DNA of 64,000 bases from contig JANYFL010000034.1 in the NCBI GenBank assembly GCA_025362735.1, forward strand, positions 3,061 to 67,060. The letters are read 5' to 3'. A program made the translations under genes and the position numbers. The notes under the pieces are model-generated. The model saw only the letters and a program-made list of their open reading frames with translations. It was not told the DNA's origin and did not search any database. Of the stretch, positions 1 through 64,000 are shown one piece after another. Position 1 is the stretch's first letter, and every line of letters starts with the position of its first letter. Source of the DNA: Betaproteobacteria bacterium. GTDB lineage: Bacteria; Pseudomonadota; Gammaproteobacteria; Burkholderiales; Burkholderiaceae_D.

Positions 1-690
1 ACCTTCGTCGATTATGAAGAGTGGGGTCGCGAGTATCGCCTGAGCGCGGTCAACACCGTGGTCGATGTGCATACGCGCGTCTCCGATTTGTATAGCAGTC
101 CACACAACCAGATTCGTGAGCAACTGCGTTTGACCATCGAGATCGTCAAGGAGCGTCAGGAAAGCGAACTCATCAACAACAAGGAATACGGTCTGCTCAG
201 TCACGTCGTTCCATCGCAGAAAGTACAGCCGCGCACTGGCGCGCCGACGCCGGATGATCTGGATGAACTGCTGACCAAGGTCTGGAAAGAACCTGGATTT
301 TTCCTCGCGCATCCGCTGGCGATTGCAGCCTTCGGACGTGAGTGCACGCGCCGTGGTGTGCCACCGCCCACCATCTCGTTGTTCGGTTCGCAGTTCCTCA
401 CTTGGCGCGGTATTCCACTGATTCCTTCGGACAAACTGGCCGTTGAAAACGGCAAGACCAATATCCTGCTGCTACGTACCGGCGAAGCGCGACAAGGCGT
501 TGTTGGTCTGTTCCAGCCCAAGCTGCCGGGCGAACAAAGCATGGGACTGTCGGTGCGCTTCATGGGCATCAACCACAAGGCCATCGCTTCCTATCTGGTC
601 TCGCTCTACTGCTCGCTGGCGGCACTGACGCCGGATGCCATCGCAGCGCTCGAAAACGTCGAAGTGGGCAAGTACCATGTCTATAGCTAA
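1..690 (+). CDS. Family 2A encapsulin shell protein, C-terminal ~229 aa (5' end lies outside the window)
   Basis: Frame 1 is open from nt 1 (TFVDYEEWGREYRLSAVNTV...) to TAA at 688-690, so track ORF 58..690 is only the Met-initiated part. It is followed, with a 14-nt overlap, by a cysteine desulfurase carrying a long disordered N-terminal extension, which is the diagnostic cargo of Family 2A encapsulins. The shell assignment rests on this context and on recall of the family. No HMM search was run. Confidence 0.65.
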   Translation, partial: TFVDYEEWGREYRLSAVNTVVDVHTRVSDLYSSPHNQIREQLRLTIEIVKERQESELINNKEYGLLSHVVPSQKVQPRTGAPTPDDLDELLTKVWKEPGFFLAHPLAIAAFGRECTRRGVPPPTISLFGSQFLTWRGIPLIPSDKLAVENGKTNILLLRTGEARQGVVGLFQPKLPGEQSMGLSVRFMGINHKAIASYLVSLYCSLAALTPDAIAALENVEVGKYHVYS

Positions 691-2566
691 TCTTCCCGGT
701 ACCGACAGCCTGCCCGATCCTGCACAACTGGGGGTAGCTGGAGGATTGCCCGAGGCGAACTGGCTCGAAGCATTGGCGAACCAGTTTTTTCAGGCTGTGC
801 CCGGGTCTACAACAAGCACGTCCGGACTTGCCGGTCTGCATGGTGCCAGCACCTCCAGTCCAGCCAGTGCCATTCCCGCCGGATTGCCAGCAGGAACGAC
901 GTCGATTGCCGGTGCCGGGTTACCCGTGAGTCCCGCTGCACTGCCATCCACTGCGCTCAATCCTTTGCCTGATCTGGCCTCAACCTCGGCGACTCCACCG
1001 ATTGTCGGATACGAGACGATTAATCCGGGCTGGCCTGATCAAGGCGGGTTGACCTTACCATCCGTCTTCCCTTTTTCAGCAACGACAGGCATTCCCGCTA
1101 CGCCGTTTGACGGGCTGCTGAATGATGCTGATCTGCTCGGCCTGCTTGAAGCCAGTGTCGCTTCGGTGCCTGCACTGTCTCTTGCAAGCGCTCATGCACC
1201 TGCTCATGTACCCACTCATTTACCTGTTTCATCAACCGGGCTGGTTTCGAGTACGCCATCCTTTTATTTTCTCGAACATGCGCACTCTTCAAATGAGTCT
1301 GTGCAGATTCCAGGCCGCAGTGCGGTGGTTCCAGGTATTGCATCGAGCCAGGCTCCGTTTGATGTGAACCTGATCCGGCGCGACTTTCCGATTCTGCAAG
1401 AGCGCGTGAATGGCCGCCAGCTGATCTGGCTCGACAACGCAGCGACGACGCAAAAACCACAGTCAGTAATTGATCGCGTCTCGTATTTCTACGAACATGA
1501 AAACTCGAACATCCATCGCGCCGCGCATGAACTGGCAGCGCGTGCTACTGATGCTTACGAAGGCGCCCGCGAGAAGGTGCGTGGTTTTCTGAATGCGCGT
1601 TCGGTCAATGAGATCGTGTTCGTGCGTGGCACGACCGAGGCGATCAATCTGGTTGCAAAGAGCTGGGGTGGTCAGAATCTGAAAGAGGGCGACGAGATCA
1701 TCGTCAGTCATCTCGAACATCACGCCAACATCGTGCCCTGGCAGCAGATCGCGGCAGAGAAGGGTGCAAAGATTCGGGTGATCCCGGTCGATGACACCGG
1801 TCAGATTCTGCTGGATGCTTACGAGAAACTGTTCAACTCGCGCACAAAGCTGGTGTCGTTCACCCAAGTGTCGAATGCGCTTGGAACGGTCACTCCTGCA
1901 GCAGAGATCATCGGTATCGCACACAAGCACGGGGTCAAAGTCCTGCTCGACGGCGCACAGTCGGTCTCACACATGCGCGTGGATTTGCAGGCACTGAACC
2001 CGGACTTTTTCGTGTTCTCAGGCCACAAGGTCTTTGGTCCGACCGGTATCGGCGTGCTCTATGGCCGCGAAGAATTGTTGAACAGCATGCCACCGTGGCA
2101 AGGCGGTGGCAACATGATCAAGGATGTGAGCTTCGAGCACACTGAGTATCATGCTGCGCCGGGTCGCTTTGAAGCAGGCACTGGCAATATTGCTGACGCA
2201 GTGGGTCTGGGAGCGGCCATAGATTATGTGACGCGCCTGGGCATGGACAACATCGCGTTGTATGAGCACGGTCTGCTTGAATACGCGACCCATCATCTGC
2301 GCCAGATTCCGGGGCTGCGGTTGATTGGCACGGCGGCAGATAAGGCCAGTGTGCTGTCCTTTGTGCTCGAAGGCCACAAGACCGAAGAAGTGGGTTCCGC
2401 GTTAAACCAGGACGGTATCGCCGTACGTTCCGGGCATCATTGCGCTCAGCCCATCCTGCGGCGCTTTGGGCTTGAAGCGACGGTGCGGCCGTCGCTGGCG
2501 TTCTACAACACTTGCGCCGAAATCGATGCGCTGGTCGCGTCCATTCGTCGTATTCAACGCAAGTAA
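677..2566 (+). CDS. Cysteine desulfurase (SufS/group II type), encapsulin-cargo form with a disordered N-terminal domain
   Basis: The C-terminal ~400 aa carry SufS hallmarks: HHANIVPW, the PLP-lysine motif SGHKVFGPTGIG and the catalytic-Cys loop RSGHHCAQP. The N-terminal ~227 aa are P/S/A/T/G/L-rich low complexity. The track ORF starts at 635, but ATG 677 (MSIANLPG...) is preferred. Confidence 0.85.
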   Translation: MSIANLPGTDSLPDPAQLGVAGGLPEANWLEALANQFFQAVPGSTTSTSGLAGLHGASTSSPASAIPAGLPAGTTSIAGAGLPVSPAALPSTALNPLPDLASTSATPPIVGYETINPGWPDQGGLTLPSVFPFSATTGIPATPFDGLLNDADLLGLLEASVASVPALSLASAHAPAHVPTHLPVSSTGLVSSTPSFYFLEHAHSSNESVQIPGRSAVVPGIASSQAPFDVNLIRRDFPILQERVNGRQLIWLDNAATTQKPQSVIDRVSYFYEHENSNIHRAAHELAARATDAYEGAREKVRGFLNARSVNEIVFVRGTTEAINLVAKSWGGQNLKEGDEIIVSHLEHHANIVPWQQIAAEKGAKIRVIPVDDTGQILLDAYEKLFNSRTKLVSFTQVSNALGTVTPAAEIIGIAHKHGVKVLLDGAQSVSHMRVDLQALNPDFFVFSGHKVFGPTGIGVLYGREELLNSMPPWQGGGNMIKDVSFEHTEYHAAPGRFEAGTGNIADAVGLGAAIDYVTRLGMDNIALYEHGLLEYATHHLRQIPGLRLIGTAADKASVLSFVLEGHKTEEVGSALNQDGIAVRSGHHCAQPILRRFGLEATVRPSLAFYNTCAEIDALVASIRRIQRK

Positions 2567-2576
2567 AGCAGCGCAA

Positions 2577-2858
2577 ATGAAAGCCATGCTCGTCGGTGCC
2601 GATCAGCTTGGGAATATTCCCAAGGCGCTGTCCGAGTATGGAATTCAGATCAGCCGCCATCTGACGGGACGCGACACCCTGCATCAGCGCCGTGGCGTCA
2701 ATGTGCCCAATGGCACGGACCTGCTGATCCTGTTTACGGATTTCCTGGGTCACAACGTCATGCGTAATTTTCGTGAAGCCGCAGAAAGCGAAGGTGTACG
2801 CGTGATCTGCTGCAAGCGTTCCATTACGAGCATTCGACAGTCGCTTGATCTGCAGTAG
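2577..2858 (+). CDS. DUF2325 domain protein (93 aa)
   Basis: MKAMLVGADQLGNIPKALSEYGIQISRHLTGR...DLLILFTDFLGHNVMRNFREAAESEGVRVICCKRSITSIRQSL fits the DUF2325 pattern as I recall it. The internal ATG at 2577 of track ORF 2466..2858 lies 10 nt after the desulfurase stop. Confidence 0.6.
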   Translation: MKAMLVGADQLGNIPKALSEYGIQISRHLTGRDTLHQRRGVNVPNGTDLLILFTDFLGHNVMRNFREAAESEGVRVICCKRSITSIRQSLDLQ

Positions 2859-2996
2859 TGTCACGCCTGTTGCATTGAGAACATGGCTTGTTGCGTGTTC
2901 AGCAGTGCTTGTGTCGAATCAAACAGGGGCTATAACGCCCCAAAAAATAAGTATTGATTTTCAGTCGCTTAGCTCGGACTGCCGCATGATTTTTCC

Positions 2997-3012
2997 TGGC
3001 ACGAAGCCTGCA
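2997..3012 (+). promoter_or_regulatory. Candidate sigma-54 (-24/-12) promoter upstream of tonB
   Basis: TGGCACGAAGCCTGCA compares with the consensus TGGCACG-N4-TTGCW. The GG and GC elements have correct spacing and there is one mismatch. It lies 67 nt upstream of the tonB ATG, in an intergenic region and in the correct orientation. Confidence 0.3.
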
Positions 3013-3078
3013 CAGCTTATTGGTATCGCTTACCTGTATAGGTGAGTAATTGATATCCAGCCTCAGGAAATAAACATT

Positions 3079-3711
3079 ATGAACTTCGCGCAACATCAAC
3101 GAAATCCACAGCGACATTTGACCGGAATAGCAATCGTCGCTTTATTTCACATCGTCCTTATTTACGCACTTGCCAATGGTCTGGCTCGCAAGGTTGTAGA
3201 GGTCATCAGTGATCCGCTTCAAGTTAAACTGATTGAGGAGGTGAGAACAGAACCGCCGCCGCGCGAAGTCGTGCCGCCACCTCAGTTCAAGGCGCCACCG
3301 CCTCCATTTATACCACCTCCTGAAGTACAGGTTACGGCACCACCGCAGACACCCGTCATTGCGGCAGTGGTTACAACGCCACCATCCGCTCCAGCTCCGG
3401 TACGTGCACCTGAACCACAGCAAATTGCATCGGCTCCACAAGTGGTCAATGTTGGCGTGGTCTGCCCCAACCATCTTGATGTGCGGGGCAGCGTACCTTA
3501 TCCGCCCCAGGCTTTGCGTCTGCATATGTCGGGCGATGTACTGGTTGAATTCACGGTTGCCGAGTCCGGTCAGATCAAGGATGTCAGCATTACCAAATCC
3601 ACCAATCAAATATTCAATGCGGTCGCGAGCAATGCTGTTAGTCGCTTTAATTGCTCCAGTCCCGGACGTGAAGTAAGAGTGCGAGTACCGTTCGAATTCA
3701 AGGTTGGTTGA
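3079..3711 (+). CDS. tonB: Energy transducer TonB
   Basis: It has an N-terminal membrane anchor (GIAIVALFHIVLIYALA), a Pro-rich spacer (EPPPREVVPPPQFKAPPPPFIPPPEVQ) and a C-terminal TonB domain (YPPQALRLHMSGDVLVEFTV...). Confidence 0.85.
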   Translation: MNFAQHQRNPQRHLTGIAIVALFHIVLIYALANGLARKVVEVISDPLQVKLIEEVRTEPPPREVVPPPQFKAPPPPFIPPPEVQVTAPPQTPVIAAVVTTPPSAPAPVRAPEPQQIASAPQVVNVGVVCPNHLDVRGSVPYPPQALRLHMSGDVLVEFTVAESGQIKDVSITKSTNQIFNAVASNAVSRFNCSSPGREVRVRVPFEFKVG

Positions 3712-3931
3712 TCAAACTGTTGTTCTCTCAACAACGCTGTTGCGTATCTGTTGTTATATGAACAACCCCATTTTTTAAAGCAAATGTCAGTACGCTAGAT
3801 TAATAAATTTGTTTCTTATGCATCAAGGCTTTAGAGGTAACAAGATGAAATAAAAAGCTAAGGTAATGACTGGCATGGTCTCTGCGATATGAATGAGTTC
3901 AAACATTGATTGACTCTATTCAAGGGAACAC

Positions 3932-6553
3932 ATGTCTCCAAGACGTTTTAGCACCACCATTCGCACACAATTTGAATTAAGGCCTGTCGCAAGCAGTCTG
4001 CAAGAGCTTTTTAACCTGCATCACAAATCGTTGATTGCCGGAGCAAGTATCATTGCTTCAATCCTTGCTGCGGGAGGGAGTCCATCGGCGATTGCTCAAA
4101 GTACTTCCAGGACAGAAGCCTCGGTCGATCTGGAAAAGGTCGTCGTCTCCTCGCGCAACCGTGAAGAATTCGCGCAGGATGTACCAATCCCGGTTTCAGT
4201 GATTAGTGGACAAACGCTGGATCGCGAAGGCGTTGTTGCAATTGAAGACCTCGTCAAGAAAGCTCCTGGCCTGGAAGCCACGACGCCCAATTCGCGCCGT
4301 ACCGGAATTTCAATTCGTGGCATCGGCAAGTCCGCTGGTAATGACGCGCTTGAAGCATCAATGGGTGTGATTGTTGACAATGTCTTTTTGTCACACCCGG
4401 GCATGAGCTATCAAGACTTTACCGATCTGGATCGGGTGGAAGTCCTGCGTGGGCCGCAAGGCACGCTGCTGGGCAAGAATACAACGATCGGGGCGATCAA
4501 CTATGTCAGCAAATTGCCCAGCTTTACGCCTGAAGCCTCGGCCAATGTTTTCTTCAGTTCAGAGGCATTGGATTCACGCAGCACACGTACGGTCAATGCT
4601 TCCATTTCGAATGCGATCGTCGATGACCTTTTGGCCTATCGCGTTTCATTTTTTGTCGACAAGCAGGATGGTGACATAGAGAACGTGAACGCAGAAGGTG
4701 GCCGGACGCATGAAAAAAATCGCTCGGGCGGGCGACTGCAATTTTTGCTGACGCCGAATAAGGATCTCTCACTTCGACTCAACGTGGATTCTTCAGAAAC
4801 CAATGAGCGCAGCAATACCAAACCGGTCATTCGCGTCTTGACCAATTTTGATGATGCGTCGAACTCATCGCGTGTGACAACGGCAGGGATTAACGGCATA
4901 CCGACGACGCAGGCCCAAGTTACAGCACAGAATGCGGGCAAGAACACCTATGTCAGCATTTTCAATCGCGCATATTTTGGTGGGTATAGTCCGATTGTGG
5001 GATCTTCGATAAAAGAAGATCTGAATCTCAATGTTCCTGTCGTCACCAAGAATCAAGGAGGCGTTGCCGAATTGAACTGGGACGTGGCCGGGCTGAGACT
5101 GACCTCGATCACAGGCGTGCGCACGTATGCATTTGATGCCAAAAATGATGGCGATCAGACCAAATTTGCAGTGAGCCGGAATGGTACGCGCGTCGATGCG
5201 CAGCAGGTGTCGCAGGAATTTCGTCTGACTTCACTCGTCAATGAGAAATTTGATTATCAGGTTGGTTTGTTCTATATGCATAGCTGGAATACGTCGAACA
5301 GTCGCACACTTTATGGCAACGATGGTGGTGCGTACAGTGCGAAAAACGGTGATTACAACGTTCTCTACAATACGGCGAGTGGCCGGCAGTTGCTCCAGTC
5401 ATCATTGAACAATGTCTATATTCAAAACGTTACAACACCTGACAACAAGAGTGCCGCAGCGTTTGGCCAGGTGAACTGGCACTGGACGGACGCCGCGACA
5501 CTGACATTGGGCCTGCGTGATACCTACGAAAAAAAGACCAGTACGGCGAGCAAACAAGCCTCTTTTCTTGATGGCAGTGCGCTCAACAATCTGACCACAC
5601 TGGGTAATAGTATCGGCGCCAGTCCGCTCGAAATTGCTGCTGCAAATAGTACGCGTAACGGTCAGGTTGGCACGACTTACACAAACCAGCAAGGAAAGCC
5701 GATCAATGATAGTGCGCTTGGCTGGCTGTTGAGCCCGAGCTACAAGTTGAATGAAAATGTTTTGCTCTATGCATCTGCAGCATCGGGCGAGAAATCTGGC
5801 TCTGTACAGTTTCTCAGTAACGGTACACCGAATGACGTTGCGCCGGAAAAAGTATTGGACTTTGAGACTGGTTTTAAAAGTCTGCTACTGGATCGTTCAC
5901 TCCTGCTCAATGTGAATTTTTATCAGACCACACTCAAAGATTATCAACAAACCACCAGTGTGTTTGATCCAGCAACGACAGCGCTGCGCAACGACGGTAC
6001 GTTGTACTACCAGTCCATTCTCGGCAACATTCCGAAGATTCGCGCACGCGGTGTCGAGGTCGATGGCACCTATATCGTCAATCGCAATCTGAGTCTGAGT
6101 TTTGGCGGCGCCCTCAACAATGCCAAGTATCTGGATTGGCATACTGCAACTTGCCCGAGTGAACTGAATGTCTCTTCATCGACCGTGACTTGTGACAACA
6201 CTGGCAAACAAGTAGTTGCTGCACCCAGGTTCATCGGTATAGCCGGTCTCGATTACAAGCTGGGATTGAGTGGAGGCTACGCTGGCCACCTGTGGCTCAA
6301 TAATGTCTATCGGACCAAGCAGAATTTTGATGCGACTCTCTCGCGTTATGGCATACAAAAAGCTTATTCCATAACGGATATTGGTCTGGGCTTGATCGCC
6401 CAGCAGGGAAAGTTCGAGATTGACCTGGTTGCCAAGAATGCGTTCGACAAGCAGTTCACGACCAGTATCAATGTCAGCAGCGATGGTCAGATTGCCTATG
6501 ACGGTATCGGCCCGCGTCGCTGGATTGGGCTGGTTTTACACGCAAGACTTTGA
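3932..6553 (+). CDS. TonB-dependent receptor (873 aa)
   Basis: A plug region (DLEKVVVSS..., VEVLRGPQGTLLGKNTTIGAINYV) is followed by a long beta-barrel-type sequence. Confidence 0.9.
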   Translation: MSPRRFSTTIRTQFELRPVASSLQELFNLHHKSLIAGASIIASILAAGGSPSAIAQSTSRTEASVDLEKVVVSSRNREEFAQDVPIPVSVISGQTLDREGVVAIEDLVKKAPGLEATTPNSRRTGISIRGIGKSAGNDALEASMGVIVDNVFLSHPGMSYQDFTDLDRVEVLRGPQGTLLGKNTTIGAINYVSKLPSFTPEASANVFFSSEALDSRSTRTVNASISNAIVDDLLAYRVSFFVDKQDGDIENVNAEGGRTHEKNRSGGRLQFLLTPNKDLSLRLNVDSSETNERSNTKPVIRVLTNFDDASNSSRVTTAGINGIPTTQAQVTAQNAGKNTYVSIFNRAYFGGYSPIVGSSIKEDLNLNVPVVTKNQGGVAELNWDVAGLRLTSITGVRTYAFDAKNDGDQTKFAVSRNGTRVDAQQVSQEFRLTSLVNEKFDYQVGLFYMHSWNTSNSRTLYGNDGGAYSAKNGDYNVLYNTASGRQLLQSSLNNVYIQNVTTPDNKSAAAFGQVNWHWTDAATLTLGLRDTYEKKTSTASKQASFLDGSALNNLTTLGNSIGASPLEIAAANSTRNGQVGTTYTNQQGKPINDSALGWLLSPSYKLNENVLLYASAASGEKSGSVQFLSNGTPNDVAPEKVLDFETGFKSLLLDRSLLLNVNFYQTTLKDYQQTTSVFDPATTALRNDGTLYYQSILGNIPKIRARGVEVDGTYIVNRNLSLSFGGALNNAKYLDWHTATCPSELNVSSSTVTCDNTGKQVVAAPRFIGIAGLDYKLGLSGGYAGHLWLNNVYRTKQNFDATLSRYGIQKAYSITDIGLGLIAQQGKFEIDLVAKNAFDKQFTTSINVSSDGQIAYDGIGPRRWIGLVLHARL

Positions 6554-6615
6554 TTCCCTCTCTCTTACCTAACTCAATTAATGCAGCAAGAACTCTTTAA
6601 CCAAAAGGATTACAA

Positions 6616-7146
6616 ATGATGAAACTAAAATCGAATATGGCCACTTGTGCGGCAGTTACTTTGTCCGCTTTATCCATGGCAGGATTCGCACTGGCACAAA
6701 CTCCAACCGCCGCGCAGACGCCAGTCCCTGCAGCGCGCGGTCCTGCGGTCAACCTTGCTCTCGAAGCCGCACAGACAGCGCTGGCTACGTGCCAGGCCAA
6801 CGGTTATAAAGTGGGCGTGAGTGTTGTGGACTCAGCTGGGGTTGTACGTGTTGCGTTGGCCTCGGACGGCGCCCCGCAACGTGCGGTCGAATCGGGTAAT
6901 GGCAAGGCCTTTACCGTTATCACCTACAAGACATCATCTGCTGAGGTTGCAAAGAAGGCTGAAAAAGATCCAGACCTGACCGCGAAGCTGAATGCGGATC
7001 CGAAGCAACGCGCGCGTGCAGGCGCTTTGCCACTCCTGGTTGCCGGTGAAGTGATTGGTGCCATCGGCGTTGGCGGTGCACCGGGTGGTGACAAGGATGA
7101 GGCTTGCGCTGCTGCTGGAATCGACAAGATCAAGGACAGACTTTGA
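6616..7146 (+). CDS. GlcG/HbpS-like (DUF336) heme-binding protein, exported
   Basis: It has a signal peptide (..SMAGFALAQ) and the conserved C-terminal GGxP motif region GALPLLVAGEVIGAIGVGGAPGGDKDEACA, which is typical of GlcG/HbpS. Confidence 0.75.
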   Translation: MMKLKSNMATCAAVTLSALSMAGFALAQTPTAAQTPVPAARGPAVNLALEAAQTALATCQANGYKVGVSVVDSAGVVRVALASDGAPQRAVESGNGKAFTVITYKTSSAEVAKKAEKDPDLTAKLNADPKQRARAGALPLLVAGEVIGAIGVGGAPGGDKDEACAAAGIDKIKDRL

Positions 7147-7163
7147 AATAAGTAGAGGGCAGT

Positions 7164-7196
7164 AAAAAGCCCGCTTAGTCAGCGGGCTTTTTTTAT
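7164..7196. terminator. Bidirectional rho-independent terminator between convergent genes
   Basis: The sequence is AAAAAGCCCGCT-TAGTC-AGCGGGCTTTTTTT: a GC-rich 8-bp stem flanked by an A-run and a T-run. Confidence 0.7.
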
Positions 7197-7240
7197 TTAA
7201 TCGAGGCGCGAGTGATGCTGATCTTATCGAGGGGCATCTT

Positions 7241-9346
7241 TTAAAACTGCGTACTCAATGTCATACGGAAAGTGCGTGGTTCGACCGGATGAAAGTGAAG
7301 ATCATCCACACCCGACAAGGACTCACCCGGTAAGCGGGAGGTGTAGTAATAGTCAATATCACTGGCCTTGCGGTTAAACAGGTTGAAGATATCGAGTGAA
7401 ACTTTCCAGTCCTGATTGATCTTATAACCTATCCGTGCATAGGCGAGAGAAGTCGATTTGGATCGCTGACTATTGTCTTCAATCAGTGGACGCGGGCCGA
7501 AGTAGCGCACCTGAAACTGCCCAAACCACGGGCCAAACTCGGTCAGGGTAACGCCCAAAGACGCAACCTTATTGACTGCACCCGGCACATAATTGCCGAC
7601 TGGATCGTCTTCAGTAAAGTGCGCCTGCGAAAGTGCCAGGTCGAAGTCGACCAGCAACCAGGGCCGCACAATATAGTGGTTGTTCCATTCAATCCCGGTG
7701 CGCTTGCTGGGGCGATTGGGTTCGGTTTCGGCCGCGTCCCCGGAGAAGACGAGTTCCGAATCCAGTTTGAGCTGCCACAGTGCCACCGAACTTTGCAGAC
7801 CGGGAATGATTTCGGTACGCGCACCGAATTCAAAACCTCTGGTCTTGACCAACAGGCTGGCTGGGTCAATCGGTGTCAGTGACCTGGGAGAAACCGTCGA
7901 AGTCACACCACGTGCATCGTTACTGTGAAAGCTCTCACCATAGTTGGCGAACAACTCGGTCTTCTTCCACGGCCCGAGAATCAGTGAGAGCTTGGGTGAG
8001 GTGATGCTGGCGTCCTTGTGGCCGGAATTGCCAGGGACATTACTTTCGACATCGACTTTCATCAGGTCGTGACGAATACCAGCAATACTGCGCAACCAGG
8101 GTTGCCACTGCAGGGTATTTTCGAAATAGAGACCGGCACTGGTTTGTCGCACGGGCCCTTCCTGGACGGTGTTGAGGCGTACACGATCAAGCGTGTCATA
8201 CAAGCCTAGTTGACTGATCCGATCCTGCCTTACCTGTATGCCAAACTTGTTGATCGTCTCCATCCCGGAAAGTTTGCCCATCCATGACTGGCTGGTGTCG
8301 AAACCAAACACACGGCGGCGCTCAGCCTGCTCAACCTGATCACCGTTGACCGGATCGTTCAGGAAGTAAGTGAAGTCGCCAAAAAGATTCAGGCGTGACT
8401 GGATCGCATACGCTTTCAATTCGAACACGCCATCTTCTTGAACATATTGCGTAGCGAAGGAAAGGCTGTAGCGGGCCGTATCGCCGCCATCGGTCGGGCT
8501 GATCGTGCCAAAACGATCAATCAGGCCCTGATCCACTGCTCTCTGCGGAATCTGGTCGGTTGCATTCCACTTGGCTTGATAGGCCATTGCTGTAATGGTT
8601 GTTGGGTGATCACTAGAGCCGAAGCTGTAGCGCAGCAAGCCGTTAAGTTTGTGAAAATGTTCGGGAACATCCCATGGCCCGTTGTTGTGAACAGCTTCCA
8701 GTCCATACAGCAGGTTACCGGTAGGCAAAACCGTAGAGTTCACCACCACAACGCGGCCATATTCGCCTTCACCCACGGTCAAAGAGGCAATGCCCTTGGG
8801 CAGAGTATTGGCAAAGTTGATCCGTGCCGAACCCGCAGAGGAAAAATCGCCCTCCCCAGCGTAATACGGGCCTTTCTTGTAGTCGATGCGGCTGACCACT
8901 TCGGGGATCATGAAATTGATGTCGCTATACCCAATGCCATGTGCATGAGAGGGCATGTTGACCGGCATGCCATCAATGAAAGTAGCGAAGTCAGTGCCAT
9001 GATCGAGATTGAAACCGCGCAGGAAATACTGGTTGGCTTTGCCGTCACCGCTGTGCTGGGTCACAATCAAGCCCGGCACGAATTCGAGAATTTCGCCCGC
9101 GCGTAATACGGGACGACTGGCAATCAACTGTGCCGTCACGCTGCCTTGGCTGGCAGCATCAGAAGTGCCGATTGCATTCAGATAATTTCCCTGAATTTCA
9201 ATTTTTTTAAGAGTCTCGAAAGACTGTGACGCGGTTGCATTTTTATTCTGTGCCAACAGTTGCGGTGTATCCGTCTCAGCAGCGCGAGCGCCAAAAAGGA
9301 TGAAACCCGTACCCAGCAATGTGGCCAGTTTGGTCAGTTGAAACAT
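7241..9346 (-). CDS. TonB-dependent receptor (701 aa)
   Basis: It has a signal peptide, plug motifs (EFVPGLIVTQHSGDGKANQYFLRGFNLDHGTDF) and a C-terminal ...RTFRMTLSTQF with a terminal Phe. Confidence 0.9.
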   Translation of the reverse strand: MFQLTKLATLLGTGFILFGARAAETDTPQLLAQNKNATASQSFETLKKIEIQGNYLNAIGTSDAASQGSVTAQLIASRPVLRAGEILEFVPGLIVTQHSGDGKANQYFLRGFNLDHGTDFATFIDGMPVNMPSHAHGIGYSDINFMIPEVVSRIDYKKGPYYAGEGDFSSAGSARINFANTLPKGIASLTVGEGEYGRVVVVNSTVLPTGNLLYGLEAVHNNGPWDVPEHFHKLNGLLRYSFGSSDHPTTITAMAYQAKWNATDQIPQRAVDQGLIDRFGTISPTDGGDTARYSLSFATQYVQEDGVFELKAYAIQSRLNLFGDFTYFLNDPVNGDQVEQAERRRVFGFDTSQSWMGKLSGMETINKFGIQVRQDRISQLGLYDTLDRVRLNTVQEGPVRQTSAGLYFENTLQWQPWLRSIAGIRHDLMKVDVESNVPGNSGHKDASITSPKLSLILGPWKKTELFANYGESFHSNDARGVTSTVSPRSLTPIDPASLLVKTRGFEFGARTEIIPGLQSSVALWQLKLDSELVFSGDAAETEPNRPSKRTGIEWNNHYIVRPWLLVDFDLALSQAHFTEDDPVGNYVPGAVNKVASLGVTLTEFGPWFGQFQVRYFGPRPLIEDNSQRSKSTSLAYARIGYKINQDWKVSLDIFNLFNRKASDIDYYYTSRLPGESLSGVDDLHFHPVEPRTFRMTLSTQF

Positions 9347-9490
9347 GGGTTTTCTTTATTTTTAATAACTCAAGCAGCCGCTTTAGAAAGCGCCACACTT
9401 TTATTGTTTGATAAAAGCTTGATATCAAAGCGATGAAACGCCACTAAAGCGAGCGGCGCGAACTGCAGCGCTGAATCAATGAATGGATAC

Positions 9491-10102
9491 TCACTTTTTA
9501 GCCGTTGCTTTTTTGTTTTCCGGATATACCGGGATTTTCTGGCCGGGATACCAGAACTGCAGGTGGCAGGCTTCGCAAACTCCATCAATATTCCCGCCTA
9601 CGGTCACGAGCGCTTCCGCATTTTTGGCATCAATCGCAGCAAGTGCTTGTGTCGTCACGTCATGCAAGGCATGCGCATGGGCGATAAATGCAGGTCTGTT
9701 GGCATCGATCAGTTTTTGGATTTCAATCGGTTCCAGCTCGTCTTTCACCTCTGATTTCGTACCAGGGGGGGCAACCTGGCGGCCCTCAATTAACAGCAGA
9801 TTGGTCGCTTCAATCAGCGTAAGGGCATGGCGCCGGACCGCTTTCCACTCTTCATCCGTATGGGGCTGATTTTCGACTAGACCCTTCTTGCTGGTTTCTG
9901 TACTGACTGCATTCCAGACGCCATCGGCGGAAGGATCGATCACTGCATCCATCAGTTCCTTGATGCTGGCCGTTGGTCTGAACGGTGTTTCTTGAGCCGG
10001 GTTTGCAGCGGTGGTGGCAGACGTTTTCTGACCGCAACCACTAACACTGGAAAGAATGAGCAAGACGATCCCGGCTGATAAAGCCGATGTTCTGATTTTC
10101 AT
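9491..10102 (-). CDS. Lipoprotein with a class II (cytochrome c'-like) heme c domain
   Basis: It has a lipobox (LSSVSGC) and a predicted helical body. A single CxxCH (CEACH) lies ~20 aa from the C-terminus, the class II cytochrome c arrangement. Confidence 0.6.
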   Translation of the reverse strand: MKIRTSALSAGIVLLILSSVSGCGQKTSATTAANPAQETPFRPTASIKELMDAVIDPSADGVWNAVSTETSKKGLVENQPHTDEEWKAVRRHALTLIEATNLLLIEGRQVAPPGTKSEVKDELEPIEIQKLIDANRPAFIAHAHALHDVTTQALAAIDAKNAEALVTVGGNIDGVCEACHLQFWYPGQKIPVYPENKKATAKK

Positions 10103-10120
10103 GTTGATTCCGATACTGAT

Positions 10121-10597
10121 TTAAACGACAAAGCCGATGGCACGGCCTGCCAGTCCGACGCCAAACCACAGGCTGAGCGAGAGCAGGGCTGTGGTTCTGG
10201 CAAGAACGGGGTTTGGCTTTTCCAGCGTGGTCACTTTTTTCAGTAAAGTGAACTGCAAGGTAACTGCGAGAGCCAGCAGGGTCATTTTTGGCCAGAACGC
10301 GCTATTCATGTCGTATCTCAACAAACCGGAAAGAAAAATGGTCAGTCCGGTGGACACTGCCACGAACAAGCCAGTCAATACAAAAGGTCTGGCCGACTGC
10401 GCTACTTCCGGCACGCTTTGTCGCCGCAAACCTACGCCCAGCAGCCTCAGATTAATGAGCAATACGCCGGTCAACAAAAGGAGCAGGCCGAGGACATGAA
10501 ACACTTCGACGATTTCGATGACACGGTGATCGGACTCACGCAGAAAATAGAGGGGCGGCGTTTGAGACAGCCAGTGAAATAGTTCAGCTTTGGTCAT
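10121..10597 (-). CDS. 4-TM integral membrane protein of unknown function (DUF6644-like, paralog B)
   Basis: It has four hydrophobic segments. The TM1 motif VEVFHVLGLLLLLTGVLLINLRLLG is shared with the adjacent gene. The start was chosen at internal ATG 10597 (MTKAELFHWL...). Confidence 0.55.
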   Translation of the reverse strand: MTKAELFHWLSQTPPLYFLRESDHRVIEIVEVFHVLGLLLLLTGVLLINLRLLGVGLRRQSVPEVAQSARPFVLTGLFVAVSTGLTIFLSGLLRYDMNSAFWPKMTLLALAVTLQFTLLKKVTTLEKPNPVLARTTALLSLSLWFGVGLAGRAIGFVV

Positions 10598-10626
10598 GGC
10601 AATTGGTTTCAGCTCAAGAGTAGTGA

Positions 10627-11124
10627 TTAAAAGTGAGGGTAATAGGCGTAGAGACGTCCCAGCACAATGGTGGTCGTCCAGAAGCTCAACGATACCCATG
10701 CGGCGGCTCGAACGCCGATGGGGAAAGTTTCACGCTGACCCCATTCCGCCACACGCCGCCCCAGACGAAATTCGAACAGCAGGGCGTTGATACCGGCCAC
10801 CACAATCAGCAATGCTTTCAGACGAAAGATGTTGCTCTCGTAGAGTGTGGCTGCGACCGGCCAGAACAGCAGGCCACCGGAGATGAAGGTCAGAATAAAA
10901 CCAGCGACCAGCCAGGGCCGTAACTGATCCAGAATATCAGCCACCGGTACGCCCCGCTGATAGACCCCAATCAGCCGCAGATCGGTCAGCAAGACAAGAC
11001 CAACCGAGAGCGCCAGCCCCAGCAGATGGATTCCCTCAACAAATGGATACAGGTAGCGTGATCCCAGAAAGGCTTCACCGAGTTCGGTGTTTTCCAGCCA
11101 TTGGCATAGTTCGAACAAAGTCAT
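10627..11124 (-). CDS. 4-TM integral membrane protein of unknown function (DUF6644-like, paralog A)
   Basis: MTLFELCQWLENTELG...VEGIHLLGLALSVGLVLLTDLRLIG is followed by further hydrophobic segments. It is a paralog of 10121..10597. Confidence 0.6.
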   Translation of the reverse strand: MTLFELCQWLENTELGEAFLGSRYLYPFVEGIHLLGLALSVGLVLLTDLRLIGVYQRGVPVADILDQLRPWLVAGFILTFISGGLLFWPVAATLYESNIFRLKALLIVVAGINALLFEFRLGRRVAEWGQRETFPIGVRAAAWVSLSFWTTTIVLGRLYAYYPHF

Positions 11125-11144
11125 AATTTATCCCTCGCTGTGAT

Positions 11145-14003
11145 TTAAAGTTTGCCGCTGAAGACAAAGCCAAACCAACGGGGTAGACCCGGGGTCGTAC
11201 TGTTCCAGCTTTGTGCAACGTTGTAATTGGTATTGAGCAAGTTCTTTACGAGGAAGTTAAAGTCGTAAAGCCGGTCGCGGCGACCCAGTCCGATCGAAAA
11301 ATCAACCAGACCATAGGCATTGACCCAGGCATAACTGGACTGGGCGGCATCCGAGTTGAAACGGCTCTTGTAGTTGTAGTTCAGATTGGTATGGAAGACC
11401 TTGTCGTTCAGTACCGGCAGGCTGTAATCGACCGACAGATTGGCGGTGAACCTCGGTGCGTTCGCCAGGGTCTGGCCCTTGGCGTCATAGAACCTGACCG
11501 GCAGATTGCCCTTTTCGACGGGATTAGACAGCAGGATCGAATCCTTGTAATAGGCATCGTTAAAGGAGCTGGCCAGTCGCACCGTGGTATGTTGGATGCC
11601 AGTATACGAAGCATCGATTTCCAGACCGCGGATTTCCACCAGGGGCGCGTTGCCGGTAATGCTGGTGTAAGTCGGGATGCCCGTGTTGGCCGTCAGGACA
11701 GGGTCAAGGATGTTGACCGATTGCTGGAAGTTTTTCAGTCGATCCAGAAAGACATCGGCATTCAGGGTCAAGGTATTGTTGAACTGCGAGGTCTTCAAAC
11801 CCAGCTCGAATGCGTTGGATGTTTCCGGCAAGGTCAAGAAGGAACGGGGTACGCCATTGAGTGTTCCGCTGATCTGCGAGATGCCTGCCTTGGCCCCATG
11901 CTGCCATGATCCATAGGTCGTCAGGCTGTCATTGAGCTTGTAGCTCAGACTGATATTCCCGGTGGTCAGGTTGCCCTGATAGGGTTGCGCCGCGGTGGTA
12001 TTGAACAGGCCGTTATAGGCTTGTGCGGCGCGAATGGCCTGGGCCTGTGTGACCTGGGTTTTTTGCGCGGCAGTCAGGCCGGCATAGGCCGCGCCCGGGA
12101 TAGCGGTAATCGGCGCGCCAAAATATTGATTCGCCAATCGATCTGCCGCGCTTAACTGAGTAGAATTATTGGCGGCCTGCAGACCCGCCAGATTGGCAGC
12201 CGAGGTAAAGCCGCCGTATGCAGCCGGGTTGAGCAGTGAACCGAAGCCGCTGTCTGAAATCAGTTTGTTGACCGAGGTACGCCGATCTTCATTGGTGTAG
12301 CGCAGACCAGTGGTCAGGGTTAGCGGCTCGCTCAGATGCCAATCGGCCTGACCGTAAACCGCGGCACTTTTGTTGTCGGTGTAGGTTGTGCTGGTCGCAT
12401 AAACGTGATCAAGCGAGTCTTTCAGCAATGCCCGACCGCTACCAAAATCGCTGGTGTTCGGATCAAGCGGGTTATATTGCGCCGTCGTCGCAAACCAGGC
12501 CCCCGCATCGGAACCGTAAAAGGTACGCGTATTCGCATCCGACTTGGTATGAATCCAGAACAGACCGCCGGTGTAATCGACGAAGCCACCTGGATTGGAA
12601 GTCAGACGCAACTCTTGACTGACCTGCTTGTAATGCACAAACAAACCTGCATCGCGCGTGATATCGAATGGCGTACCGTCGTCATTGGCCGCTTGAAAGA
12701 AATTGTTCTTGAAAGCGGTAATCGAGGTCAAAAGAAAATTAGGCAGCTTCCAGTTCAATTGAGCCGAGGCACCCTTGTTGCCGTTCAGGATCCCGCGGTT
12801 ATCGTCTTCATTGACGGGATCACTGTAGTACCTTGAAAGGCTGTAACTGGAGACCGCGGTGAAATAGCGCCGCTGCAAAGCGACCTGAGCGCCCGAGGTC
12901 AGCGGGATGATGCTGCCGTCGGCATAAGTCAAAGGTTGTGCAAATCGGAACGTAAGGCCGTTGACCCATTCGATGCCCTTGGGTTTGAAGTCTGCGCTGA
13001 ACAGGGCACTGAAATCCTTGTTCGGCGTCAGCAGGAACTGGACGCGTCCATAGCTGCGGTCGGTATTGGTATAGCTGGTGCGATCCTCAATGGGCTTGAA
13101 CTGGTTCATGTAGAAGCCTTCTTGCTGGTTTCTGTAGAACGTGCCGCGCCATGCCAATACATCATCCACTACCGCCCCGCCGAATGCTGCCTGCGTAATC
13201 AGGGCATTTTGCTGCCCGAAAGTGATCGAGGCATTGGCTTCCGGTGTGAATGTTGGCTTGTTGGTCGTAATGTTGATTGTGCCCATGCTGGTGTTCTTGC
13301 CACCAGTGGAACCTTGCGGGCCACGGGTTACGTCAATGGTGGCGACATCGATATAGTCGGAACCACTGGCGAGTGCAACGTATGCATAGGGCACGCCATC
13401 CACATTCACGCCCAGACTCGGGTCGATCTGTTCCGTACTGCCAGCGCTGACGCCGCGAATCGACAGGCTGCCAGTCTTGGGATTGCCATAGTTCCACTGG
13501 ACGTTGCCAATGCGTTTGAGAATATCCGTTACGTTGAGGGCTCCGGTCTTTTCCAGTTCGGCACCGGTGACGACCGAAATCGATTTGGGGACATCCTGAA
13601 GTTGAACCAGCGGGTTCGGCGCTCGAATGACGACCTTCTCCAGACTCTGTTGCGCCTCTGCTTGCGAAGCAGTGGCAGCCTGATTGGTGGTGCTGGTGGT
13701 TTGCGATCCGGCCACAGCATTCGCATTGGTCGTGGTTGTCTGTATTCCAGTCTGTCCGCTTTGCTGGGCATTGATCTGTAGCTGCAGCTTGTCCACGATT
13801 TGTTTCAGGCGCGCGTTTTCGCTTTGCAAATCTGCAAAGGCCTTGTCATCTGCCGCATGGACATTCATCGCGGTACCAATTGCGGTCGCGGCAAACAAGG
13901 CGGCCATCACACTGACCGACAATTTGCTGCGGCGACCGATCACGGCAAGAGGCTGTTGCAGCATGTTCAAGCTGGTTGAATTCATACTGGTTCGATTAAT
14001 CAT
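11145..14003 (-). CDS. TonB-dependent receptor (952 aa) with an unusual N-terminal coiled-coil/low-complexity extension
   Basis: It has plug motifs (ISVVTGAELEK..., DVTRGPQGSTGGKNTSMGTINI), a long barrel and a C-terminal ...RWFGFVFSGKL. Confidence 0.9.
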   Translation of the reverse strand: MINRTSMNSTSLNMLQQPLAVIGRRSKLSVSVMAALFAATAIGTAMNVHAADDKAFADLQSENARLKQIVDKLQLQINAQQSGQTGIQTTTTNANAVAGSQTTSTTNQAATASQAEAQQSLEKVVIRAPNPLVQLQDVPKSISVVTGAELEKTGALNVTDILKRIGNVQWNYGNPKTGSLSIRGVSAGSTEQIDPSLGVNVDGVPYAYVALASGSDYIDVATIDVTRGPQGSTGGKNTSMGTINITTNKPTFTPEANASITFGQQNALITQAAFGGAVVDDVLAWRGTFYRNQQEGFYMNQFKPIEDRTSYTNTDRSYGRVQFLLTPNKDFSALFSADFKPKGIEWVNGLTFRFAQPLTYADGSIIPLTSGAQVALQRRYFTAVSSYSLSRYYSDPVNEDDNRGILNGNKGASAQLNWKLPNFLLTSITAFKNNFFQAANDDGTPFDITRDAGLFVHYKQVSQELRLTSNPGGFVDYTGGLFWIHTKSDANTRTFYGSDAGAWFATTAQYNPLDPNTSDFGSGRALLKDSLDHVYATSTTYTDNKSAAVYGQADWHLSEPLTLTTGLRYTNEDRRTSVNKLISDSGFGSLLNPAAYGGFTSAANLAGLQAANNSTQLSAADRLANQYFGAPITAIPGAAYAGLTAAQKTQVTQAQAIRAAQAYNGLFNTTAAQPYQGNLTTGNISLSYKLNDSLTTYGSWQHGAKAGISQISGTLNGVPRSFLTLPETSNAFELGLKTSQFNNTLTLNADVFLDRLKNFQQSVNILDPVLTANTGIPTYTSITGNAPLVEIRGLEIDASYTGIQHTTVRLASSFNDAYYKDSILLSNPVEKGNLPVRFYDAKGQTLANAPRFTANLSVDYSLPVLNDKVFHTNLNYNYKSRFNSDAAQSSYAWVNAYGLVDFSIGLGRRDRLYDFNFLVKNLLNTNYNVAQSWNSTTPGLPRWFGFVFSGKL

Positions 14004-14142
14004 TACTTCCCCTCAATCTAGAAAATTGAAAATTTCGATGCATTACTTCTGAACAATGCAGCAGCGCCAGGTCCATCGGCGTGGCTATACCGCAGTCGGC
14101 GAAAATGGTTGCGCGACACTTGTTTCGAGATCAAACATAGAG

Positions 14143-14170
14143 AAGGGTGGCCTCTTAAAAGCCACCCTTG
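14143..14170 (-). terminator. Hairpin downstream of gene 14199..15170 (possible terminator or attenuator)
   Basis: The sequence is AAGGGTGGC-CTCTTAAAA-GCCACCCTT. On the minus strand it is followed by a moderately U-rich stretch. Confidence 0.35.
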
Positions 14171-14198
14171 TACTCATTACGTCATGGATGACTCAGGA

Positions 14199-15170
14199 CT
14201 ATTTGGCAGCACGGCCAAAGCCGCCGTTGTTCTCGACGCAGATCCGTTCATAAGCCTCGTGAAGAAGTGGCTTGCCCGGATTGTTCGCCACGGCCACTTC
14301 GTAGTGCCAGCCGCCCGGCTTGTCTGCTTCGGTGTAACGGCGAGCAGGAATGGTGGCGGTCCAGGGTCGCGTATAAACGGGCGGGTCGTCAAAGGTGGCG
14401 ACGTAGTTGTAGCGCTTGTTGTCGTTATCGAAGATGTAGCGCTCGACGACGTGAACATTGTCGCTGGCAAATGCGCCTTCACGGCCAAAAAGGGCCTTCG
14501 CATTGTTATTGCTCACATCGACGACCAGGGTATTGCCTTCCCAGTGACCGCGTGAATCGGCATTCCATAATTTGATGTTTTCCGGAAGATGCGGCTTGCC
14601 ATCCAGATGAATGACCCGGCTGCCCGAGCCGAAGATGAATAAGACATAGTTTGGAAACTGACGAATCTCGTAACCGTGCCAGTAGAACGACTTCGGTACA
14701 CCAGCTGGTGCGCAACGGGCCAGCGGCTCGATATGTTCCGGCTTGCTGGGTTTGTTGAAGTTGGCTTTGAAGTCCTGCTGCGCAGCCAGAGCCCAAGGCT
14801 GGAAAGGAATTTCACCGCTGGCTGGATCGCTCACGCGGCTCGGTGCGCGTTCTTCACGCGGCCCCAATTTAATTGGCCGTGCAGGATCGTTGGTGCCGCC
14901 CTGTGGATCAGTGAAATTGTTGTGGTTGGCGATGGTGTTGGACCAGAAGCCTGATACATCCGGCTGTCCGTCCGGCAGATACTTGCCAGTCCATTTTCCG
15001 GAAAGAATGACAGGTACCGTTTTGGATATGGAGATACCACCACCTTGCGGTGCAGCTTGCTGTCTTTGCTGCCCTTGTTGGGCAAAACTTGCAGCGCTGG
15101 GGGCAAGCACTAGCGCGATAAGCAGCAGACCTGCGCTGTGAAACTTGTGCTGACTAAATTTGCTTTTCAT
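14199..15170 (-). CDS. Secreted protein of unknown function (323 aa), paralog of 15258..16187
   Basis: It has a signal peptide (LLLIALVLAPSAASFAQQ). It shares blocks with its neighbour: GQPDVSGFW, RVIHLDGKPH, DSRGHWEGNTLVVDVSN, VHVVERY and DDPPVYTRPWT. Confidence 0.7.
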   Translation of the reverse strand: MKSKFSQHKFHSAGLLLIALVLAPSAASFAQQGQQRQQAAPQGGGISISKTVPVILSGKWTGKYLPDGQPDVSGFWSNTIANHNNFTDPQGGTNDPARPIKLGPREERAPSRVSDPASGEIPFQPWALAAQQDFKANFNKPSKPEHIEPLARCAPAGVPKSFYWHGYEIRQFPNYVLFIFGSGSRVIHLDGKPHLPENIKLWNADSRGHWEGNTLVVDVSNNNAKALFGREGAFASDNVHVVERYIFDNDNKRYNYVATFDDPPVYTRPWTATIPARRYTEADKPGGWHYEVAVANNPGKPLLHEAYERICVENNGGFGRAAK

Positions 15171-15257
15171 AAAATCCTCACCTGCTTGAATATCCGATGT
15201 GTTGCGTGATGGTTGGCTGCATGAAAATCATTCCGGCAGCCGCTGAGAAATGACCAC

Positions 15258-16187
15258 TCAAGGCTTGGGCGGGTAGTACTGGTCATAGTCCAGCGTGAAG
15301 CCGTAGTTCTCGATCAACTGGAAGTTCTTTTCGCGATGACGATAAAGAATCACGCTGAGGGTCCAGGGGTGGCTGTAGACCTGAGGGTCATCAAGCGTGG
15401 CCTTGTATTCGATCGTATTGGCGTCGAGGAATTTCCAGCGTTCGACGACATGCAGGGCATCGCTGTGGAAATTACCGGCCCGATCCAGCCAGGTCTCGTC
15501 ATTGAAATTGGTGACGTCGACGACCAGCGTATCGCCTTCCCAATGTCCGCGCGAGTCACCGAGCCATAACTGGTTCGTCCCCTCCTGTTCCGGATCAGCA
15601 TGCAAAGTGCCATTGGTGTGGATGGTGCGTACCGACTGGCCGAACTCGAACAGCAGTGTCAGGTCACGGGGGCGCTGAAAAATCTGGAATGGCTCCGGAT
15701 AGTAGATGCCGCGCGGGGTGCCGAGGGTGTACCACTTCAAACGCGGATCAGCGGTCAGCCGTGCTTCAAAGTTTTTCTTTTTCTGCTCCAGCGCCTTGGG
15801 CAAATAGGGAATGAAATTCCCGTCAATGACACCGGCACTCGGCGGCGCATCTTTGCGAGTCGAATGGGGTTCGAGGTCATAGTCAGCAGCACTGGTGGTC
15901 TGCCAGATACCGGAGAAATCCGGTTTGCCATTCAGGCGCGGAATCTTGGCTTCGACTTTGCTTTCCGTCGTGGCCGTGGCCGCGCTTGCGCTCAAGAAGG
16001 CGCAGGGTGCCGTAACCAATAAGGTCGTCACAATGAGGCGTAAGCCTAGGTGCCAAAAACGTGATGGAGTTGACGGGCTCGCGTACGCCCCGTCTCCACT
16101 GAAGGATGGGGTTGTTGTGATGAGTGTGGTGTTCAAGGAATTCTCTCTTTGCGTGCATGAGCATGCCGGGGCGGATCTCCCCGGCAT
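15258..16187 (-). CDS. Secreted protein of unknown function (up to 309 aa), paralog of 14199..15170
   Basis: It carries the blocks GKPDFSGIW, RTIHTNGTLH, DSRGHWEGDTLVVDVTN, LHVVERW and DDPQVYSHPWT. The true start is probably downstream of ATG 16187, because a GC hairpin occupies 16164-16184 and the hydrophobic signal segment begins near LGLRLIVTTLLV. Confidence 0.65.
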   Translation of the reverse strand: MPGRSAPACSCTQRENSLNTTLITTTPSFSGDGAYASPSTPSRFWHLGLRLIVTTLLVTAPCAFLSASAATATTESKVEAKIPRLNGKPDFSGIWQTTSAADYDLEPHSTRKDAPPSAGVIDGNFIPYLPKALEQKKKNFEARLTADPRLKWYTLGTPRGIYYPEPFQIFQRPRDLTLLFEFGQSVRTIHTNGTLHADPEQEGTNQLWLGDSRGHWEGDTLVVDVTNFNDETWLDRAGNFHSDALHVVERWKFLDANTIEYKATLDDPQVYSHPWTLSVILYRHREKNFQLIENYGFTLDYDQYYPPKP

Positions 16188-16235
16188 TTTTTGTGAAGAA
16201 AGTGCCGTTGCCGGCCTGGGGTCAAACCCTAACGA

Positions 16236-16667
16236 TTACTGCGTCCGCGTTGCCGGTGCGGCTGTGGCATCCGGCGCGCCGCCCGTACTGAAACTGCGGC
16301 CATCGGCGAGGGTCACACCCGATGCATATCCATAGCTTTCACCGCTCTTGGAATAGAAGCCTTTAATAGTGACTTCGGTACCTGGTACCAAGTCGGTCTT
16401 CGATATCCCTCTTTGCGCCAGCGCATTGGGCGCAGCAAATTCAAAGCCCCAGTTGGCGACCTTCCCATCAGGCCCTTTGACATCGGCATACAGCCAGCTA
16501 TGCGGATTGACCCATTTGGCCTTGGTGACGGTGCCCTTGAGTTCAAAGGGCTTCTCACCGTCATACTCCGCTGAAAAGGCATGGTGGGCCATTGCTTGGG
16601 AAGCTATTCCTATAAGCCCCCCAATCAATGTCATGACCGCCAACATATTTTTTATCTTGATGTTCAT
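16236..16667 (-). CDS. DUF6152-like exported protein
   Basis: The signal peptide ends ...ASQAMA and is followed by HHAFSAEYD..., then TVTKAKWVNPHSWLYADVKGPDGKVANWGFEFAAPNALAQRG, which matches the DUF6152 pattern as I recall it. An alternative start lies at 16685. Confidence 0.6.
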   Translation of the reverse strand: MNIKIKNMLAVMTLIGGLIGIASQAMAHHAFSAEYDGEKPFELKGTVTKAKWVNPHSWLYADVKGPDGKVANWGFEFAAPNALAQRGISKTDLVPGTEVTIKGFYSKSGESYGYASGVTLADGRSFSTGGAPDATAAPATRTQ

Positions 16668-16762
16668 AACAAATTCTTCTTTCATTCCAGAGGATTTAAC
16701 CCTGCATTTCGCAATCGATCAGTCATTTGTAGTCAACGCAGGGTTCGGAAATCCGGCTTAGG

Positions 16763-17251
16763 TTATTTGCTCGCGTCAGCAGTCTTCGGCAGAGGGGGAG
16801 AGATTTTTGTCAACGTACCGCCTTCTGATTCATAGCCTTGAGCACCTATGGCTCCTGCGACCTTGAAGCCTTTACTGGCCAAGAGATCAGCCGCACCGCC
16901 AGCGCGACCCGCATGATTGGAGACCGTAACGATCAGCCTGTCCTTGGGAATAAAGGCCAAATTCTTTTCGAGGTCTTTCGCCTGAATGCTCAGGAAAACA
17001 GGGAAGCCTCCAATAGAGGTCAGCTCGTCGGGGCGACGCACATCAATCAAAATCAGTTGTTCCGGTCGAGCAAGCAACGTATCCAACTCAGCACGCGTAA
17101 GAATCTTGGCGTTCGATTTCTTGGCTGCCTGGGTGGGTGCATTCGGAGTGGTGTTCTGAGTCGCCTGCTGTGCAAACGTAATAGAAGACGCAAAGGAGAC
17201 CGTCAGCGTCAGGCAAAGCATCATTAATTTGATCAACTTTTTCATGGTCAT
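16763..17251 (-). CDS. Periplasmic single-domain rhodanese-like protein lacking the catalytic Cys
   Basis: It has a signal peptide (MTMKKLIKLMMLCLTLTVSFASSITFAQQ). The rhodanese fold pattern LILIDVRRPDE...IVTVSNHAGRAGGAADLLASKGFKV is present, with Ser at the position of the active-site Cys. An alternative start lies at 17245. Confidence 0.7.
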   Translation of the reverse strand: MTMKKLIKLMMLCLTLTVSFASSITFAQQATQNTTPNAPTQAAKKSNAKILTRAELDTLLARPEQLILIDVRRPDELTSIGGFPVFLSIQAKDLEKNLAFIPKDRLIVTVSNHAGRAGGAADLLASKGFKVAGAIGAQGYESEGGTLTKISPPLPKTADASK

Positions 17252-17665
17252 TTCAGTTAGGTGTTGGAAAACAATAAAGGCACAGAGACCATCACTGCCC
17301 ACCAGCGAACTTTTCCGTAGACCAACTCGCCCCACTACTCACTTCAGTTCGTTAGTCAGCAGAGACTGGCCTCTGTGTAGTGAAGAGATTGCAGCGAATG
17401 TGCCAGTGATGTTTTTTGCAAGAACAAATAGCGGACGAATGGATGCAAATAGATGATTGCAAAAGATATTTAACACTGATGAAGGAATTGAATTCATTGT
17501 TCGTACTGACAATATGGACGAATCGGTCAACTCAAGTTGCTGCGTATCGAGCAGGCTGAGCAGCAGCTTTGTTGATTGTTGAACAGTGACTAAGCATGAA
17601 CAACACTGATTGAAGAGGACTTTTAGCAATCAAGCTCGGTTCTGGTTTGACATAAAATTCGCCTC

Positions 17666-18925
17666 ATGAACACGAACCTGACTTTTCCCGGACCTTCCAC
17701 CACCACACCAGCACTGAAAGGAATGTTGTCTGTGAGCGACGCTCTGGAAAAGATTCTGAAGGCGGTTCAGCCGCTTGCTCAAAGCGAGGCTGTTGAGACA
17801 CTGAATGCATTGAATCGTGTACTGGCTGCGCTTGTACTGGCTGAGATTGATGTGCCACCAATGCACAACAGCGCGATGGACGGTTACGCTGTGCGCGTGG
17901 CGGATTGCTCTAACGGCTCTGCACGTTTGCCCGTGACACAACGCATTCCAGCAGGGCAGGTCGGCATGCCGCTTCAGCCGGGAACTGCGGCTCGGATTTT
18001 TACGGGTGCAATGATTCCTGATGGTGCCGATGCGGTCGTGATGCAGGAACGCTGCACAGCAGAGGGAGACCAAATCGTCATCAACCATGTCCCGGCTCCG
18101 AGTGAAAACATCCGTCGGCGCGGCGAAGACATTGCCGCCGGAACGCAGATTCTTGCAGGCGGTACGCGCTTGCGTGCGCAGGAGCTCGGACTTGCTGCCT
18201 CGGTCGGTATTGCCCGTTTGAACGTCACGCGTCGTATTCGCGTTGCCGTCTTTTTTACTGGAGACGAATTGGCCATGCCGGGTGAGGTGGCTCCAGATCA
18301 ACTCAAGCCCGGTGCGATTTATAACTCCAACCGCTTCGTGTTGCGCGGTTTGCTTGAAAACCTAGGCTGCGAAATTACCGACTTCGGCATCGTGCCCGAT
18401 TCGCTCGAAGCCACACGTGCAACCTTGCGCCAAGCGGCTGAAGGATACGATTGCATCGTCACCAGTGGCGGTGTGTCGGTCGGTGAAGAAGATCACGTCA
18501 AGGCTGCTGTCGAGGCCGAAGGCACACTGAATCTTTGGCAGATTGCGATGAAGCCGGGTAAACCCCTAGCCTTTGGCAAAGTGGGGTCGGCGTTATTTTT
18601 TGGTTTGCCGGGTAACCCCGTTTCAAGCTTTGTCACTTTCCTACTGTTCGTACGTCCGGCTTTGCTGCGCTTGCAGGGCGTTGTAAATATTGTGCCGCGT
18701 CACTATCTGATGCGTGCAGACTTTGATTGGCCCAAGGCGGACAAACGTCAGGAATATTTGCGGGTTCAAGTTAATGCCCAAGCTGGGTTGGATCTGTATC
18801 CAAGTCAGGGTTCAGCGGTGCTCAGTTCAGCCGTATGGGGCGATGGGCTTGTCGAGAACCCGGGTGGTCAAGTGATTGCACAAGGTAATCACGTTCGCTT
18901 TCTGCCATTTGCGGAGCTAATGTGA
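17666..18925 (+). CDS. moeA: Molybdopterin molybdenumtransferase MoeA
   Basis: Typical MoeA sequence is present: PPMHNSAMDGYAV, TGAMIPDGADAVV, SGGVSVGEEDHVK and FGLPGNPVSSFV. Confidence 0.9.
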   Translation: MNTNLTFPGPSTTTPALKGMLSVSDALEKILKAVQPLAQSEAVETLNALNRVLAALVLAEIDVPPMHNSAMDGYAVRVADCSNGSARLPVTQRIPAGQVGMPLQPGTAARIFTGAMIPDGADAVVMQERCTAEGDQIVINHVPAPSENIRRRGEDIAAGTQILAGGTRLRAQELGLAASVGIARLNVTRRIRVAVFFTGDELAMPGEVAPDQLKPGAIYNSNRFVLRGLLENLGCEITDFGIVPDSLEATRATLRQAAEGYDCIVTSGGVSVGEEDHVKAAVEAEGTLNLWQIAMKPGKPLAFGKVGSALFFGLPGNPVSSFVTFLLFVRPALLRLQGVVNIVPRHYLMRADFDWPKADKRQEYLRVQVNAQAGLDLYPSQGSAVLSSAVWGDGLVENPGGQVIAQGNHVRFLPFAELM

Positions 18926-19179
18926 AACTGAAGTTACTTTACTTCGCCGGCTTGCGCGAAAAACTGGGTGTTAGCGAGGAGGAAGTCATTGTGCCGGATT
19001 CAGTACATACGGTTGCTGATGCACGAAACTGGCTTTGCGCACGCGGAGATATTTGGGCTGATGCTTTGGCTCCGGAGCGCAATCTGCGCGCGGCGGTCCA
19101 GCAACGGATGAGCGTAGTAAATACAGTTTTGGAAGAGGGTAATGAAGTGGCTTTTTTCCCACCGGTAACAGGAGGCTGA
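18922..19179 (+). CDS. moaD: Molybdopterin synthase sulfur-carrier subunit MoaD
   Basis: It is 85 aa and ends ...FFPPVTGG (C-terminal Gly-Gly). Its GTG start overlaps the moeA stop by 4 nt. Confidence 0.85.
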   Translation: MKLKLLYFAGLREKLGVSEEEVIVPDSVHTVADARNWLCARGDIWADALAPERNLRAAVQQRMSVVNTVLEEGNEVAFFPPVTGG

Positions 19180-19180
19180 G

Positions 19181-19645
19181 TTGGCCGCTTTTGTACGGGT
19201 GCAGACTGCCGACTTTGAAATCGGTGCTGAGATCGCGGCATTGCGTGCCGGTAAACCCAAGGTCGGCGCTGTAGCGTCATTTATCGGCACTGTGCGCGAT
19301 TTGAATGACGGTAATGATGTCGGCATGCTGACGCTAGAACATTATCCAGGCATGACGGAAACGGCGCTTGAAGAAATTTCTGAAAACGCTGCAACGCGCT
19401 GGAAATTAATCGACAGCTTGGTGGTTCATCGTTACGGCACCCTATATCCGCAAGACCAGATCGTGCTGGTTGTTGTAACCTCGATGCATCGTGAGGACGC
19501 CTTACAAGCCTGCGCATTTATCATGGACTATTTGAAGACACAGGCTCCGTTCTGGAAAAAAGAAACGACATCACAAGGGACGCGTTGGGTCGAAGCGCGT
19601 GACGGTGACGCAGAAGCCTTGTCACGCTGGAAGGTGACTGAATGA
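19181..19645 (+). CDS. moaE: Molybdopterin synthase catalytic subunit MoaE
   Basis: The sequence GAVASFIGTVRD...LEHYPGMTE...APFWKKE is typical of MoaE. Its TTG start lies 1 nt after the moaD stop. Confidence 0.9.
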   Translation: MAAFVRVQTADFEIGAEIAALRAGKPKVGAVASFIGTVRDLNDGNDVGMLTLEHYPGMTETALEEISENAATRWKLIDSLVVHRYGTLYPQDQIVLVVVTSMHREDALQACAFIMDYLKTQAPFWKKETTSQGTRWVEARDGDAEALSRWKVTE

Positions 19646-19666
19646 GAAAAACTTTAAGAAGCCAAT

Positions 19667-19753
19667 CGTCATTCCTGCGAAGGCAGGAATCCAGCGACGT
19701 GAATGTCGGGCAAAAGTCACTGGGTTCCTGCCTTCGCAGGAACGACGAATTCG
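19667..19753. repeat. Pair of inverted REP-like palindromic elements
   Basis: Copy 1 is CGTCATTCCTGCGAAGGCAGGAATCCAGCG. Copy 2, read on the opposite strand, is CGTCGTTCCTGCGAAGGCAGGAACCCAGTG. Each contains a TTCCTGC-GAAG-GCAGGAA hairpin. Translation gives the classic spurious VPAFAGTT peptide (track ORF 19703..20188). Confidence 0.6.
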
Positions 19754-19790
19754 GACTTAATCAGCCGACGATGCAAATTAGAGGAACCCA

Positions 19791-20183
19791 ATGAATGCAC
19801 TAACCATCAGCGGGTTTATCGCTGTGGCCATCGGCTCCGTGCTCGGTGCGTGGTTGCGCTGGCTCTTGGCGATTTTCATGAATGCGCTATTGCCCTCGCT
19901 GCCAGTAGGTACCTTGGTCGCCAACCTTGGCGGTGGCTTCATGATCGGTGCGGCCTTCGCCTGGATCAATCAGCACAGCAATTTGCCCCCGGAGTGGAGG
20001 CTCTTTGTCGTTACAGGATTTCTCGGCGGACTGACTACGTTTTCAAGCTTTTCGGCAGAGGCAATGATCCTCTTGCAGCAACGCCAGTATGGCTGGGCGC
20101 TGCTGCATGTCGGCAGTCATTTGGTCGGATCGATTGCCTGCTGCTTTGCCGGTTACGCTCTGGTGCAGACCGCTTTGAAGTAG
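19791..20183 (+). CDS. crcB: Fluoride ion channel CrcB/FluC
   Basis: It is a 130-aa four-TM protein with GTLVANLGGGFMIG and GFLGGLTTFSSF motifs. Confidence 0.9.
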   Translation: MNALTISGFIAVAIGSVLGAWLRWLLAIFMNALLPSLPVGTLVANLGGGFMIGAAFAWINQHSNLPPEWRLFVVTGFLGGLTTFSSFSAEAMILLQQRQYGWALLHVGSHLVGSIACCFAGYALVQTALK

Positions 20184-20197
20184 TCTGATTGCTCGGA

Positions 20198-20662
20198 CTA
20201 TTGTGTTGTAGCGGCTTCAGGCTTGGTCGTTTCGACAATATCCCGTTTCATTGGTGCGAGTCGTTTGAGCAGTTCATTCTTTGCACCCGTCGAGATGCCG
20301 CGCTGGTCAAGTACCTCACGCAAGTGCTCAACCAGTCCAGCAAATTCTGCTTCGGTGATGCCCATGCCCGCATGCGTGACCTTCATGTTTTCACCTTCGT
20401 AAACACAACCTCCATCGCTTAACAAGCAAATCTGCTGAGCCAGTAATTTGATCAGACGGGGTTCATTGATCTTGGCAAAACTCCGGCTGGTTTTTGGATC
20501 AGTCCGCGCTGCCTTGATCAGGTCTGCAGTAATAGCTTGAACACCGGCACTTGCTCCGAGTTGTTGATATAAAGTTGTCTGTGCCTGAGCCGTAGGCAAG
20601 CTGAGTAGTAGTGCAATGCTTAGGCAATACAGGAAAGTTTTGCAGGACTTTGATTGATCCAT
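20198..20662 (-). CDS. Group 1 truncated hemoglobin-like protein with a signal peptide
   Basis: The sequence TLYQQLGASAGVQAITADLI...DPKTSRSF...GGCVYEGENMKVTHAGMGITEAEF fits the trHbN pattern. It is preceded by MDQSKSCKTFLYCLSIALLLSLPTAQA. The start is ambiguous: 20662, 20680 or 20746. Confidence 0.65.
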   Translation of the reverse strand: MDQSKSCKTFLYCLSIALLLSLPTAQAQTTLYQQLGASAGVQAITADLIKAARTDPKTSRSFAKINEPRLIKLLAQQICLLSDGGCVYEGENMKVTHAGMGITEAEFAGLVEHLREVLDQRGISTGAKNELLKRLAPMKRDIVETTKPEAATTQ

Positions 20663-20678
20663 CGGAGAGATCGCGTTC

Positions 20679-21557
20679 ATGAATTCATCTTTCATCGTTA
20701 TCACAGTGGCTGGGCTCGCATTGAGTGTATCGGCATTTGCAGCCAAAGATACAGTCAGCGAACCGGGGGGGCGTTTGCTGGGAACCGGCGGCGTTGCTCA
20801 GGTTGAAGGAGCAGCGGGTGGAGGGCTGACTCCATGGGCGCTAATTGGTGGTTATGGGACGCGTGACCAGATTGGCGGCTCCATTTTCGTGACGCGCGTC
20901 GTGCCGCAGAATTTTCGTTTGACGACGATTGGAGCGCAGTTTGGTTTTTATGACCGGGTTGAAATGTCATTGGCTCAGCAGAAATTCAATCTTGGTTCGA
21001 CCGTGCCCAATATGAATCTGCGCATGGATGTGGTGGGTCTCAAGGTCAAGCTGATCGGGGACGCGGTCTACGATCAGGACACAGCCTTGCCGCAAATAGC
21101 CGTTGGCTTGCAATACAAGCGCAACGACGATTTTCGACCGATTCCTGCAGCCTTGGGGGCCAGAGACGCTTCGGGAACCGATTTCTATCTGTCAGCGACT
21201 AAACTTTATCTTGCAGGTGTGGCGGGGCATAACCTGCTGTTGAATGGAACGCTACGTTTGACGCGGGCAAACCAGATGGGACTACTGGGATTTGGTGGAG
21301 ATCGGAACAATGACTATCGTCTGATGCCCGAATTTTCTGCGGTAATTTTTCTGACAGACGCCATTGCCGTTGGCACTGAATACCGCAAGAAACCAGACAA
21401 TCTTGCGATCTTCCGCGAAGACGATTTCAAGGATTTATTTATCGCCTGGTTTCCATCCAAGCGGGTTTCGCTGACGCTGGCTTGGACTGACCTGGGCAAT
21501 ATTGCCGATAAGCCCAATCAACGCGGGCCTTATCTGTCAATCAAGGCTGACTTCTGA
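20679..21557 (+). CDS. DUF3034-like outer-membrane beta-barrel protein
   Basis: It has a signal peptide (VAGLALSVSAFAAKD), the motif GGGLTPWALIGGYGT, an alternating beta-strand pattern and a C-terminal ...YLSIKADF. Confidence 0.6.
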   Translation: MNSSFIVITVAGLALSVSAFAAKDTVSEPGGRLLGTGGVAQVEGAAGGGLTPWALIGGYGTRDQIGGSIFVTRVVPQNFRLTTIGAQFGFYDRVEMSLAQQKFNLGSTVPNMNLRMDVVGLKVKLIGDAVYDQDTALPQIAVGLQYKRNDDFRPIPAALGARDASGTDFYLSATKLYLAGVAGHNLLLNGTLRLTRANQMGLLGFGGDRNNDYRLMPEFSAVIFLTDAIAVGTEYRKKPDNLAIFREDDFKDLFIAWFPSKRVSLTLAWTDLGNIADKPNQRGPYLSIKADF

Positions 21558-21767
21558 TTTTCCCGCATCATCGTGATGTGTGGCGGGAAACCAAAAAGCT
21601 TGACACTGAGGTCAAAGTGAAAAAAGACGAGACGCCGAGGAAAACCTCAAGGTTTTCTCTGTGAATCTCCGCGGCTCTGTGTTGAGAGGTTTGATCTAAG
21701 GGCACTGTGATGCCCGGCATTTGCTACGTTCTAGGCCAGCTACGCATGTGAGAATCAACAGAATGAA

Positions 21768-24308
21768 TCAAGCCGCGTATAAGAAGTGCCGGTTCAATTT
21801 GTACCACTCTTCAAAAGCATGGGTCGATTGGGGCTTTGAAATCAGATAGCCCTGTACATAGTCGCAGCCCAACACCGTCAACAGCTCCAACTCCGCTTCG
21901 GTTTCAACACCTTCGGCGACGACACTCATCCCCAAACTGTGGCCCAGTTCGACCGTTGATTTCAGCAGAGCGCGGGCATCGGCATTTCGATCTGCTCCGT
22001 TGACGAAAGAACGGTCGATTTTCAATTCCTTCGCGGGCATTTTGCGCAGGTAGGCAAGCGATGAATAGCCGGTTCCAAAATCGTCGATCGAAATCGTAAT
22101 TCCCATTTGATCCAGTTCACTCAGGGTTTTCAACGCCGTACCCGGATCGTCCATCAATCCCGTTTCGGTAATTTCCAGGCAAAGAAATTCTGCGGAAAGC
22201 TTGTGCATTTGTAAAAGCTGGCTGACATATCCCGGGAAATGAATGTCTTGAATATCGCGGATTGAAACATTGACCGAAATCCGCAACTCCCAACCGTATC
22301 TGTCCTTCCAGTCAGCCAGCATGCGAACCACACGATCCAGCATCCAGCGGGTGACTTCCGTGATTCGGCCAGTCTGTTCTGCGAAGGGAATGAAATCAGA
22401 GGGAGGGATGAAGCCATGTTCTGGATGATCCCAGCGCACGAGAGCTTCGGCTTGTGAGATGCCGCTCGTCCCCAGCTTGACTTTGGGCTGGAGAAAAACT
22501 TGCAATTGATTGTCTACTTTGACTGCCTGTTTGAGTTCGCCCAGCAAGGTGAGTTTGTTACGCGTATTCGCTTCCAGAGCCGGATCGTATACAGCCACTT
22601 CGGCACTGGTTCGCTTGGCGGTGAACAAAGCGATTTCTGCTTTCTGCAGGAGTTCACTGACATTCTTTCCGTGCTCCGGAAAGTAAGAGCAGCCCGCACA
22701 GAAGCGAATATCAATCAGTTCTCCACAAATTTCCAGAGGTTGTTCGAAAGCCTCATGAAGTCGATGAAACATGGCCTGGGCTTTGGCCGGATCCAACCTT
22801 GGCAAAAGCAAAGCGAACTCATTGCCACTCTGACGCGCGAGTACGTCGGCCTCACGCAGCCAGGTGCTCAAACGCTTTGCCACAGCAAGCAGGGTTTGAT
22901 TGCCGATTTCGTAGCCGAGCGATTCGTTAATCAAACGAAAGCGGTTGATGTCGAACTTGAACATGACCGCGCTGCGGTTCTCACGCTGCAGAGCTTGGAG
23001 TTGCTGAGAACCATCGACATCCAGCTTGCGATAATTGGGTAAGCCGGTTAGTGCGTCGTGAAAGGCCTGATGGCGTATTTGTTCTTCCCGTTCCGCGACT
23101 GCCTTGGTCATGGTGTTGAAACCGTCGGCCAGATTTTCGACTTCATCGCCGGTGTGGATCTGGACTTTGCTTGAATAATCGCCATTACTGATCCCGCGCA
23201 TGGCTTTAACTAGACTGGCAATCGGTGACGTGATTGTCCGTGCCATCCAGCGGCTGCCGATAATTGTGAGCAGAATGCCGAAAGTGGCAATCAAAAATAA
23301 TTGAAAGCGCAGACTCAAATAAGGTGCCAAAGCCTGATCCAGACTCTTGAAAAGAATCAGTGCAACCTGGCTTTGGGCGTTCGCCTGATCGGTCGGCAAG
23401 GGAGAAATACTGATCAAATATTTTTCGCTGTCGAACTCCATTTCATGACCGGAAATAACTGTATCGAGCAGATTGGGAGGGCTGCCTTTATGGGTTGATA
23501 CAGGGATGTCATTATTGATTCTGTCAAGGAACAGGGCGTGCCCCAGTTGTTGTCCCAAGTCGCTCAAGCGGAGGGGCATCAATGTTGATGCATTGATATT
23601 CAGATTCGGATTCCAGTCAGCAGGTAAGCCGGCAACGGCATTGTTGCTCGGGACACTGGAAGCAATCGCTACTTCCATCCCCGTCAACTCTGAAAGCTGG
23701 CGAACTTTTTCAGTATTGATGGGAAAGCCGAGAACCACCCAGCCGATCGTCAACGGGGCTTTGACGGGTGCAGTGACGATCAGCGTTGCATGACCATCCA
23801 CCACAATCCATGGATTGACGTCGCTGGATTGCTTGGAACCCTGAAGCCGGGATAGAAACTTAAGCGACTTCCCGGGAGAAATATCCCCGGGGGCGATCGT
23901 CTGCTGGGTGCTGGCCAGCACCTTGCCGTCCAGGTCAGTGATCACGGCAATCGGTGCTTTGATCCGTGCGGCGTGATTACTCAATGCTGAGACAATAGTA
24001 TCGACATCATGCGAACCGATGGCTTCCCGTAAGCCGAAATCGGAAGCCAGAACACTGGCCGCCTGGGTCAGTTGATCTTTGTCATTGGCCAATGATTGCA
24101 TCGCGACTCGTTGGGCGATACGCAGATCGGTCGCTATCTGGTTACGAGCAAAGCTCTGGTTGGCAAAGTCATTGATCACAAAAAGGATGCTCACCAGCGC
24201 CACACTCATGCCTACTGTCAGCAAGAAAAACTTGCTATACAGGGTCGACAGCCGGAAATTTTCAGGGATGAGACCTGAAAGCCGGGCTGTAATGGAGAGT
24301 GTGCTCAT
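21768..24308 (-). CDS. Membrane sensor protein with HAMP, a degenerate GGDEF domain and an intact EAL domain (likely c-di-GMP phosphodiesterase)
   Basis: It has an N-terminal TM segment, a periplasmic region, a second TM segment and HAMP. The GGDEF signature reads SGNEF. EAL signatures are intact: QAEALVRW, EITETG, DDFGTGYSSL, ELKIDRSF and EGVET. Confidence 0.9.
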   Translation of the reverse strand: MSTLSITARLSGLIPENFRLSTLYSKFFLLTVGMSVALVSILFVINDFANQSFARNQIATDLRIAQRVAMQSLANDKDQLTQAASVLASDFGLREAIGSHDVDTIVSALSNHAARIKAPIAVITDLDGKVLASTQQTIAPGDISPGKSLKFLSRLQGSKQSSDVNPWIVVDGHATLIVTAPVKAPLTIGWVVLGFPINTEKVRQLSELTGMEVAIASSVPSNNAVAGLPADWNPNLNINASTLMPLRLSDLGQQLGHALFLDRINNDIPVSTHKGSPPNLLDTVISGHEMEFDSEKYLISISPLPTDQANAQSQVALILFKSLDQALAPYLSLRFQLFLIATFGILLTIIGSRWMARTITSPIASLVKAMRGISNGDYSSKVQIHTGDEVENLADGFNTMTKAVAEREEQIRHQAFHDALTGLPNYRKLDVDGSQQLQALQRENRSAVMFKFDINRFRLINESLGYEIGNQTLLAVAKRLSTWLREADVLARQSGNEFALLLPRLDPAKAQAMFHRLHEAFEQPLEICGELIDIRFCAGCSYFPEHGKNVSELLQKAEIALFTAKRTSAEVAVYDPALEANTRNKLTLLGELKQAVKVDNQLQVFLQPKVKLGTSGISQAEALVRWDHPEHGFIPPSDFIPFAEQTGRITEVTRWMLDRVVRMLADWKDRYGWELRISVNVSIRDIQDIHFPGYVSQLLQMHKLSAEFLCLEITETGLMDDPGTALKTLSELDQMGITISIDDFGTGYSSLAYLRKMPAKELKIDRSFVNGADRNADARALLKSTVELGHSLGMSVVAEGVETEAELELLTVLGCDYVQGYLISKPQSTHAFEEWYKLNRHFLYAA

Positions 24309-24317
24309 GCGATGGGC

Positions 24318-24932
24318 TTATTGGGCTGTCGCTTTGGACAGGTCCAGTGCCAGTTTCAGGCTGGCAGCGGGTTCCGCGACGGTCAGTTTGCCCGTCTTCT
24401 CAGCTTGGCTATCAGGGTGCCAAACGCTGTAGTCGTAATCGCCGGGCGGGATGTCTTTCAAATCAATTTTTCCCGCAGCCTCGGACTTGCCGTAGTAAGG
24501 GGCATCGGTCACCACCAGATAGCTCAGCATCCAGTCGTGGATGTTGCAGCCCAGGACCACCAAGCCGGGTTTGTCGAACACGACTGGTGCGGCAGGCGTG
24601 CCCGCATAGAGCTTGAGTTCGAATTTCTTGGGGGGCGAAAAGGAATAAACCTGATGGCGGATATTGTCTTTATTGGGAAAGACGACGGAGGAACCCGTAC
24701 TGGTAACGCTGACTCTGGGGACAAATTCCCTGTCGACCTGATCAATGCTGATGCGCTGGGGTTTGGGTGGAATGGTCTTTCCAACTGGAACGAGCGTGAT
24801 GACTGCATCTGCGACCAGTTTCCCACCGGGTTGTGTGGTGAGTTCGATGTGAACCACTGCCGCCAGTAAAGCGGGTGAAAACAGGGCAGATGCCAGTACG
24901 AGTACCGGGGTAAAACCGCGTTGGGCAGGCAT
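24318..24932 (-). CDS. Exported cupredoxin-like protein (the family often annotated 'methylamine utilization protein')
   Basis: It has a signal peptide. The sequences VVFPNKDNIRHQVYSFSPPKKFELKLY and LGCNIHDWMLSYLVV match that family as I recall it. It ends 9 nt before the GGDEF/EAL start. Confidence 0.5.
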   Translation of the reverse strand: MPAQRGFTPVLVLASALFSPALLAAVVHIELTTQPGGKLVADAVITLVPVGKTIPPKPQRISIDQVDREFVPRVSVTSTGSSVVFPNKDNIRHQVYSFSPPKKFELKLYAGTPAAPVVFDKPGLVVLGCNIHDWMLSYLVVTDAPYYGKSEAAGKIDLKDIPPGDYDYSVWHPDSQAEKTGKLTVAEPAASLKLALDLSKATAQ

Positions 24933-25160
24933 TGACAGGCGTGAAGGACGTTGGATTGATGGGATTCTCTAATCCATTACGGCAAACGATTGGGGAGATT
25001 GAGGCAATTCCGTGTGGCGACGCAACAAGCTTAAGCCAGAGTTGTCACAAAAGATGTTGAACTGAGTTTTAGCAAATCGGATCAGTGGCTTCCAAATTTG
25101 ATTTGGGTCAAGACCTATTGGCCCGATTAGAGGAGGATCAGGAGGATCGCTTGGTGATGG

Positions 25161-25188
25161 CTTGAAAGAAGCCGTCCCAGCCTCATCT
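25161..25188 (+). promoter_or_regulatory. Candidate sigma-32 (RpoH) heat-shock promoter of clpB
   Basis: CTTGAAA-N13-CCTCATCT compares with the consensus CTTGAAA-N13/14-CCCCATNT. It lies ~33 nt upstream of the clpB ATG. Confidence 0.55.
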
Positions 25189-25220
25189 TCAGTTCTGATT
25201 GAATCATCTACGAGAAACCC

Positions 25221-27824
<2,604 letters not shown>

Positions 27825-27878
27825 GTGGATTGCGACTTGCCGAAATCGCTCTGCTTTAAGAAATAAAGTGTGCTAACG

Positions 27879-27906
27879 AAAAAGGCTCCCGAAGGAGCCT
27901 TTTTCT
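27879..27906. terminator. Bidirectional rho-independent terminator
   Basis: The sequence is AAAAGGCTCC-CGAA-GGAGCCTTTTT, between convergent clpB and the PEP-CTERM gene. Confidence 0.7.
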
Positions 27907-27931
27907 TATTACAGTAGATAAAGTCTTTAAC

Positions 27932-28762
27932 TTAAGCGGCGCGTTTGCGGCGTGCAAAGGCTGCGGCAGCCAGACCAATGCCGAGCAAAGCGAGCGACTC
28001 TGGTTCGGGTACCGTCGTCGGGTTAGGGTTGACCACTGCGCCATTACGCACTTGAAAGTTGTATTGGCCGAGGATGTTGGAATTCAGCGAGTGAGTGATC
28101 AGCGCGTTCGGACCACCATTGACCAGGGCACCGTTTACAAGTGAGCCGGGTAGCGTGGCATTCGACGTGGCGCTGGTCCAGTAACCCACCAGCGCAGAAG
28201 TACCGCCCAAGCCACCGGAGGGAGCACCGCTTGCAGTGCCTGCTTCCCACACTATGGTGTCGTAGTTGAACTGGATGTCGAAGTCGCCTGCGGCGATGTC
28301 AGAACGATCCGTCAAGATCATCTGAAAGTCGTTAAAGATGGGCTGTGCACCGAACACGCCAACGTGGATGTAGTTGACGCCAAAAACGGTAAATCCGCCC
28401 AACGACGCGCTGCCGTAGTTCACGGTAGAGGATCCTGCGGCTCGGGTGTCCACGTCGGCGAAAAACGGCGCGATGATCGGACCAAAGGCGCCGGAACTGA
28501 TGGCCGAAGGCGTGAACGTACTCAGCGGGTTGTTGAAGGTGATGTTGCCATTGTTGTTGACGTAGGTCTGGGTATAGTTCGTGCTGTTGATGTTTGCCGT
28601 GAAGCCCAGACTGACCAAGCCCGTTGAGCCGTCATCATTGGCGGGCAGCACGCTGGTAAATAAGCCTGAGTCGTGAATCGCGCCGGCGCTGGCTTGGCCT
28701 GCCAACAGCAAACCGGAAGTCATGGCGATTGCCAAAAGCGATTGTTTAAGTATGGATTGCAT
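27932..28762 (-). CDS. NIDO (nidogen-like) domain protein with a PEP-CTERM sorting signal
   Basis: It has a signal peptide. The NIDO pattern LPANDDGSTGLVSLGF...YVNNNGNITFNNPLSTFTP...IIAPFFADVDTR is present. The C-terminal VPEPESLALLGIGLAAAAFARRKRAA is a PEP-CTERM signal. Confidence 0.8.
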   Translation of the reverse strand: MQSILKQSLLAIAMTSGLLLAGQASAGAIHDSGLFTSVLPANDDGSTGLVSLGFTANINSTNYTQTYVNNNGNITFNNPLSTFTPSAISSGAFGPIIAPFFADVDTRAAGSSTVNYGSASLGGFTVFGVNYIHVGVFGAQPIFNDFQMILTDRSDIAAGDFDIQFNYDTIVWEAGTASGAPSGGLGGTSALVGYWTSATSNATLPGSLVNGALVNGGPNALITHSLNSNILGQYNFQVRNGAVVNPNPTTVPEPESLALLGIGLAAAAFARRKRAA

Positions 28763-29089
28763 GCTTTGCTCCTGATTATGTAGGTGAAATCTTGCAGCTG
28801 GCGATTTAGAAGCAAAATATGGGCCATAAATTTTATTTAAATTAAAACAATGACTTGCAAATAATATATCGCAAGATTGTGGTTAAGTGTTAAAGAAATC
28901 GACAAATATTATGTGTAGTCATAAGTCCGACGCGATTTTCCATAATGCAGTTGCTCCACCTTTTTGTACAACCTATGCTGCAAGGCAATAGCTGATGTCT
29001 ATAAATTTAATAAGATAATTAAAATTGATTTATTGATTGTTATTTTTAATAATGTACTTAATTTCCAATCTCAACTCAGAGGTAAAAAT

Positions 29090-29839
29090 ATGTCGCAAAT
29101 CAATTTCATCCAGCAGGAAGGTAAGGCCGTTCCCGAGGTCACGTTCCGCATCCGTCGTAACAACGACTGGGCCAACGTCACGACCGACGATATTTTTGCC
29201 AACAAAAACGTGGTCGTATTTTCGCTTCCCGGTGCATTTACGCCGACCTGCTCGTCAACACACCTGCCACGTTTCAATGAACTCGCTCCAGTCTTCAAGG
29301 CCAATGGCATCGATGCCATCGTCTGCATCTCTGTCAACGATCCCTTCGTGATGGATGAATGGGCCAAGGATCAGGAATCGGAAAATGTATTCTTGCTGCC
29401 CGACGGCAATGGCGAATTCACCGAAAAAATGGGCTTGCTGGTGGACAAGTCGGACCTGAATTTCGGCAAGCGTTCATGGCGCTATTCTATGCTGGTACGT
29501 AACAAGGTCGTCGAAAAGATGTTCGTCGAACCGCAAGAGCCTGGTGATCCTTTCAAGGTTTCCGATGCGGACACAATACTGAACTACATCAATCCGAATG
29601 CCGGTCGTCCGGATCAAGTAGCGATCCTGACGCGTGAAGGCTGTCCATTCTGTGCCAAGGCCAAACGTCAGTTGAGCGAGGCCGGTTACGAGTACGTCGA
29701 GGTACCACTGCATCACACGATTCGTTCCAAGGCCCTGGGTGCGATTGCTTCGGCCGGAACCGTCCCGCAGGTATTCATCAATGGTGAGTTGATTGGCGGT
29801 TCTGAAGCGCTGGAAGCCTATCTGAAAAAGGCCGCTTGA
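29090..29839 (+). CDS. Hybrid peroxiredoxin-glutaredoxin (Prx5-Grx, PGdx type)
   Basis: The N-terminal Prx5 domain (FSLPGAFTPTCSSTHLP) is fused to a C-terminal glutaredoxin domain (REGCPFCAKAKRQL...VPQVFINGELIGGSEAL). The internal ATG at 29090 has a GAGG-type RBS. Confidence 0.85.
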   Translation: MSQINFIQQEGKAVPEVTFRIRRNNDWANVTTDDIFANKNVVVFSLPGAFTPTCSSTHLPRFNELAPVFKANGIDAIVCISVNDPFVMDEWAKDQESENVFLLPDGNGEFTEKMGLLVDKSDLNFGKRSWRYSMLVRNKVVEKMFVEPQEPGDPFKVSDADTILNYINPNAGRPDQVAILTREGCPFCAKAKRQLSEAGYEYVEVPLHHTIRSKALGAIASAGTVPQVFINGELIGGSEALEAYLKKAA

Positions 29840-29866
29840 GTTTCAGAGATTAGAAAGAATCCTGAT

Positions 29867-31330
29867 ATGCAAACGATGCAGTCCGAAATTTCTGTTGATG
29901 TTGATGTTGCTGTCGATGTAGCTGTGATCGGCGCGGGCACGGCAGGTCTGGCGGCGTACCGCGCTGCCAAGGCAGCTGGCAAGCGGGCTGTCATTATCGA
30001 AGGCGGTCAATACGGCACGACTTGCGCGCGTGTCGGCTGCATGCCTAGCAAGCTCCTGATTGCTCCAGCGGAAGCGGCCCATACCGTAGACAAATTTCCG
30101 GCCTTTGGTTTGGAACTGCAAGGCCACGTCAAAGTGGATGGAAAAGCTGTAATGAAGCGTGTGAAATTCGAGCGTGATCGTTTCGTCGGATTTGTTTTGG
30201 AAGGCGTTGAATCGATTCCGGCTGAAGACAAGCTGGTGGGTCACGCCGTGTTTGTTGATCCGCACACGCTGTTGGTCAGCCGGAACAATGATGTGCCGGT
30301 TGCGCGGGTGACTGCAGCCAGTATTGTCATTGCAACCGGTTCTGTTACTTCGTATCCGGCGGCGTGGAAGGTGCTGGGCTCACGGCTGATTACCAATGAT
30401 GACGTTTTTTATTGGGACGACCTGCCTGAGAGCGTTGCAGTTTTTGGGCCGGGCATCATCGGCCTGGAATTAGGTCAGGCACTGCATCGACTCGGTGTAC
30501 GTATCAAAGTCTTCGGCCGAGGCGGTGGGGTTGGTCCTCTGGCCGATCCGGCTTTGCTGGAAGATGCGCGGCGCGTGTTCGGGGCTGAGTTTGATCTTGA
30601 TACCAATGCCAAAGCTGAAGTAGCCCTTGATGGTGATCGGGTGCAGGTGAAATTCCGTGATCATCAAGGGACTGAAGTGATCGAATATTTTGATTATTTA
30701 CTGGCTGCGACAGGACGTGCGGCCAATGTCCATCATCTCGATTTGGAGAAAACCGGATTGGTAAGAGATCATCAGGGCGTGCCGGTGTTCAACCGTGAAA
30801 CCCTGCAGTGTGGTCATTCTCACATCTTCATTGCCGGCGATGCCAATGCCGAAGTGCAACTTTTGCATGAGGCTGCAGATGAGGGCCGTATTGCCGGTGA
30901 TAATGCCGCGCATTTTCCTGATGTTAAATCTGGTTTGCGTCGTGCTGGCCTCGCTGCCGTATTTACCGATCCACAGATTGCCATTGTTGGTGGTGGTTAT
31001 CGGGCAGCGCAAAAAAAGCCCCATGTTACCGGCGAAGTCTCCTTCGTTAACCAGGGCCGTTCACGCGTCATGCTGCGCAATCAGGGCAGACTGCATGTCT
31101 ATGCCGATAGCCAGAATGGCAAGTTTCTCGGCGCGGAAATGCTGGGGCCCGATGCGGAACACATTGCCCACCTTTTGGCGTGGGCACTACAGATGAATCT
31201 GACCATTTCGCAAATGCTGGAAATGCCGTTCTATCACCCTGTGGTCGAGGAGGGACTGCGCACAGCCCTACGTGATGCTCAAGTTAAACTAGGTGCTGCA
31301 CAAATGCAGGCTGAGTTACAAACGGCTTGA
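29867..31330 (+). CDS. FAD-dependent pyridine nucleotide-disulfide oxidoreductase (dihydrolipoyl dehydrogenase family)
   Basis: It has an FAD fold (VAVIGAGTAGLAA), a redox-active disulfide (GTTCARVGCMPSK), an NAD fold (VAVFGPGIIGLELG) and a C-terminal interface His-Glu pair (FYHPVVEE). Confidence 0.8.
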   Translation: MQTMQSEISVDVDVAVDVAVIGAGTAGLAAYRAAKAAGKRAVIIEGGQYGTTCARVGCMPSKLLIAPAEAAHTVDKFPAFGLELQGHVKVDGKAVMKRVKFERDRFVGFVLEGVESIPAEDKLVGHAVFVDPHTLLVSRNNDVPVARVTAASIVIATGSVTSYPAAWKVLGSRLITNDDVFYWDDLPESVAVFGPGIIGLELGQALHRLGVRIKVFGRGGGVGPLADPALLEDARRVFGAEFDLDTNAKAEVALDGDRVQVKFRDHQGTEVIEYFDYLLAATGRAANVHHLDLEKTGLVRDHQGVPVFNRETLQCGHSHIFIAGDANAEVQLLHEAADEGRIAGDNAAHFPDVKSGLRRAGLAAVFTDPQIAIVGGGYRAAQKKPHVTGEVSFVNQGRSRVMLRNQGRLHVYADSQNGKFLGAEMLGPDAEHIAHLLAWALQMNLTISQMLEMPFYHPVVEEGLRTALRDAQVKLGAAQMQAELQTA

Positions 31331-31440
31331 AGTTTCTGCTTTTCCTTATTGGCACTATTAAAGGGAGTGGTGAAAGTGTGGATAAGCTTGTCATTAACAT
31401 TTCCAATGGGTGAAAACGGGATACCGCATCATGAAATGAC

Positions 31441-31465
31441 TTCTGCTGCGTGGCAGCAGAAATTT
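31441..31465 (+). terminator. Possible terminator hairpin after the flavoprotein gene
   Basis: The sequence is TTCTGCTGC-GTG-GCAGCAGAA followed by ATTT. The U-tract is short. Confidence 0.3.
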
Positions 31466-31594
31466 CCCACATGCGAAAATTATTTTTCATATTGCGGTAA
31501 TATTATTGCAAGTATATGTTTTTAATAAATTAAAAAATTGGTCTTATATAAGATACAGGCCTTGTTGCATAGCGAGATTCTTTCTAAGATTTGA

Positions 31595-31609
31595 TGATAA
31601 TAATTATCA
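31595..31609. promoter_or_regulatory. Perfect Fur-box palindrome (7-1-7) upstream of aceA
   Basis: TGATAATAATTATCA is identical to the 7-1-7 Fur consensus TGATAAT-N-ATTATCA. It ends 30 nt upstream of the aceA ATG. Confidence 0.5.
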
Positions 31610-31638
31610 TTGAATAACCTTAGCTGGAGTCTGTAGAA

Positions 31639-32934
31639 ATGAGTGCAAGAATGCTTGAAATTCAAAAGTTGCAAAAGGATTGGGATACCAATCCACGCTG
31701 GAAAGGGATTAAGCGCCCCTACACAGCAGAAGAGGTGATTCGCCTGCGCGGTTCGATCCAGATCGAACACACATTGGCCAAGCGTGGTGCCGAAAAATTG
31801 TGGGACCTGGTTAACAATGAGCCCTTTATCAATGCCCTCGGAGCGCTGACTGGCAATCAGGCGATGCAGCAGGTCAAGGCCGGTTTGAAAGCCATTTATT
31901 TGTCCGGCTGGCAAGTTGCAGGCGATGCCAACATCGCTGGCGAAATGTATCCCGATCAATCTCTGTATCCGGCCAATTCGGTGCCAATGGTCGTTAAGCG
32001 CATCAACAACACCTTTCAACGCGCCGACCAGATTCAGTGGAGCGAAGGCAAGAACGACATCGATTACTTCGCGCCGATCGTCGCCGATGCTGAAGCCGGT
32101 TTTGGTGGTGTGCTCAATGCGTTTGAGCTGATGAAATCGATGATTGAAGCGGGCGCTGCAGGCGTTCACTTTGAAGATCAACTGGCCTCAGTCAAGAAAT
32201 GTGGCCACATGGGCGGCAAGGTCTTGGTACCCACCCGTGAAGCTGTTGAAAAGCTCGTCGCTGCACGTCTTGCCGCTGATGTGATGGGTACGCCTACTCT
32301 GGTTGTTGCCCGTACCGATGCGGAAGCTGCTGATTTGCTGACTTCAGACATTGACGACAACGACAAACCCTTCTGCACCGGTGAACGCACGGTTGAAGGT
32401 TTCTACAAGACCACGGCGGGTCTGGACCAAGCCATTTCGCGCGGTCTGGCTTACTGCGACTACGCCGACTTGGTCTGGTGCGAAACCGGCAAGCCTGATC
32501 TGGCTTATGCCCAACAGTTTGCCGATGCCATTCATGCCAAGTACCCCGGCAAGATGCTGGCCTACAACTGCTCACCTTCGTTCAACTGGAAGAAAAATCT
32601 GGACGACGCCACGATTGCCAAGTTCCAAAAGTCACTCGGTGCAATGGGTTACAAGTTCCAGTTCATCACCTTGGCAGGTTTCCACGCACTCAACTACTCG
32701 ATGTTCAACCTGGCCTACGGCTATGCGCGCGACAACATGAGTGCATTCGTCGAAATGCAGGAAGCCGAGTTTGCAGCGGCTGACAAGGGTTTTACTGCAG
32801 TCAAGCATCAACGCGAAGTTGGTACAGGTTACTTCGATGCCGTGACCCAAACGATTCAGGGTGGGCAGTCATCGACAACCGCTTTACATGGATCCACCGA
32901 GAATGAGCAATTTTTTGATAAGAAAGTCGCTTAA
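31639..32934 (+). CDS. aceA: Isocitrate lyase
   Basis: It is 431 aa with the catalytic signature KKCGHMGGK, an N-terminal ...[25 protein letters not shown] and a C-terminal ...HGSTENEQF. Confidence 0.95.
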
Positions 32935-33067
32935 TAAAAGGGCTGCTAAAAGCCAACAACGAAAGCGAACCAACTAGAAGAAGAGGGGAGGTGTCCGGCA
33001 CACTGCCTGGCATGGTGTTGGAGATAAACCCCAGGAGGCCGCACATCCCCCTGTGCGGCATTTGGTA

Positions 33068-33100
33068 CCGTGGCAGAAAATCTCTGCCACGGTTTTTTTT
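33068..33100 (+). terminator. Rho-independent terminator of aceA
   Basis: The sequence is CCGTGGCAG-AAAATCT-CTGCCACGG followed by T8. Confidence 0.75.
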
Positions 33101-33181
33101 CGCCTGAATTATTCCCGGCAACACGAAATTGCTTTTTCCTTGCTGTTACCATCGCCGCTTTTCTGAACATACCCACGCCCC

Positions 33182-34453
33182 TTGGCCAGCATGTCCATAT
33201 CAGTACCTCCACTTAAACCCAGATCAGTTGCCGTAATTGGTGGTGGCCCGGCCGGATTGATGGCGGCTGAAATCTTGGCGCGTGCAGGAGTGCGAGTTGA
33301 ATTGTTTGATGCGATGCCATCGGTCGGTCGCAAATTTTTATTGGCCGGTAAAGGGGGCATGAATTTGACCCATTCTGAATCCCTCACTTCATTTCTTGGG
33401 CGCTATGGTGCGCGGCGAGCCCAAGTTGAGAAACTGCTCAATGTCTTTGGACCACAAGACTTGCGCGATTGGGTGCATGGTCTGGGGATTGAAACCTTTG
33501 TTGGTTCGTCTGGCCGTGTGTTTCCAAAAGACATGAAGGCCGCCCCACTGTTACGTGCCTGGCTCCGGCGCTTGCGTGAGATGGGTGTGCAGTTCCATAT
33601 GCGACATCGTTGGCTCGGATGGGTTAATGATTCCACCATGGTTCAAAGATTCGAAACGCCAAACGGGGAACGACAAGTTGAAGTCGATGCCACTGTACTC
33701 GCGCTGGGTGGCGGTAGTTGGTCACGACTAGGATCGGATGGACATTGGGTTTCCACATTGAATTCACGTGGTGTCAATGTGGCCTCACTGCGCCCGGCTA
33801 ACTGTGGGTTCGACATCGTAGGGAGTGAACATTTTTGGCAACGCTTTGCGGGACAAGCGTTGAAAACGATTGGGCTCAGTTGGACGGATCGTCACGGTTT
33901 GAAGCGAGATCAAAAGGGTGAGCTTCTGATCACAGCAACCGGCGTGGAAGGCAGTCTGATCTATGCAATGTCAGGGCCGCTACGAGATGAAATCGAAGCC
34001 AGTGGTAGAGCAACCATTTTTCTGGACTTGTTGCCGGACCGTGAACTTCAACGTGTGCTTGAGGAAGTCTCGCGACCGCGCGGCAGCCGTTCGTGGGGCA
34101 GCCATTTGCAAAGTCAGGTCGGCATCAAGGATGTGAAAGCCGGGTTGCTGCGTGAATATTTATCTGCAGCAGAAATGATTGACTTGAATCGGCTGGCCAC
34201 GACACTCAAAGCCTTGCCAATTCGACTCGTTGCAACGCGTCCCATTGACGAAGCAATCAGTACGGCAGGCGGAGTCCGCTTTGAGGCCCTGCATCAGGAC
34301 GAGTGGCCCTTGATGCTGCGAGCCTTACCGGGTGTTTTCTGTGCCGGTGAAATGCTGGACTGGGAAGCGCCGACCGGGGGTTATTTGCTGACTGCGTGCT
34401 TTGCGAGTGGGGTCGTGGCAGGACACGGCGTTTTGTCGTGGTTGAATAAGTAG
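33182..34453 (+). CDS. TIGR03862-type (BaiN/HI0933-like) flavoprotein
   Basis: The sequence VAVIGGGPAGLMAAEILARAG...DAMPSVGRKFLLAGKGGMNLTHSE is present, with a C-terminal GEMLDWEAPTGGYLL. Confidence 0.8.
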   Translation: MASMSISVPPLKPRSVAVIGGGPAGLMAAEILARAGVRVELFDAMPSVGRKFLLAGKGGMNLTHSESLTSFLGRYGARRAQVEKLLNVFGPQDLRDWVHGLGIETFVGSSGRVFPKDMKAAPLLRAWLRRLREMGVQFHMRHRWLGWVNDSTMVQRFETPNGERQVEVDATVLALGGGSWSRLGSDGHWVSTLNSRGVNVASLRPANCGFDIVGSEHFWQRFAGQALKTIGLSWTDRHGLKRDQKGELLITATGVEGSLIYAMSGPLRDEIEASGRATIFLDLLPDRELQRVLEEVSRPRGSRSWGSHLQSQVGIKDVKAGLLREYLSAAEMIDLNRLATTLKALPIRLVATRPIDEAISTAGGVRFEALHQDEWPLMLRALPGVFCAGEMLDWEAPTGGYLLTACFASGVVAGHGVLSWLNK

Positions 34454-34457
34454 GGCA

Positions 34458-36074
34458 TCAAGGTTTTTTCACTATGCTCAAGGCCACGGCTTCAGCCACT
34501 TCAATGCCGTCAATGGCTGCGGAATAAATTCCGCCCGCATAACCGGCACCTTCACCAGCGGGATAAAGTCCCTTGACGTTGACGCTTTGATAATCGTTGC
34601 CACGCTTGATGCGGATCGGTGACGAGGTACGCGTCTCCACACCGGTCAAGACTGCATCGTCCATGGCAAAGCCTTTGATCTGCTTGTCCATTGCTGGCAG
34701 CGCTTCGCGCATCGCAGCGATCGCGTAATCGGGCAATGCAGAGCTGAGGTCAGTCGGATGCACTCCAGGCTTATACGAAGGGATGACCGACCCTAACGCA
34801 CTGGAAGGGCGTCCAGCGATGAAATCACCCACCCGCTGGCCCGGCGCAAAATAATCGCCGCCACCCAGTTCAAAGGCGCGGCTTTCCCAATGCCGTTGAA
34901 AGTCGATGCCCGCAAGCGGCTTGTCCGGTGAATAGTCTGGATAGTCTGTTGGTTCAATGCCCACAACGATGCCCGCATTGGCGTTGCGCTCAGCGCGTGA
35001 ATATTGACTCATGCCATTCGTGACCACTCGGCCTGGCTCCGATGTGGCCGCGACCACGGTTCCGCCAGGGCACATACAAAAGCTGTAGACCGAACGCCCA
35101 TTCTTTGCGTGATGAACCAGCTTGTAATCAGCAGCGCCTAATAGCGGATGCCCTGCAAAATTGCCGTAACGACAACGGTCGATCAGGCCTTGAGGATGTT
35201 CGATGCGAAAGCCAATCGAAAACGGTTTGGCCTCGATGTAAACGCCGGCCGCATGCAGCATCTCGAAAGTATCGCGGGCGCTATGCCCAATGGCGAGCAC
35301 GACGTGAGCGGCTTCAAGCACTTCGCCACTCGCAAGTGTTAATCCTGTGACTTGTCCGCCTTCAATATGCAAAGCGTCAAGCTTTTGTTGAAAGCGAATT
35401 TCACCACCGAGCGCTTCAATATCAGCACGCATTTTTTCCACCATGCTGACCAAACGAAAGGTGCCGATGTGAGGTTTGCTGACGTAAAGAATTTCCTCGG
35501 GTGCCCCGGCCTTGATGAATTCCTTCAGTACCTTTCGCCCGTAATGCTTCGGGTCCTTGATCTGGCTGTACAACTTGCCATCAGAGAATGTGCCCGCGCC
35601 GCCTTCGCCGAACTGCACATTCGATTCCGGATCCAGCGTGCTTTTACGCCACAGGCCCCAGGTGTCCTTGGTGCGCTCACGCACTGCCTTCCCACGTTCG
35701 AGAATGATGGGACAGAAACCCATCTGCGCCAGAATCAGACCCGCGAACAAGCCGCAGGGACCCATGCCGATAACGACCGGGCGCGACGTGCCAGATGGCT
35801 TCAACTGAGTCACAAAGTGATAGTCCATGTCCGGCGTGAGTCCGACCGGATGACTGGATGCCAGGCGCGACCGCACTGCGGCTTCATCAATGACTTCGAC
35901 ATCGAGCGTGTAAATAAGGCTGATTGCCGAACGCTTGCGGGCATCGACACCGCGGCGATAAATCGTGTAGCTGATTAATTCAGCAGCTTTGATCGCAAGA
36001 CGGCCGAGAATCGCCGCCTTCAGTTCCGCTTCGTCATGGTCGAGCGGCAATTTCACTTCATTCAAGCGCAACAT
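34458..36074 (-). CDS. FAD-dependent oxidoreductase (COG2509-type, uncharacterised dehydrogenase)
   Basis: It is 538 aa with an N-terminal ferredoxin-like segment (MLRLNEVKLPLDHDE...YRRGVDARK), an FAD fold (VVIGMGPCGLFAGL) and the motif FGEGGAGTFSDGKL. Confidence 0.8.
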   Translation of the reverse strand: MLRLNEVKLPLDHDEAELKAAILGRLAIKAAELISYTIYRRGVDARKRSAISLIYTLDVEVIDEAAVRSRLASSHPVGLTPDMDYHFVTQLKPSGTSRPVVIGMGPCGLFAGLILAQMGFCPIILERGKAVRERTKDTWGLWRKSTLDPESNVQFGEGGAGTFSDGKLYSQIKDPKHYGRKVLKEFIKAGAPEEILYVSKPHIGTFRLVSMVEKMRADIEALGGEIRFQQKLDALHIEGGQVTGLTLASGEVLEAAHVVLAIGHSARDTFEMLHAAGVYIEAKPFSIGFRIEHPQGLIDRCRYGNFAGHPLLGAADYKLVHHAKNGRSVYSFCMCPGGTVVAATSEPGRVVTNGMSQYSRAERNANAGIVVGIEPTDYPDYSPDKPLAGIDFQRHWESRAFELGGGDYFAPGQRVGDFIAGRPSSALGSVIPSYKPGVHPTDLSSALPDYAIAAMREALPAMDKQIKGFAMDDAVLTGVETRTSSPIRIKRGNDYQSVNVKGLYPAGEGAGYAGGIYSAAIDGIEVAEAVALSIVKKP

Positions 36075-36162
36075 ACGTATTCCTTCCAGATGAACCCTGG
36101 TTATGGGTCAGGCCGCAATTTTAATCTATGACTATCGTCACTACATTTGGCACAATCCGTTC

Positions 36163-37104
36163 ATGACTGATTCAGATCACCAACACGAGCGTACTTTCCT
36201 GAGCGGCTGGATCGATACCCACTGTCATCTCGACGCAGCTGAGTTCGATGCAGATCGTGATGTCGTGATCGCTCAAGCGCAAAAGGCGGGTCTCAGCCAT
36301 ATTGTCATTCCCGCCGTCGCGGCTTCCAACTTCGGCATCGTCGCGCAACTTGCGGCGAAAACTTCCGGTGCGGTCTATGCGCTGGGGATCCATCCGCTAT
36401 ACACACCACAGGCCAATGAGTCCGATCTGGTCACACTTCGTGCGGCTATTGCAGCGGCATTAAGCGATCCGCGCTTTGTGGCGATTGGTGAAATCGGGCT
36501 GGATTATTTCGTCCCTGAATTAAGCACACCCGAAGCACGTCAACGCCAGGAATGGTTTTATGCCGAGCAGCTTCGGCTGGCATTGGAGTTCAATCTTCCA
36601 GTGCTGTTACATGTGCGCCGTTCCCAGGATGCGCTGCTTAAACCGCTACGACAGATTCAAACCAAAGGCTGGAATGCTGGCGGCATTGCGCATGCCTTTA
36701 ACGGCAGCCGACAACAGGCCGATGCTTTTATCTCATTGGGATTCAAGTTGGGCTTTGGTGGTACCTTGACCTATGAACGCTCGTTGCAGATTCGTCGTCT
36801 GGCCGCAGAGTTGCCTGAAGCTTCGCTCGTTCTCGAAACGGATGCGCCGGACATTCCGCCCGCATGGCTGCATCATGGCCGTGGCGTGAATGGGCGCAAT
36901 GCGCCGCACGAGTTGCCACGTATCGCAGAGAGTCTGGCTGCATTGCGAGGATGGTCGTTGGAACAAACAATGACAGCAACAAGCCGTAATGCCATGGAAG
37001 TGCTGCCACGCATGCGGGTGTTGAAAGAAAAAACAGCCCCTATCCCAACCTTCCCCCAATGGGGGAAGGAGCTTCAATCCCCTCCCTCTCTGGGGGAGGG
37101 TTAG
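36163..37104 (+). CDS. TatD-family metal-dependent hydrolase (C-terminus reads into a REP-like repeat cluster)
   Basis: Motifs IDTHCHLD, IGEIGLDY, PVLLHVR, GIAHAF and LETDAPD are present. The last ~30 aa (..PIPTFPQWGKELQSPPSLGEG) are encoded by palindromic repeats. Confidence 0.85.
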   Translation: MTDSDHQHERTFLSGWIDTHCHLDAAEFDADRDVVIAQAQKAGLSHIVIPAVAASNFGIVAQLAAKTSGAVYALGIHPLYTPQANESDLVTLRAAIAAALSDPRFVAIGEIGLDYFVPELSTPEARQRQEWFYAEQLRLALEFNLPVLLHVRRSQDALLKPLRQIQTKGWNAGGIAHAFNGSRQQADAFISLGFKLGFGGTLTYERSLQIRRLAAELPEASLVLETDAPDIPPAWLHHGRGVNGRNAPHELPRIAESLAALRGWSLEQTMTATSRNAMEVLPRMRVLKEKTAPIPTFPQWGKELQSPPSLGEG

Positions 37105-37175
37105 GGTGGGGGCCACTGTCATGCCAGCCTATTGCTTATCTTCTGCCTAACCTCCCCCTTGAAAGAGGAGGAAGC
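37040..37175. repeat. Cluster of three G/C-rich REP-like hairpins
   Basis: The three hairpins are CCTTCCCCC-AAT-GGGGGAAGG (37049-37069), CCTCCC-TCTCTGG-GGGAGG (37081-37099) and CCTCC-N11-GGAGG (37151-37171). They give the spurious GEG/WGEG-type translations seen in track ORFs 37059..37271 and 36733..37122. Confidence 0.5.
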
Positions 37176-37203
37176 TCAGCAAGCGTTGAAAGAAAAAGAA
37201 TAA

Positions 37204-39669
37204 ATGCGTTTAGCCTGTATTGCTTTCGTGATTGGCGCGTGGTGCTTGCAACAACAGGCGACGCTGCCTGAAAAATCAGGGTTTGTCGCGGCAGCAGTTG
37301 TCGCGTCGCTTCTGTTGTTGTTTAACAGGAAGATTCACAAAGCATGGCTCAGACATATTCCCGTTTTCATCGGCTGCCTGGCATTGGGTTTTTGCTGGGC
37401 TGCATGGCGAGCAGATTTACGTTTGTCCGATGAATTGCCTGCCAGTATGGAAGGCCAGGATGTCGTCGTTATCGGAACGGTCGATAACCTTCCTTATATC
37501 TTCGAGCAGGGGACGCGCTTCAATTTTCGCGTTGAGAATGTATTGAGTGCAGGCGTCCGCCAAAAGCATATTCCACAAATGCTTTCACTATCCTGGTATT
37601 CGAGCTACTACGGTGTGGATGAGGAAGAGGGCGTACCGATCCAGAATCTGCAGCCGGGCGAAAGGTGGCAACTAACAGTGCGTCTGCGCAAACCGCATGG
37701 CAATGCCAATCCAGACGGTTTCGATTACGAGTATTGGTTGCTCGAAAACAATCTCCGCGCCACCGGCTATGTCAGGCCTTCAAATAGCGCAGCACCCAAT
37801 CGACGACTGGACGATTTTGTCTGGCGTTTCGACTATGTCGTCGAGCGGGCTCGTGCCTTGTTGCGCGAGCGTATACAGCAATCATTAGGCGATGCCCCAT
37901 ATGCAGGTGTGATCACTGCCCTTGTCATAGGAGATCAACGCAGCATAGGCCAGTCGGATTGGCAGGTCTACAACCGAACCGGCATCGGTCATCTCGTTTC
38001 AATTTCTGGATTACATATCACCATGATTGCCGGTCTGGCGGCAACGCTGGTCTTTGCGCTTTGGCGACGCTCGCCCAGGCTCATGGTCCGCCTGCCCGCG
38101 CACAAAGCTGCCGCGTTAGCGGGCGCCATCACTGCATTGTTGTACTGCTTGCTCGCTGGCTATGGTGTACCAGCACAGCGCACGCTTTACATGTTGAGTA
38201 TGGTTGCGCTGGCCTTGTGGATGGGCCGCATCACTTCAGCCAGCCATGTGTTGTGTGCCGCGCTGCTGGTTGTCGTGCTGCTTGATCCCTGGGCGGTGAT
38301 GGCGGCTGGTTTCTGGCTTTCCTTTGCCGCAGTAGCGGCGATTTTTTATGTGACCACGGGTCGTATTCAGGAAACGGCTGCTGAGGGTTGGCAGGGCAAG
38401 TCAATATTATTGCTACGGCAAGGTGCGCGCATTCAGTGGGCCGTAACGCTTGGTCTGATGCCATTAACGATGCTGTTGTTTCATCAGGTCTCGGTGATCA
38501 GTCCGATTGCCAATGCGATTGCGATTCCACTGGTCAGTCTGATCGTCACGCCTCTCGCTCTGGTGGGTGCGATGCTCAGCGTATTCAAAACGAATCTGAT
38601 CGGCATCCTGTTGCTACAGATCGCTCATACCCTCATGGCCTGGCTTGCCTGGATATTGGGCTGGATGAGCACCCAGCCTTTGACTGTATGGACGGGTGCA
38701 ACGCCCACCATCTGGGCATTTGTTTGCGCCATGTTCGGTGTGCTCTGGTGTCTGGCTCCACGCGGGATACCGATGCGGTGGCTTGGCATTCTCTGGCTGA
38801 TCCCGCTATTTGCGTGGCCTCCAGATCGCCCTGCATCGGGAAGCGCACGTATGACGGCACTTGATGTCGGGCAAGGCATGGCGGTTCTGATTGAAACAGC
38901 GCATCACAATGTGCTCTATGACACCGGTCCACAATACTCGGCCGATAACGATGGCGACAACAACGCGGGTCAACGGGTCATTCTGCCGTTGCTACGTGCA
39001 CGCGGCATTACGAAGCTTGATGCCATGATCGTTTCGCATAACGATAACGATCATTCCGGCGGTGCCTTATCGATTCTTAATCAGATGCCTGTGGACGTCA
39101 TTTTCAGTTCACTGGCCACCAATAGTCCGCTGGTTCAGACTGCCGCGAGTCGGCACAGGCGCTGTGAAGCGGGACAGAAAATCGAACTGGATGGCGTGCA
39201 TTTCGAGATGTTGCATCCGACGGTGGGTGATTACGAACAGACCTCGCTCAAGACCAATGCGCGCAGTTGCGTGCTTCGCATTACGGTTCACAACAATGAG
39301 GCGGGCTCAAAGATGCAATCGGCGCTGTTGGCTGGCGACATTGAACGTCAACAGGAACTTGAATTGATTGATCGCACAGCACCTGAAGCCATTCAGTCGG
39401 ATGTACTCCTGGTGCCGCATCATGGCAGCAAGACTTCTTCGAGCGAAGAGTTTCTCAATGCCATCAACCCGCATATTGCGTTGATTCAATCGGGTTATCG
39501 CAATCGTTTTGGCCATCCAAAACCAGAAGTTCTTGAGCGCTACATAAAGCGGGGCGTGGAAGTGCATCGTAATGATCGCGAAGGAGCGGTCACCCTTGTA
39601 TTGGGTACGCAGGAATCCAGCTTGGATGCTTACCGGCTCAGTCATGCGCGCTATTGGTATGGGCGCTAG
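37204..39669 (+). CDS. comEC: DNA internalization-related competence protein ComEC/Rec2
   Basis: It is 821 aa with a polytopic membrane core (GIGHLVSISGLHITMIAG) and a C-terminal metallo-beta-lactamase domain (VSHNDNDHSGG...VPHHGSKTSSS). Confidence 0.9.
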   Translation: MRLACIAFVIGAWCLQQQATLPEKSGFVAAAVVASLLLLFNRKIHKAWLRHIPVFIGCLALGFCWAAWRADLRLSDELPASMEGQDVVVIGTVDNLPYIFEQGTRFNFRVENVLSAGVRQKHIPQMLSLSWYSSYYGVDEEEGVPIQNLQPGERWQLTVRLRKPHGNANPDGFDYEYWLLENNLRATGYVRPSNSAAPNRRLDDFVWRFDYVVERARALLRERIQQSLGDAPYAGVITALVIGDQRSIGQSDWQVYNRTGIGHLVSISGLHITMIAGLAATLVFALWRRSPRLMVRLPAHKAAALAGAITALLYCLLAGYGVPAQRTLYMLSMVALALWMGRITSASHVLCAALLVVVLLDPWAVMAAGFWLSFAAVAAIFYVTTGRIQETAAEGWQGKSILLLRQGARIQWAVTLGLMPLTMLLFHQVSVISPIANAIAIPLVSLIVTPLALVGAMLSVFKTNLIGILLLQIAHTLMAWLAWILGWMSTQPLTVWTGATPTIWAFVCAMFGVLWCLAPRGIPMRWLGILWLIPLFAWPPDRPASGSARMTALDVGQGMAVLIETAHHNVLYDTGPQYSADNDGDNNAGQRVILPLLRARGITKLDAMIVSHNDNDHSGGALSILNQMPVDVIFSSLATNSPLVQTAASRHRRCEAGQKIELDGVHFEMLHPTVGDYEQTSLKTNARSCVLRITVHNNEAGSKMQSALLAGDIERQQELELIDRTAPEAIQSDVLLVPHHGSKTSSSEEFLNAINPHIALIQSGYRNRFGHPKPEVLERYIKRGVEVHRNDREGAVTLVLGTQESSLDAYRLSHARYWYGR

Positions 39670-39783
39670 GGAAGAACTGATTAAGCCTACTGTTACGAAC
39701 TTTCGTCCTGATTAGCTTGCTTTTTTTCGGGCTTGTTAAAATTAATATCGAGCACGGCTGCTTTAATCCAGCATCTTTATCAA

Positions 39784-40041
39784 TTATTCCCCTACAGGTC
39801 CAGAAGGAGTCCAGTTGGAAATATATGGATCAATACCTGAGGAGATAAGACGTTTCTGTAAACCTATCATGGCTTCATACCTGCCAGCGCTTCCCGATTT
39901 TATCTTTGCAACTTCTTGCTCACTAATCTCGTCTTCGCGCCAAGCTTCGTTATGTGTTCCGGCATTACATCGAAGGTAGTATTGTCCACCACGCCTGATG
40001 ATCTCAAGTGCATTAAATGCGTAAATTTTCTCTTCGTTCAT
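39784..40041 (-). CDS. Small hypothetical protein (85 aa), no recognisable family
   Basis: ATG 40041 (MNEEKIYAF...) is preceded by GAGG at a 6-nt spacing, with a TATAAT hexamer ~25 nt further upstream. The local region is AT-rich. Confidence 0.4.
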   Translation of the reverse strand: MNEEKIYAFNALEIIRRGGQYYLRCNAGTHNEAWREDEISEQEVAKIKSGSAGRYEAMIGLQKRLISSGIDPYISNWTPSGPVGE

Positions 40042-40130
40042 AATGGACCTCATTGAGTTTTATTGAATTATAGGTGCCGTGTTCGGCTTCTTTTTCTCGA
40101 TGATGAAGCGGGCATCTGGAATACAGAAAC

Positions 40131-40160
40131 AAAAACGCCCGCTGAATCAGCGGGCGTTTT
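40131..40160. terminator. Bidirectional rho-independent terminator (downstream of the phasin gene)
   Basis: The sequence is AAAAACGCCCGCTG-AAT-CAGCGGGCGTTTT. Confidence 0.7.
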
Positions 40161-40209
40161 GTAGAGATTGATGCGCGATTATTTGCGCGTCATACTCGAA
40201 TACGAATAC

Positions 40210-40764
40210 TTACTTCTTGCTACGGGGAGTCGTCGTAGCAGCAGTCTTCACAGCAGCGTTGGTCGCAGCAGTGATGTTGGCTTCAGCCATTTCAACAGCT
40301 TGCTTGGTGGCTTTGGTCAGGCTGTCATAAGCCGAGTTCGCAGCGGCAACAGCCGACTTGACCATGGCAACAGCAGTTTCAGAACCAGCAGGAGCGTTCT
40401 TGGTAGCAGCGTCAACCAGAGCAACAAACTTCTTGTTGGCTTCGGTGATTTGCGATTCAGCAGCTTTGGTGAATTCAGTCGAAGTCGACGTAGCGATGTC
40501 ATACAGGTGACGTGAATAGGCAACAGCCTTTTCAGCCGAAGGCTGGAATTGGGCAGTCGAAAAGGCCATCAGTTCTTGCATGTCCTTGACCGACAACATT
40601 TCTTTGGTCTTGGCAGCGGTGTCAGCCAGATTGGCTTTAGCGACGTTCAGGTTCAGTTCGATGACTTTTTCAACGCCAGCGAAGGCACTGTTGGTCAGCG
40701 AGAAAACGGTTTCGAGATTGCTCTTGGCAGCAGCAGCAAATTGCTCAGGTGTGGGATTGGTCAT
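40210..40764 (-). CDS. phaP: Phasin (PHA granule-associated protein)
   Basis: It is a 184-aa Ala-rich helical protein. The sequence MTNPTPEQFAAAAKSNLETVFSLTNSAFAGVEKVIELNLNVAKA is typical of TIGR01841-type phasins. Confidence 0.85.
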   Translation of the reverse strand: MTNPTPEQFAAAAKSNLETVFSLTNSAFAGVEKVIELNLNVAKANLADTAAKTKEMLSVKDMQELMAFSTAQFQPSAEKAVAYSRHLYDIATSTSTEFTKAAESQITEANKKFVALVDAATKNAPAGSETAVAMVKSAVAAANSAYDSLTKATKQAVEMAEANITAATNAAVKTAATTTPRSKK

Positions 40765-40823
40765 TGTGGGCTCCGATTAAAAAAATAAAATGAAAGAAAA
40801 TTCTGAGGATTCCAGCACAGCAC

Positions 40824-41073
40824 TGCTGCACCGCAACAAACAGTATTGTAGGGCCTGGGGCGGGAATGTCAAGAAATATTTGGTGCGACGCACAAAATAA
40901 TTTCTACTGATGACGGTTTATATTGTAACATCATGAATATAAAGAGTAAATTATATTTTAATTTCAAATTAATTACGTAAAATAAAACGATTGTGCGCAA
41001 AAAATATGCGGTGCAGCAATGTAAAAATTGGATTGATTGGATTGTAGGAAAGTATTAAAACTGCGGTGCAGCA
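40824..41073. promoter_or_regulatory. Three copies of the 12-mer TGCGGTGCAGCA in the phaP/HDAC divergent promoter region (candidate operator)
   Basis: TGCTGCACCGCA at 40824-40835 is the motif read on the minus strand. TGCGGTGCAGCA occurs at 41007-41018 and at 41062-41073, 55 bp apart. Confidence 0.35.
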
Positions 41074-41241
41074 AAACCGAATCCAGATTTGAGCAGATCC
41101 AGCCGAGCATGGCTTGGGCTCTAAAGCTTCGGGGAAATCAGGGAATGAGCGACAGCGTGCGGGTCTTGTAAGATCGCTCTAACTCCCATTCCCACCTGTT
41201 TTCGAGAACGACTTCACATTTAGGTAGATTGGTCATACCCG

Positions 41242-42168
41242 ATGCGAGCCTATTACACGGACAAATTCGTTTTACCGCTACCACCGGGTCACCGTTTTCC
41301 CATGCAGAAATATCGCATGACCCGTGAACTGGCGTTGCTGAACGTGCCGGACCTGGAATTGCTGGAACCGGATGCTGCAAGCGATGGCCAGCTCGCCTTG
41401 GCTCATACGCCTGAATATATCCAACGAGTTACTACTGGAAATCTGAGCGATTCAGAGCAGCGTGAAATTGGCTTTCCCTGGTCGCTCGCGATGGTCGAAC
41501 GCTCACGCCGGTCTACCGGCGCAACGATTGCAGCCTGTCGTAGTGCCTTGCAGTCGGGCGTGGCCGCCAATCTGGCCGGCGGCACTCACCATGCCTATGC
41601 CGACAAGGGCAGCGGATTTTGCGTTTTCAATGATGCAGCCGTGGCCGCGCGTCTGATGCAAGCTGAGCACTATTTCCCTGGGCGAATTTTTCGTGTTGCC
41701 ATAGTTGATCTGGACGTTCATCAGGGCAATGGCACTGCTGCAATCCTTAAGGATGACCCCAATGTCTTTACCTTGTCCCTGCATGGCGAAAAGAATTTTC
41801 CTTTTCGCAAGGAGGCTAGTGATCTTGATTTGGCGCTGCCCGATGGTACGGGCGACGCAAAATATTTGCAGGTTCTGGAACTTGCTCTGCAGCAACTATT
41901 CGAAGCCTTCACGCCTGATCTAATCATTTACTTGGCGGGCGCGGATCCTTATGAGGGCGACCGGCTCGGGCGACTGAAGTTGACTCAGGCGGGTTTGGCG
42001 AAAAGGGACGTCATGGTTTTTCAAGCGGCACTGAAGCGTGGCATCCCGGTTGCGGTCGCGATGGCAGGCGGATACGGCCATGTGATCGAAGAAACCTGCC
42101 GTATCCATGCCCAAACGATTGAACTCGCAGCAGATTTCTCAACGCGGTTTGTTAAAAAATTCCGTTAG
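41242..42168 (+). CDS. Histone deacetylase-family (HDAC/AcuC-like) amidohydrolase
   Basis: Motifs GGTHHAYADKGSGFCVFND, DLDVHQGNGTA and AGADPYEGD are the Zn and catalytic signatures. Confidence 0.85.
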   Translation: MRAYYTDKFVLPLPPGHRFPMQKYRMTRELALLNVPDLELLEPDAASDGQLALAHTPEYIQRVTTGNLSDSEQREIGFPWSLAMVERSRRSTGATIAACRSALQSGVAANLAGGTHHAYADKGSGFCVFNDAAVAARLMQAEHYFPGRIFRVAIVDLDVHQGNGTAAILKDDPNVFTLSLHGEKNFPFRKEASDLDLALPDGTGDAKYLQVLELALQQLFEAFTPDLIIYLAGADPYEGDRLGRLKLTQAGLAKRDVMVFQAALKRGIPVAVAMAGGYGHVIEETCRIHAQTIELAADFSTRFVKKFR

Positions 42169-42257
42169 TGAATGTCAATAGTTAGCAGAGCAGATTTATC
42201 CCGCAAATTGTTTCGTAATGTAAATGCCTGAAATCATCGACCCTCTGCCATGGGATA

Positions 42258-43526
42258 ATGCCGTCCACTTTAGCTGACACCCTCATTCAAGAAAGTGCCA
42301 ACGTGTTTTCAATTCATCGTCATTTTTCTCCCCAAGGTTTGTTCACTCGACTGTTCACTTTATTGGCGCTGGTTTGTCTTGCCGCTTGCAATGGCGGAGG
42401 TTCTTCCGGCTCGCCTGCCGTGGCGCCTTCTGGAATTACACTCCAGGCCATTGACAGTGGGGTGATCGTTACCTGGAATCAGGACCCAACTCTGGATTAT
42501 TGGATTTTCTCCGCCGCGGCACCCAGCATTACAACGACGAACTACATCCAGTTCCCAGATGCGCGTGTACAAAAGTCGGTCGTTTCTCCGCTGATCATCT
42601 CAGGCCTGACCAATGGAACGACCTATTCATTGGTGATGAATTCGACCAAGAGTGGTAGCCCGGCTGGCCCAGCTAGTAGTTCGTTTTCTTTTGTGCCGAA
42701 GATTGCAGGCGTTACATGGACTGCCAAAACGCCATTTGCCACTGCGAATATAACTTCTGGTACAGCGGGAGCAGCCGCCAACCTGGTCACGGTGGGTTCG
42801 GGAGGTGCGATCTATACGACAACAGACCGAACGACTTGGACGCCACGGACTTCAACCACAACGAATGATTTAAAAGGAGTCGCCTTTAGCGCGGCGACAT
42901 CAAGTTTTGTCGCAGTTGGTGCGAATGGCACCATCATCACCAGTTCAGATGGGGTGACATGGACAGCACGTACCTCAGGGGTTTCGAGTCGACTGAATGC
43001 AGTGGCTTACGCGATTACCTTTTTTGTCGCAGTCGGTGATGGCGGTGTCATTCTGACCAGTACGGATGGCGTGACCTGGACGCAACAAACCTCCGGAACG
43101 ACCAATAATCTGTACGGAGTCAGTGTCGCTAATGGCATCCTTGTGGCGGTTGGTGCAAATGGAACGGTGCGCAGCAGTCCGGACGCAGGTACCTGGACTG
43201 CTTATACCGTACCCACTACAGCCGATCTGTATAGCGTTGCTTATGGATTCTCAAACTATATCGTTGTGGGCAATGCTGGAACCATACTCTCCAGTGCGGA
43301 CCTGACGACCTGGACCTTGCAGAATCCAGTCAGCCAGCCCCTCTATTCGATCGCGATATCGACACAGGCTGTTGTTGTTGGAGCCGGTGGAACCATTCTT
43401 TATGGCCTGCCGACAACCAGCTGGTCAGTGGCAGCCTCAGGCACCAGCAGTAATTTGAATAATGTGACTCTCTTTTCGGGTTACACCGCACTGGGCAATG
43501 CCGGGGCCAATACCTACTCTCAATAA
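42258..43526 (+). CDS. Lipoprotein with an FN3-like domain and a 6-7-bladed beta-propeller (Ycf48/BNR-like repeats)
   Basis: It has a lipobox (LVCLAAC). It also has repeated blades of the type AVGANGTIITSSDGVTWTARTS (xGxxGxIxxSxDxxTWT). Confidence 0.65.
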   Translation: MPSTLADTLIQESANVFSIHRHFSPQGLFTRLFTLLALVCLAACNGGGSSGSPAVAPSGITLQAIDSGVIVTWNQDPTLDYWIFSAAAPSITTTNYIQFPDARVQKSVVSPLIISGLTNGTTYSLVMNSTKSGSPAGPASSSFSFVPKIAGVTWTAKTPFATANITSGTAGAAANLVTVGSGGAIYTTTDRTTWTPRTSTTTNDLKGVAFSAATSSFVAVGANGTIITSSDGVTWTARTSGVSSRLNAVAYAITFFVAVGDGGVILTSTDGVTWTQQTSGTTNNLYGVSVANGILVAVGANGTVRSSPDAGTWTAYTVPTTADLYSVAYGFSNYIVVGNAGTILSSADLTTWTLQNPVSQPLYSIAISTQAVVVGAGGTILYGLPTTSWSVAASGTSSNLNNVTLFSGYTALGNAGANTYSQ

Positions 43527-43910
43527 GTAGCGGTTGCTCCGTATTCAGTTCTATTAGTTCTATTCGGACAGGTGTTCAAGCTTTGGCCTCCTAAGACACC
43601 TCCATGTAATTGGTAGTGGCTCTTATCGCAAAGACTGCTACCGATCTTGCTCTCTACGAGGGGGCAATCAGGACCAGTAAGTTTCGTATTCCTTCGATCT
43701 AAATACGGTGCCCGACAAACGGGCATCAGTGTGCCGTGCCCAGCACACCTGATCCCATCACATTCAATCAACCACGCTGCCTGTCCATGCGTTGAATGCT
43801 TTCCGTTCAACTGGTGAGCCTGCGGGCTAAATGGTCCTAACTTGCGCTGTGAAGGCGTGATATGTAACAGACAATTACAAATTCAGGACTACAGGAAATA
43901 AACCAGTGAT

Positions 43911-43927
43911 CATTGAATGATTCAATG
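43911..43927. promoter_or_regulatory. Perfect 7-3-7 palindrome upstream of the efflux operon (candidate repressor operator)
   Basis: The sequence is CATTGAA-TGA-TTCAATG, 82 nt upstream of the mdtA ATG. A TATATT hexamer lies just downstream of it. Confidence 0.3.
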
Positions 43928-44008
43928 CGACACTATATTTTTAGTCCATGAAAATCGTAAGTGCCTAAGCCCTAGCCAGTTGATCTTCTCTTAATAGACT
44001 GTCCCAAA

Positions 44009-45613
44009 ATGAGTGAAAACGATAATTCACAGAATCATACTGAGTTGCTGTCAACTCCGTCTCGATCTGTGCCCTGGTGGAAAAAGCCCTGGATTACAGG
44101 TGTCATTCTGGTGATTCTTGCAGGGGGAGGCTACATCTGGTGGGCCAAACCAGCCTTTCTGTTCAAGACTCAAGGAGCAGCTGATGGCCGCGCCGGTTCG
44201 GGTGGCTCTGCTGGACCTACGGGAGGTGGAGGTTTTGGTGGTGGTGGCTTTGGCGGACCCGGTGGACGGCGGGGCGGACAAACAGCACCGGTTGGAGCCG
44301 CTAAAGCGCGAACTGCAGACGTCAATATTTATATCCCGGCACTGGGTTCGGTTACTGCGGCGAATACCGCTACCGTGCGCGCGCGCATCGATGGTCTGGT
44401 GCTGCTGAAGCTGAATTTCAAAGAGGGACAGACGGTCAAGGAAGGTCAATTGTTGGCGCAATTGGACCCACGTGCAGCGCAGGTACAACTCTCACAAGCA
44501 CAAGGTCAATTGGCACGTGACGCCGCTCTGTTGCAAAACGGGAAGGTCGATTTGGAACGCTATCGAAAATTGTTGGCACAAGACTCCATCGCGAAGCAGC
44601 AGCTTGATACGCAGGAATCCCTGGTGCGGCAGCAGGAGGCAACAGTCAAGATTGACCAAGCCAATGTTGATGCCGCCAAACTGCAATTGAGTTACACCCA
44701 GGTGATCGCGCCGATCAGCGGCAGAGTCGGCCTGAAACAAGTCGATGTGGGTAACGTGGTTCATACCAGCGACGTCAATGGCGTTGCCATCATTACGCAG
44801 GTGCAACCGATCAATGTGGTCTTCACGATTCCCGAGGTGAATATTGCCCGCGTGCTGCAGCAGTTGCAGGGGGGCGCCGCAATGCCCGTCGAAGCCTGGG
44901 ACCGTGATCAGAAAAACATGATTGCCAGTGGCGAGTTGATTACCGCTGACAACCAGATCGACGCGACCACCGGTACGATCAAGCTCAAAGCCAAATTCAA
45001 TAACGATGACCTCGCACTGTTTCCCAATCAGTTCGTCAATATCAAATTGTTGATGGATGTGCGTCATGGCGCGACCGTCGTTCCGACGGCGGCTGTCCTG
45101 CGCGGCACCGATGGACCGTTTGTTTATGTCGTCAAACCAGATAAATCTGTCACGGTGCGGCAGGTACGTACCGGCGCCGTGCAGGGTGACGACACGATGA
45201 TTATTCGTGGTGTTGAACCCGGTGAAGTGGTGGTCATTGATGGCACGGATCGCTTGCGCGAAGGCATGAAGGTGGAGTCTATCGTACGAGCCGAGCAGCC
45301 GGTTGAGGTTGGAGTAAAACAACCGCGACGTGGCCGTAATGGTCAAGGCGGTCCAGGTGGTTTTGGAGGAGGCAATCGCCCGATGAATCCTGATGGCACC
45401 CCTCGCCAGCGTCCCGATGGGCAAGTTGTTGGTAGTCAAGGCTTTGGTGGCAATCGCCCAGCAAATCCAGACGGGACCCCGCGTCAGCGTCCCACCAATC
45501 CGGATGGAACGCCGCGTCAATGGCCGAAGAATCCCGATGGCACACCTCGCCAGTTTCCGGGTGGTGGTTTCGGCGGTAATCGCCAGGATAACGCACCATC
45601 TGCAGCACCTTGA
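44009..45613 (+). CDS. mdtA: RND efflux periplasmic adaptor (MdtA/MuxA type) with a Gly-rich linker and a C-terminal NPDGTPRQ repeat tail
   Basis: It has an N-terminal TM anchor and typical membrane-fusion-protein core motifs (LAQLDPR, LSYTQVIAPISGRVG, VFTIPE, VVIDGTDRLREG). It is followed by two RND pump genes. Confidence 0.8.
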   Translation: MSENDNSQNHTELLSTPSRSVPWWKKPWITGVILVILAGGGYIWWAKPAFLFKTQGAADGRAGSGGSAGPTGGGGFGGGGFGGPGGRRGGQTAPVGAAKARTADVNIYIPALGSVTAANTATVRARIDGLVLLKLNFKEGQTVKEGQLLAQLDPRAAQVQLSQAQGQLARDAALLQNGKVDLERYRKLLAQDSIAKQQLDTQESLVRQQEATVKIDQANVDAAKLQLSYTQVIAPISGRVGLKQVDVGNVVHTSDVNGVAIITQVQPINVVFTIPEVNIARVLQQLQGGAAMPVEAWDRDQKNMIASGELITADNQIDATTGTIKLKAKFNNDDLALFPNQFVNIKLLMDVRHGATVVPTAAVLRGTDGPFVYVVKPDKSVTVRQVRTGAVQGDDTMIIRGVEPGEVVVIDGTDRLREGMKVESIVRAEQPVEVGVKQPRRGRNGQGGPGGFGGGNRPMNPDGTPRQRPDGQVVGSQGFGGNRPANPDGTPRQRPTNPDGTPRQWPKNPDGTPRQFPGGGFGGNRQDNAPSAAP

Positions 45614-45642
45614 ACACGTGAAGTTTTTGAATTGAATCATCC

Positions 45643-48600
45643 ATGAATCCTTCACGACTTTTCATCGCGCGACCGATTGCCACATCGCTGCTGATGATTG
45701 CGATTTTGCTCGCGGGAGTGGTTGCCTATCGCCAGCTGCCCATTTCGGCTTTGCCGCAAGTGGATTACCCGACTATCCAGGTTGTCACTCTGTATCCGGG
45801 TGCCAGTCCCGAAGTGATGACGACATCGGTGACCGCGCCGATGGAAAAGCAGTTCGGCCAGATTCCCGGCCTCAATCAGATGTCGTCGACGAGCTCGGGC
45901 GGCGCATCGGTCATTACCCTCCAGTTCAATCTTGATCTCAGCATTGATATTGCGGAACAGGAAGTGCAGGCCGCCATCAATGCCGGTGCCAATCTGCTTC
46001 CAGCGGACTTACCGACGCCACCGATTTATAGCAAGGTCAATCCAGCCGACGCGCCGATCCTGACGCTGGGTATTACATCCAGCACGATGCCGCTATCACG
46101 CGCGCAGGACTTGATTGATACGCGTCTCGCACAAAAAATTGCGCAATTGCCGGGGGTTGGTCTGGTCAGCCTGTCGGGTGGGCAAAAACCCGCGATCCGG
46201 ATTCAGGCCAACCCGGGTGCCGTGGCTGCGATGGACATTAGTCTTGATGATCTGCGTGCCGCGATTGCCAATGCCAACACCAGTCAGGCCAAAGGGAGTT
46301 TCGACGGCCCGGCTCGTGCTTCGACGATTGATGCCAATGATCAGCTCAAATCAGCCGATGAATACAAGAACCTGATCGTTGCCTATAAGAATGGTGCGCC
46401 GGTGCGGTTGATCGACGTAGCGGATGTCATTGATGGGACTGAGAATCGCAAGCTCGCGGCCTGGGCCAACGAGAAGCCAGCCGTTATCGTCAACATTCAG
46501 CGCCAGCCCGGCGCGAACGTGATCGAGGTCGTCAACAGCATCAAGGAATTGCTGCCCAAATTGCAGGCCTCGCTTCCGGCTTCTCTCGAAGTGACCACGC
46601 TGACGGATCGTACTGTCACGATCCGTGCTTCGGTCAAAGATGTTCAGTTCGAGTTGATGCTGGCCATAGTGCTGGTTGTGCTCGTGATCTTTCTATTCCT
46701 GCGCAATATTCCGGCAACTATTATTCCCAGCGTGGCCGTTCCGGTGTCTCTGGTCGGTACGTTTGGCTTCATGTATCTGGCCGGATTCTCGATCAATAAC
46801 CTGACGCTGATGGCACTGACGATTGCAACTGGTTTTGTTGTGGATGATGCCATCGTGATGATCGAGAATATCGCGCGCATCATGGAAGAGAGCGTGGCCG
46901 AGGGCAAGCCGCTATCGCCGATGCAGGCTGCACTGATTGGCTCAAAGCAGATCGGCTTCACCATCATCTCGCTGACGTTTTCATTGATTGCAGTACTGAT
47001 TCCGCTGCTGTTCATGGGCGATGTGGTCGGACGCTTGTTTCGCGAATTCGCGATCACCCTGGCAGTGTCGATTTTGATTTCTGCCGTGGTCTCATTGACG
47101 CTCACCCCGATGATGTGCGCGCGCTTGCTTAAGCATGTTCACCCTGAACAAGAAGGCAAGTTCGCCCGCAAGGTCAACGCACTCTTCGAGGACATCATTG
47201 CCCGTTACGCAGTGGCATTGCGTTGGGTGCTGAACCGGCAGTTCGCCACGCTGATGGTAGCCATCGGCACTCTGGTACTAACCGTACTGCTTTATATCCT
47301 TGTGCCCAAGGGTTTTTTCCCGGTGCAGGATACCGGCGTCATTCAAGGCATTACTGAAGCCTCGCAATCGATCTCCTTCCCCGCGATGGCAGCCCAGCAG
47401 GAAGCCGTGGCCAAGATGGTGCTGCAAGATCCGGCGGTTGAAAGTCTTTCATCGTTTATCGGCGTCGACGGCAGCAACGCCACGCTCAACGCCGGGCGCA
47501 TGCTCATCAATCTCAAACCTGAATCGGAGCGGAGTTTGCATGTGAGCGACGTGATTCGTCGCATTCAGTCGAATGTCAGCAAGTTGCAGGGCGTCGCACT
47601 TTACATGCAGCCGGTACAGGACTTGACGATTGAAGACCGTATCAGTCGTACCCAGTATCAGTTCACGTTGCAAGACACCGATGCCAAGGTTCTCAGCAAC
47701 TGGACTCAAAAACTCGTCGAGCATTTGCAACAGGTTCCGGAGTTGGCGGATGTCGCATCGGACGCGCAAGATCAGGGGCTGCAGGCTTTTGTCGAGATCG
47801 ACCGCGATGCGGCCTCACGTTTGGGCGTTACGCCTGCCACCATTGATACGGCGCTCTACAACGCTTTTGGTCAGCGCCTGATTTCGACGATTTATACCCA
47901 AGCCAGTCAGTACCGGGTTGTGCTTGAGGTCAAACCCGAGTTCCAGCTCAGTCCCAAATCGCTGGAACAACTCTACGTGACATCTCAGGTCAGTGGTCAG
48001 CCTGCGCAGCAGATTCCTTTGTCCAGTATTGCTCGCGTCGTAGAAAAAAATACTTCGCTGGTGATCAACCACATCGCACAGTTTCCAGCCTCGACGATTT
48101 CCTTCAATCTGGCTCCCGGCGCTTCGCTTGGCGAAGCCGTGAAAACCATCAAGAAGGCGGAAGAAGAAATCGGTTTGCCCATCACCATACAGACCAGCTT
48201 CCAGGGCGCGGCACTGGCCTTCCAGGCCTCACTCACCAATACGCTATTGTTGATTCTTGCGGCGATCGTCACGATGTATATCGTGCTCGGTGTGCTGTAT
48301 GAAAGCACGATTCATCCGGTGACAATACTCTCGACCCTGCCTTCGGCGGGTGTTGGTGCGTTGCTGGCATTGATCGTGTCACGCACCGATCTCAGCATCA
48401 TCGCGATTATTGGGATCATCCTGTTGATCGGCATCGTCAAGAAAAACGCCATCATGATGATCGACTTTGCGCTCGACGCAGAACGCAATGAAGGCAAGAG
48501 CCCCGAAGACGCCATCTATCAGGCTTGCCTGTTGCGCTTCCGTCCGATTCTGATGACAACCATGGCCGCTTTGCTGGGCGCTTTGCCATTGATGCTGGGG

Positions 48601-48837
48601 ACGGGCGTGGGATCAGAATTGCGTCACCCACTTGGCATCACCATGGTCGGTGGGCTGTTGGTGAGCCAGGTTCTCACACTGTTTACGACGCCGGTCATCT
48701 ATCTATACTTCGACCGACTGGCACGTCGCTTTGGCGTCCAGGCCGGTGAGCACATCAACACGGAAGACGACAACGAGAACGATCTGGATGATGAGCCAGA
48801 ACTCGATGACCCCAATCCAACGTCACGACCCGTCTGA
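45643..48837 (+). CDS. mdtB: RND multidrug efflux permease (MdtB/MuxB type)
   Basis: It is a 1064-aa AcrB-family protein ([25 protein letters not shown]...). It is the first of two tandem RND paralogs. Confidence 0.85.
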
Positions 48838-48852
48838 ATCAGAGCTGACACG

Positions 48853-51800
48853 ATGAACCTGTCGCGCCTATTCATTTATCGACCCGTTGCCACTTCATTA
48901 TTGGCGATTGGTCTCGTGTTGACCGGTATCGTCGGATTCAAATTGTTGCCCGTTGCGTCACTGCCGCAAGTGGATTTTCCGACTATCTCGGTAACGGCAC
49001 AGCAGGCGGGCGCGAGTCCGGAAACCATGGCTGCTACCGTCGCGACACCGCTCGAACGCTCGCTGGGTCAGATTGCCGGTGTGACTGAGATGACCTCGAA
49101 CAGCAGCAGTGGCAGAACGAATGTCGTTTTGCAGTTTGATCTGGATCGGGACATCGACGGTGCCGCGCGCGAGGTGCAAGCCGCGATCAATGCCGCGTTG
49201 CCTCTATTGCCGACCGGATTGAGTAGCCGGCCTTCGTATCGCAAGGTGAATCCCGCCGACCAGCCGATTGTCATTTTGGCGATGACCTCCGACACACTTT
49301 CGATGGGTCAGGTGTACGACGTCGCCGATACCATTCTCGGGCAACGTCTGGCCCAGGTCGAAGGCATCGGTCAGGTCAATATTGGTGGGGCGGCCAAACC
49401 CGCAGTACGGGTGGAATTGAATCCAACAGTATTGAACAAGCTCGGCATCGATATCGAAACCGTGCGCACAGCCATCACTTCTTCCAACGCCAATCGACCC
49501 AAAGGCTTTGTCTCGAATGGTAAAAATAGCTGGCAGATTTATGCCGATGATCAGACCAGGACGGCGGCTCAGTATCGCCCCTTGATTGTTGCCTACAAGA
49601 ATGGCGCGCCGATTCGTCTGGGCGATGTGGCCGAGGTCAGCGACTCGGTGGAGAACGTGCGCAATGCCGGTTATCTGAATGGCAAGAAATCCGTCTCGAT
49701 TCAACTTTTCCGTCAACCGAATGCCAACATCATCGAAACGGTTGATCGCATCAAGGCCTTGATGCCGATCCTGCAGGCTTCGATTCCATCCGGGATTGAT
49801 TTGATCGTCGCCAATGACCGCTCCAAGACCATTCGTTCTTCGCTCAAGGAGGTTGAGAAGACCCTGATGATTTCGGTTGCACTGGTGATCCTGGTGGTTT
49901 TTCTGTTCCTGCGTAATGGCCGGGCGACATGGGTGCCCGCAGTTGCGGTCCCGGTTTCGTTGATGGGAACGTTTGGTGTCATGTATCTCGTCGGATTTTC
50001 ACTGAATAATCTTTCGCTGATGGCGCTCACCGTTGCGACCGGTTTTGTTGTTGATGATGCCATTGTCGTTCTGGAAAATATCACGCGTCATGTCGAGAAC
50101 GGGATGACACCCTTCAAAGCCACGCTGCAGGGTACGCGTGAAGTGGGCTTTACCGTGTTGTCGATGTCCTTGTCGTTGATCGCCGTGTTTATTCCGGTCT
50201 TGTTGATGGGGGGGGTCATCGGTCGGCTGTTGCGCGAGTTTGCGATCACCTTGTCAATTTCAATCTTGATCTCGATGGTGGTGTCATTGACACTCACACC
50301 AATGATGTGCGCTCGCTTGCTGCGGCGTCACAAGACTGAAGCAGAAGCTGGGAATGCAACTTCGGCACCAGTTAATTCATATGGTTTCTGGTCTCGATTG
50401 AAATCAAGACTGGCATGGCCCACCCGTAAATTGCAGCAAGGCTCACTCTGGTTGACGGACGGAATGGCACGCGGTTATGAGCGTTCGCTCAAATGGGCGC
50501 TGCGTTTTAGCCCGGTGATGATCGTGATTCTAGCGGCTACAATTGCACTCAACATTTATCTTTACACCATCGTGCCCAAGGGGCTGTTCCCGCAGCAGGA
50601 TAACGGTCAGTTGATCGGCTTCGTACAGGCCGACCAGAGCTCGTCATTTCAATCGATGAAACCGAAAATGGAAGAGTTCATGCGGATTGTTCAAACCGAT
50701 CCGGCCGTTGAGAACATCGTTGCCTTTACCAGCGGCGGTGCACGTGCGCAATTGTTTGTCATTCTCAAACCTCTTGCAGATCGTCCCGGTCATGTTTCTG
50801 CAGACCAGGTGATCAATCGCATCCGTCCCAAAACGGCCAAGATCGCTGGCGGCAGCTTGAACATGCAAGCGACCCAGGATATTCGCATCGGTGGTCGCCA
50901 GAGTGACTCGCAATACCAGTTCACGCTGCAGGCGGATGAAGTCGAACTGTTGCGCACCTGGGAGAAAAAAATCCGCTTGGCCCTGGGTGATCTGGATGAA
51001 ATTACTGACGTCAATACCGATACGCAGGAACGGGGCCTGCAAACCTATATCCACATTGATCGTGAAGCCGCTGCACGCCTGGGGATCACGGTTCGCCAGA
51101 TCGACACGACCCTGAATAATCTTTTTGGTCAGCGTCAGGTCTCGACAATCTACAACGATCAAAACCAGTACAAGGTGGTGATGGAAGCTGCACCGCAATA
51201 CTGGCAAAGTCCAGAGACACTGAAAAATGTTTACGTCAGCAGTTCGAGTGGTGCGATTGTGCCGCTTTCCGCATTCAGCCGATTTGAACCGACAACGACC
51301 ACACTGGGTGTCAATCATCAAGGCCAGTTCGTCGCTTCAACGATCTCGTTCAACCTCAGCGAGGGCGTTTCGCTATCGCAGGCCACGGACGCGATCAACA
51401 ATGCCATGTCGCGCATCGGCGTGCCGAATTCCGTGCATGGAGTTTTTGCTGGTACGGCGAACGTGTTCCAGAAGACCTTGCAGAGTCAGCCCATGCTGAT
51501 ATTGGTGGCCTTGCTTGCGGTTTATATTGTTCTGGGTGTGCTGTATGAAAGTCTGATTCATCCGCTGACCATCATTTCAACCTTGCCTTCAGCGGGTGTC
51601 GGAGCACTGCTGGCCTTGTTATTGACTGGTACACAGTTCACCATCATTGCCTTTATTGCCGTGATCTTGCTGATTGGTATCGTCAAGAAAAACGCCATCA
51701 TGATGATCGACTTTGCGATCAGCGCCGAACGCGAGCGCGGACTCGATCCGAGGGATGCCATTTTTGAAGCCTGCAAACTTCGCTTCCGTCCGATCATGAT

Positions 51801-52041
51801 GACGACCATGGCCGCGCTGCTCGGTGCTGTACCCTTGATTGTGGCCACAGGGGAGGGTGTCGAGTTACGCCAGCCGCTAGGGATTGCGATTGTCGGTGGG
51901 CTGATCCTCAGTCAGTTGTTGACCCTTTATACGACGCCGGTGGTCTATGTGTATATGGATCGTTTCCAGTCCTGGACTCGTCGCATGCGCAAACGCTTTC
52001 AGACACGCCATGCCACCAGTTTGGCGATTGAAGAATCTTGA
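48853..52041 (+). CDS. mdtC: RND multidrug efflux permease (MdtC/MuxC type)
   Basis: It is a 1062-aa AcrB-family protein and the second tandem paralog. Confidence 0.85.
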
Positions 52042-52103
52042 GCAGGATTTTTTATTCATGGACACCCAGCTTTATCCAATCTGAATGTGATCAAAAACGC
52101 AAC

Positions 52104-53642
52104 ATGAAAAAAAAAGGTCGAGCCCTTCGTTTTCCTACCAAGCATTGGCTTGTCGCCGCAGCCAGCGTAGCGGTATTGTGCGGCTGCGCAGTGGGCCCTG
52201 ATTATGTCCGTCCCGCATTGAGTGCTCCTGCTGCATACAAGGAGTCCAGTAATCTGGAAACGGCAGTGCCTGCAAATTCTTCGGCGAGCGCGAGTGGCCC
52301 GGTCTGGCGTCCCGCTCAGCCTAACGATAATGTTCCGCGCGGAAAATGGTGGGAAGCATTCGGGGATACTCAACTCAATGCTTTGCAGGAACAAGTGGTT
52401 GTTTCAAACCAGACCATCGCGCAGGCCGAAGCCCAATTTAGATCGGCACGTGCGCAACTGGATGGAAGTCGGGCTGGTCTTTTCCCAACTCTGAATCTGA
52501 CTGCCGCTGAACGTCGCTCTGGCCCGGCGGTTACGACCAACTTCAATACAACGACCAGTGGTACTGGGACTTCCATCAATCGTTACGGCACCACAGCCAG
52601 TGCATCGTTGGGCCTATCCTGGGAGATTGATCTCTGGGGCAAGCTGCGTCGCGGTGTTGAATCGAAAGAGGCGGGCGCGTTTGCAAGTGCAGCCGACTTG
52701 GCCAATGCACAACTGTCTGCGCAGAGCGATCTGGCTAACAACTACTTCAAGCTGAGACTGGTCGATTCGCAAAAGGAATTGCTCAAGGCCACACTGGATG
52801 CCTATCAAAAATCTCTGGATTTGACGCGCAACCGTTATAACGGTGGTGTGGCAGCACGATCCGATGTCGTGCAAGCGGAAACGCAGTACAAGACCACGCA
52901 GGTTCAAGCGATCGATCTTGATGTCCAGCGTACCCAGTTGGAACATGCGATTGCCTTGCTGCTCGGCAAGCCGGCTTCAAGTTTTTCGATACCGGCCAAT
53001 CCTTTGCATATGGATAAGCCGGAGCTGCCACTCATTCCTTCAGCAGGACTTCCATCGGAGTTGCTCGAACGTCGTCCCGATATTGCAGGCGCGGAACGCC
53101 GCATGATCGCCGCTAATGCCGCAATCGGCGTGGCCAAGTCGGCCTACTTTCCCTCGTTGAGTTTGAGTGCCACCAATGGCTATAGCGGTTCCACATTCAA
53201 TGATCTGATCTCTGCCGCCAATCGCACGTGGTCTTTCGGTCCTTCACTGGTTCTCAATCTGTTCGATGCAGGCGCGCAGCGTGCGGCCACGCGTCAGGCC
53301 GCAGCCGAATATGACGCCAGTGTAGCGACCTATCGACAAACGGTTTTGAATGGCTTCAAGGAAGTCGAAGACTATCTTGCGCAGATTCGCATATACGAAC
53401 TCGAAGCGGATGCGCAAAACGACGCATTGATGTCTGCGCGTGAAGCGCTGGATCTGGTGATCAATCAGTACAAGGCCGGCACGGTCAGTTACCTTAATGT
53501 CATCTCGGCTCAGGCAACTGCCTTTGCCGCCGAACGGAATGTGGCCACATTGCTAGGCAATCGGTTAACAGCCACGATACTGCTGATCAAAGCACTCGGT
53601 GGTGGCTGGAGCAGCAACGACCTGACGCTCGTATCGAAATAA
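52104..53642 (+). CDS. Efflux outer-membrane factor lipoprotein (NodT/OprM family, OpmB-like)
   Basis: It has a lipobox (VAVLCGCAVGP) and the motifs WWEAFGDTQLNAL and ERRPDIAGAERR. The internal ATG at 52104 of track ORF 52038..53642 is preferred. Confidence 0.9.
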   Translation: MKKKGRALRFPTKHWLVAAASVAVLCGCAVGPDYVRPALSAPAAYKESSNLETAVPANSSASASGPVWRPAQPNDNVPRGKWWEAFGDTQLNALQEQVVVSNQTIAQAEAQFRSARAQLDGSRAGLFPTLNLTAAERRSGPAVTTNFNTTTSGTGTSINRYGTTASASLGLSWEIDLWGKLRRGVESKEAGAFASAADLANAQLSAQSDLANNYFKLRLVDSQKELLKATLDAYQKSLDLTRNRYNGGVAARSDVVQAETQYKTTQVQAIDLDVQRTQLEHAIALLLGKPASSFSIPANPLHMDKPELPLIPSAGLPSELLERRPDIAGAERRMIAANAAIGVAKSAYFPSLSLSATNGYSGSTFNDLISAANRTWSFGPSLVLNLFDAGAQRAATRQAAAEYDASVATYRQTVLNGFKEVEDYLAQIRIYELEADAQNDALMSAREALDLVINQYKAGTVSYLNVISAQATAFAAERNVATLLGNRLTATILLIKALGGGWSSNDLTLVSK

Positions 53643-53650
53643 GCTGCTTG

Positions 53651-54457
53651 TTAGATCTGGACTTGAATCGTCACGCGTCGCTTTGATGCCTCCTTCAGTG
53701 CTTCGCTGGCATTGGAATCGGCTGGCGGATCACCTTGCCACGAGAGCGTGATCATGGATTTTGGGATACCGAGTCGGGTGAGGGCTTCGTTAACCATCAA
53801 GGCCCGGGCCTTGGCGAAGTTGATGTTTTCCTGAATACTGCGGCCTGATGCGAGGTCAGGCTGAGTTGACGCATAACCGGTCACGATAATCTGTTTGGCC
53901 TTGCCCACTTTTGCCAGACGCACCGCTTCCTGAAGAATAATTTCAGCGTGCTGATAGATCAGGTAATCATCGTTGTAATTGAACAGGATCGTGAAGTCAC
54001 GCGTGACGTAGGGTGGCTTGGGTTGTGGCTGGGGAAGGTAGTTCGGCGTCATTGCCGTGCTGGGCACCTGATAGTTCAGACCGGCATAACCCTCTGCAGG
54101 AATGAGAAAAGGCTTGCAGCTTGTGGGCAGGACGGAAACACGCACGGTCTTGAGCACGACCCCGCCACAGGCTTCGGTCCCGCTCCCGGTTTTTGTTTGA
54201 TCAACGTCCGGCAGCATTGCTTCAACCAGAACTTCTTGTCCAAGCTGCGGCTTGGTATGCGAACGTTGCAGGTCATAGCGGATACCCGTCTCGTCATCGT
54301 TGACTAGCCAGCAGCCGGACTTACGTGCAAGGACAGTGTCACGATAGATGGGGCAGGCAATGAAGTGCTTGGCGATTTCGGCTGCGATCACTGCTTCGTG
54401 TGCAAGCAGCAGGCCTGTCAACAAAACCACTTGGATACGGGACTGGTTATTCATCAC
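53651..54457 (-). CDS. Exported protein with a divergent C-terminal OmpA-like domain
   Basis: It has a signal peptide. The C-terminal sequence IIVTGYAS...NINFAKARALMVNEALTRLGI...KRRVTIQV resembles OmpA_C. Its start overlaps the upstream stop by 4 nt. Confidence 0.6.
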   Translation of the reverse strand: MMNNQSRIQVVLLTGLLLAHEAVIAAEIAKHFIACPIYRDTVLARKSGCWLVNDDETGIRYDLQRSHTKPQLGQEVLVEAMLPDVDQTKTGSGTEACGGVVLKTVRVSVLPTSCKPFLIPAEGYAGLNYQVPSTAMTPNYLPQPQPKPPYVTRDFTILFNYNDDYLIYQHAEIILQEAVRLAKVGKAKQIIVTGYASTQPDLASGRSIQENINFAKARALMVNEALTRLGIPKSMITLSWQGDPPADSNASEALKEASKRRVTIQVQI

Positions 54458-56016
54458 AGCACGCTCATCAGATTGGTCAAATCCTGCTTTTCCTGCTCGG
54501 TGTAGCCGATGTTGTAGCGCCGGTCGTAGAAGTCAACGATCTCACGAATCGTCTTGGCTGTGCCGTTCGAAAAATAAGGGGGGCGCGCAGACAGTCCGCG
54601 CAACGACTGCATCGTGATCTTGCCGATGTCTTTGCACTTTCCTGTTGTCAGTGCAAAACCGGGATCCTGCGTATAGATGACGCGGCCCAGATAAGGGTGC
54701 GGCGGCACATCGGGCTTGCAGGTCAGCTTGAATAGCGGTAACTCGGGCGACGGATTGGCGTAGGGCAGGTTGGTGGTGCCGAGATCAACCTGGCCGGGTG
54801 CGACGTCCATGCCAGTACGCAGCATGTTGTGGCAAAGTGAGCAGCCGTCGCGGATGGGATTGCCCATGGGTGACATGTTATTGAGTCCGGCTGAATCGGA
54901 GATCAGGAAAGTGCGTCTGCTGTAAACCTCAATGCCACGCACGACGGATTCACGAAAGGCGCGCTGCTCTTCATTGGCAGCGGGGGCATTTTTCCAGGCC
55001 TTGTACTCTTCCGACCAGCTCGGATTATTGGCAGTACTTTGCAGCGCTCCAGCTTGTGACCGTTCGAGAAATTCGGGTCCGCCCTGCGTTCCATTTTCGT
55101 TGAGCTTGCCGCCCTGTTTGTCAAAGCTTTGCGCCGTATAGAGCCGGGTTTCAAAATCAATGATTTGCTGGATCTGCTGCAACTGTTTTGAATCGGGCTT
55201 GCTGTTTTTGAATTGAACTTCCAGATGCCAGCGCATCGCATCGACAGCCTGGGCTTTCAAGGTCAATGCGCGTGCATCGGCCATCAGATTACCGCTGGTC
55301 GGTGCACCCGTTTCAGGGTCGAGAATCATCGGCAAACCGTTCTTCGGTTCAAAGTCATAGCCGATGGCGGTCAGATACTTGGTATTGGTCGCGGCGCGCG
55401 GTCGCCGGAACACCGAGATATAAGGGCGGGCACTGTTCAACCCATAGGTCTTGTCGAGATTGCAGCCGGTCGGATCGCGCACGACTTCGATGGTGAATTC
55501 CGGTTCGATGGCGCTGCCGTCGGATGCTTTCGGCGGCCACGGGCGAAAGATTCGAAACAGTCCGCGTTCGAGCAGCAACGAATGGGACGAGGCTTTGTCC
55601 TGTGGCAGGGAAGGACAGTTGGAACCATCAATGGCGGCGAACAGCGGGTCTTTACCCTGCGTGACATCCCAACGCTGGCGAATCGTATCGACCGAAATAC
55701 TCATGCCATCGGCAGGCTGATGGCAACTCACGCAGGCGCGCCCATTGCTGCCTAAAGGTGTGAAGAAGGCATGACCCTCCGTCTTCATAGGCCCGGCGAG
55801 ATTCAGGGTGCTGACCACGCCATTCGGATTTTCTGCCGATAAGGTGTGCGGAAATTCGCGCTTGCTGTTGGGGGCCCACCAGTGTTCGGCGGTCTTGACA
55901 ACATCGGACAGGTCGGCTGCCGAAGCGACAAAAGCAGATACGGTGACGGTGCCAATCAAGGCAAACGTAAACCGCTTGCGGCCCGATGAGCGGAGTAACT
56001 GTTTAATGGGGGTCAT
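54454..56016 (-). CDS. Di-heme cytochrome c peroxidase-like protein (520 aa)
   Basis: It has a signal peptide and two CxxCH sites (GRACVSCHQPADGMS and GCSLCHNM) about 290 aa apart. Confidence 0.65.
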   Translation of the reverse strand: MTPIKQLLRSSGRKRFTFALIGTVTVSAFVASAADLSDVVKTAEHWWAPNSKREFPHTLSAENPNGVVSTLNLAGPMKTEGHAFFTPLGSNGRACVSCHQPADGMSISVDTIRQRWDVTQGKDPLFAAIDGSNCPSLPQDKASSHSLLLERGLFRIFRPWPPKASDGSAIEPEFTIEVVRDPTGCNLDKTYGLNSARPYISVFRRPRAATNTKYLTAIGYDFEPKNGLPMILDPETGAPTSGNLMADARALTLKAQAVDAMRWHLEVQFKNSKPDSKQLQQIQQIIDFETRLYTAQSFDKQGGKLNENGTQGGPEFLERSQAGALQSTANNPSWSEEYKAWKNAPAANEEQRAFRESVVRGIEVYSRRTFLISDSAGLNNMSPMGNPIRDGCSLCHNMLRTGMDVAPGQVDLGTTNLPYANPSPELPLFKLTCKPDVPPHPYLGRVIYTQDPGFALTTGKCKDIGKITMQSLRGLSARPPYFSNGTAKTIREIVDFYDRRYNIGYTEQEKQDLTNLMSVL

Positions 56017-56026
56017 CTATATTCCA

Positions 56027-57463
56027 TCAGGGCTTGAGCCCGCCTGGTTCTCCCGGACAGTTTGGCTCGCGTGTCGAGCATGAACGCAAGAAGGGTGCGG
56101 GGTGATAGTCGATGAACACAGCGCCATCAAGGTGGAGTGATCCTGCCAGCCTGTTCAACGACTGAACTTTCGTACTGTCCTTGTCACCGTTTTCCCATTG
56201 ACCCCGAGCCAGACTTTGTTCGAGTGTCAGCAGCGCAGCAATGCTTTCAGCCTGGTTGAAATTGCAGTGCCCGGTGCGCTGCACGTAAGCAGTGCGAACG
56301 AGCTCAGGATGTCCGGCTTGCCGGACGAGTTGCGCATAATCGCCATTGAATTCGACCAGTGTGACGGGATCGGCCACAGCCTGCACCAGTAGCATCGGCT
56401 TTTTAATATTGCCGCTCGGTACGTAATTCTTTTTCATATAAGCCACAGACTCGGGCTCGGCCGCAATGCGTGATGCGTTGGCGAGCAGGGCCAAGTCTTT
56501 GTCGAGACTGAGGCCGGCTTGTTGATACAACGCGCGCAGAAAATCCTCACGACCCGAGCGCGCAACCAGTGCTGCATAGTCAATGCCGGTGTTCCATGAG
56601 AAATTGCCTCCCGCGCGCTTCTCCTGATCGTCACGCGGGAGGAGGATGCCGCCGAGCAGACCCTTGTAGAGTTGCTCCTGCTGCGCCACGTATGCTTTCG
56701 GATGTGGCTGAGGAATTTTCGGGTCAATCCATGGCGGAACCTGGGCCAGCGTGGCGGCCAGTGCAATACGTGCGCGTCCTTGTGGCGTCAACTGTGCCGG
56801 ATCAAGTTGCTGTTTCCACGCAGCCATATCGGCTTTGCCTTGTTCTCCGACGCTATTGAACAGAATAGGCAAATTTGAATCGGGTGCGGCCAGAGTTTTG
56901 AAAACAAAGGCGCCATCGAGAGCCGCATTCATCATCCCGACCGAACCGCCTGCCGAAGCACATAAAGCCAGGCCGCCATCAATCCGTTCAGGAAATTTTT
57001 CCATCAATGCGATGGTGATCAATCCGCCCATTGAACTACCCCAGGCAATCGTGTGCCTTGGTTTGCTAAACTGACGGATAAAGCTATCCAGCGTGGCGAT
57101 CTGATCCGGCACAGCTTCCTCAATCGCCCAGCCGACCTTGGCATAGGAGGATCCGATCAGCGCATAACCGTTTGCCAGCAGCCAATCCTTTTCATTGCGT
57201 GGAAAATTGCGTGCTGGATTATTGGGACCTGCCGCATGCCCATGACTGAACAGCAGTGTGGTGCCGTTCCAGTTCGATGGCATATCGAAGACATATGTTG
57301 CACCGCTACTGAGCTGGCCCTCCAGATGTTGGTTGGTTGGTTTAACTTCCTGTGCCGATACGTACGACAGGAATAAAAAAAACAAGCTGAAAATGATTGA
57401 AATGCCAGGATGTCGAGAAGCAGGTCCAGCGGTAGTGGAAATCAATGGCTTCATCATGTTCAA
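56027..57463 (-). CDS. Secreted alpha/beta-fold hydrolase (478 aa)
   Basis: It has a signal peptide (IIFSLFFLFLSYVSAQE) and the nucleophile elbow GSSMGG. Its start overlaps the gntR-family stop by 4 nt. Confidence 0.65.
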   Translation of the reverse strand: MNMMKPLISTTAGPASRHPGISIIFSLFFLFLSYVSAQEVKPTNQHLEGQLSSGATYVFDMPSNWNGTTLLFSHGHAAGPNNPARNFPRNEKDWLLANGYALIGSSYAKVGWAIEEAVPDQIATLDSFIRQFSKPRHTIAWGSSMGGLITIALMEKFPERIDGGLALCASAGGSVGMMNAALDGAFVFKTLAAPDSNLPILFNSVGEQGKADMAAWKQQLDPAQLTPQGRARIALAATLAQVPPWIDPKIPQPHPKAYVAQQEQLYKGLLGGILLPRDDQEKRAGGNFSWNTGIDYAALVARSGREDFLRALYQQAGLSLDKDLALLANASRIAAEPESVAYMKKNYVPSGNIKKPMLLVQAVADPVTLVEFNGDYAQLVRQAGHPELVRTAYVQRTGHCNFNQAESIAALLTLEQSLARGQWENGDKDSTKVQSLNRLAGSLHLDGAVFIDYHPAPFLRSCSTREPNCPGEPGGLKP

Positions 57464-58161
57464 GCGAAAAAATGATCGTCCAGAGAACGAATCAGTTTCA
57501 GACTGTCTCCCACATGCCGCCGCATGATTCTTTCGGCGGCGGCGGCATCGCCGTCGAGTATGGCTTTGGTGATCAACCGGTGATCGGCATTGGCTGCCAT
57601 CAGTTCGTTGACGTCGAAGAAGCGATGAAACTGAGCCAGGAGCAGTGGCAGTCTTAAGCGCTCAAGGTGTTCACGCAGCAAAACATTTCCAGAAGTGGTT
57701 CGAATAAAGCAGTGATAGTCATCATTCAGTTTCCTGAACTGGTCGTGTTGCAACATGCGTTCAGCCTTATCCATCGACGCCTGCAATCCCTTCAATTCGG
57801 TTTTCTGGGCGGCGGTCAGTTTTGTTTTTGCGGTCAGGCGCACGGCAAAACCTTCGAGCAAAGCGCGCAGCTCGTACATCTCGACTACTTCCTGTCGAGA
57901 CAGTTTCTTGACGCTGGCTCCCTTGAATTCCTCGATCTGGACAAAGCCTTCGGCAGCCATCAGTTTGAAGGCGTCACGCACATGGGCACGGGTCGCACCG
58001 GTCGCTTTGACAATATCGCTTTCAACCAGTCGATGTCCTGCACCGATGGCACCGATCTTGATCTGATATTTGAGATGCTCCACCACTCTCTCAATCGAGG
58101 TGGCTGGGGGCAGCCGTTTTTTTACAGTCAGGGAAGTTTCGTTATCTGGCTTTTTCATCAT
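57460..58161 (-). CDS. GntR-family transcriptional regulator (FadR/FCD subfamily)
   Basis: It has an N-terminal winged helix-turn-helix (LVESDIVKATGATRAHVRDAFKLMAAEGFV) and a C-terminal all-helical FCD-type domain. Confidence 0.85.
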   Translation of the reverse strand: MMKKPDNETSLTVKKRLPPATSIERVVEHLKYQIKIGAIGAGHRLVESDIVKATGATRAHVRDAFKLMAAEGFVQIEEFKGASVKKLSRQEVVEMYELRALLEGFAVRLTAKTKLTAAQKTELKGLQASMDKAERMLQHDQFRKLNDDYHCFIRTTSGNVLLREHLERLRLPLLLAQFHRFFDVNELMAANADHRLITKAILDGDAAAAERIMRRHVGDSLKLIRSLDDHFFA

Positions 58162-58200
58162 GGTTTAACCGGCGTGATAGGCAAACCCATAGTGGAAGTA

Positions 58201-60076
58201 TTAGTCAAGCGTACAAACGAAGCTGCTGGCTGCTGCGGGATTGCCAACGCCATTATATTTTGCGTATTTGGGATAGACGCATAAGGGTCGGCTAAGGTCG
58301 GCGATATTTTTTTCCGGCCTTTGATCAAGCGCACTGCCTGGCAGCACGCGCGCGATGATCTGCTCCGGTGCAACGCCTTGTTCGACCCAAGCCACCAGCG
58401 GCGCAAGCTGGTCAAATTGATCGGCGGTCGCGCCACCCCGGCAATGGTTCATGCCGGGAATCATGAACAGACGTGCCGTGTTTGCAGCCGCAGATTGATA
58501 GTGTGTGTTAAACCGATCCATAAAAGCCATGACGCCGCTCGCCTGCACTGCCGGATCGGCGGTACCGGTATAGATCAGCATCTTGCCCCCGCGTTTTTTG
58601 AAGGCCTCGAAATTCGGGCCCGGCTGGCTTGGGTCGATATTGGCCCCATGAAAATCGAGGCGGCCCTGAGCGAACCTGGCAGGTTCGGACTCGACATTAA
58701 AACGCGTCACATATTCAAGCGAGGATGCAGGGTAGGAAGACAACTTGTTCGCAGGCCCGGTCACGTCAGGATAAGCTTGAAAACCATAACCCATGAAATA
58801 AAGGTTGGGCATGATGCTGTTGTAAAGCGAACTCAATGGAAACGCCGAGTCAGAGGTGCCGAGATAAGTTTCGCGCAGGCCGCGTTCGATACTGCCGGGC
58901 AGAAAGCCGGGAAAGATCAGCTTGCCGTTGTGAAAAAATGCCCGCATAAATGCGCTCCAGGCCGTTGATCTGGGTGGCGTTGAGACAACGCGCATTGTCG
59001 CTATCGCCGCCATCTTTTTTGCAGAGCAAGTCCTTATAGTCGGCCGGGGTGGCTTTACAGGCCCGATAATTGGACATCAGACCATCGGCCAGGCCATCGA
59101 GTCGGTCGCACTGATTCATGAAATGCTCGGCCACATAAGCGAGCTGATCATCGCTATAGGCTTTTGACGTATCGGTGGGAACCATACCGGCCGGCGTCCC
59201 GGAGACTTTGCTGACGATTTGCAACATGGCAAGGTTTTGCACCCACTGGTCATAGATGGCAAAACCGGGATCACCGGCCACGACACCGTCGAAGTCAGCA
59301 TAACGCTGTGCGCTCACCATGGTTTCGCGGCCACCATTCGAACAGCCAACGAAATAGGAATAGTCGGGTGCGCGTCCGGCATAGGTCTTGACGATGGCTT
59401 TGGTGATGAGCGTGGCATCGTGCACGGCCTGATAGGCGAAATCGGTATAGGCCTTGCGGTCAAGAGAGAATGCGGCATCCCGACCGACGTGGCCTGAATC
59501 CTGTGCAACCACGACATAGCCTTGCGGCAGCGCGTTTTGACCGTCTTTGAGCATGCCGATGGCGTTGCCCACACTGCCGTTATTGCCACCACCACCTTGA
59601 AAGAAAAAACGGCCGTTCCAGTAAAGCGGAATACGTAGCCGGAAGTGGTTGCCGTATTGGGTGGGGCCAGAGCCACTATCGGGATCCCCTGTGTGGGCAC
59701 CGATCACGCCAGTCACGATGCAATGGGAAGGTAGCGCTGGATTGCTTGCACTGACCGGTTTGCCGTCCTCGGTCATGCCGCCGAAAAACCAGAGCGCGGT
59801 ATCCAGAGTTGTGAGGTGTTCCCCAGTAAAACCGGAGGTGGCCGCCTGCAGCTTGTGAAGACTGCAGGCTTGTGCCGAAAGCACGGATCCACGCGCGGGT
59901 TTTAAGGCGGTCGATAACGCAGACTTCGATATCGACTTTGATATCGGCTTCAAAGCGGCTTCCGCAGCGTCGTTCGCATTCAATGAGCCGATCAGGCACA
60001 GTGTGGCAGCACCAATGGCACCCAGAACGGCACGACACTTCACAACAGGCCTGTTCGTACTCATTCGTCCGATCAA
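58201..60076 (-). pseudogene. Tannase/feruloyl esterase-family hydrolase split by a 1-nt frameshift in a homopolymer
   Basis: Track ORFs 58850..60076 and 58201..59013 are the N- and C-terminal parts of one enzyme (GCSNGGRE nucleophile motif; C-terminal PGMNHCRGG). The frames join at the A6 run 58933-58938. Removing one base gives ...ERIYAGIFHNGKLIFPGF... Confidence 0.7.
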
Positions 60077-60083
60077 AACGGTT

Positions 60084-62861
60084 TTACCACTGCTTGTTCA
60101 GTGTCAGCGATGTAAAGCGTCCAATCGCGCTGACGTTCTGTGGATCGAAGGCCTGGGTTGCATTTTGCACATAAGGCGGATCACGGTCGGTCAGGTTCAA
60201 TACGCTCAGGCTTGCACTCAATCCCTTGACCCAATCGGAATGGAATACTTTGCTGAAGTCATACCGGGCCGTTACATCGAGCGTGGTATAGGAGGCGACG
60301 TTCGGATTTTTGACCAGGGTCGTATTGTGATAGCGATTCGTGAAATTGATAAAGCTGTTGACCCGCCATGCGTCCGAACTCCAGCCGAGCTCGCCACGGG
60401 CACGCAGGCGCATCGGGTTGTTCAGGGTATTGAGCAGGCCGCTTACCAGTGCAGAAGTAGGCGTGAACTGTTGCTTGTAATTGAAAATATAGTTGATCGA
60501 TAAGCCTGTATTCCAGATACCGATACTGCTCTGCATTAAATAACGTGCGGAAAAATCGAGGCCGCTGGTCTTGACGACGCCCGCGTTGTAGCGGCGTCCA
60601 TCCTGAATGAACTTGATGCCAGACACGGCTTCGGTGGGACTACCGGAGTATGTGGGTGTGGCAATCAGCACCGAGATTTCAGCAGGCGTTGGATTGCGAT
60701 TCACATAAGCCGCGAGTTCCGGTTTTTGCAGAATACTGACGTCGTTGCCCGGTACCAGAATACGATTTTTGTAATTGATGTTGAAATAATCCAGGGTCAC
60801 ATCCAGACCTTGCACGGACGCCGGTTTGAAGTTGAGGCCCACGGTATAGATGTCGGCGGTTTCGGGTTTGAGACCGGCAGGGTTTCCTCCCAGTAGAGCC
60901 AGGCCGTGGACCTGAGTCACACCATTGGCATCGACGCGATCGACCACATTGATGACACCACCGTTGATCGGGTCAATATCACCCAGGGTCGGAGCACGGA
61001 ACGATGTGCCATAGGTGGCATGTAGCTTCACGCCTTGCATTGGCGTCCAGTCCAGGCCTACCTTGGGATTGCTGGTGGTTCCGAAGTCGCTATAGTCCTC
61101 ATACCGTCCCGCCAGTGACAGTTCCAGTTTTTGCACGCCAGGCACTGCATTGGCCGCACCGATCAAGGGTATATAGGCTTCGGCATAAAAAGATCGCACC
61201 GTGCGATGTGGCACCGCTTTGGAATTGTCGATATGAAAGATTGTGGGATAGCCGCTGGCATTGAGTAAGGATGAATTGGTGCGATCTTCAAAGTAAGGCA
61301 TGCGGTCCGAATGTACCTCGGCGCCCACCGCCATACGCAGCTTGCCGGCTGGCAACGAATACAAAGGGCCATCGAATTTGATTCCTGCGTCGTTCAATAT
61401 GTATTTGGAGTTGCGATCGTTGAATGCCCTCATTTTGTCGAGCGTTGCGGGGTTGTTGCAGGTAAAGCGACTACCGTCGCAAAAAGCATTCAGTGCAGTG
61501 AGCGGATTGGTGTCAGCAACTGCGGCAGCTTGTGCATTCACATTAATGCCATTGGCATTGAGCCCCAGATACCTTTCCTGTGTCGTGCTGTGTGTAACAT
61601 AGGCTGAGCCATTCCAGTCACCGCCAACCTCAAAGTCAAGTCCGGCTGCAATCTGATCTGATCGTTCAAAGCCGGTCACCGTACTGTTGCCGAAATCGTT
61701 GTAATACGAATAATTGACTGTGGTCGACGTGGCACCGGGAACCGGGCTGACAAAGAATGGATTGGTATTGCGTACCGTGATATTTCCCGACGGCGCGGCT
61801 AGGGTGCGTCTGTATTTTCGCTCTGTGCTGAATACTTCCAGGCTGACCGCGATGGTGTCGGTCAAGGACTGAGTCAAGGACCCAAGAGCACTGAAGCGTT
61901 TTTGTTCCGGCAACGCATCGACGCCTTTGTAGATGCTTTGCAAATTGGCCGTACCCGCAACCAGTCGGTTGGCGGTCAGGCCAACGCCATTTTGACCGGC
62001 AGGGATTGCATAACGCGTCGCGCCCACTTGCACATTACCCGGGTTGGCATTGAAGCCGCGCAAATCCGGTCCGCCCCAGGGGCGCATGTCGTCTGTGAAA
62101 AACTTCCGGTCATTTGCACCGAGGCGACTGCGATTGTTTTGATCGACCGCAAACATGAAATTACCGCTGTCCCATGATTTGCCAAAGATGGCGCCGATCT
62201 GGTTCTGATGGACGTCTTTTCCGGAGCCGTGACGTACCGACACTTCTGCTCCTTCGAAGTTTTTGCGCAGTCGCATATTGACGACGCCGCCAACCGCGTC
62301 GGAACCGTAGGTTGCCGAACCGCCGTCGGTAATGACTTCGATGCGATCAATGGCCAGCGGGGGTATGGTCGATGGGTCCGTATATTGCGCACCCAGTCCG
62401 CCGGGCGCAATGCGGCGTCCGTTGACCAGGGTCAATGTCGATTCCGGCCCAAGACCGCGCAAATTGACGCCTGATCCCACACTGATGTTCTGATTGGCAT
62501 TTTGAGCCGCATTCAGGTGGCCTTCGTCCGCTCCAAGATTCTGGATCTGCGGTAACTGTCGGAGCAGATCGACTGTGGATCCGGCGCCGGACTTGATGAT
62601 TTCATCACGCCCAAGACCGATAACGGGTGTGCCGACCGGGTTTGCGCCGCGGATCAAGGTCCCGGTAATCACCACAGTCTCCAGAACATTGTTTTTTGCG
62701 GTACTGGGTTGCACATCCGTTGTGGCCTGTGCGAAAACATTTGAGGTCGCACCAAACGCAAACAAGAGCGTAATGAGGCGGCTGGATGGTTTCAATTTAA
62801 AGTGCCCGGCGCGAACGGCTTGGGCTGTCTTGGCAGGTCTGAATTTTGGTTCGATGCTCAT
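60084..62861 (-). CDS. TonB-dependent receptor (925 aa)
   Basis: It has a signal peptide, a plug (LETVVITGT..., RGLGPESTLTLVNGRR, IEVITDGGSATYGSDAVGGVVN) and a C-terminal ...RFTSLTLNKQW. Confidence 0.9.
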   Translation of the reverse strand: MSIEPKFRPAKTAQAVRAGHFKLKPSSRLITLLFAFGATSNVFAQATTDVQPSTAKNNVLETVVITGTLIRGANPVGTPVIGLGRDEIIKSGAGSTVDLLRQLPQIQNLGADEGHLNAAQNANQNISVGSGVNLRGLGPESTLTLVNGRRIAPGGLGAQYTDPSTIPPLAIDRIEVITDGGSATYGSDAVGGVVNMRLRKNFEGAEVSVRHGSGKDVHQNQIGAIFGKSWDSGNFMFAVDQNNRSRLGANDRKFFTDDMRPWGGPDLRGFNANPGNVQVGATRYAIPAGQNGVGLTANRLVAGTANLQSIYKGVDALPEQKRFSALGSLTQSLTDTIAVSLEVFSTERKYRRTLAAPSGNITVRNTNPFFVSPVPGATSTTVNYSYYNDFGNSTVTGFERSDQIAAGLDFEVGGDWNGSAYVTHSTTQERYLGLNANGINVNAQAAAVADTNPLTALNAFCDGSRFTCNNPATLDKMRAFNDRNSKYILNDAGIKFDGPLYSLPAGKLRMAVGAEVHSDRMPYFEDRTNSSLLNASGYPTIFHIDNSKAVPHRTVRSFYAEAYIPLIGAANAVPGVQKLELSLAGRYEDYSDFGTTSNPKVGLDWTPMQGVKLHATYGTSFRAPTLGDIDPINGGVINVVDRVDANGVTQVHGLALLGGNPAGLKPETADIYTVGLNFKPASVQGLDVTLDYFNINYKNRILVPGNDVSILQKPELAAYVNRNPTPAEISVLIATPTYSGSPTEAVSGIKFIQDGRRYNAGVVKTSGLDFSARYLMQSSIGIWNTGLSINYIFNYKQQFTPTSALVSGLLNTLNNPMRLRARGELGWSSDAWRVNSFINFTNRYHNTTLVKNPNVASYTTLDVTARYDFSKVFHSDWVKGLSASLSVLNLTDRDPPYVQNATQAFDPQNVSAIGRFTSLTLNKQW

Positions 62862-62917
62862 GGTTTCTCCTCCGGCGATAAAGTAGTAAACGTAATTTTT
62901 TGTATTTTTATTAAAAT

Positions 62918-62931
62918 TATTGTTAACAATA
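62918..62931. promoter_or_regulatory. 14-bp perfect palindrome in the TBDR/P450 divergent promoter region (GntR-type operator candidate)
   Basis: TATTGTTAACAATA contains the core T-GT-N2-AC-A, which fits the generic GntR-family operator form. Confidence 0.3.
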
Positions 62932-63050
62932 TTGGAAATAATAGCAGAAGTGATTTAATATAACAAATAAAAATAACCAAATCGTTATTGTTTTTGCAAA
63001 AAAATCAATCCCCTGGAAAAAGACCAAAAAAGAGAAACGAGTCCATACCT

Positions 63051-64000
63051 ATGTTCACAACTGCACAGCATGAAGACTTTGATGCGCTTGCCCCCGAGGA
63101 CTTTGACAGTCCTTACCGGATGTATGCGGAACTCCGAAGTGGGTGTCCGGTTGCTCATACCAAGGCTTGGGGCGGTTTCTGGGCATTCATGCGCTATGAG
63201 GATGTGGCCAATGCCGCAGCCGACTATCGCACCTATACAACTACGGTACAGAACGTCGTACCCAAACTCGCGTTTACCGGTCGTCGACCGCCGCTGCATC
63301 TTGATCCTCCGGAACACACGGTATACCGACGCGCCATCAATCCGCTACTGACAAAAGAAAAGATTGATCTGCTTGAGGAGCCGGTACGACGCTTTGCGGT
63401 GGAGTTGCTCGCGCCCATCGTCGCGCGCGGGCAGGGCGATATCTGCAATGATTTTTCCGCGCGTTTGCCGATTGCTGTTTTTGCCGAATGGATGAATCTG
63501 CCGAAGGACCAGGTTGATACCTTGCGTGAAACGGGGCGTGCCTATGCCATTGCAGTACAGACCTTCAATGGAGAGATGGTCAAGAAAACCAGTTTCAAGC
63601 TCTACGATATGGCACGTAACCTGATTGCAATGCGCAAGCAGGAACTGATGGATCCTGAAGTCGATGTCACGAGCGCGCTTCTATCGGTTAGGGTCGATGG
63701 AGAACCTTTGCCCGATGCAATGATTGAAGGGGCAGTACGTCAGATTCTGGTGGTAGGCATCATTGCGCCACACGTGATGATTGGCAGTATTTGCGTTCAC
63801 CTGTCGCGCTTCCCGGAATTGCAGAATAAGTTGCGCCAACAGCCCGAACTGATTCCGGCAGCAATAGAAGAATATCTGCGGCTCTATACACCTTACCGGG
63901 GGTTTGCGCGTACACCGACCAAGGATATCGAAGTCCACGGCGTGAAGATCAAGAAGGATGAACCGATTGCGTTGGTCTACGCTTCGGCGAACCGCGACGA
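63051..64000 (+). CDS. Cytochrome P450 (3' end outside the window)
   Basis: This ORF is not in the track because it has no stop. My translation from ATG 63051 is MFTTAQHEDFDALAPEDFDSPYRMYAELRSGCPVAH...RPPLHLDPPEHTVYRRAINPLL...AIEEYLRLYTPYRGFART. The PPEH and ExxR (EYLR) motifs are present. The heme-Cys loop lies beyond nt 64000. Confidence 0.8.
   Translation, partial: MFTTAQHEDFDALAPEDFDSPYRMYAELRSGCPVAHTKAWGGFWAFMRYEDVANAAADYRTYTTTVQNVVPKLAFTGRRPPLHLDPPEHTVYRRAINPLLTKEKIDLLEEPVRRFAVELLAPIVARGQGDICNDFSARLPIAVFAEWMNLPKDQVDTLRETGRAYAIAVQTFNGEMVKKTSFKLYDMARNLIAMRKQELMDPEVDVTSALLSVRVDGEPLPDAMIEGAVRQILVVGIIAPHVMIGSICVHLSRFPELQNKLRQQPELIPAAIEEYLRLYTPYRGFARTPTKDIEVHGVKIKKDEPIALVYASANRD

Follow-up and report, generated by a model that had tools for sequence, protein, structure and literature searches.

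Sequence evidence for a chromosomal Family 2A cysteine desulfurase encapsulin operon in an uncultured Burkholderiales-type betaproteobacterium

The window analyzed here, a stretch of 64,000 nucleotides from an uncultured Burkholderiales-type betaproteobacterium, begins inside what is almost certainly a chromosomal Family 2A (SrpI-type) cysteine desulfurase encapsulin operon of the AT-Enc-CD type. The genes are arranged in the order serine O-acetyltransferase-like gene (outside the window, on its upstream side), shell, desulfurase, DUF2325, and the locus lies in a neighborhood of housekeeping genes on the chromosome (ClpB, isocitrate lyase, ComEC). Established in the sequence are the identity of the genes, their architecture, the order of the operon, the catalytic residues, the loading motifs and the conservation of both linkage and overlap. 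An earlier note, made from the letters alone, had proposed a Family 2A locus consisting of a shell gene and a desulfurase cargo gene, and both genes indeed score above the curated cut-offs of the respective models (NF041162 and NF041166), which is not a chance outcome. An Rfam scan of the window returned no RNA family at the gathering score. The features of the locus are as follows:

1–690, + strand: Family 2A encapsulin shell gene, 3′ part (residues 77–305 of 305; PF19307, NF041162)
677–690, + strand: 14-nt overlap of shell stop and cargo start, ATGTCTATAGCTAA (read from the sequence)
677–2566, + strand: family 2A encapsulin cargo, cysteine desulfurase, 629 aa (NF041166, TIGR01979)
677–1357, + strand: cargo-loading domain, N-terminal 227 aa, low complexity, predicted to be disordered (composition; no homology before residue 218)
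743–805, + strand: loading motif 1, GLPEANWLEALANQFFQAVPG (conservation in 115 homologues; published 'LARLANEFFS' motif)
1109–1150, + strand: loading-domain motif 2, DGLLNDADLLGLLE (conservation in 115 homologues)
1256–1273, + strand: loading-domain motif 3, PSFYFL (residues 194–199; published 'AASPYYFLDG' motif)
1358–2563, + strand: SufS-type (group II) PLP-dependent desulfurase domain (PF00266, E = 1.6e-146, residues 250–619)
2577–2858, + strand: DUF2325 gene, 93 aa, 10 nt after the cargo stop (PF10087, E = 1e-11)
2926–2941, no strand assigned: GC-rich hairpin GGGGC-TATAAC-GCCCC after the DUF2325 gene (terminator scan)

The shell gene and its upstream neighbors

As had been stated in the earlier note, the shell reading frame is open to the first nucleotide of the window and overlaps the desulfurase start by 14 nt; it occupies frame 1 and comprises 229 codons up to a TAA stop at 688–690. 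An encapsulin search of this ORF, set in advance as a test on which the proposal could fail, returned matches to the Pfam SrpI-like family PF19307 (E = 2e-99) and to the NCBIfam family 2A shell model NF041162 (426 bits, with a cut-off of 380 bits). Furthermore, 180 of 228 residues (79%) are identical, in a gap-free alignment, to residues 76–303 of 6x8m, the cryo-EM structure of SrpI, an HK97-fold shell. From this identity we infer an HK97 fold for the shell product, and because a solved shell is this similar, a separate structure model was unnecessary.

The first 76 codons of the gene lie upstream of the window. The upstream extension that had been suggested to recover the 5′ end found them at positions 1874–2101 of L001, a metagenome contig from another assembly that is identical to the window over their overlap, window nt 1 corresponding to L001 nt 2102. 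The intact gene, read from L001 and not from the window's own record, encodes 305 aa, scores 524 bits against NF041162 and spans positions 1–295 of the 295 in that model. The N-terminal arm extension is present, residues 11–76 being aligned with positions 1–66 of the 2A model, and an AAGGAG Shine-Dalgarno sequence is located 7 nt 5′ of the ATG. The best genome matches to the shell gene are only 85–87% identical and lack the downstream synteny; the species of the host is thus absent from the representative genomes, and ClpB and isocitrate lyase place it at the level of order only.

Upstream of the shell gene, at a distance of 208 nt, L001 carries the serine O-acetyltransferase-like gene (676–1665), the product of which scores 162 bits against the EpsC-type SAT model NF041874 (cut-off 150) and 168 bits against the cysE model TIGR01172, under its cut-off of 210. 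The next gene upstream belongs to the Ser_hydrolase family. No rhodanese gene adjoins the operon on L001, which covers 1.9 kb upstream of the shell gene, and the proposed sulfur-remobilisation partner is therefore taken to be absent here. Rhodanese is likewise missing from about half of the known operons. With an acetyltransferase gene in and a rhodanese gene out, the gene content identifies the operon as one of the published AT-Enc-CD type.

The desulfurase cargo and its loading domain

The earlier note had delimited the cargo ORF correctly and given its product 630 residues, a figure that counts the stop codon; the protein has 629. It scores 901.5 bits against NF041166 (f2_encap_cargo1, cut-off 800) and 566 bits against the SufS model TIGR01979 (cut-off 475), and among solved structures its best match is 8kg1, a cysteine desulfurase (E = 1.6e-186, residues 218–627). 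The catalytic domain is, as claimed, a normal SufS-type domain: SGHKVFGPTGIG, which starts at residue 448, contains the PLP lysine, Lys451 (codon 2027–2029), and RSGHHCAQP, which starts at residue 584, contains the catalytic cysteine, Cys589 (codon 2441–2443), both codons having been verified in the sequence. Of 115 aligned homologues, about 97% keep M1, encoded by ATG 677, and the register of this start is the same in 71 of 77 related loci. An in-frame upstream ATG at 635, which would give a protein of 643 aa, was rejected as the start because the homologues begin at the position of ATG 677.

The N-terminal extension of roughly 227 aa, described earlier as rich in P, S, A, T and G, is made up of these residues to 59% and of charged residues to 6%; for the catalytic domain the figures are 32% and 21%. 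Since homology to solved SufS-type enzymes starts at residue 218–233, and the Pfam Aminotran_5 match at residue 250, the extent that had been assigned to it is right; no homology to solved desulfurases was found before residue 218. Its predicted disorder was called from composition together with this absence of homology.

Three motifs stand out within the domain. Over 115 homologues, the consensus of motif 1 is GLPD..L..LANQFF.ALPG (LEALANQFF, residues 30–38, in the window protein) and that of motif 2 is GLP...EL..LL, while the columns of motif 3 are 60–99% conserved. The LARLANEFFS and AASPYYFLDG motifs of the loading domain were defined in S. elongatus work (PMC8049743), and five short, partly conserved motifs have been reported by Benisch et al. 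(PMC10836720).

Conservation of the shell–cargo pair

The cargo gene follows the shell gene in 77 of 80 related genome loci, the contigs of the other three ending too early; among loci that reach far enough, linkage is thus complete (77 of 77). When cargo homologues were taken as the starting point, four more loci (L083–L086) were obtained, all four with the linkage and the same −14 register. The association of desulfurases bearing such an N-terminal domain with shell genes, a second point on which the earlier proposal depended, is therefore borne out. The acetyltransferase gene was found in 73 of the 80 related loci.

The 14-nt overlap has the identical register in 71 of the 77 loci, and translational coupling across it may set the shell-to-cargo ratio.

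As an observation in its own right, this overlap is near-universal in related operons, which may be of interest to those working on encapsulins or sulfur assimilation.

The DUF2325 gene and the end of the transcription unit

The transcription unit probably ends with the DUF2325 gene. Our scan revealed no terminator-like site between this gene and the cargo gene, and the desulfurase–DUF2325 order is repeated in L087, the closest cargo relative. The hairpin at 2926–2941 may weakly mark the end of the unit; it is terminator-like on the minus strand only, and on the plus strand it is followed by an A-run, with no T-run. Since the promoter and terminator scans produced sites no more numerous than in shuffled sequence, the limits of the unit were drawn from gene spacing alone. 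The downstream TonB, TonB-dependent receptor and HbpS-like genes were considered as members of the system and rejected, being syntenic in none of the 80 related loci.

By sequence, the DUF2325 protein has no match in the PDB. A single-sequence structure model was poor (pLDDT 56); an alignment-based AF2 model (pLDDT 88) has a flavodoxin/CheY-like fold, for which Foldseek returned only generic flavodoxin- or receiver-like folds, with E values of at least 3e-3 and no specific PDB match. According to a search with the family HMM, 22 of the 80 related genomes have a DUF2325 copy no more than 6 kb from the shell gene, and at least four gene arrangements occur among them. The copy stands directly behind a sulfate-binding-protein gene in 19 of these 22 and directly behind the desulfurase gene in the window's own lineage. 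Relatives also occur in clusters of sulfate-transporter and encapsulin genes in other Betaproteobacteria, and close homologues in Denitromonas and Aquitalea have unrelated contexts. A universal partnership was ruled out, since Aquabacterium, Undibacterium and two further relatives have no such gene beside the operon.

It is a rather doubtful proposition that DUF2325 is a hitherto overlooked accessory in the sulfur-assimilation and desulfurase-encapsulin clusters of Betaproteobacteria; such an accessory might, for instance, be a small redox, sulfur-relay or regulatory protein that works with the compartment in operons that have no rhodanese. The link of DUF2325 to these operons is a small, unreported lead, and the recurrence of this uncharacterised gene in sulfur clusters may interest workers on encapsulins or sulfur assimilation.

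Comparison with known systems

Desulfurase encapsulins have been grouped into four operon types, and the 1462 catalogued operons come mostly from four phyla, Proteobacteria included, with Burkholderia cepacia as a named carrier (PMC10836720). Given that carrier, and an Acinetobacter system, likewise proteobacterial, that has been solved and characterised, the earlier statement, that none was known to have been studied in this kind of host, gives little ground for interest. The companion statement, that few have been studied, is only partly true, as cyanobacterial, Acinetobacter and mycobacterial structures exist (PMC8049743, PMC10836720, PMC11659603).

The SrpI/CyD pair of Synechococcus elongatus PCC 7942 (6x8m), for which the loading domain and induction by sulfur starvation have been described (Nichols et al. 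2021, PMC8049743), resembles the window locus in its shell (79% identical over the 228 residues in the window), in its adjoining shell and cargo genes, and in a cargo with a disordered domain of ~225 aa that carries LARLANEFFS- and AASPYYFLDG-like motifs ahead of a SufS-type domain. However, beyond these short motifs the loading domains cannot be aligned, the host here is a betaproteobacterium and not a cyanobacterium, the locus lies among chromosomal housekeeping genes, and it has an acetyltransferase gene upstream and a DUF2325 gene downstream.

The system of Acinetobacter baumannii 118362 (8t6r), in which storage of elemental sulfur, a fivefold pore of 6 Å and binding of the loading domain at multiple sites were demonstrated (Benisch et al. 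2024, PMC10836720), shares with ours a closely related shell (E = 8e-115), a proteobacterial host and an operon containing acetyltransferase, shell and desulfurase genes. That operon has four genes, the first encoding a rhodanese, whereas here L001 has a Ser_hydrolase-family gene upstream instead, and a DUF2325 gene follows the cargo gene.

In Mycobacterium smegmatis (Mmp1/Enc-CD; 8wol, 8won, 8kg1), the cargo is loaded via its N-terminal disordered region (Tang et al. 2024, PMC11659603). The M. smegmatis desulfurase structure is the best solved match to our catalytic domain, and the shells are homologous (E about 1e-105), although the identity of the shell is lower and the host is an actinobacterium.

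The locus is therefore an ordinary, textbook member of an already known type of sulfur-storage compartment, and no feature of the sequence speaks against its membership. Its significance is small: the family is covered by curated annotation models, three sets of its structures have been solved, its function has been demonstrated, and the host belongs to the phylum group in which it is commonest; its practical value lies in correct annotation and in providing a betaproteobacterial example of the three-gene, rhodanese-free operon type.

Proposed function and alternative readings

The physiological role of the family is debated, with storage, a response to starvation, and protection from oxidation all having been put forward. 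For assembly, loading, sulfur storage and regulation, we extrapolate from homologues. Given the 79% identity to SrpI, 60 copies of the 305-aa HK97-fold shell protein would be expected to self-assemble into a T=1 icosahedron of roughly 24 nm; the LEALANQFF, DLLGLLE and PSFYFL motifs of the disordered 227-aa domain would bind the inner shell surface and so package the desulfurase. L-cysteine would enter via the fivefold pores and be converted by the PLP enzyme (Lys451, Cys589) to alanine and a persulfide, and the sulfur would build up inside the shell as elemental sulfur or polysulfide, away from cytosolic reductants. The neighboring acetyltransferase would supply cysteine synthesis, and expression probably tracks sulfur supply. 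Packaging, activity raised by encapsulation, and internal sulfur have been demonstrated in the S. elongatus, Acinetobacter and M. smegmatis systems only (PMC8049743, PMC10836720, PMC11659603).

It is possible, though we consider it unlikely, that the main role of a genuine Family 2A compartment here is not long-term storage of sulfur but the protection or activation of the desulfurase when sulfur runs short or oxidative stress sets in, and that sulfur is released to a partner, for instance the co-transcribed DUF2325 protein. Encapsulation raises activity, and sulfur limitation induces the operon about 10-fold in Acinetobacter and also induces it in S. elongatus (PMC10836720, PMC8049743); the mycobacterial enzyme is shielded from oxidation by encapsulation (PMC11659603), a Campylobacter DUF2325 gene is strongly induced by oxidative stress (PMC9426514), and in the window such a gene is found just 10 nt behind the cargo gene. 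However, deposits of elemental sulfur are directly evidenced inside the Acinetobacter and mycobacterial shells, and the DUF2325 protein is a purely hypothetical sulfur carrier or shell-binding partner; its window copy lacks the Cys-rich C-terminal tail seen in most homologues.

Encapsulin shells and phage capsids have the HK97 fold in common, and the catalytic domain exceeds the general SufS cut-off (TIGR01979, 566 versus 475 bits), so that one might also read the pair as a remnant of an HK97-type prophage capsid lying by chance beside a free SufS for Fe–S cluster assembly. This is exceedingly improbable and, as far as sequence goes, already refuted: the shell passes a curated encapsulin equivalog and not a capsid model; the flanks contain no phage genes, the neighbors being serine acetyltransferase, DUF2325, TonB and TonB-dependent receptors; in a survey of the larger ORFs, no suf genes were identified among the annotated neighbors; the desulfurase bears a 227-aa loading domain with both family motifs; and the pair is kept in 77 of 77 genomes, with the 14-nt overlap in 71.

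Equally slight is the probability of a terpenoid-linked Family 2B encapsulin, the shell of which has a cNMP-binding domain: the 2B model NF041163 is matched by the fragment (355 bits) and the full gene (415 bits), but only at positions 212–449, the common shell part, and the fragment stays below the cut-off of 400. The full protein, of only 305 aa, has no cNMP-binding domain, the 2B match being confined to its C-terminal shell part; it covers the whole length of the 2A model, with 524 bits, and its neighbor is a desulfurase, not a terpene or polyprenyl synthase.

Shell and cargo genes

The locus at the start of the window is a standard, already catalogued system, a Family 2A encapsulin, as the earlier note had read it, and an annotation pipeline equipped with the NCBIfam set should name it automatically. 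On the forward strand, frame 1 has no stop between nt 1 and the TAA at 688–690 (229 codons), and the fragment 1–687 matches the Pfam SrpI-like model PF19307 (E=2e-99). It aligns gap-free with residues 76–303 of the solved SrpI shell 6x8m, with 180 of 228 residues identical (79%); further hits are the shells of Acinetobacter (8t6r) and mycobacteria (8wol, 8won, 9ksl), at E=1e-105 to 1e-115. An exact-sequence look-up with the cargo retrieved L001, a contig of 11 kb assembled from a sequencing run, which agrees exactly with the window wherever the two overlap (window nt 1 is L001 nt 2102) and carries the full-length shell gene (L001:1874–2791; 305 aa), with an AAGGAG ribosome-binding site 7 nt 5' of its ATG. 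The complete shell scores 524 bits on the 2A model, filling it end to end, which bears out the encapsulin call made for the truncated frame.

The desulfurase frame ends at 2566. Its earliest ATG lies at 635; the true start is the ATG at 677, because residue 1 is methionine in about 97% of 115 aligned homologues and the register is the same in 71 of 77 related loci. The ORF is thus the one proposed earlier, although its product has 629 residues, the 630 given before including the stop codon. As had been suspected of this cargo, it scores 901.5 bits, over the cut-off of 800, on NF041166 ('family 2A encapsulin nanocompartment cargo protein cysteine desulfurase'); it also passes the SufS subfamily model, and its best solved relative is 8kg1. 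The SufS-type motifs noted previously are present: SGHKVFGPTGIG begins at residue 448 (Lys451, codon 2027–2029) and RSGHHCAQP at residue 584 (Cys589, codon 2441–2443).

Loading domain

Similarity to solved desulfurases begins at residue 218–233. Residues 1–227 are 59% P/S/A/T/G and 6% charged (catalytic part: 32% and 21%), in agreement with the extension of about 227 residues described earlier. Tblastn found no similarity among loading domains of different genomes, as expected of a disordered region; the length implied in related loci, from shell stop to catalytic domain, has a median of 202 aa. A full-length alignment of desulfurase homologues reveals three conserved islands, the first and third of which are counterparts of the 'LARLANEFFS' and 'AASPYYFLDG' motifs of SrpI-associated desulfurases. 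Benisch et al. described a loading domain that touches the inner shell surface at several separate contacts (PMC10836720).

Islands in the loading domain (window residues; alignment conservation)
23–43, island 1: GLPD..L..LANQFF.ALPG
145–158, island 2: GLP...EL..LL
194–199, island 3: PSFYFL

Conservation of the gene pair and operon layout

A one-genome-per-species scan turned up no fewer than 558 shell relatives, of which the best 80 (78–87% identical), mostly from Methylophilaceae, Methylococcaceae, Nitrosomonas, Rhodocyclales and Burkholderiales, were used. A desulfurase catalytic domain lies directly 3' of the shell in 77 of these 80 loci, and the remaining three contigs end first. Conversely, all four look-ups begun from cargo homologues in a protein search led to an SrpI-like gene directly 5' of the cargo and overlapping it in the same way, so that the anticipated linkage holds from both sides. 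The 14 nt reported earlier as common to the shell end and the cargo start are ATGTCTATAGCTAA (677–690), and this overlap recurs (ATGnnnnnnnnnTRA) in the same register in 71 of the 77 loci, in both Beta- and Gammaproteobacteria. Since the register is fixed, the final four codons of the shell are constrained together with the opening four of the cargo; such conservation suggests translational coupling of cargo to shell. The fixed overlap is one of only two new angles that the locus offers.

On L001, a 329-aa hexapeptide acetyltransferase is encoded 208 nt upstream of the shell; it scores 162 bits on the EpsC-type SAT model (cut-off 150) and 168 bits on cysE, under the cut-off of that model. An acetyltransferase was found in 73 of the 80 loci. 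Upstream of it on L001 lies a Ser_hydrolase-family gene, and no rhodanese was seen there. The layout is AT-Enc-CD, one of the four types into which 1462 desulfurase encapsulin operons have been sorted (PMC10836720).

The Ser_hydrolase-family (PF06821) gene recurs beside the operon in several lineages, 5' of the acetyltransferase in that of the window and 3' of the cargo in an Aquabacterium MAG.

Ser_hydrolase-family genes on L001 and three related loci
L001:72–650
L083:8005–8640
L003, about 9499–9999, minus strand
L007, about 2434–2949, minus strand

Function and alternative readings

To the observed gene identity, domain plan, catalytic residues, loading motifs, operon order and conservation, three characterised systems add, by analogy, a picture of particle assembly, loading and sulfur build-up. 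Sixty shell subunits would form a T=1 particle of about 24 nm, with the desulfurase tethered inside via its N-terminal motifs; cysteine would enter through a fivefold pore of about 6 Å and be converted to alanine and persulfide, and elemental sulfur would build up inside, away from glutathione-sized reductants. In those systems the enzyme is more active and more stable when encapsulated, and sulfur limitation elicits a response of the operon (PMC10836720, PMC8049743, PMC11659603). The main role may be storage, or it may be to protect and activate the enzyme during starvation or stress.

A Family 2B encapsulin is excluded: the L001 shell does match the 2B model, but over its shell part only, and therefore lacks the cNMP-binding domain, and the cargo is of the wrong nature. 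Equally excluded is a prophage capsid remnant beside an unrelated SufS, given the matches to family-specific models, the loading domain, the conserved pairing, and annotated neighbours that include no phage genes and no identified suf genes.

A DUF2325 gene behind the cargo

The other new angle is the association with DUF2325. A 93-aa member is encoded at 2577–2858 (plus strand), beginning 10 nt after the cargo stop; a terminator scan found no terminator-like site between the two genes, and a GC-rich hairpin lies 3' of the DUF2325 gene (2926–2941). The closest cargo relative (L087, 77% identical) is likewise followed by a DUF2325 gene (L087:1782–2072), 66% identical to the window copy; further instances lie at L054:4630–4974 and L030:9102–9461 (minus strand), and the gene is absent beside the operon in four other relatives examined. 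In 22 of the 80 loci an HMM built from 50 homologues detected a DUF2325 copy no farther than 6 kb from the shell gene; in 19 of these 22 the copy comes right after a sulfate-binding-protein-like gene and at most 127 nt from it, in sulfate-transporter/encapsulin clusters. The order in Nitrosomonas oligotropha is porin, sbp, DUF2325, EAL, shell, desulfurase, cysT, cysW, cysA, acetyltransferase. Some close homologues sit in unrelated contexts.

A confident structure prediction (pLDDT 88) shows a flavodoxin/CheY-like fold with four strands, for which no specific solved relative was found; the Cys-rich C-terminal tail of most homologues is missing from the window copy. DUF2325 is absent from the neighbourhood table of Nichols et al. 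(PMC8049743), has been brought up as a candidate secondary cargo at Family 1 encapsulin loci of anammox bacteria (PMC6934571), and in Campylobacter is strongly induced by oxidative stress (PMC9426514). We regard its association with encapsulin/sulfate clusters as a lead, not a finding.

Neighbouring genes and host

The operon is directly followed by a dense uptake cluster (3079–14003) that is not syntenic with other encapsulin loci and includes a DUF6644 protein. Four putative ORFs elsewhere in the window (308–537 aa each) had no match in the libraries scanned.

Other features of the window
3079–3711, TonB (uptake cluster)
3932–6553, TonB-dependent receptor (uptake cluster)
6616–7146, HbpS-like haem-degrading-type protein (uptake cluster)
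7241–9346 and 11145–14003, minus strand, two further receptors (uptake cluster)
14199–15170, minus strand, putative ORF, unmatched in NCBIfam and Pfam
15258–16187, minus strand, putative ORF, unmatched in NCBIfam and Pfam
27932–28762, minus strand, NIDO-domain protein with PEP-CTERM sorting signal
28964–29839, plus strand, peroxiredoxin-glutaredoxin fusion (Redoxin and Glutaredoxin domains)
34458–36074, minus strand, putative ORF, unmatched in NCBIfam, the sole library scanned
54454–56016, minus strand, putative ORF, unmatched in Pfam, the sole library scanned

The window is chromosomal in character, encoding ClpB, isocitrate lyase, dihydrolipoyl dehydrogenase, ComEC, MoeA and an RND efflux system. 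Judged from its sequences, the host is an uncultured Burkholderiales-type betaproteobacterium of about 53% G+C. Its isocitrate lyase clusters at 90% with those of Massilia, Telluria and Duganella. No relative of its ClpB in the protein collection exceeds 87%, which points to a poorly sampled lineage; the nearest named are a Burkholderiaceae MAG (83%) and Derxia (82%), with Ralstonia, Azoarcus and Trinickia at about 80%. Such a host is not unusual: most desulfurase encapsulins occur in four phyla, Proteobacteria included, and Burkholderia cepacia is a named carrier (PMC10836720).

The shell is 79% identical to cyanobacterial SrpI, whereas the host ClpB (25221–27824) reaches only 79–83% with named genera within its order; the comparison suggests either that the shell is very strongly constrained or that it has spread laterally.

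Follow-up and report, generated by a model that had tools for sequence, protein, structure and literature searches.

What kind of system is encoded by the nine consecutive minus-strand genes at positions 7241-17251 of the 64-kb stretch of DNA analyzed here (the window)? A preliminary description had proposed an undescribed uptake and redox system, with emphasis on a metal substrate. Open reading frames and gene calls confirmed all nine genes as it had listed them. In the direction of transcription they encode a secreted rhodanese-like protein (16763-17251), the secreted DUF6152 protein (16236-16685; PF19649, E 3e-29), the paralogues P310a and P310b (14199-15170), the TonB-dependent receptor TBDR1 (11145-14003; 952 aa, with a low-complexity N-terminal extension), the four-transmembrane (4-TM) proteins DUF6644a (10627-11124; PF20349, E 3e-11) and DUF6644b (10121-10597; PF20349, E 2e-10), a lipoprotein related to class II (c'-type) cytochromes c (9491-10102) and TBDR2 (7241-9346), both receptors being assigned by family matches. 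The start of P310a is ambiguous, the gene caller giving 257 aa (15258-16031) and the longest open reading frame 309 aa (15258-16187). The genes from TBDR1 to the cytochrome lipoprotein are separated by 20, 29 and 18 nt, in line with the 18-29 nt reported before, and these tight gaps favor a common transcript for this block. For the cluster as a whole a single transcript is not assured, because P310b and TBDR1 lie 195 nt apart and the sequence scan placed a terminator-like hairpin of 12 pairs between them (14143-14169, minus strand). A 144-nt gap precedes TBDR2. On the other side of TBDR2, a hairpin with a T-run (7164-7192, scored on the plus strand) separates it from the convergent gene of a secreted HbpS-like protein; this hairpin is probably a terminator and possibly serves both strands.

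Exploring related genomes, we found that Alpha-, Beta- and Gammaproteobacteria as well as Acidobacteriota have the core DUF6152-P310a-P310b in identical order. Loci closest to the one studied here usually also carry the DUF6644 pair, the cytochrome-like lipoprotein, the rhodanese-like protein and TonB-dependent receptors. Of the 29 loci closest to P310b, 27 have DUF6152, at least 19 a DUF6644 gene, at least 14 the cytochrome, at least 14 the rhodanese-like gene and roughly two thirds a receptor. All of these are lower bounds, since contig ends truncate many of the loci. TBDR2 occupies the same place after the cytochrome gene in Methylobacter and adjoins the core in Duganella, and receptors accompany the core in Acidobacteriota too. 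The loss of synteny in related genomes that the preliminary description had named as evidence against the cluster was thus not what we observed. The nine genes might still be unrelated neighbors in a receptor-rich region rather than one system, as the 195-nt gap with its hairpin, the gap before TBDR2 and the lack of the accessory genes in many distant loci could suggest. This is very improbable given that gene order is kept across phyla, that promoters and enhancers are held in common (see below) and that the accessory genes shift position yet remain inside the locus. The cluster is a conserved unit.

Family and structure searches agreed with the earlier view that the non-receptor products fall outside characterized families, and the metal- or redox-type signatures pointed out before (CEACH, a His in TM1 and an N-terminal His-His) proved to be conserved across homologues rather than fortuitous. 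In 56 DUF6152 sequences the motif A|HH.F.AE.D is invariant at the predicted signal-peptide cleavage site, which places the His-His at the predicted mature N-terminus, and NPH.W is invariant as well; the invariant residues are HH, E, D and NPH. Modeling predicted an OB fold for this protein. P310a and P310b (36% identity, E 1e-32) belong to a large family of ~11,000 clusters at 50% identity, for which neither a Pfam model nor a relative of solved structure was found. The P310a subfamily carries four conserved His, in the motifs D...H, G..HP, GNFHS and LHVVER. P310b is secreted and has a beta-rich core; its structure model is of moderate confidence (pLDDT 66) and gave no significant match in the fold search.

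The DUF6644 proteins are likewise paralogues (31% identity; hhalign E 1e-36 between the subfamilies). TM1 of DUF6644a carries a conserved S.Y..P..E..H, DUF6644b is an inner-membrane protein, and each subfamily has one invariant His in TM1. By the positive-inside rule, the conserved Glu and His of TM1 would lie near its periplasmic end. The cytochrome lipoprotein has a lipobox Cys23, an invariant Met51 and the C-terminal CEACH, and CExCH...WYP is invariant among its homologues. Its profile matched ~30 PDB cytochromes c' (E 1e-4 to 1e-3) with CxxCH aligned and 12 of 12 homologues matched PF01322, all below threshold, so that the c'-like assignment made earlier holds as profile similarity at the fringe of the family. 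The Cys-less rhodanese recognized before is also a sub-threshold match (Pfam Rhodanese, 19.7 bits against a cut-off of 22.2). Its loop, SNHAGRAG, follows the pattern SNHAxRAG found in 18/18 cluster-linked rhodanese-like proteins, and from an alignment by eye with the active-site loop of E. coli GlpE we take Ser to replace the catalytic Cys.

Acidobacteriota show a strong expansion of the P310 family, and there a PQQ dehydrogenase adjoins the core, with a CxxCH motif in several loci; in one locus (L083) it lies directly 3' of the DUF6644 pair. This adjacency is consistent with electron exchange between the core and c-type cytochromes. It is also consistent with a module that breaks down or oxidizes organics, such as aromatic or humic-derived compounds, in the periplasm; it would be directed at carbon, and any sulfur-related neighbors would be secondary to it. 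In some loci the neighbors include Tat-exported Amidohydro_2, YghX/dienelactone-hydrolase-like, P450, glyoxalase/dioxygenase-superfamily (PF00903) and FAD-monooxygenase proteins, and 8 of 21 P310b members match Pfam Dioxygenase_C weakly (best E 0.078). We consider such a module unlikely: Foldseek returned no dioxygenase match for P310b, the catabolic-type neighbors differ from locus to locus while the recurrent ones are regulators, sbp, cysB and encapsulin genes, and the cluster has no linked pathway for downstream steps in the cytoplasm.

To characterize the control of the cluster, we scanned for promoter motifs. A sigma-54 motif (TGGCAC-N5-CTGC; 17391-17405, minus strand) lies 154 nt before the start codon of the rhodanese-like gene, and enhancer-like inverted repeats (TTGCTG-N6-GAGCAG and TTGTTG-N6-GAACAG; 17537-17586) lie 130-165 nt upstream of this promoter. 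On the plus strand, TonB (3079-3711; Pfam TonB_C, E 1e-11) is preceded by TGGCAC-N5-CTGC 82 nt before its start (2997-3011) and by the repeat TTGTTG-N6-CAGCAG (2888-2905), and a third TonB-dependent receptor, TBDR3 (3932-6553; Plug and beta-barrel domains), by TGGCAT-N5-CTGC 61 nt upstream (3871-3885) and two enhancer-like inverted repeats (3717 and 3748). These are three of the four matches to TGGCA[CT]-N5-[TC]TGC in the window, against a mean of 0.55 in shuffles. The enhancer copies of the window are degenerate, following only a relaxed form of the pattern CTG(C/T)TG-N6-CA(G/A)CAG. Over all sequence examined, 23 of 49 sigma-54 matches fall 20-350 nt upstream of cluster-family genes, a zone making up 4.2% of the sequence (binomial P 4e-19), and at least two enhancer half-sites accompany 19 of 26 such cluster-family promoters compared with 5% of random windows.

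An SfnR-family activator gene adjoins the cluster in seven related loci; in the window itself no SfnR-like gene was found. The adjacent activators carry no sensor domain and are 51-64% identical, over nearly their full length, to regulators beside msuEDC or sfnG (those flanking msuE-msuD-msuC of P. aeruginosa and msuE-sfnG-sfnB of Burkholderia), whereas an unrelated activator reached 41-49% in the AAA+ domain only. The inverted repeat of the enhancers also stands in the msuE promoters of P. aeruginosa and Burkholderia, 100-190 nt ahead of their sigma-54 motif.

The neighborhood of the cluster leads in the same direction. CysB-family regulators adjoin it in five loci and sbp, encoding a sulfate-binding protein, in three (497-561 bits, cut-off 288). 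In the window, 4.7 kb from the nine genes, lies an operon on the plus strand of a family 2A encapsulin shell gene, whose 5' end is cut by the window start (1-690; NCBIfam NF041162, 394 bits, cut-off 380, model positions 86-295), and its cargo cysteine desulfurase (635-2566; NF041166, 901 bits, cut-off 800). The desulfurase has a SufS-like domain (Pfam Aminotran_5 at residues 264-633) and a long N-terminal region outside the SufS and Aminotran_5 models. Besides the window, six other genomes, one of them an acidobacterium, have a family 2A encapsulin at most 10 kb from the core, and the desulfurase cargo was seen with the linked encapsulins where the contig allows. Sulfur starvation induces operons of this kind, which serve to store elemental sulfur (PMC10836720, PMC8049743, PMC8346489). 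Together, the promoters and enhancers, the SfnR-type activator, the CysB regulators, sbp and the encapsulin-desulfurase operon point to sulfur limitation, and we infer from the neighbors and the regulator family that the cluster is under sulfur control. None of these features had been noted in the preliminary description. Sulfur-linked neighbors are found in about half of the close loci and are rare in the larger acidobacterial expansion, so that the general chemistry of the P310 family may not be sulfur-specific. Known desulfurizing enzymes (sulfatase, TauD/AtsK, SsuD, SfnG, MsuD) are absent from all loci, and no dedicated inner-membrane importer was recognizable.

The functional unit reaches past the nine genes, to 1-7192 on one side and to 17600 on the other, and takes in TonB, TBDR3 and the HbpS-like protein (6616-7146, plus strand; PF03928), whose family recurs in or beside the cluster in L002, L036, L084 and L086. 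On balance, we favor the view that positions 1 to 17,600 of the window are a sulfur-limitation island with the nine genes as its largest block.

Could the unit serve to acquire a metal, be it Cu, Fe, haem or another cation, as the emphasis of the preliminary description implied? The receptors would then import the metal or its chelate, DUF6152 would be a periplasmic OB-fold metallochaperone, the cytochrome would reduce the metal and the DUF6644 pair would take it across the inner membrane. The conserved His clusters would suit a metal as substrate no less than as cofactor, and the invariant His-His, NPH, Glu and Asp of DUF6152, the Glu and His predicted near the periplasmic end of TM1, the recurrent HbpS-like protein, a PepSY_TM neighbor in L085 and the best, though weak, NCBIfam matches of the receptors (haem and siderophore receptor families) are all compatible with it; for TBDR3, a close relative among solved structures was not found. 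Regulation argues otherwise. As stated before, no Fur box is present, the best match in the cluster intergenic regions having 9 of 19 mismatches; no riboswitch was found; and the regulators beside the loci are of SfnR and CysB type, none being metal-responsive. Moreover, sbp and the encapsulin-desulfurase genes are neighbors, hhalign showed no relation between DUF6644 and the E. coli CopD protein YebZ, the predicted OB fold of DUF6152 differs from the fold of the copper-binding CopC, and P310a and P310b would be left without a role. Metal acquisition is therefore rather unlikely, and the emphasis on a metal substrate found no regulatory or contextual backing. The parts are still most economically read as TonB-dependent import combined with redox processing in the periplasm or at the inner membrane. 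Regulators and neighbors indicate a new sulfur-scavenging system, turned on when sulfur is short, rather than a metal or siderophore system.

Sulfur control would also be expected of an envelope redox-protection or repair module, antioxidant or detoxifying, that is co-induced with the sulfur-starvation response and has the receptors as separate passengers. The DUF6644-cytochrome module could hand electrons from quinol to a partner in the periplasm, in which it resembles MsrPQ, a system that repairs methionine sulfoxide. In P. aeruginosa, sulfur starvation co-induces antioxidant defenses (PMC12581299). We hold this quite unlikely given that a receptor is embedded in the operon with a 20-nt gap, that TonB and the receptors share the promoter and enhancer type of the cluster, and that receptors stay with the core in most close loci and in Acidobacteriota.

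We find it somewhat more likely than not that these genes form a regulon of sulfur limitation that scavenges sulfur by TonB-dependent uptake and subsequent, perhaps redox-linked, processing in the periplasm. SfnR-family activators of other bacteria, including SfnR itself, which is sigma-54 dependent and has no sensor domain, are controlled by CysB. Upon sulfur scarcity such an activator, encoded outside the window here, would bind the enhancers and fire three promoters, driving TonB, TBDR3 with the HbpS-like protein, and the cluster from the rhodanese-like gene to the cytochrome lipoprotein, possibly including TBDR2. TonB-energized receptors would carry a scarce substrate that contains sulfur to the periplasm, where a putative complex of DUF6152, with its OB-fold His site, and P310a/P310b, probably a metalloprotein, would bind and transform it. 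The DUF6644 pair and the c-type cytochrome lipoprotein may link this chemistry to the quinone pool, with electrons either supplied or removed, and the Ser-type rhodanese-like protein may bind a sulfur oxyanion or an intermediate. Released inorganic sulfur would enter by general routes, e.g. Sbp/CysTWA, and the adjacent encapsulin and cysteine desulfurase would handle intracellular sulfur storage.

Parts of this model have counterparts in known systems. CusF and CopC/CopD offer small periplasmic His-ligand proteins and, in CopC/CopD, a small multi-TM partner, resembling DUF6152 and DUF6644, but DUF6152 lacks a Met-rich site and detected homology to either. Class II cytochromes c (c', c-556) share with the lipoprotein a CxxCH in the C-terminal region and resemble it in profile along the last two helices; unlike them, the lipoprotein is ~60 residues longer, lipidated and below the Pfam cut-off, and has its invariant Met in the first conserved helix, suggesting a low-spin, electron-transfer type. 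FoxB/PepSY-type siderophore reductases and MsrPQ use small haem-type membrane proteins, encoded beside a receptor or periplasmic enzyme, to connect the quinone pool with a periplasmic partner; DUF6644 has no sequence relationship to them and has four TMs with one invariant His per subunit and putative haem binding. The family 2A encapsulin operon, physically linked to the cluster, is itself a cytoplasmic compartment usually partnered by serine acetyltransferase and a cytoplasmic rhodanese with catalytic Cys, whereas the rhodanese-like protein here is secreted. The sulfate-ester locus atsACBR-sftR-atsK-sftP of Pseudomonas is sulfur-regulated and scavenges sulfur. Its SftP is a TonB-dependent receptor (PMC3596284), and this sets a precedent for taking up a sulfur source by way of TonB. 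The cluster has no arylsulfatase, AtsK-type dioxygenase, ABC transporter or SftR-type regulator, and its periplasmic proteins are unrelated. Closest in control is the SfnR regulon of Pseudomonas and Burkholderia (sfnFG, msuEDC), with the same activator type and the same repeat upstream of a -24/-12 promoter. The known targets of that regulon, flavin-dependent monooxygenases that act in the cytoplasm on dimethylsulfone and methanesulfonate, are not encoded at the cluster loci; at these loci the targets are instead TonB, receptors and uncharacterized exported and membrane proteins.

Exploring the region 7241-17251, we found that ORF calls bore out the nine consecutive minus-strand genes claimed in the preliminary description, and that the short gaps reported within its receptor-membrane-membrane-cytochrome block measure 20, 29 and 18 nt. 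In transcription order the cluster comprises a rhodanese-like gene (16763-17251), DUF6152 (16236-16685), P310a and P310b encoding two paralogous secreted proteins of ~310 residues, the TonB-dependent receptor gene TBDR1 (11145-14003), DUF6644a (10627-11124), DUF6644b (10121-10597), a cytochrome lipoprotein gene and a second receptor gene, TBDR2 (7241-9346). P310b and TBDR1 are set apart by 195 nt containing a terminator-like hairpin. The P310 proteins are 36% identical (E 1e-32) and the DUF6644 proteins 31% identical, and pairwise comparison showed no close relationship between the two receptors. DUF6152 passed the gathering score of its Pfam family (PF19649; E 3e-29, 101.6 bits, cut-off 27), as did both DUF6644 proteins (PF20349; 44.1 and 41.6 bits, cut-off 27); the receptors were likewise assigned by Pfam, the Rhodanese match was sub-threshold (19.7 bits, cut-off 22.2), and P310a, P310b and the lipoprotein had no Pfam or NCBIfam family match above cut-off. 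The start of P310a (15258-16187) is ambiguous, the gene caller choosing GTG 16031 and the longest ORF beginning at ATG 16187.

Related loci were collected from one genome per species using an alignment of P310 homologues as query, which gave 594 confirmed places and 79 loci kept, and their gene content was determined by profiling every ORF against the window proteins. The order DUF6152-P310a-P310b (the core) was the same in Gammaproteobacteria (Steroidobacteraceae, Cellvibrionaceae, Methylococcales), Betaproteobacteria (Methylobacillus, Methylophilus, Duganella, Derxia), Alphaproteobacteria (Sphingomonas, Sphingobium, Porphyrobacter) and Acidobacteriota. The carriers include methylotrophs, Oxalobacteraceae, sphingomonads, Steroidobacteraceae and Acidobacteriota. 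Of the 29 loci nearest to P310b, at least 27 contain DUF6152, at least 19 a DUF6644 gene, at least 14 the cytochrome lipoprotein, at least 14 the rhodanese-like gene and at least about two thirds a receptor, all lower bounds because many loci end at contig ends. Accessory genes shift position and strand yet remain inside the locus. The preliminary description had staked the cluster on conserved synteny and, given the constant core order and the retention of accessory genes, the cluster stands. Adjacency of the nine genes by chance is excluded by this synteny and we consider it highly improbable. Searching plasmid records with P310b gave two weak matches only. In Acidobacteriota (loci L029, L033, L037, L041, L061, L076 and L083) the P310 family has undergone strong expansion, and as many as seven paralogues can lie within 20 kb. 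In Duganella and Povalibacter an Amidohydro_2 protein lies within the cluster (L004 13454-14587, L081 13550-14707, L010 6456-8522), the copy of Duganella fentianensis (L004) carrying a Tat-type signal; in Massilia (L084) a YghX/dienelactone-hydrolase-like gene takes its place.

Analysis of the upstream regions revealed a shared promoter type. The sigma-54 motif TGGCA[CT]-N5-[TC]TGC has four matches in the 64-kb window versus a shuffle mean of 0.55, and three of these, at 2997, 3871 and 17405, lie 82, 61 and 154 nt before the start codons of TonB (3079-3711, + strand), of a third receptor gene, TBDR3 (3932-6553, + strand), and of the rhodanese-like gene, respectively. The fourth (42039-42053) is inside a histone-deacetylase-family gene and is probably due to chance or unrelated. 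Over all sequence scanned, 23 of 49 matches fell in zones 20-350 nt upstream of cluster-family genes, zones that make up 4.2% of it (P 4e-19). About 100-190 nt upstream of the cluster promoters we found the inverted repeat CTG(C/T)TG-N6-CA(G/A)CAG, with two or more half-sites at 19 of 26 promoters versus 5% of random windows; the copies in the window (2888, 3717, 3748, 17537, 17569) are degenerate. A perfect inverted repeat, CTGCTGCGTGGCAGCAG, at 31443-31459 between a glutathione-reductase-like gene and isocitrate lyase is probably chance or unrelated. The same repeat as at the cluster promoters is found upstream of the sigma-54 motif at msuE promoters (L088, L089).

A sigma-54 activator lacking a sensor domain adjoins the cluster in seven loci (L006, L015, L019, L025, L081, L084, L086). 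They belong to the SfnR family, sharing 51-64% identity, across almost the full length, with the regulators beside msuE-msuD-msuC of P. aeruginosa and msuE-sfnG-sfnB of Burkholderia. A non-orthologous activator in L007 shares 41-49% identity confined to the AAA+ domain. No SfnR-like gene was found in the 64-kb window. The titles of the primary papers describe SfnR as CysB-regulated, sigma-54 dependent and needed for dimethylsulfone utilisation. The intergenic regions of the cluster contain no Fur box, the best match having at least 9 mismatches in 19 positions, and a riboswitch scan of window positions 1-20000 gave nothing credible.

The neighbourhood of the cluster also points to sulfur. A family 2A encapsulin shell gene, truncated at the start of the window (1-690, + strand; NCBIfam 394 bits, cut-off 380), and the gene of its cargo cysteine desulfurase (635-2566, + strand; NCBIfam 901 bits, cut-off 800) form a pair (1-2566) located 4.7 kb from the cluster. 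Six further genomes, including that of the acidobacterium Granulicella rosea, carry a family 2A encapsulin within 10 kb of the DUF6152-P310 core, accompanied where the contig allows by the desulfurase. Such operons are rare, with ~1,460 catalogued; sulfur limitation induces them ~10-fold, and elemental sulfur is what they store (PMC10836720, PMC8346489, PMC8049743). In five loci, mostly of sphingomonads, the cluster has a CysB-family regulator beside it, and in three it has a stand-alone sulfate-binding protein gene (sbp); in L086 (3056-5853) selU, encoding tRNA 2-selenouridine synthase, and sbp are directly upstream of the receptor/SfnR-like/DUF6152 block. No msu, sfn or ssu genes were found in the window and related loci, nor was a known desulfurising enzyme or a recognisable inner-membrane importer found. 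That the cluster is a sulfur-limitation regulon, which would be induced when sulfur is scarce, is the best-supported reading. A periplasmic oxidative module directed at carbon would suit the acidobacterial expansion of P310 and some of the variable neighbours, but does not fit the recurrent regulators and seems to us quite unlikely. Other neighbours in the window include moeA, a ThiS-family gene (probably moaD) and moaE for molybdopterin synthesis (17666-19645), which are divergent from the cluster and not conserved across related loci. A thiol-redox pair of genes occupies 28964-31330, ~12 kb away from the cluster: the first encodes a peroxiredoxin-glutaredoxin fusion and the second a pyridine-nucleotide disulfide oxidoreductase.

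TBDR1, TBDR2 and TBDR3 all match the plug (PF07715) and the 22-strand barrel (PF00593), and none reaches the cut-off of a substrate-specific NCBIfam model. Reading a substrate from the nearest solved structures was abandoned, the matches to YncD/PqqU, FyuA and CirA being too weak. The receptors bear on the suggestion that the cluster protects the envelope, which we regard as very unlikely because it leaves receptors embedded in the operon unexplained. In the sulfur-limitation reading, TonB and the three receptors would import a sulfur-containing substrate.

To characterize the remaining products, we compared their conserved residues and folds. DUF6152 homologues share two invariant signatures, NPH.W and, where the signal peptide is predicted to be cleaved, A|HH.F.AE.D; it is reasonable to infer from these a metal site in which the free N-terminal His takes part. 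Neither sequence nor profile searches found a relative of DUF6152 in the PDB; its model (pLDDT 76) matched OB-fold domains at probability 1.0. P310 is a large family (11,310 clusters at 50% identity, E <= 1e-3); its 4,449 matches in the 90%-identity collection contain no Pfam domain, and every named one is a 'hypothetical protein'. The P310a and P310b subfamilies have GDSRG.WEG.TLVVD in common, and four His are conserved in P310a and missing from P310b. The window P310a lacks both Cys, probably forming a disulfide, that are conserved in most P310a and P310b proteins. P310 had no relative in the PDB by sequence and profile searches. The AlphaFold model of P310b (mean pLDDT 66) shows a confident eight-strand beta core, and we claim no fold since its Foldseek matches were faint lipocalin- or avidin-type resemblances, none below E 0.08. 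Weak Pfam matches had raised an intradiol dioxygenase, which Foldseek did not support.

TM1 contains a single invariant His in each DUF6644 subfamily, located within S.Y..P..E..H in DUF6644a, and by the positive-inside rule the His-bearing end would face the periplasm. In the lipoprotein the lipobox Cys, Met51 and CE.CH...WYP are invariant; the CE.CH, a CxxCH haem-attachment motif near the C-terminus, is invariant in 15 homologues from related loci, 12 of which were re-aligned. All 12 match Cytochrom_C_2 (PF01322) below threshold (best E 1e-5; window protein 16.7 bits, curated cut-off 26.5), and a profile search of the PDB had ~30 cytochromes c' (E 1e-4 to 1e-3) as its sole significant matches. 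The rhodanese-like protein lacks the catalytic Cys, and the mature protein has no Cys at all; the loop SNHAxRAG occupies the catalytic-Cys position of sulfurtransferases in 18 of 18 cluster-linked copies, and homologues in L081 and L082 score ~21 bits against the Rhodanese HMM (cut-off 22.2). The His signatures, and the secreted HbpS-like protein encoded next to the cluster (6616-7146, + strand), would suit a metal-uptake system, a reading we hold to be unlikely as it has no regulatory support and the CopC/CopD analogy fails: hhalign of DUF6644 with YebZ gave a probability of 0.1-0.2%, and DUF6152 is modelled as an OB fold.

Returning to sulfur limitation, the periplasmic DUF6152-P310a-P310b set, probably a metalloprotein, would bind or transform the imported substrate, and the DUF6644 pair and the cytochrome lipoprotein would exchange electrons with the quinone pool. 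In Acidobacteriota a PQQ-dependent dehydrogenase, with CxxCH in several loci, often directly adjoins the core, and in L083, a locus in which we found no cytochrome lipoprotein, the gene directly after the DUF6644 pair encodes a quinohaemoprotein dehydrogenase; these neighbours indirectly support a redox role of the core. A lanthanide/PQQ link, suggested by the many methylotrophs and these dehydrogenases, was kept as a side observation because no xoxF/mxaF was noticed among annotated neighbours and the regulators are of the sulfur type. More specifically, we tentatively suggest that the core may form a new periplasmic metalloenzyme, linked to the quinone pool through DUF6644a/b, as a new membrane protein of two subunits, and a lipidated class-II-type cytochrome c, which frees assimilable sulfur from the TonB-imported substrate. 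That substrate might be macromolecular or insoluble, organosulfur polymers and elemental sulfur being examples. If true, this would be a new sulfur-acquisition route co-inherited with an encapsulin sulfur store. The hypothesis is directly testable, as several cultured carriers exist, among them Methylobacillus glycogenes JCM 2850, Duganella fentianensis FT93W, Massilia sp. CF038 and Derxia lacustris HL-12.

A literature search gave nothing relevant on DUF6152, DUF6644, DUF2214, or SfnR together with TonB-dependent transport. The cluster would extend the SfnR regulon to outer-membrane transport, and it provides the sulfur-storing desulfurase encapsulin with a recurrent genomic partner. A known sulfur-scavenging locus with a TonB-dependent receptor is atsACBR-sftR-atsK-sftP of Pseudomonas (PMC3596284). 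This sulfate-ester system differs from the cluster, whose nine proteins include no sulfatase, AtsK-type dioxygenase or ABC importer by Pfam and NCBIfam. In soil and freshwater most sulfur is in forms other than free sulfate. The cluster is of a known kind, a nutrient-limitation regulon with TonB-dependent import, and three uncharacterised families, P310, DUF6152 and DUF6644, make up its periplasmic and membrane machinery, with a sizeable chance of new chemistry. To our knowledge, the known bacterial sulfur-scavenging routes (Ssu, Tau, Msu/Sfn, Ats) rely on enzymes of the cytoplasm that ABC importers supply, and to these the cluster would add a route that is envelope-located, TonB-dependent and probably redox-linked.
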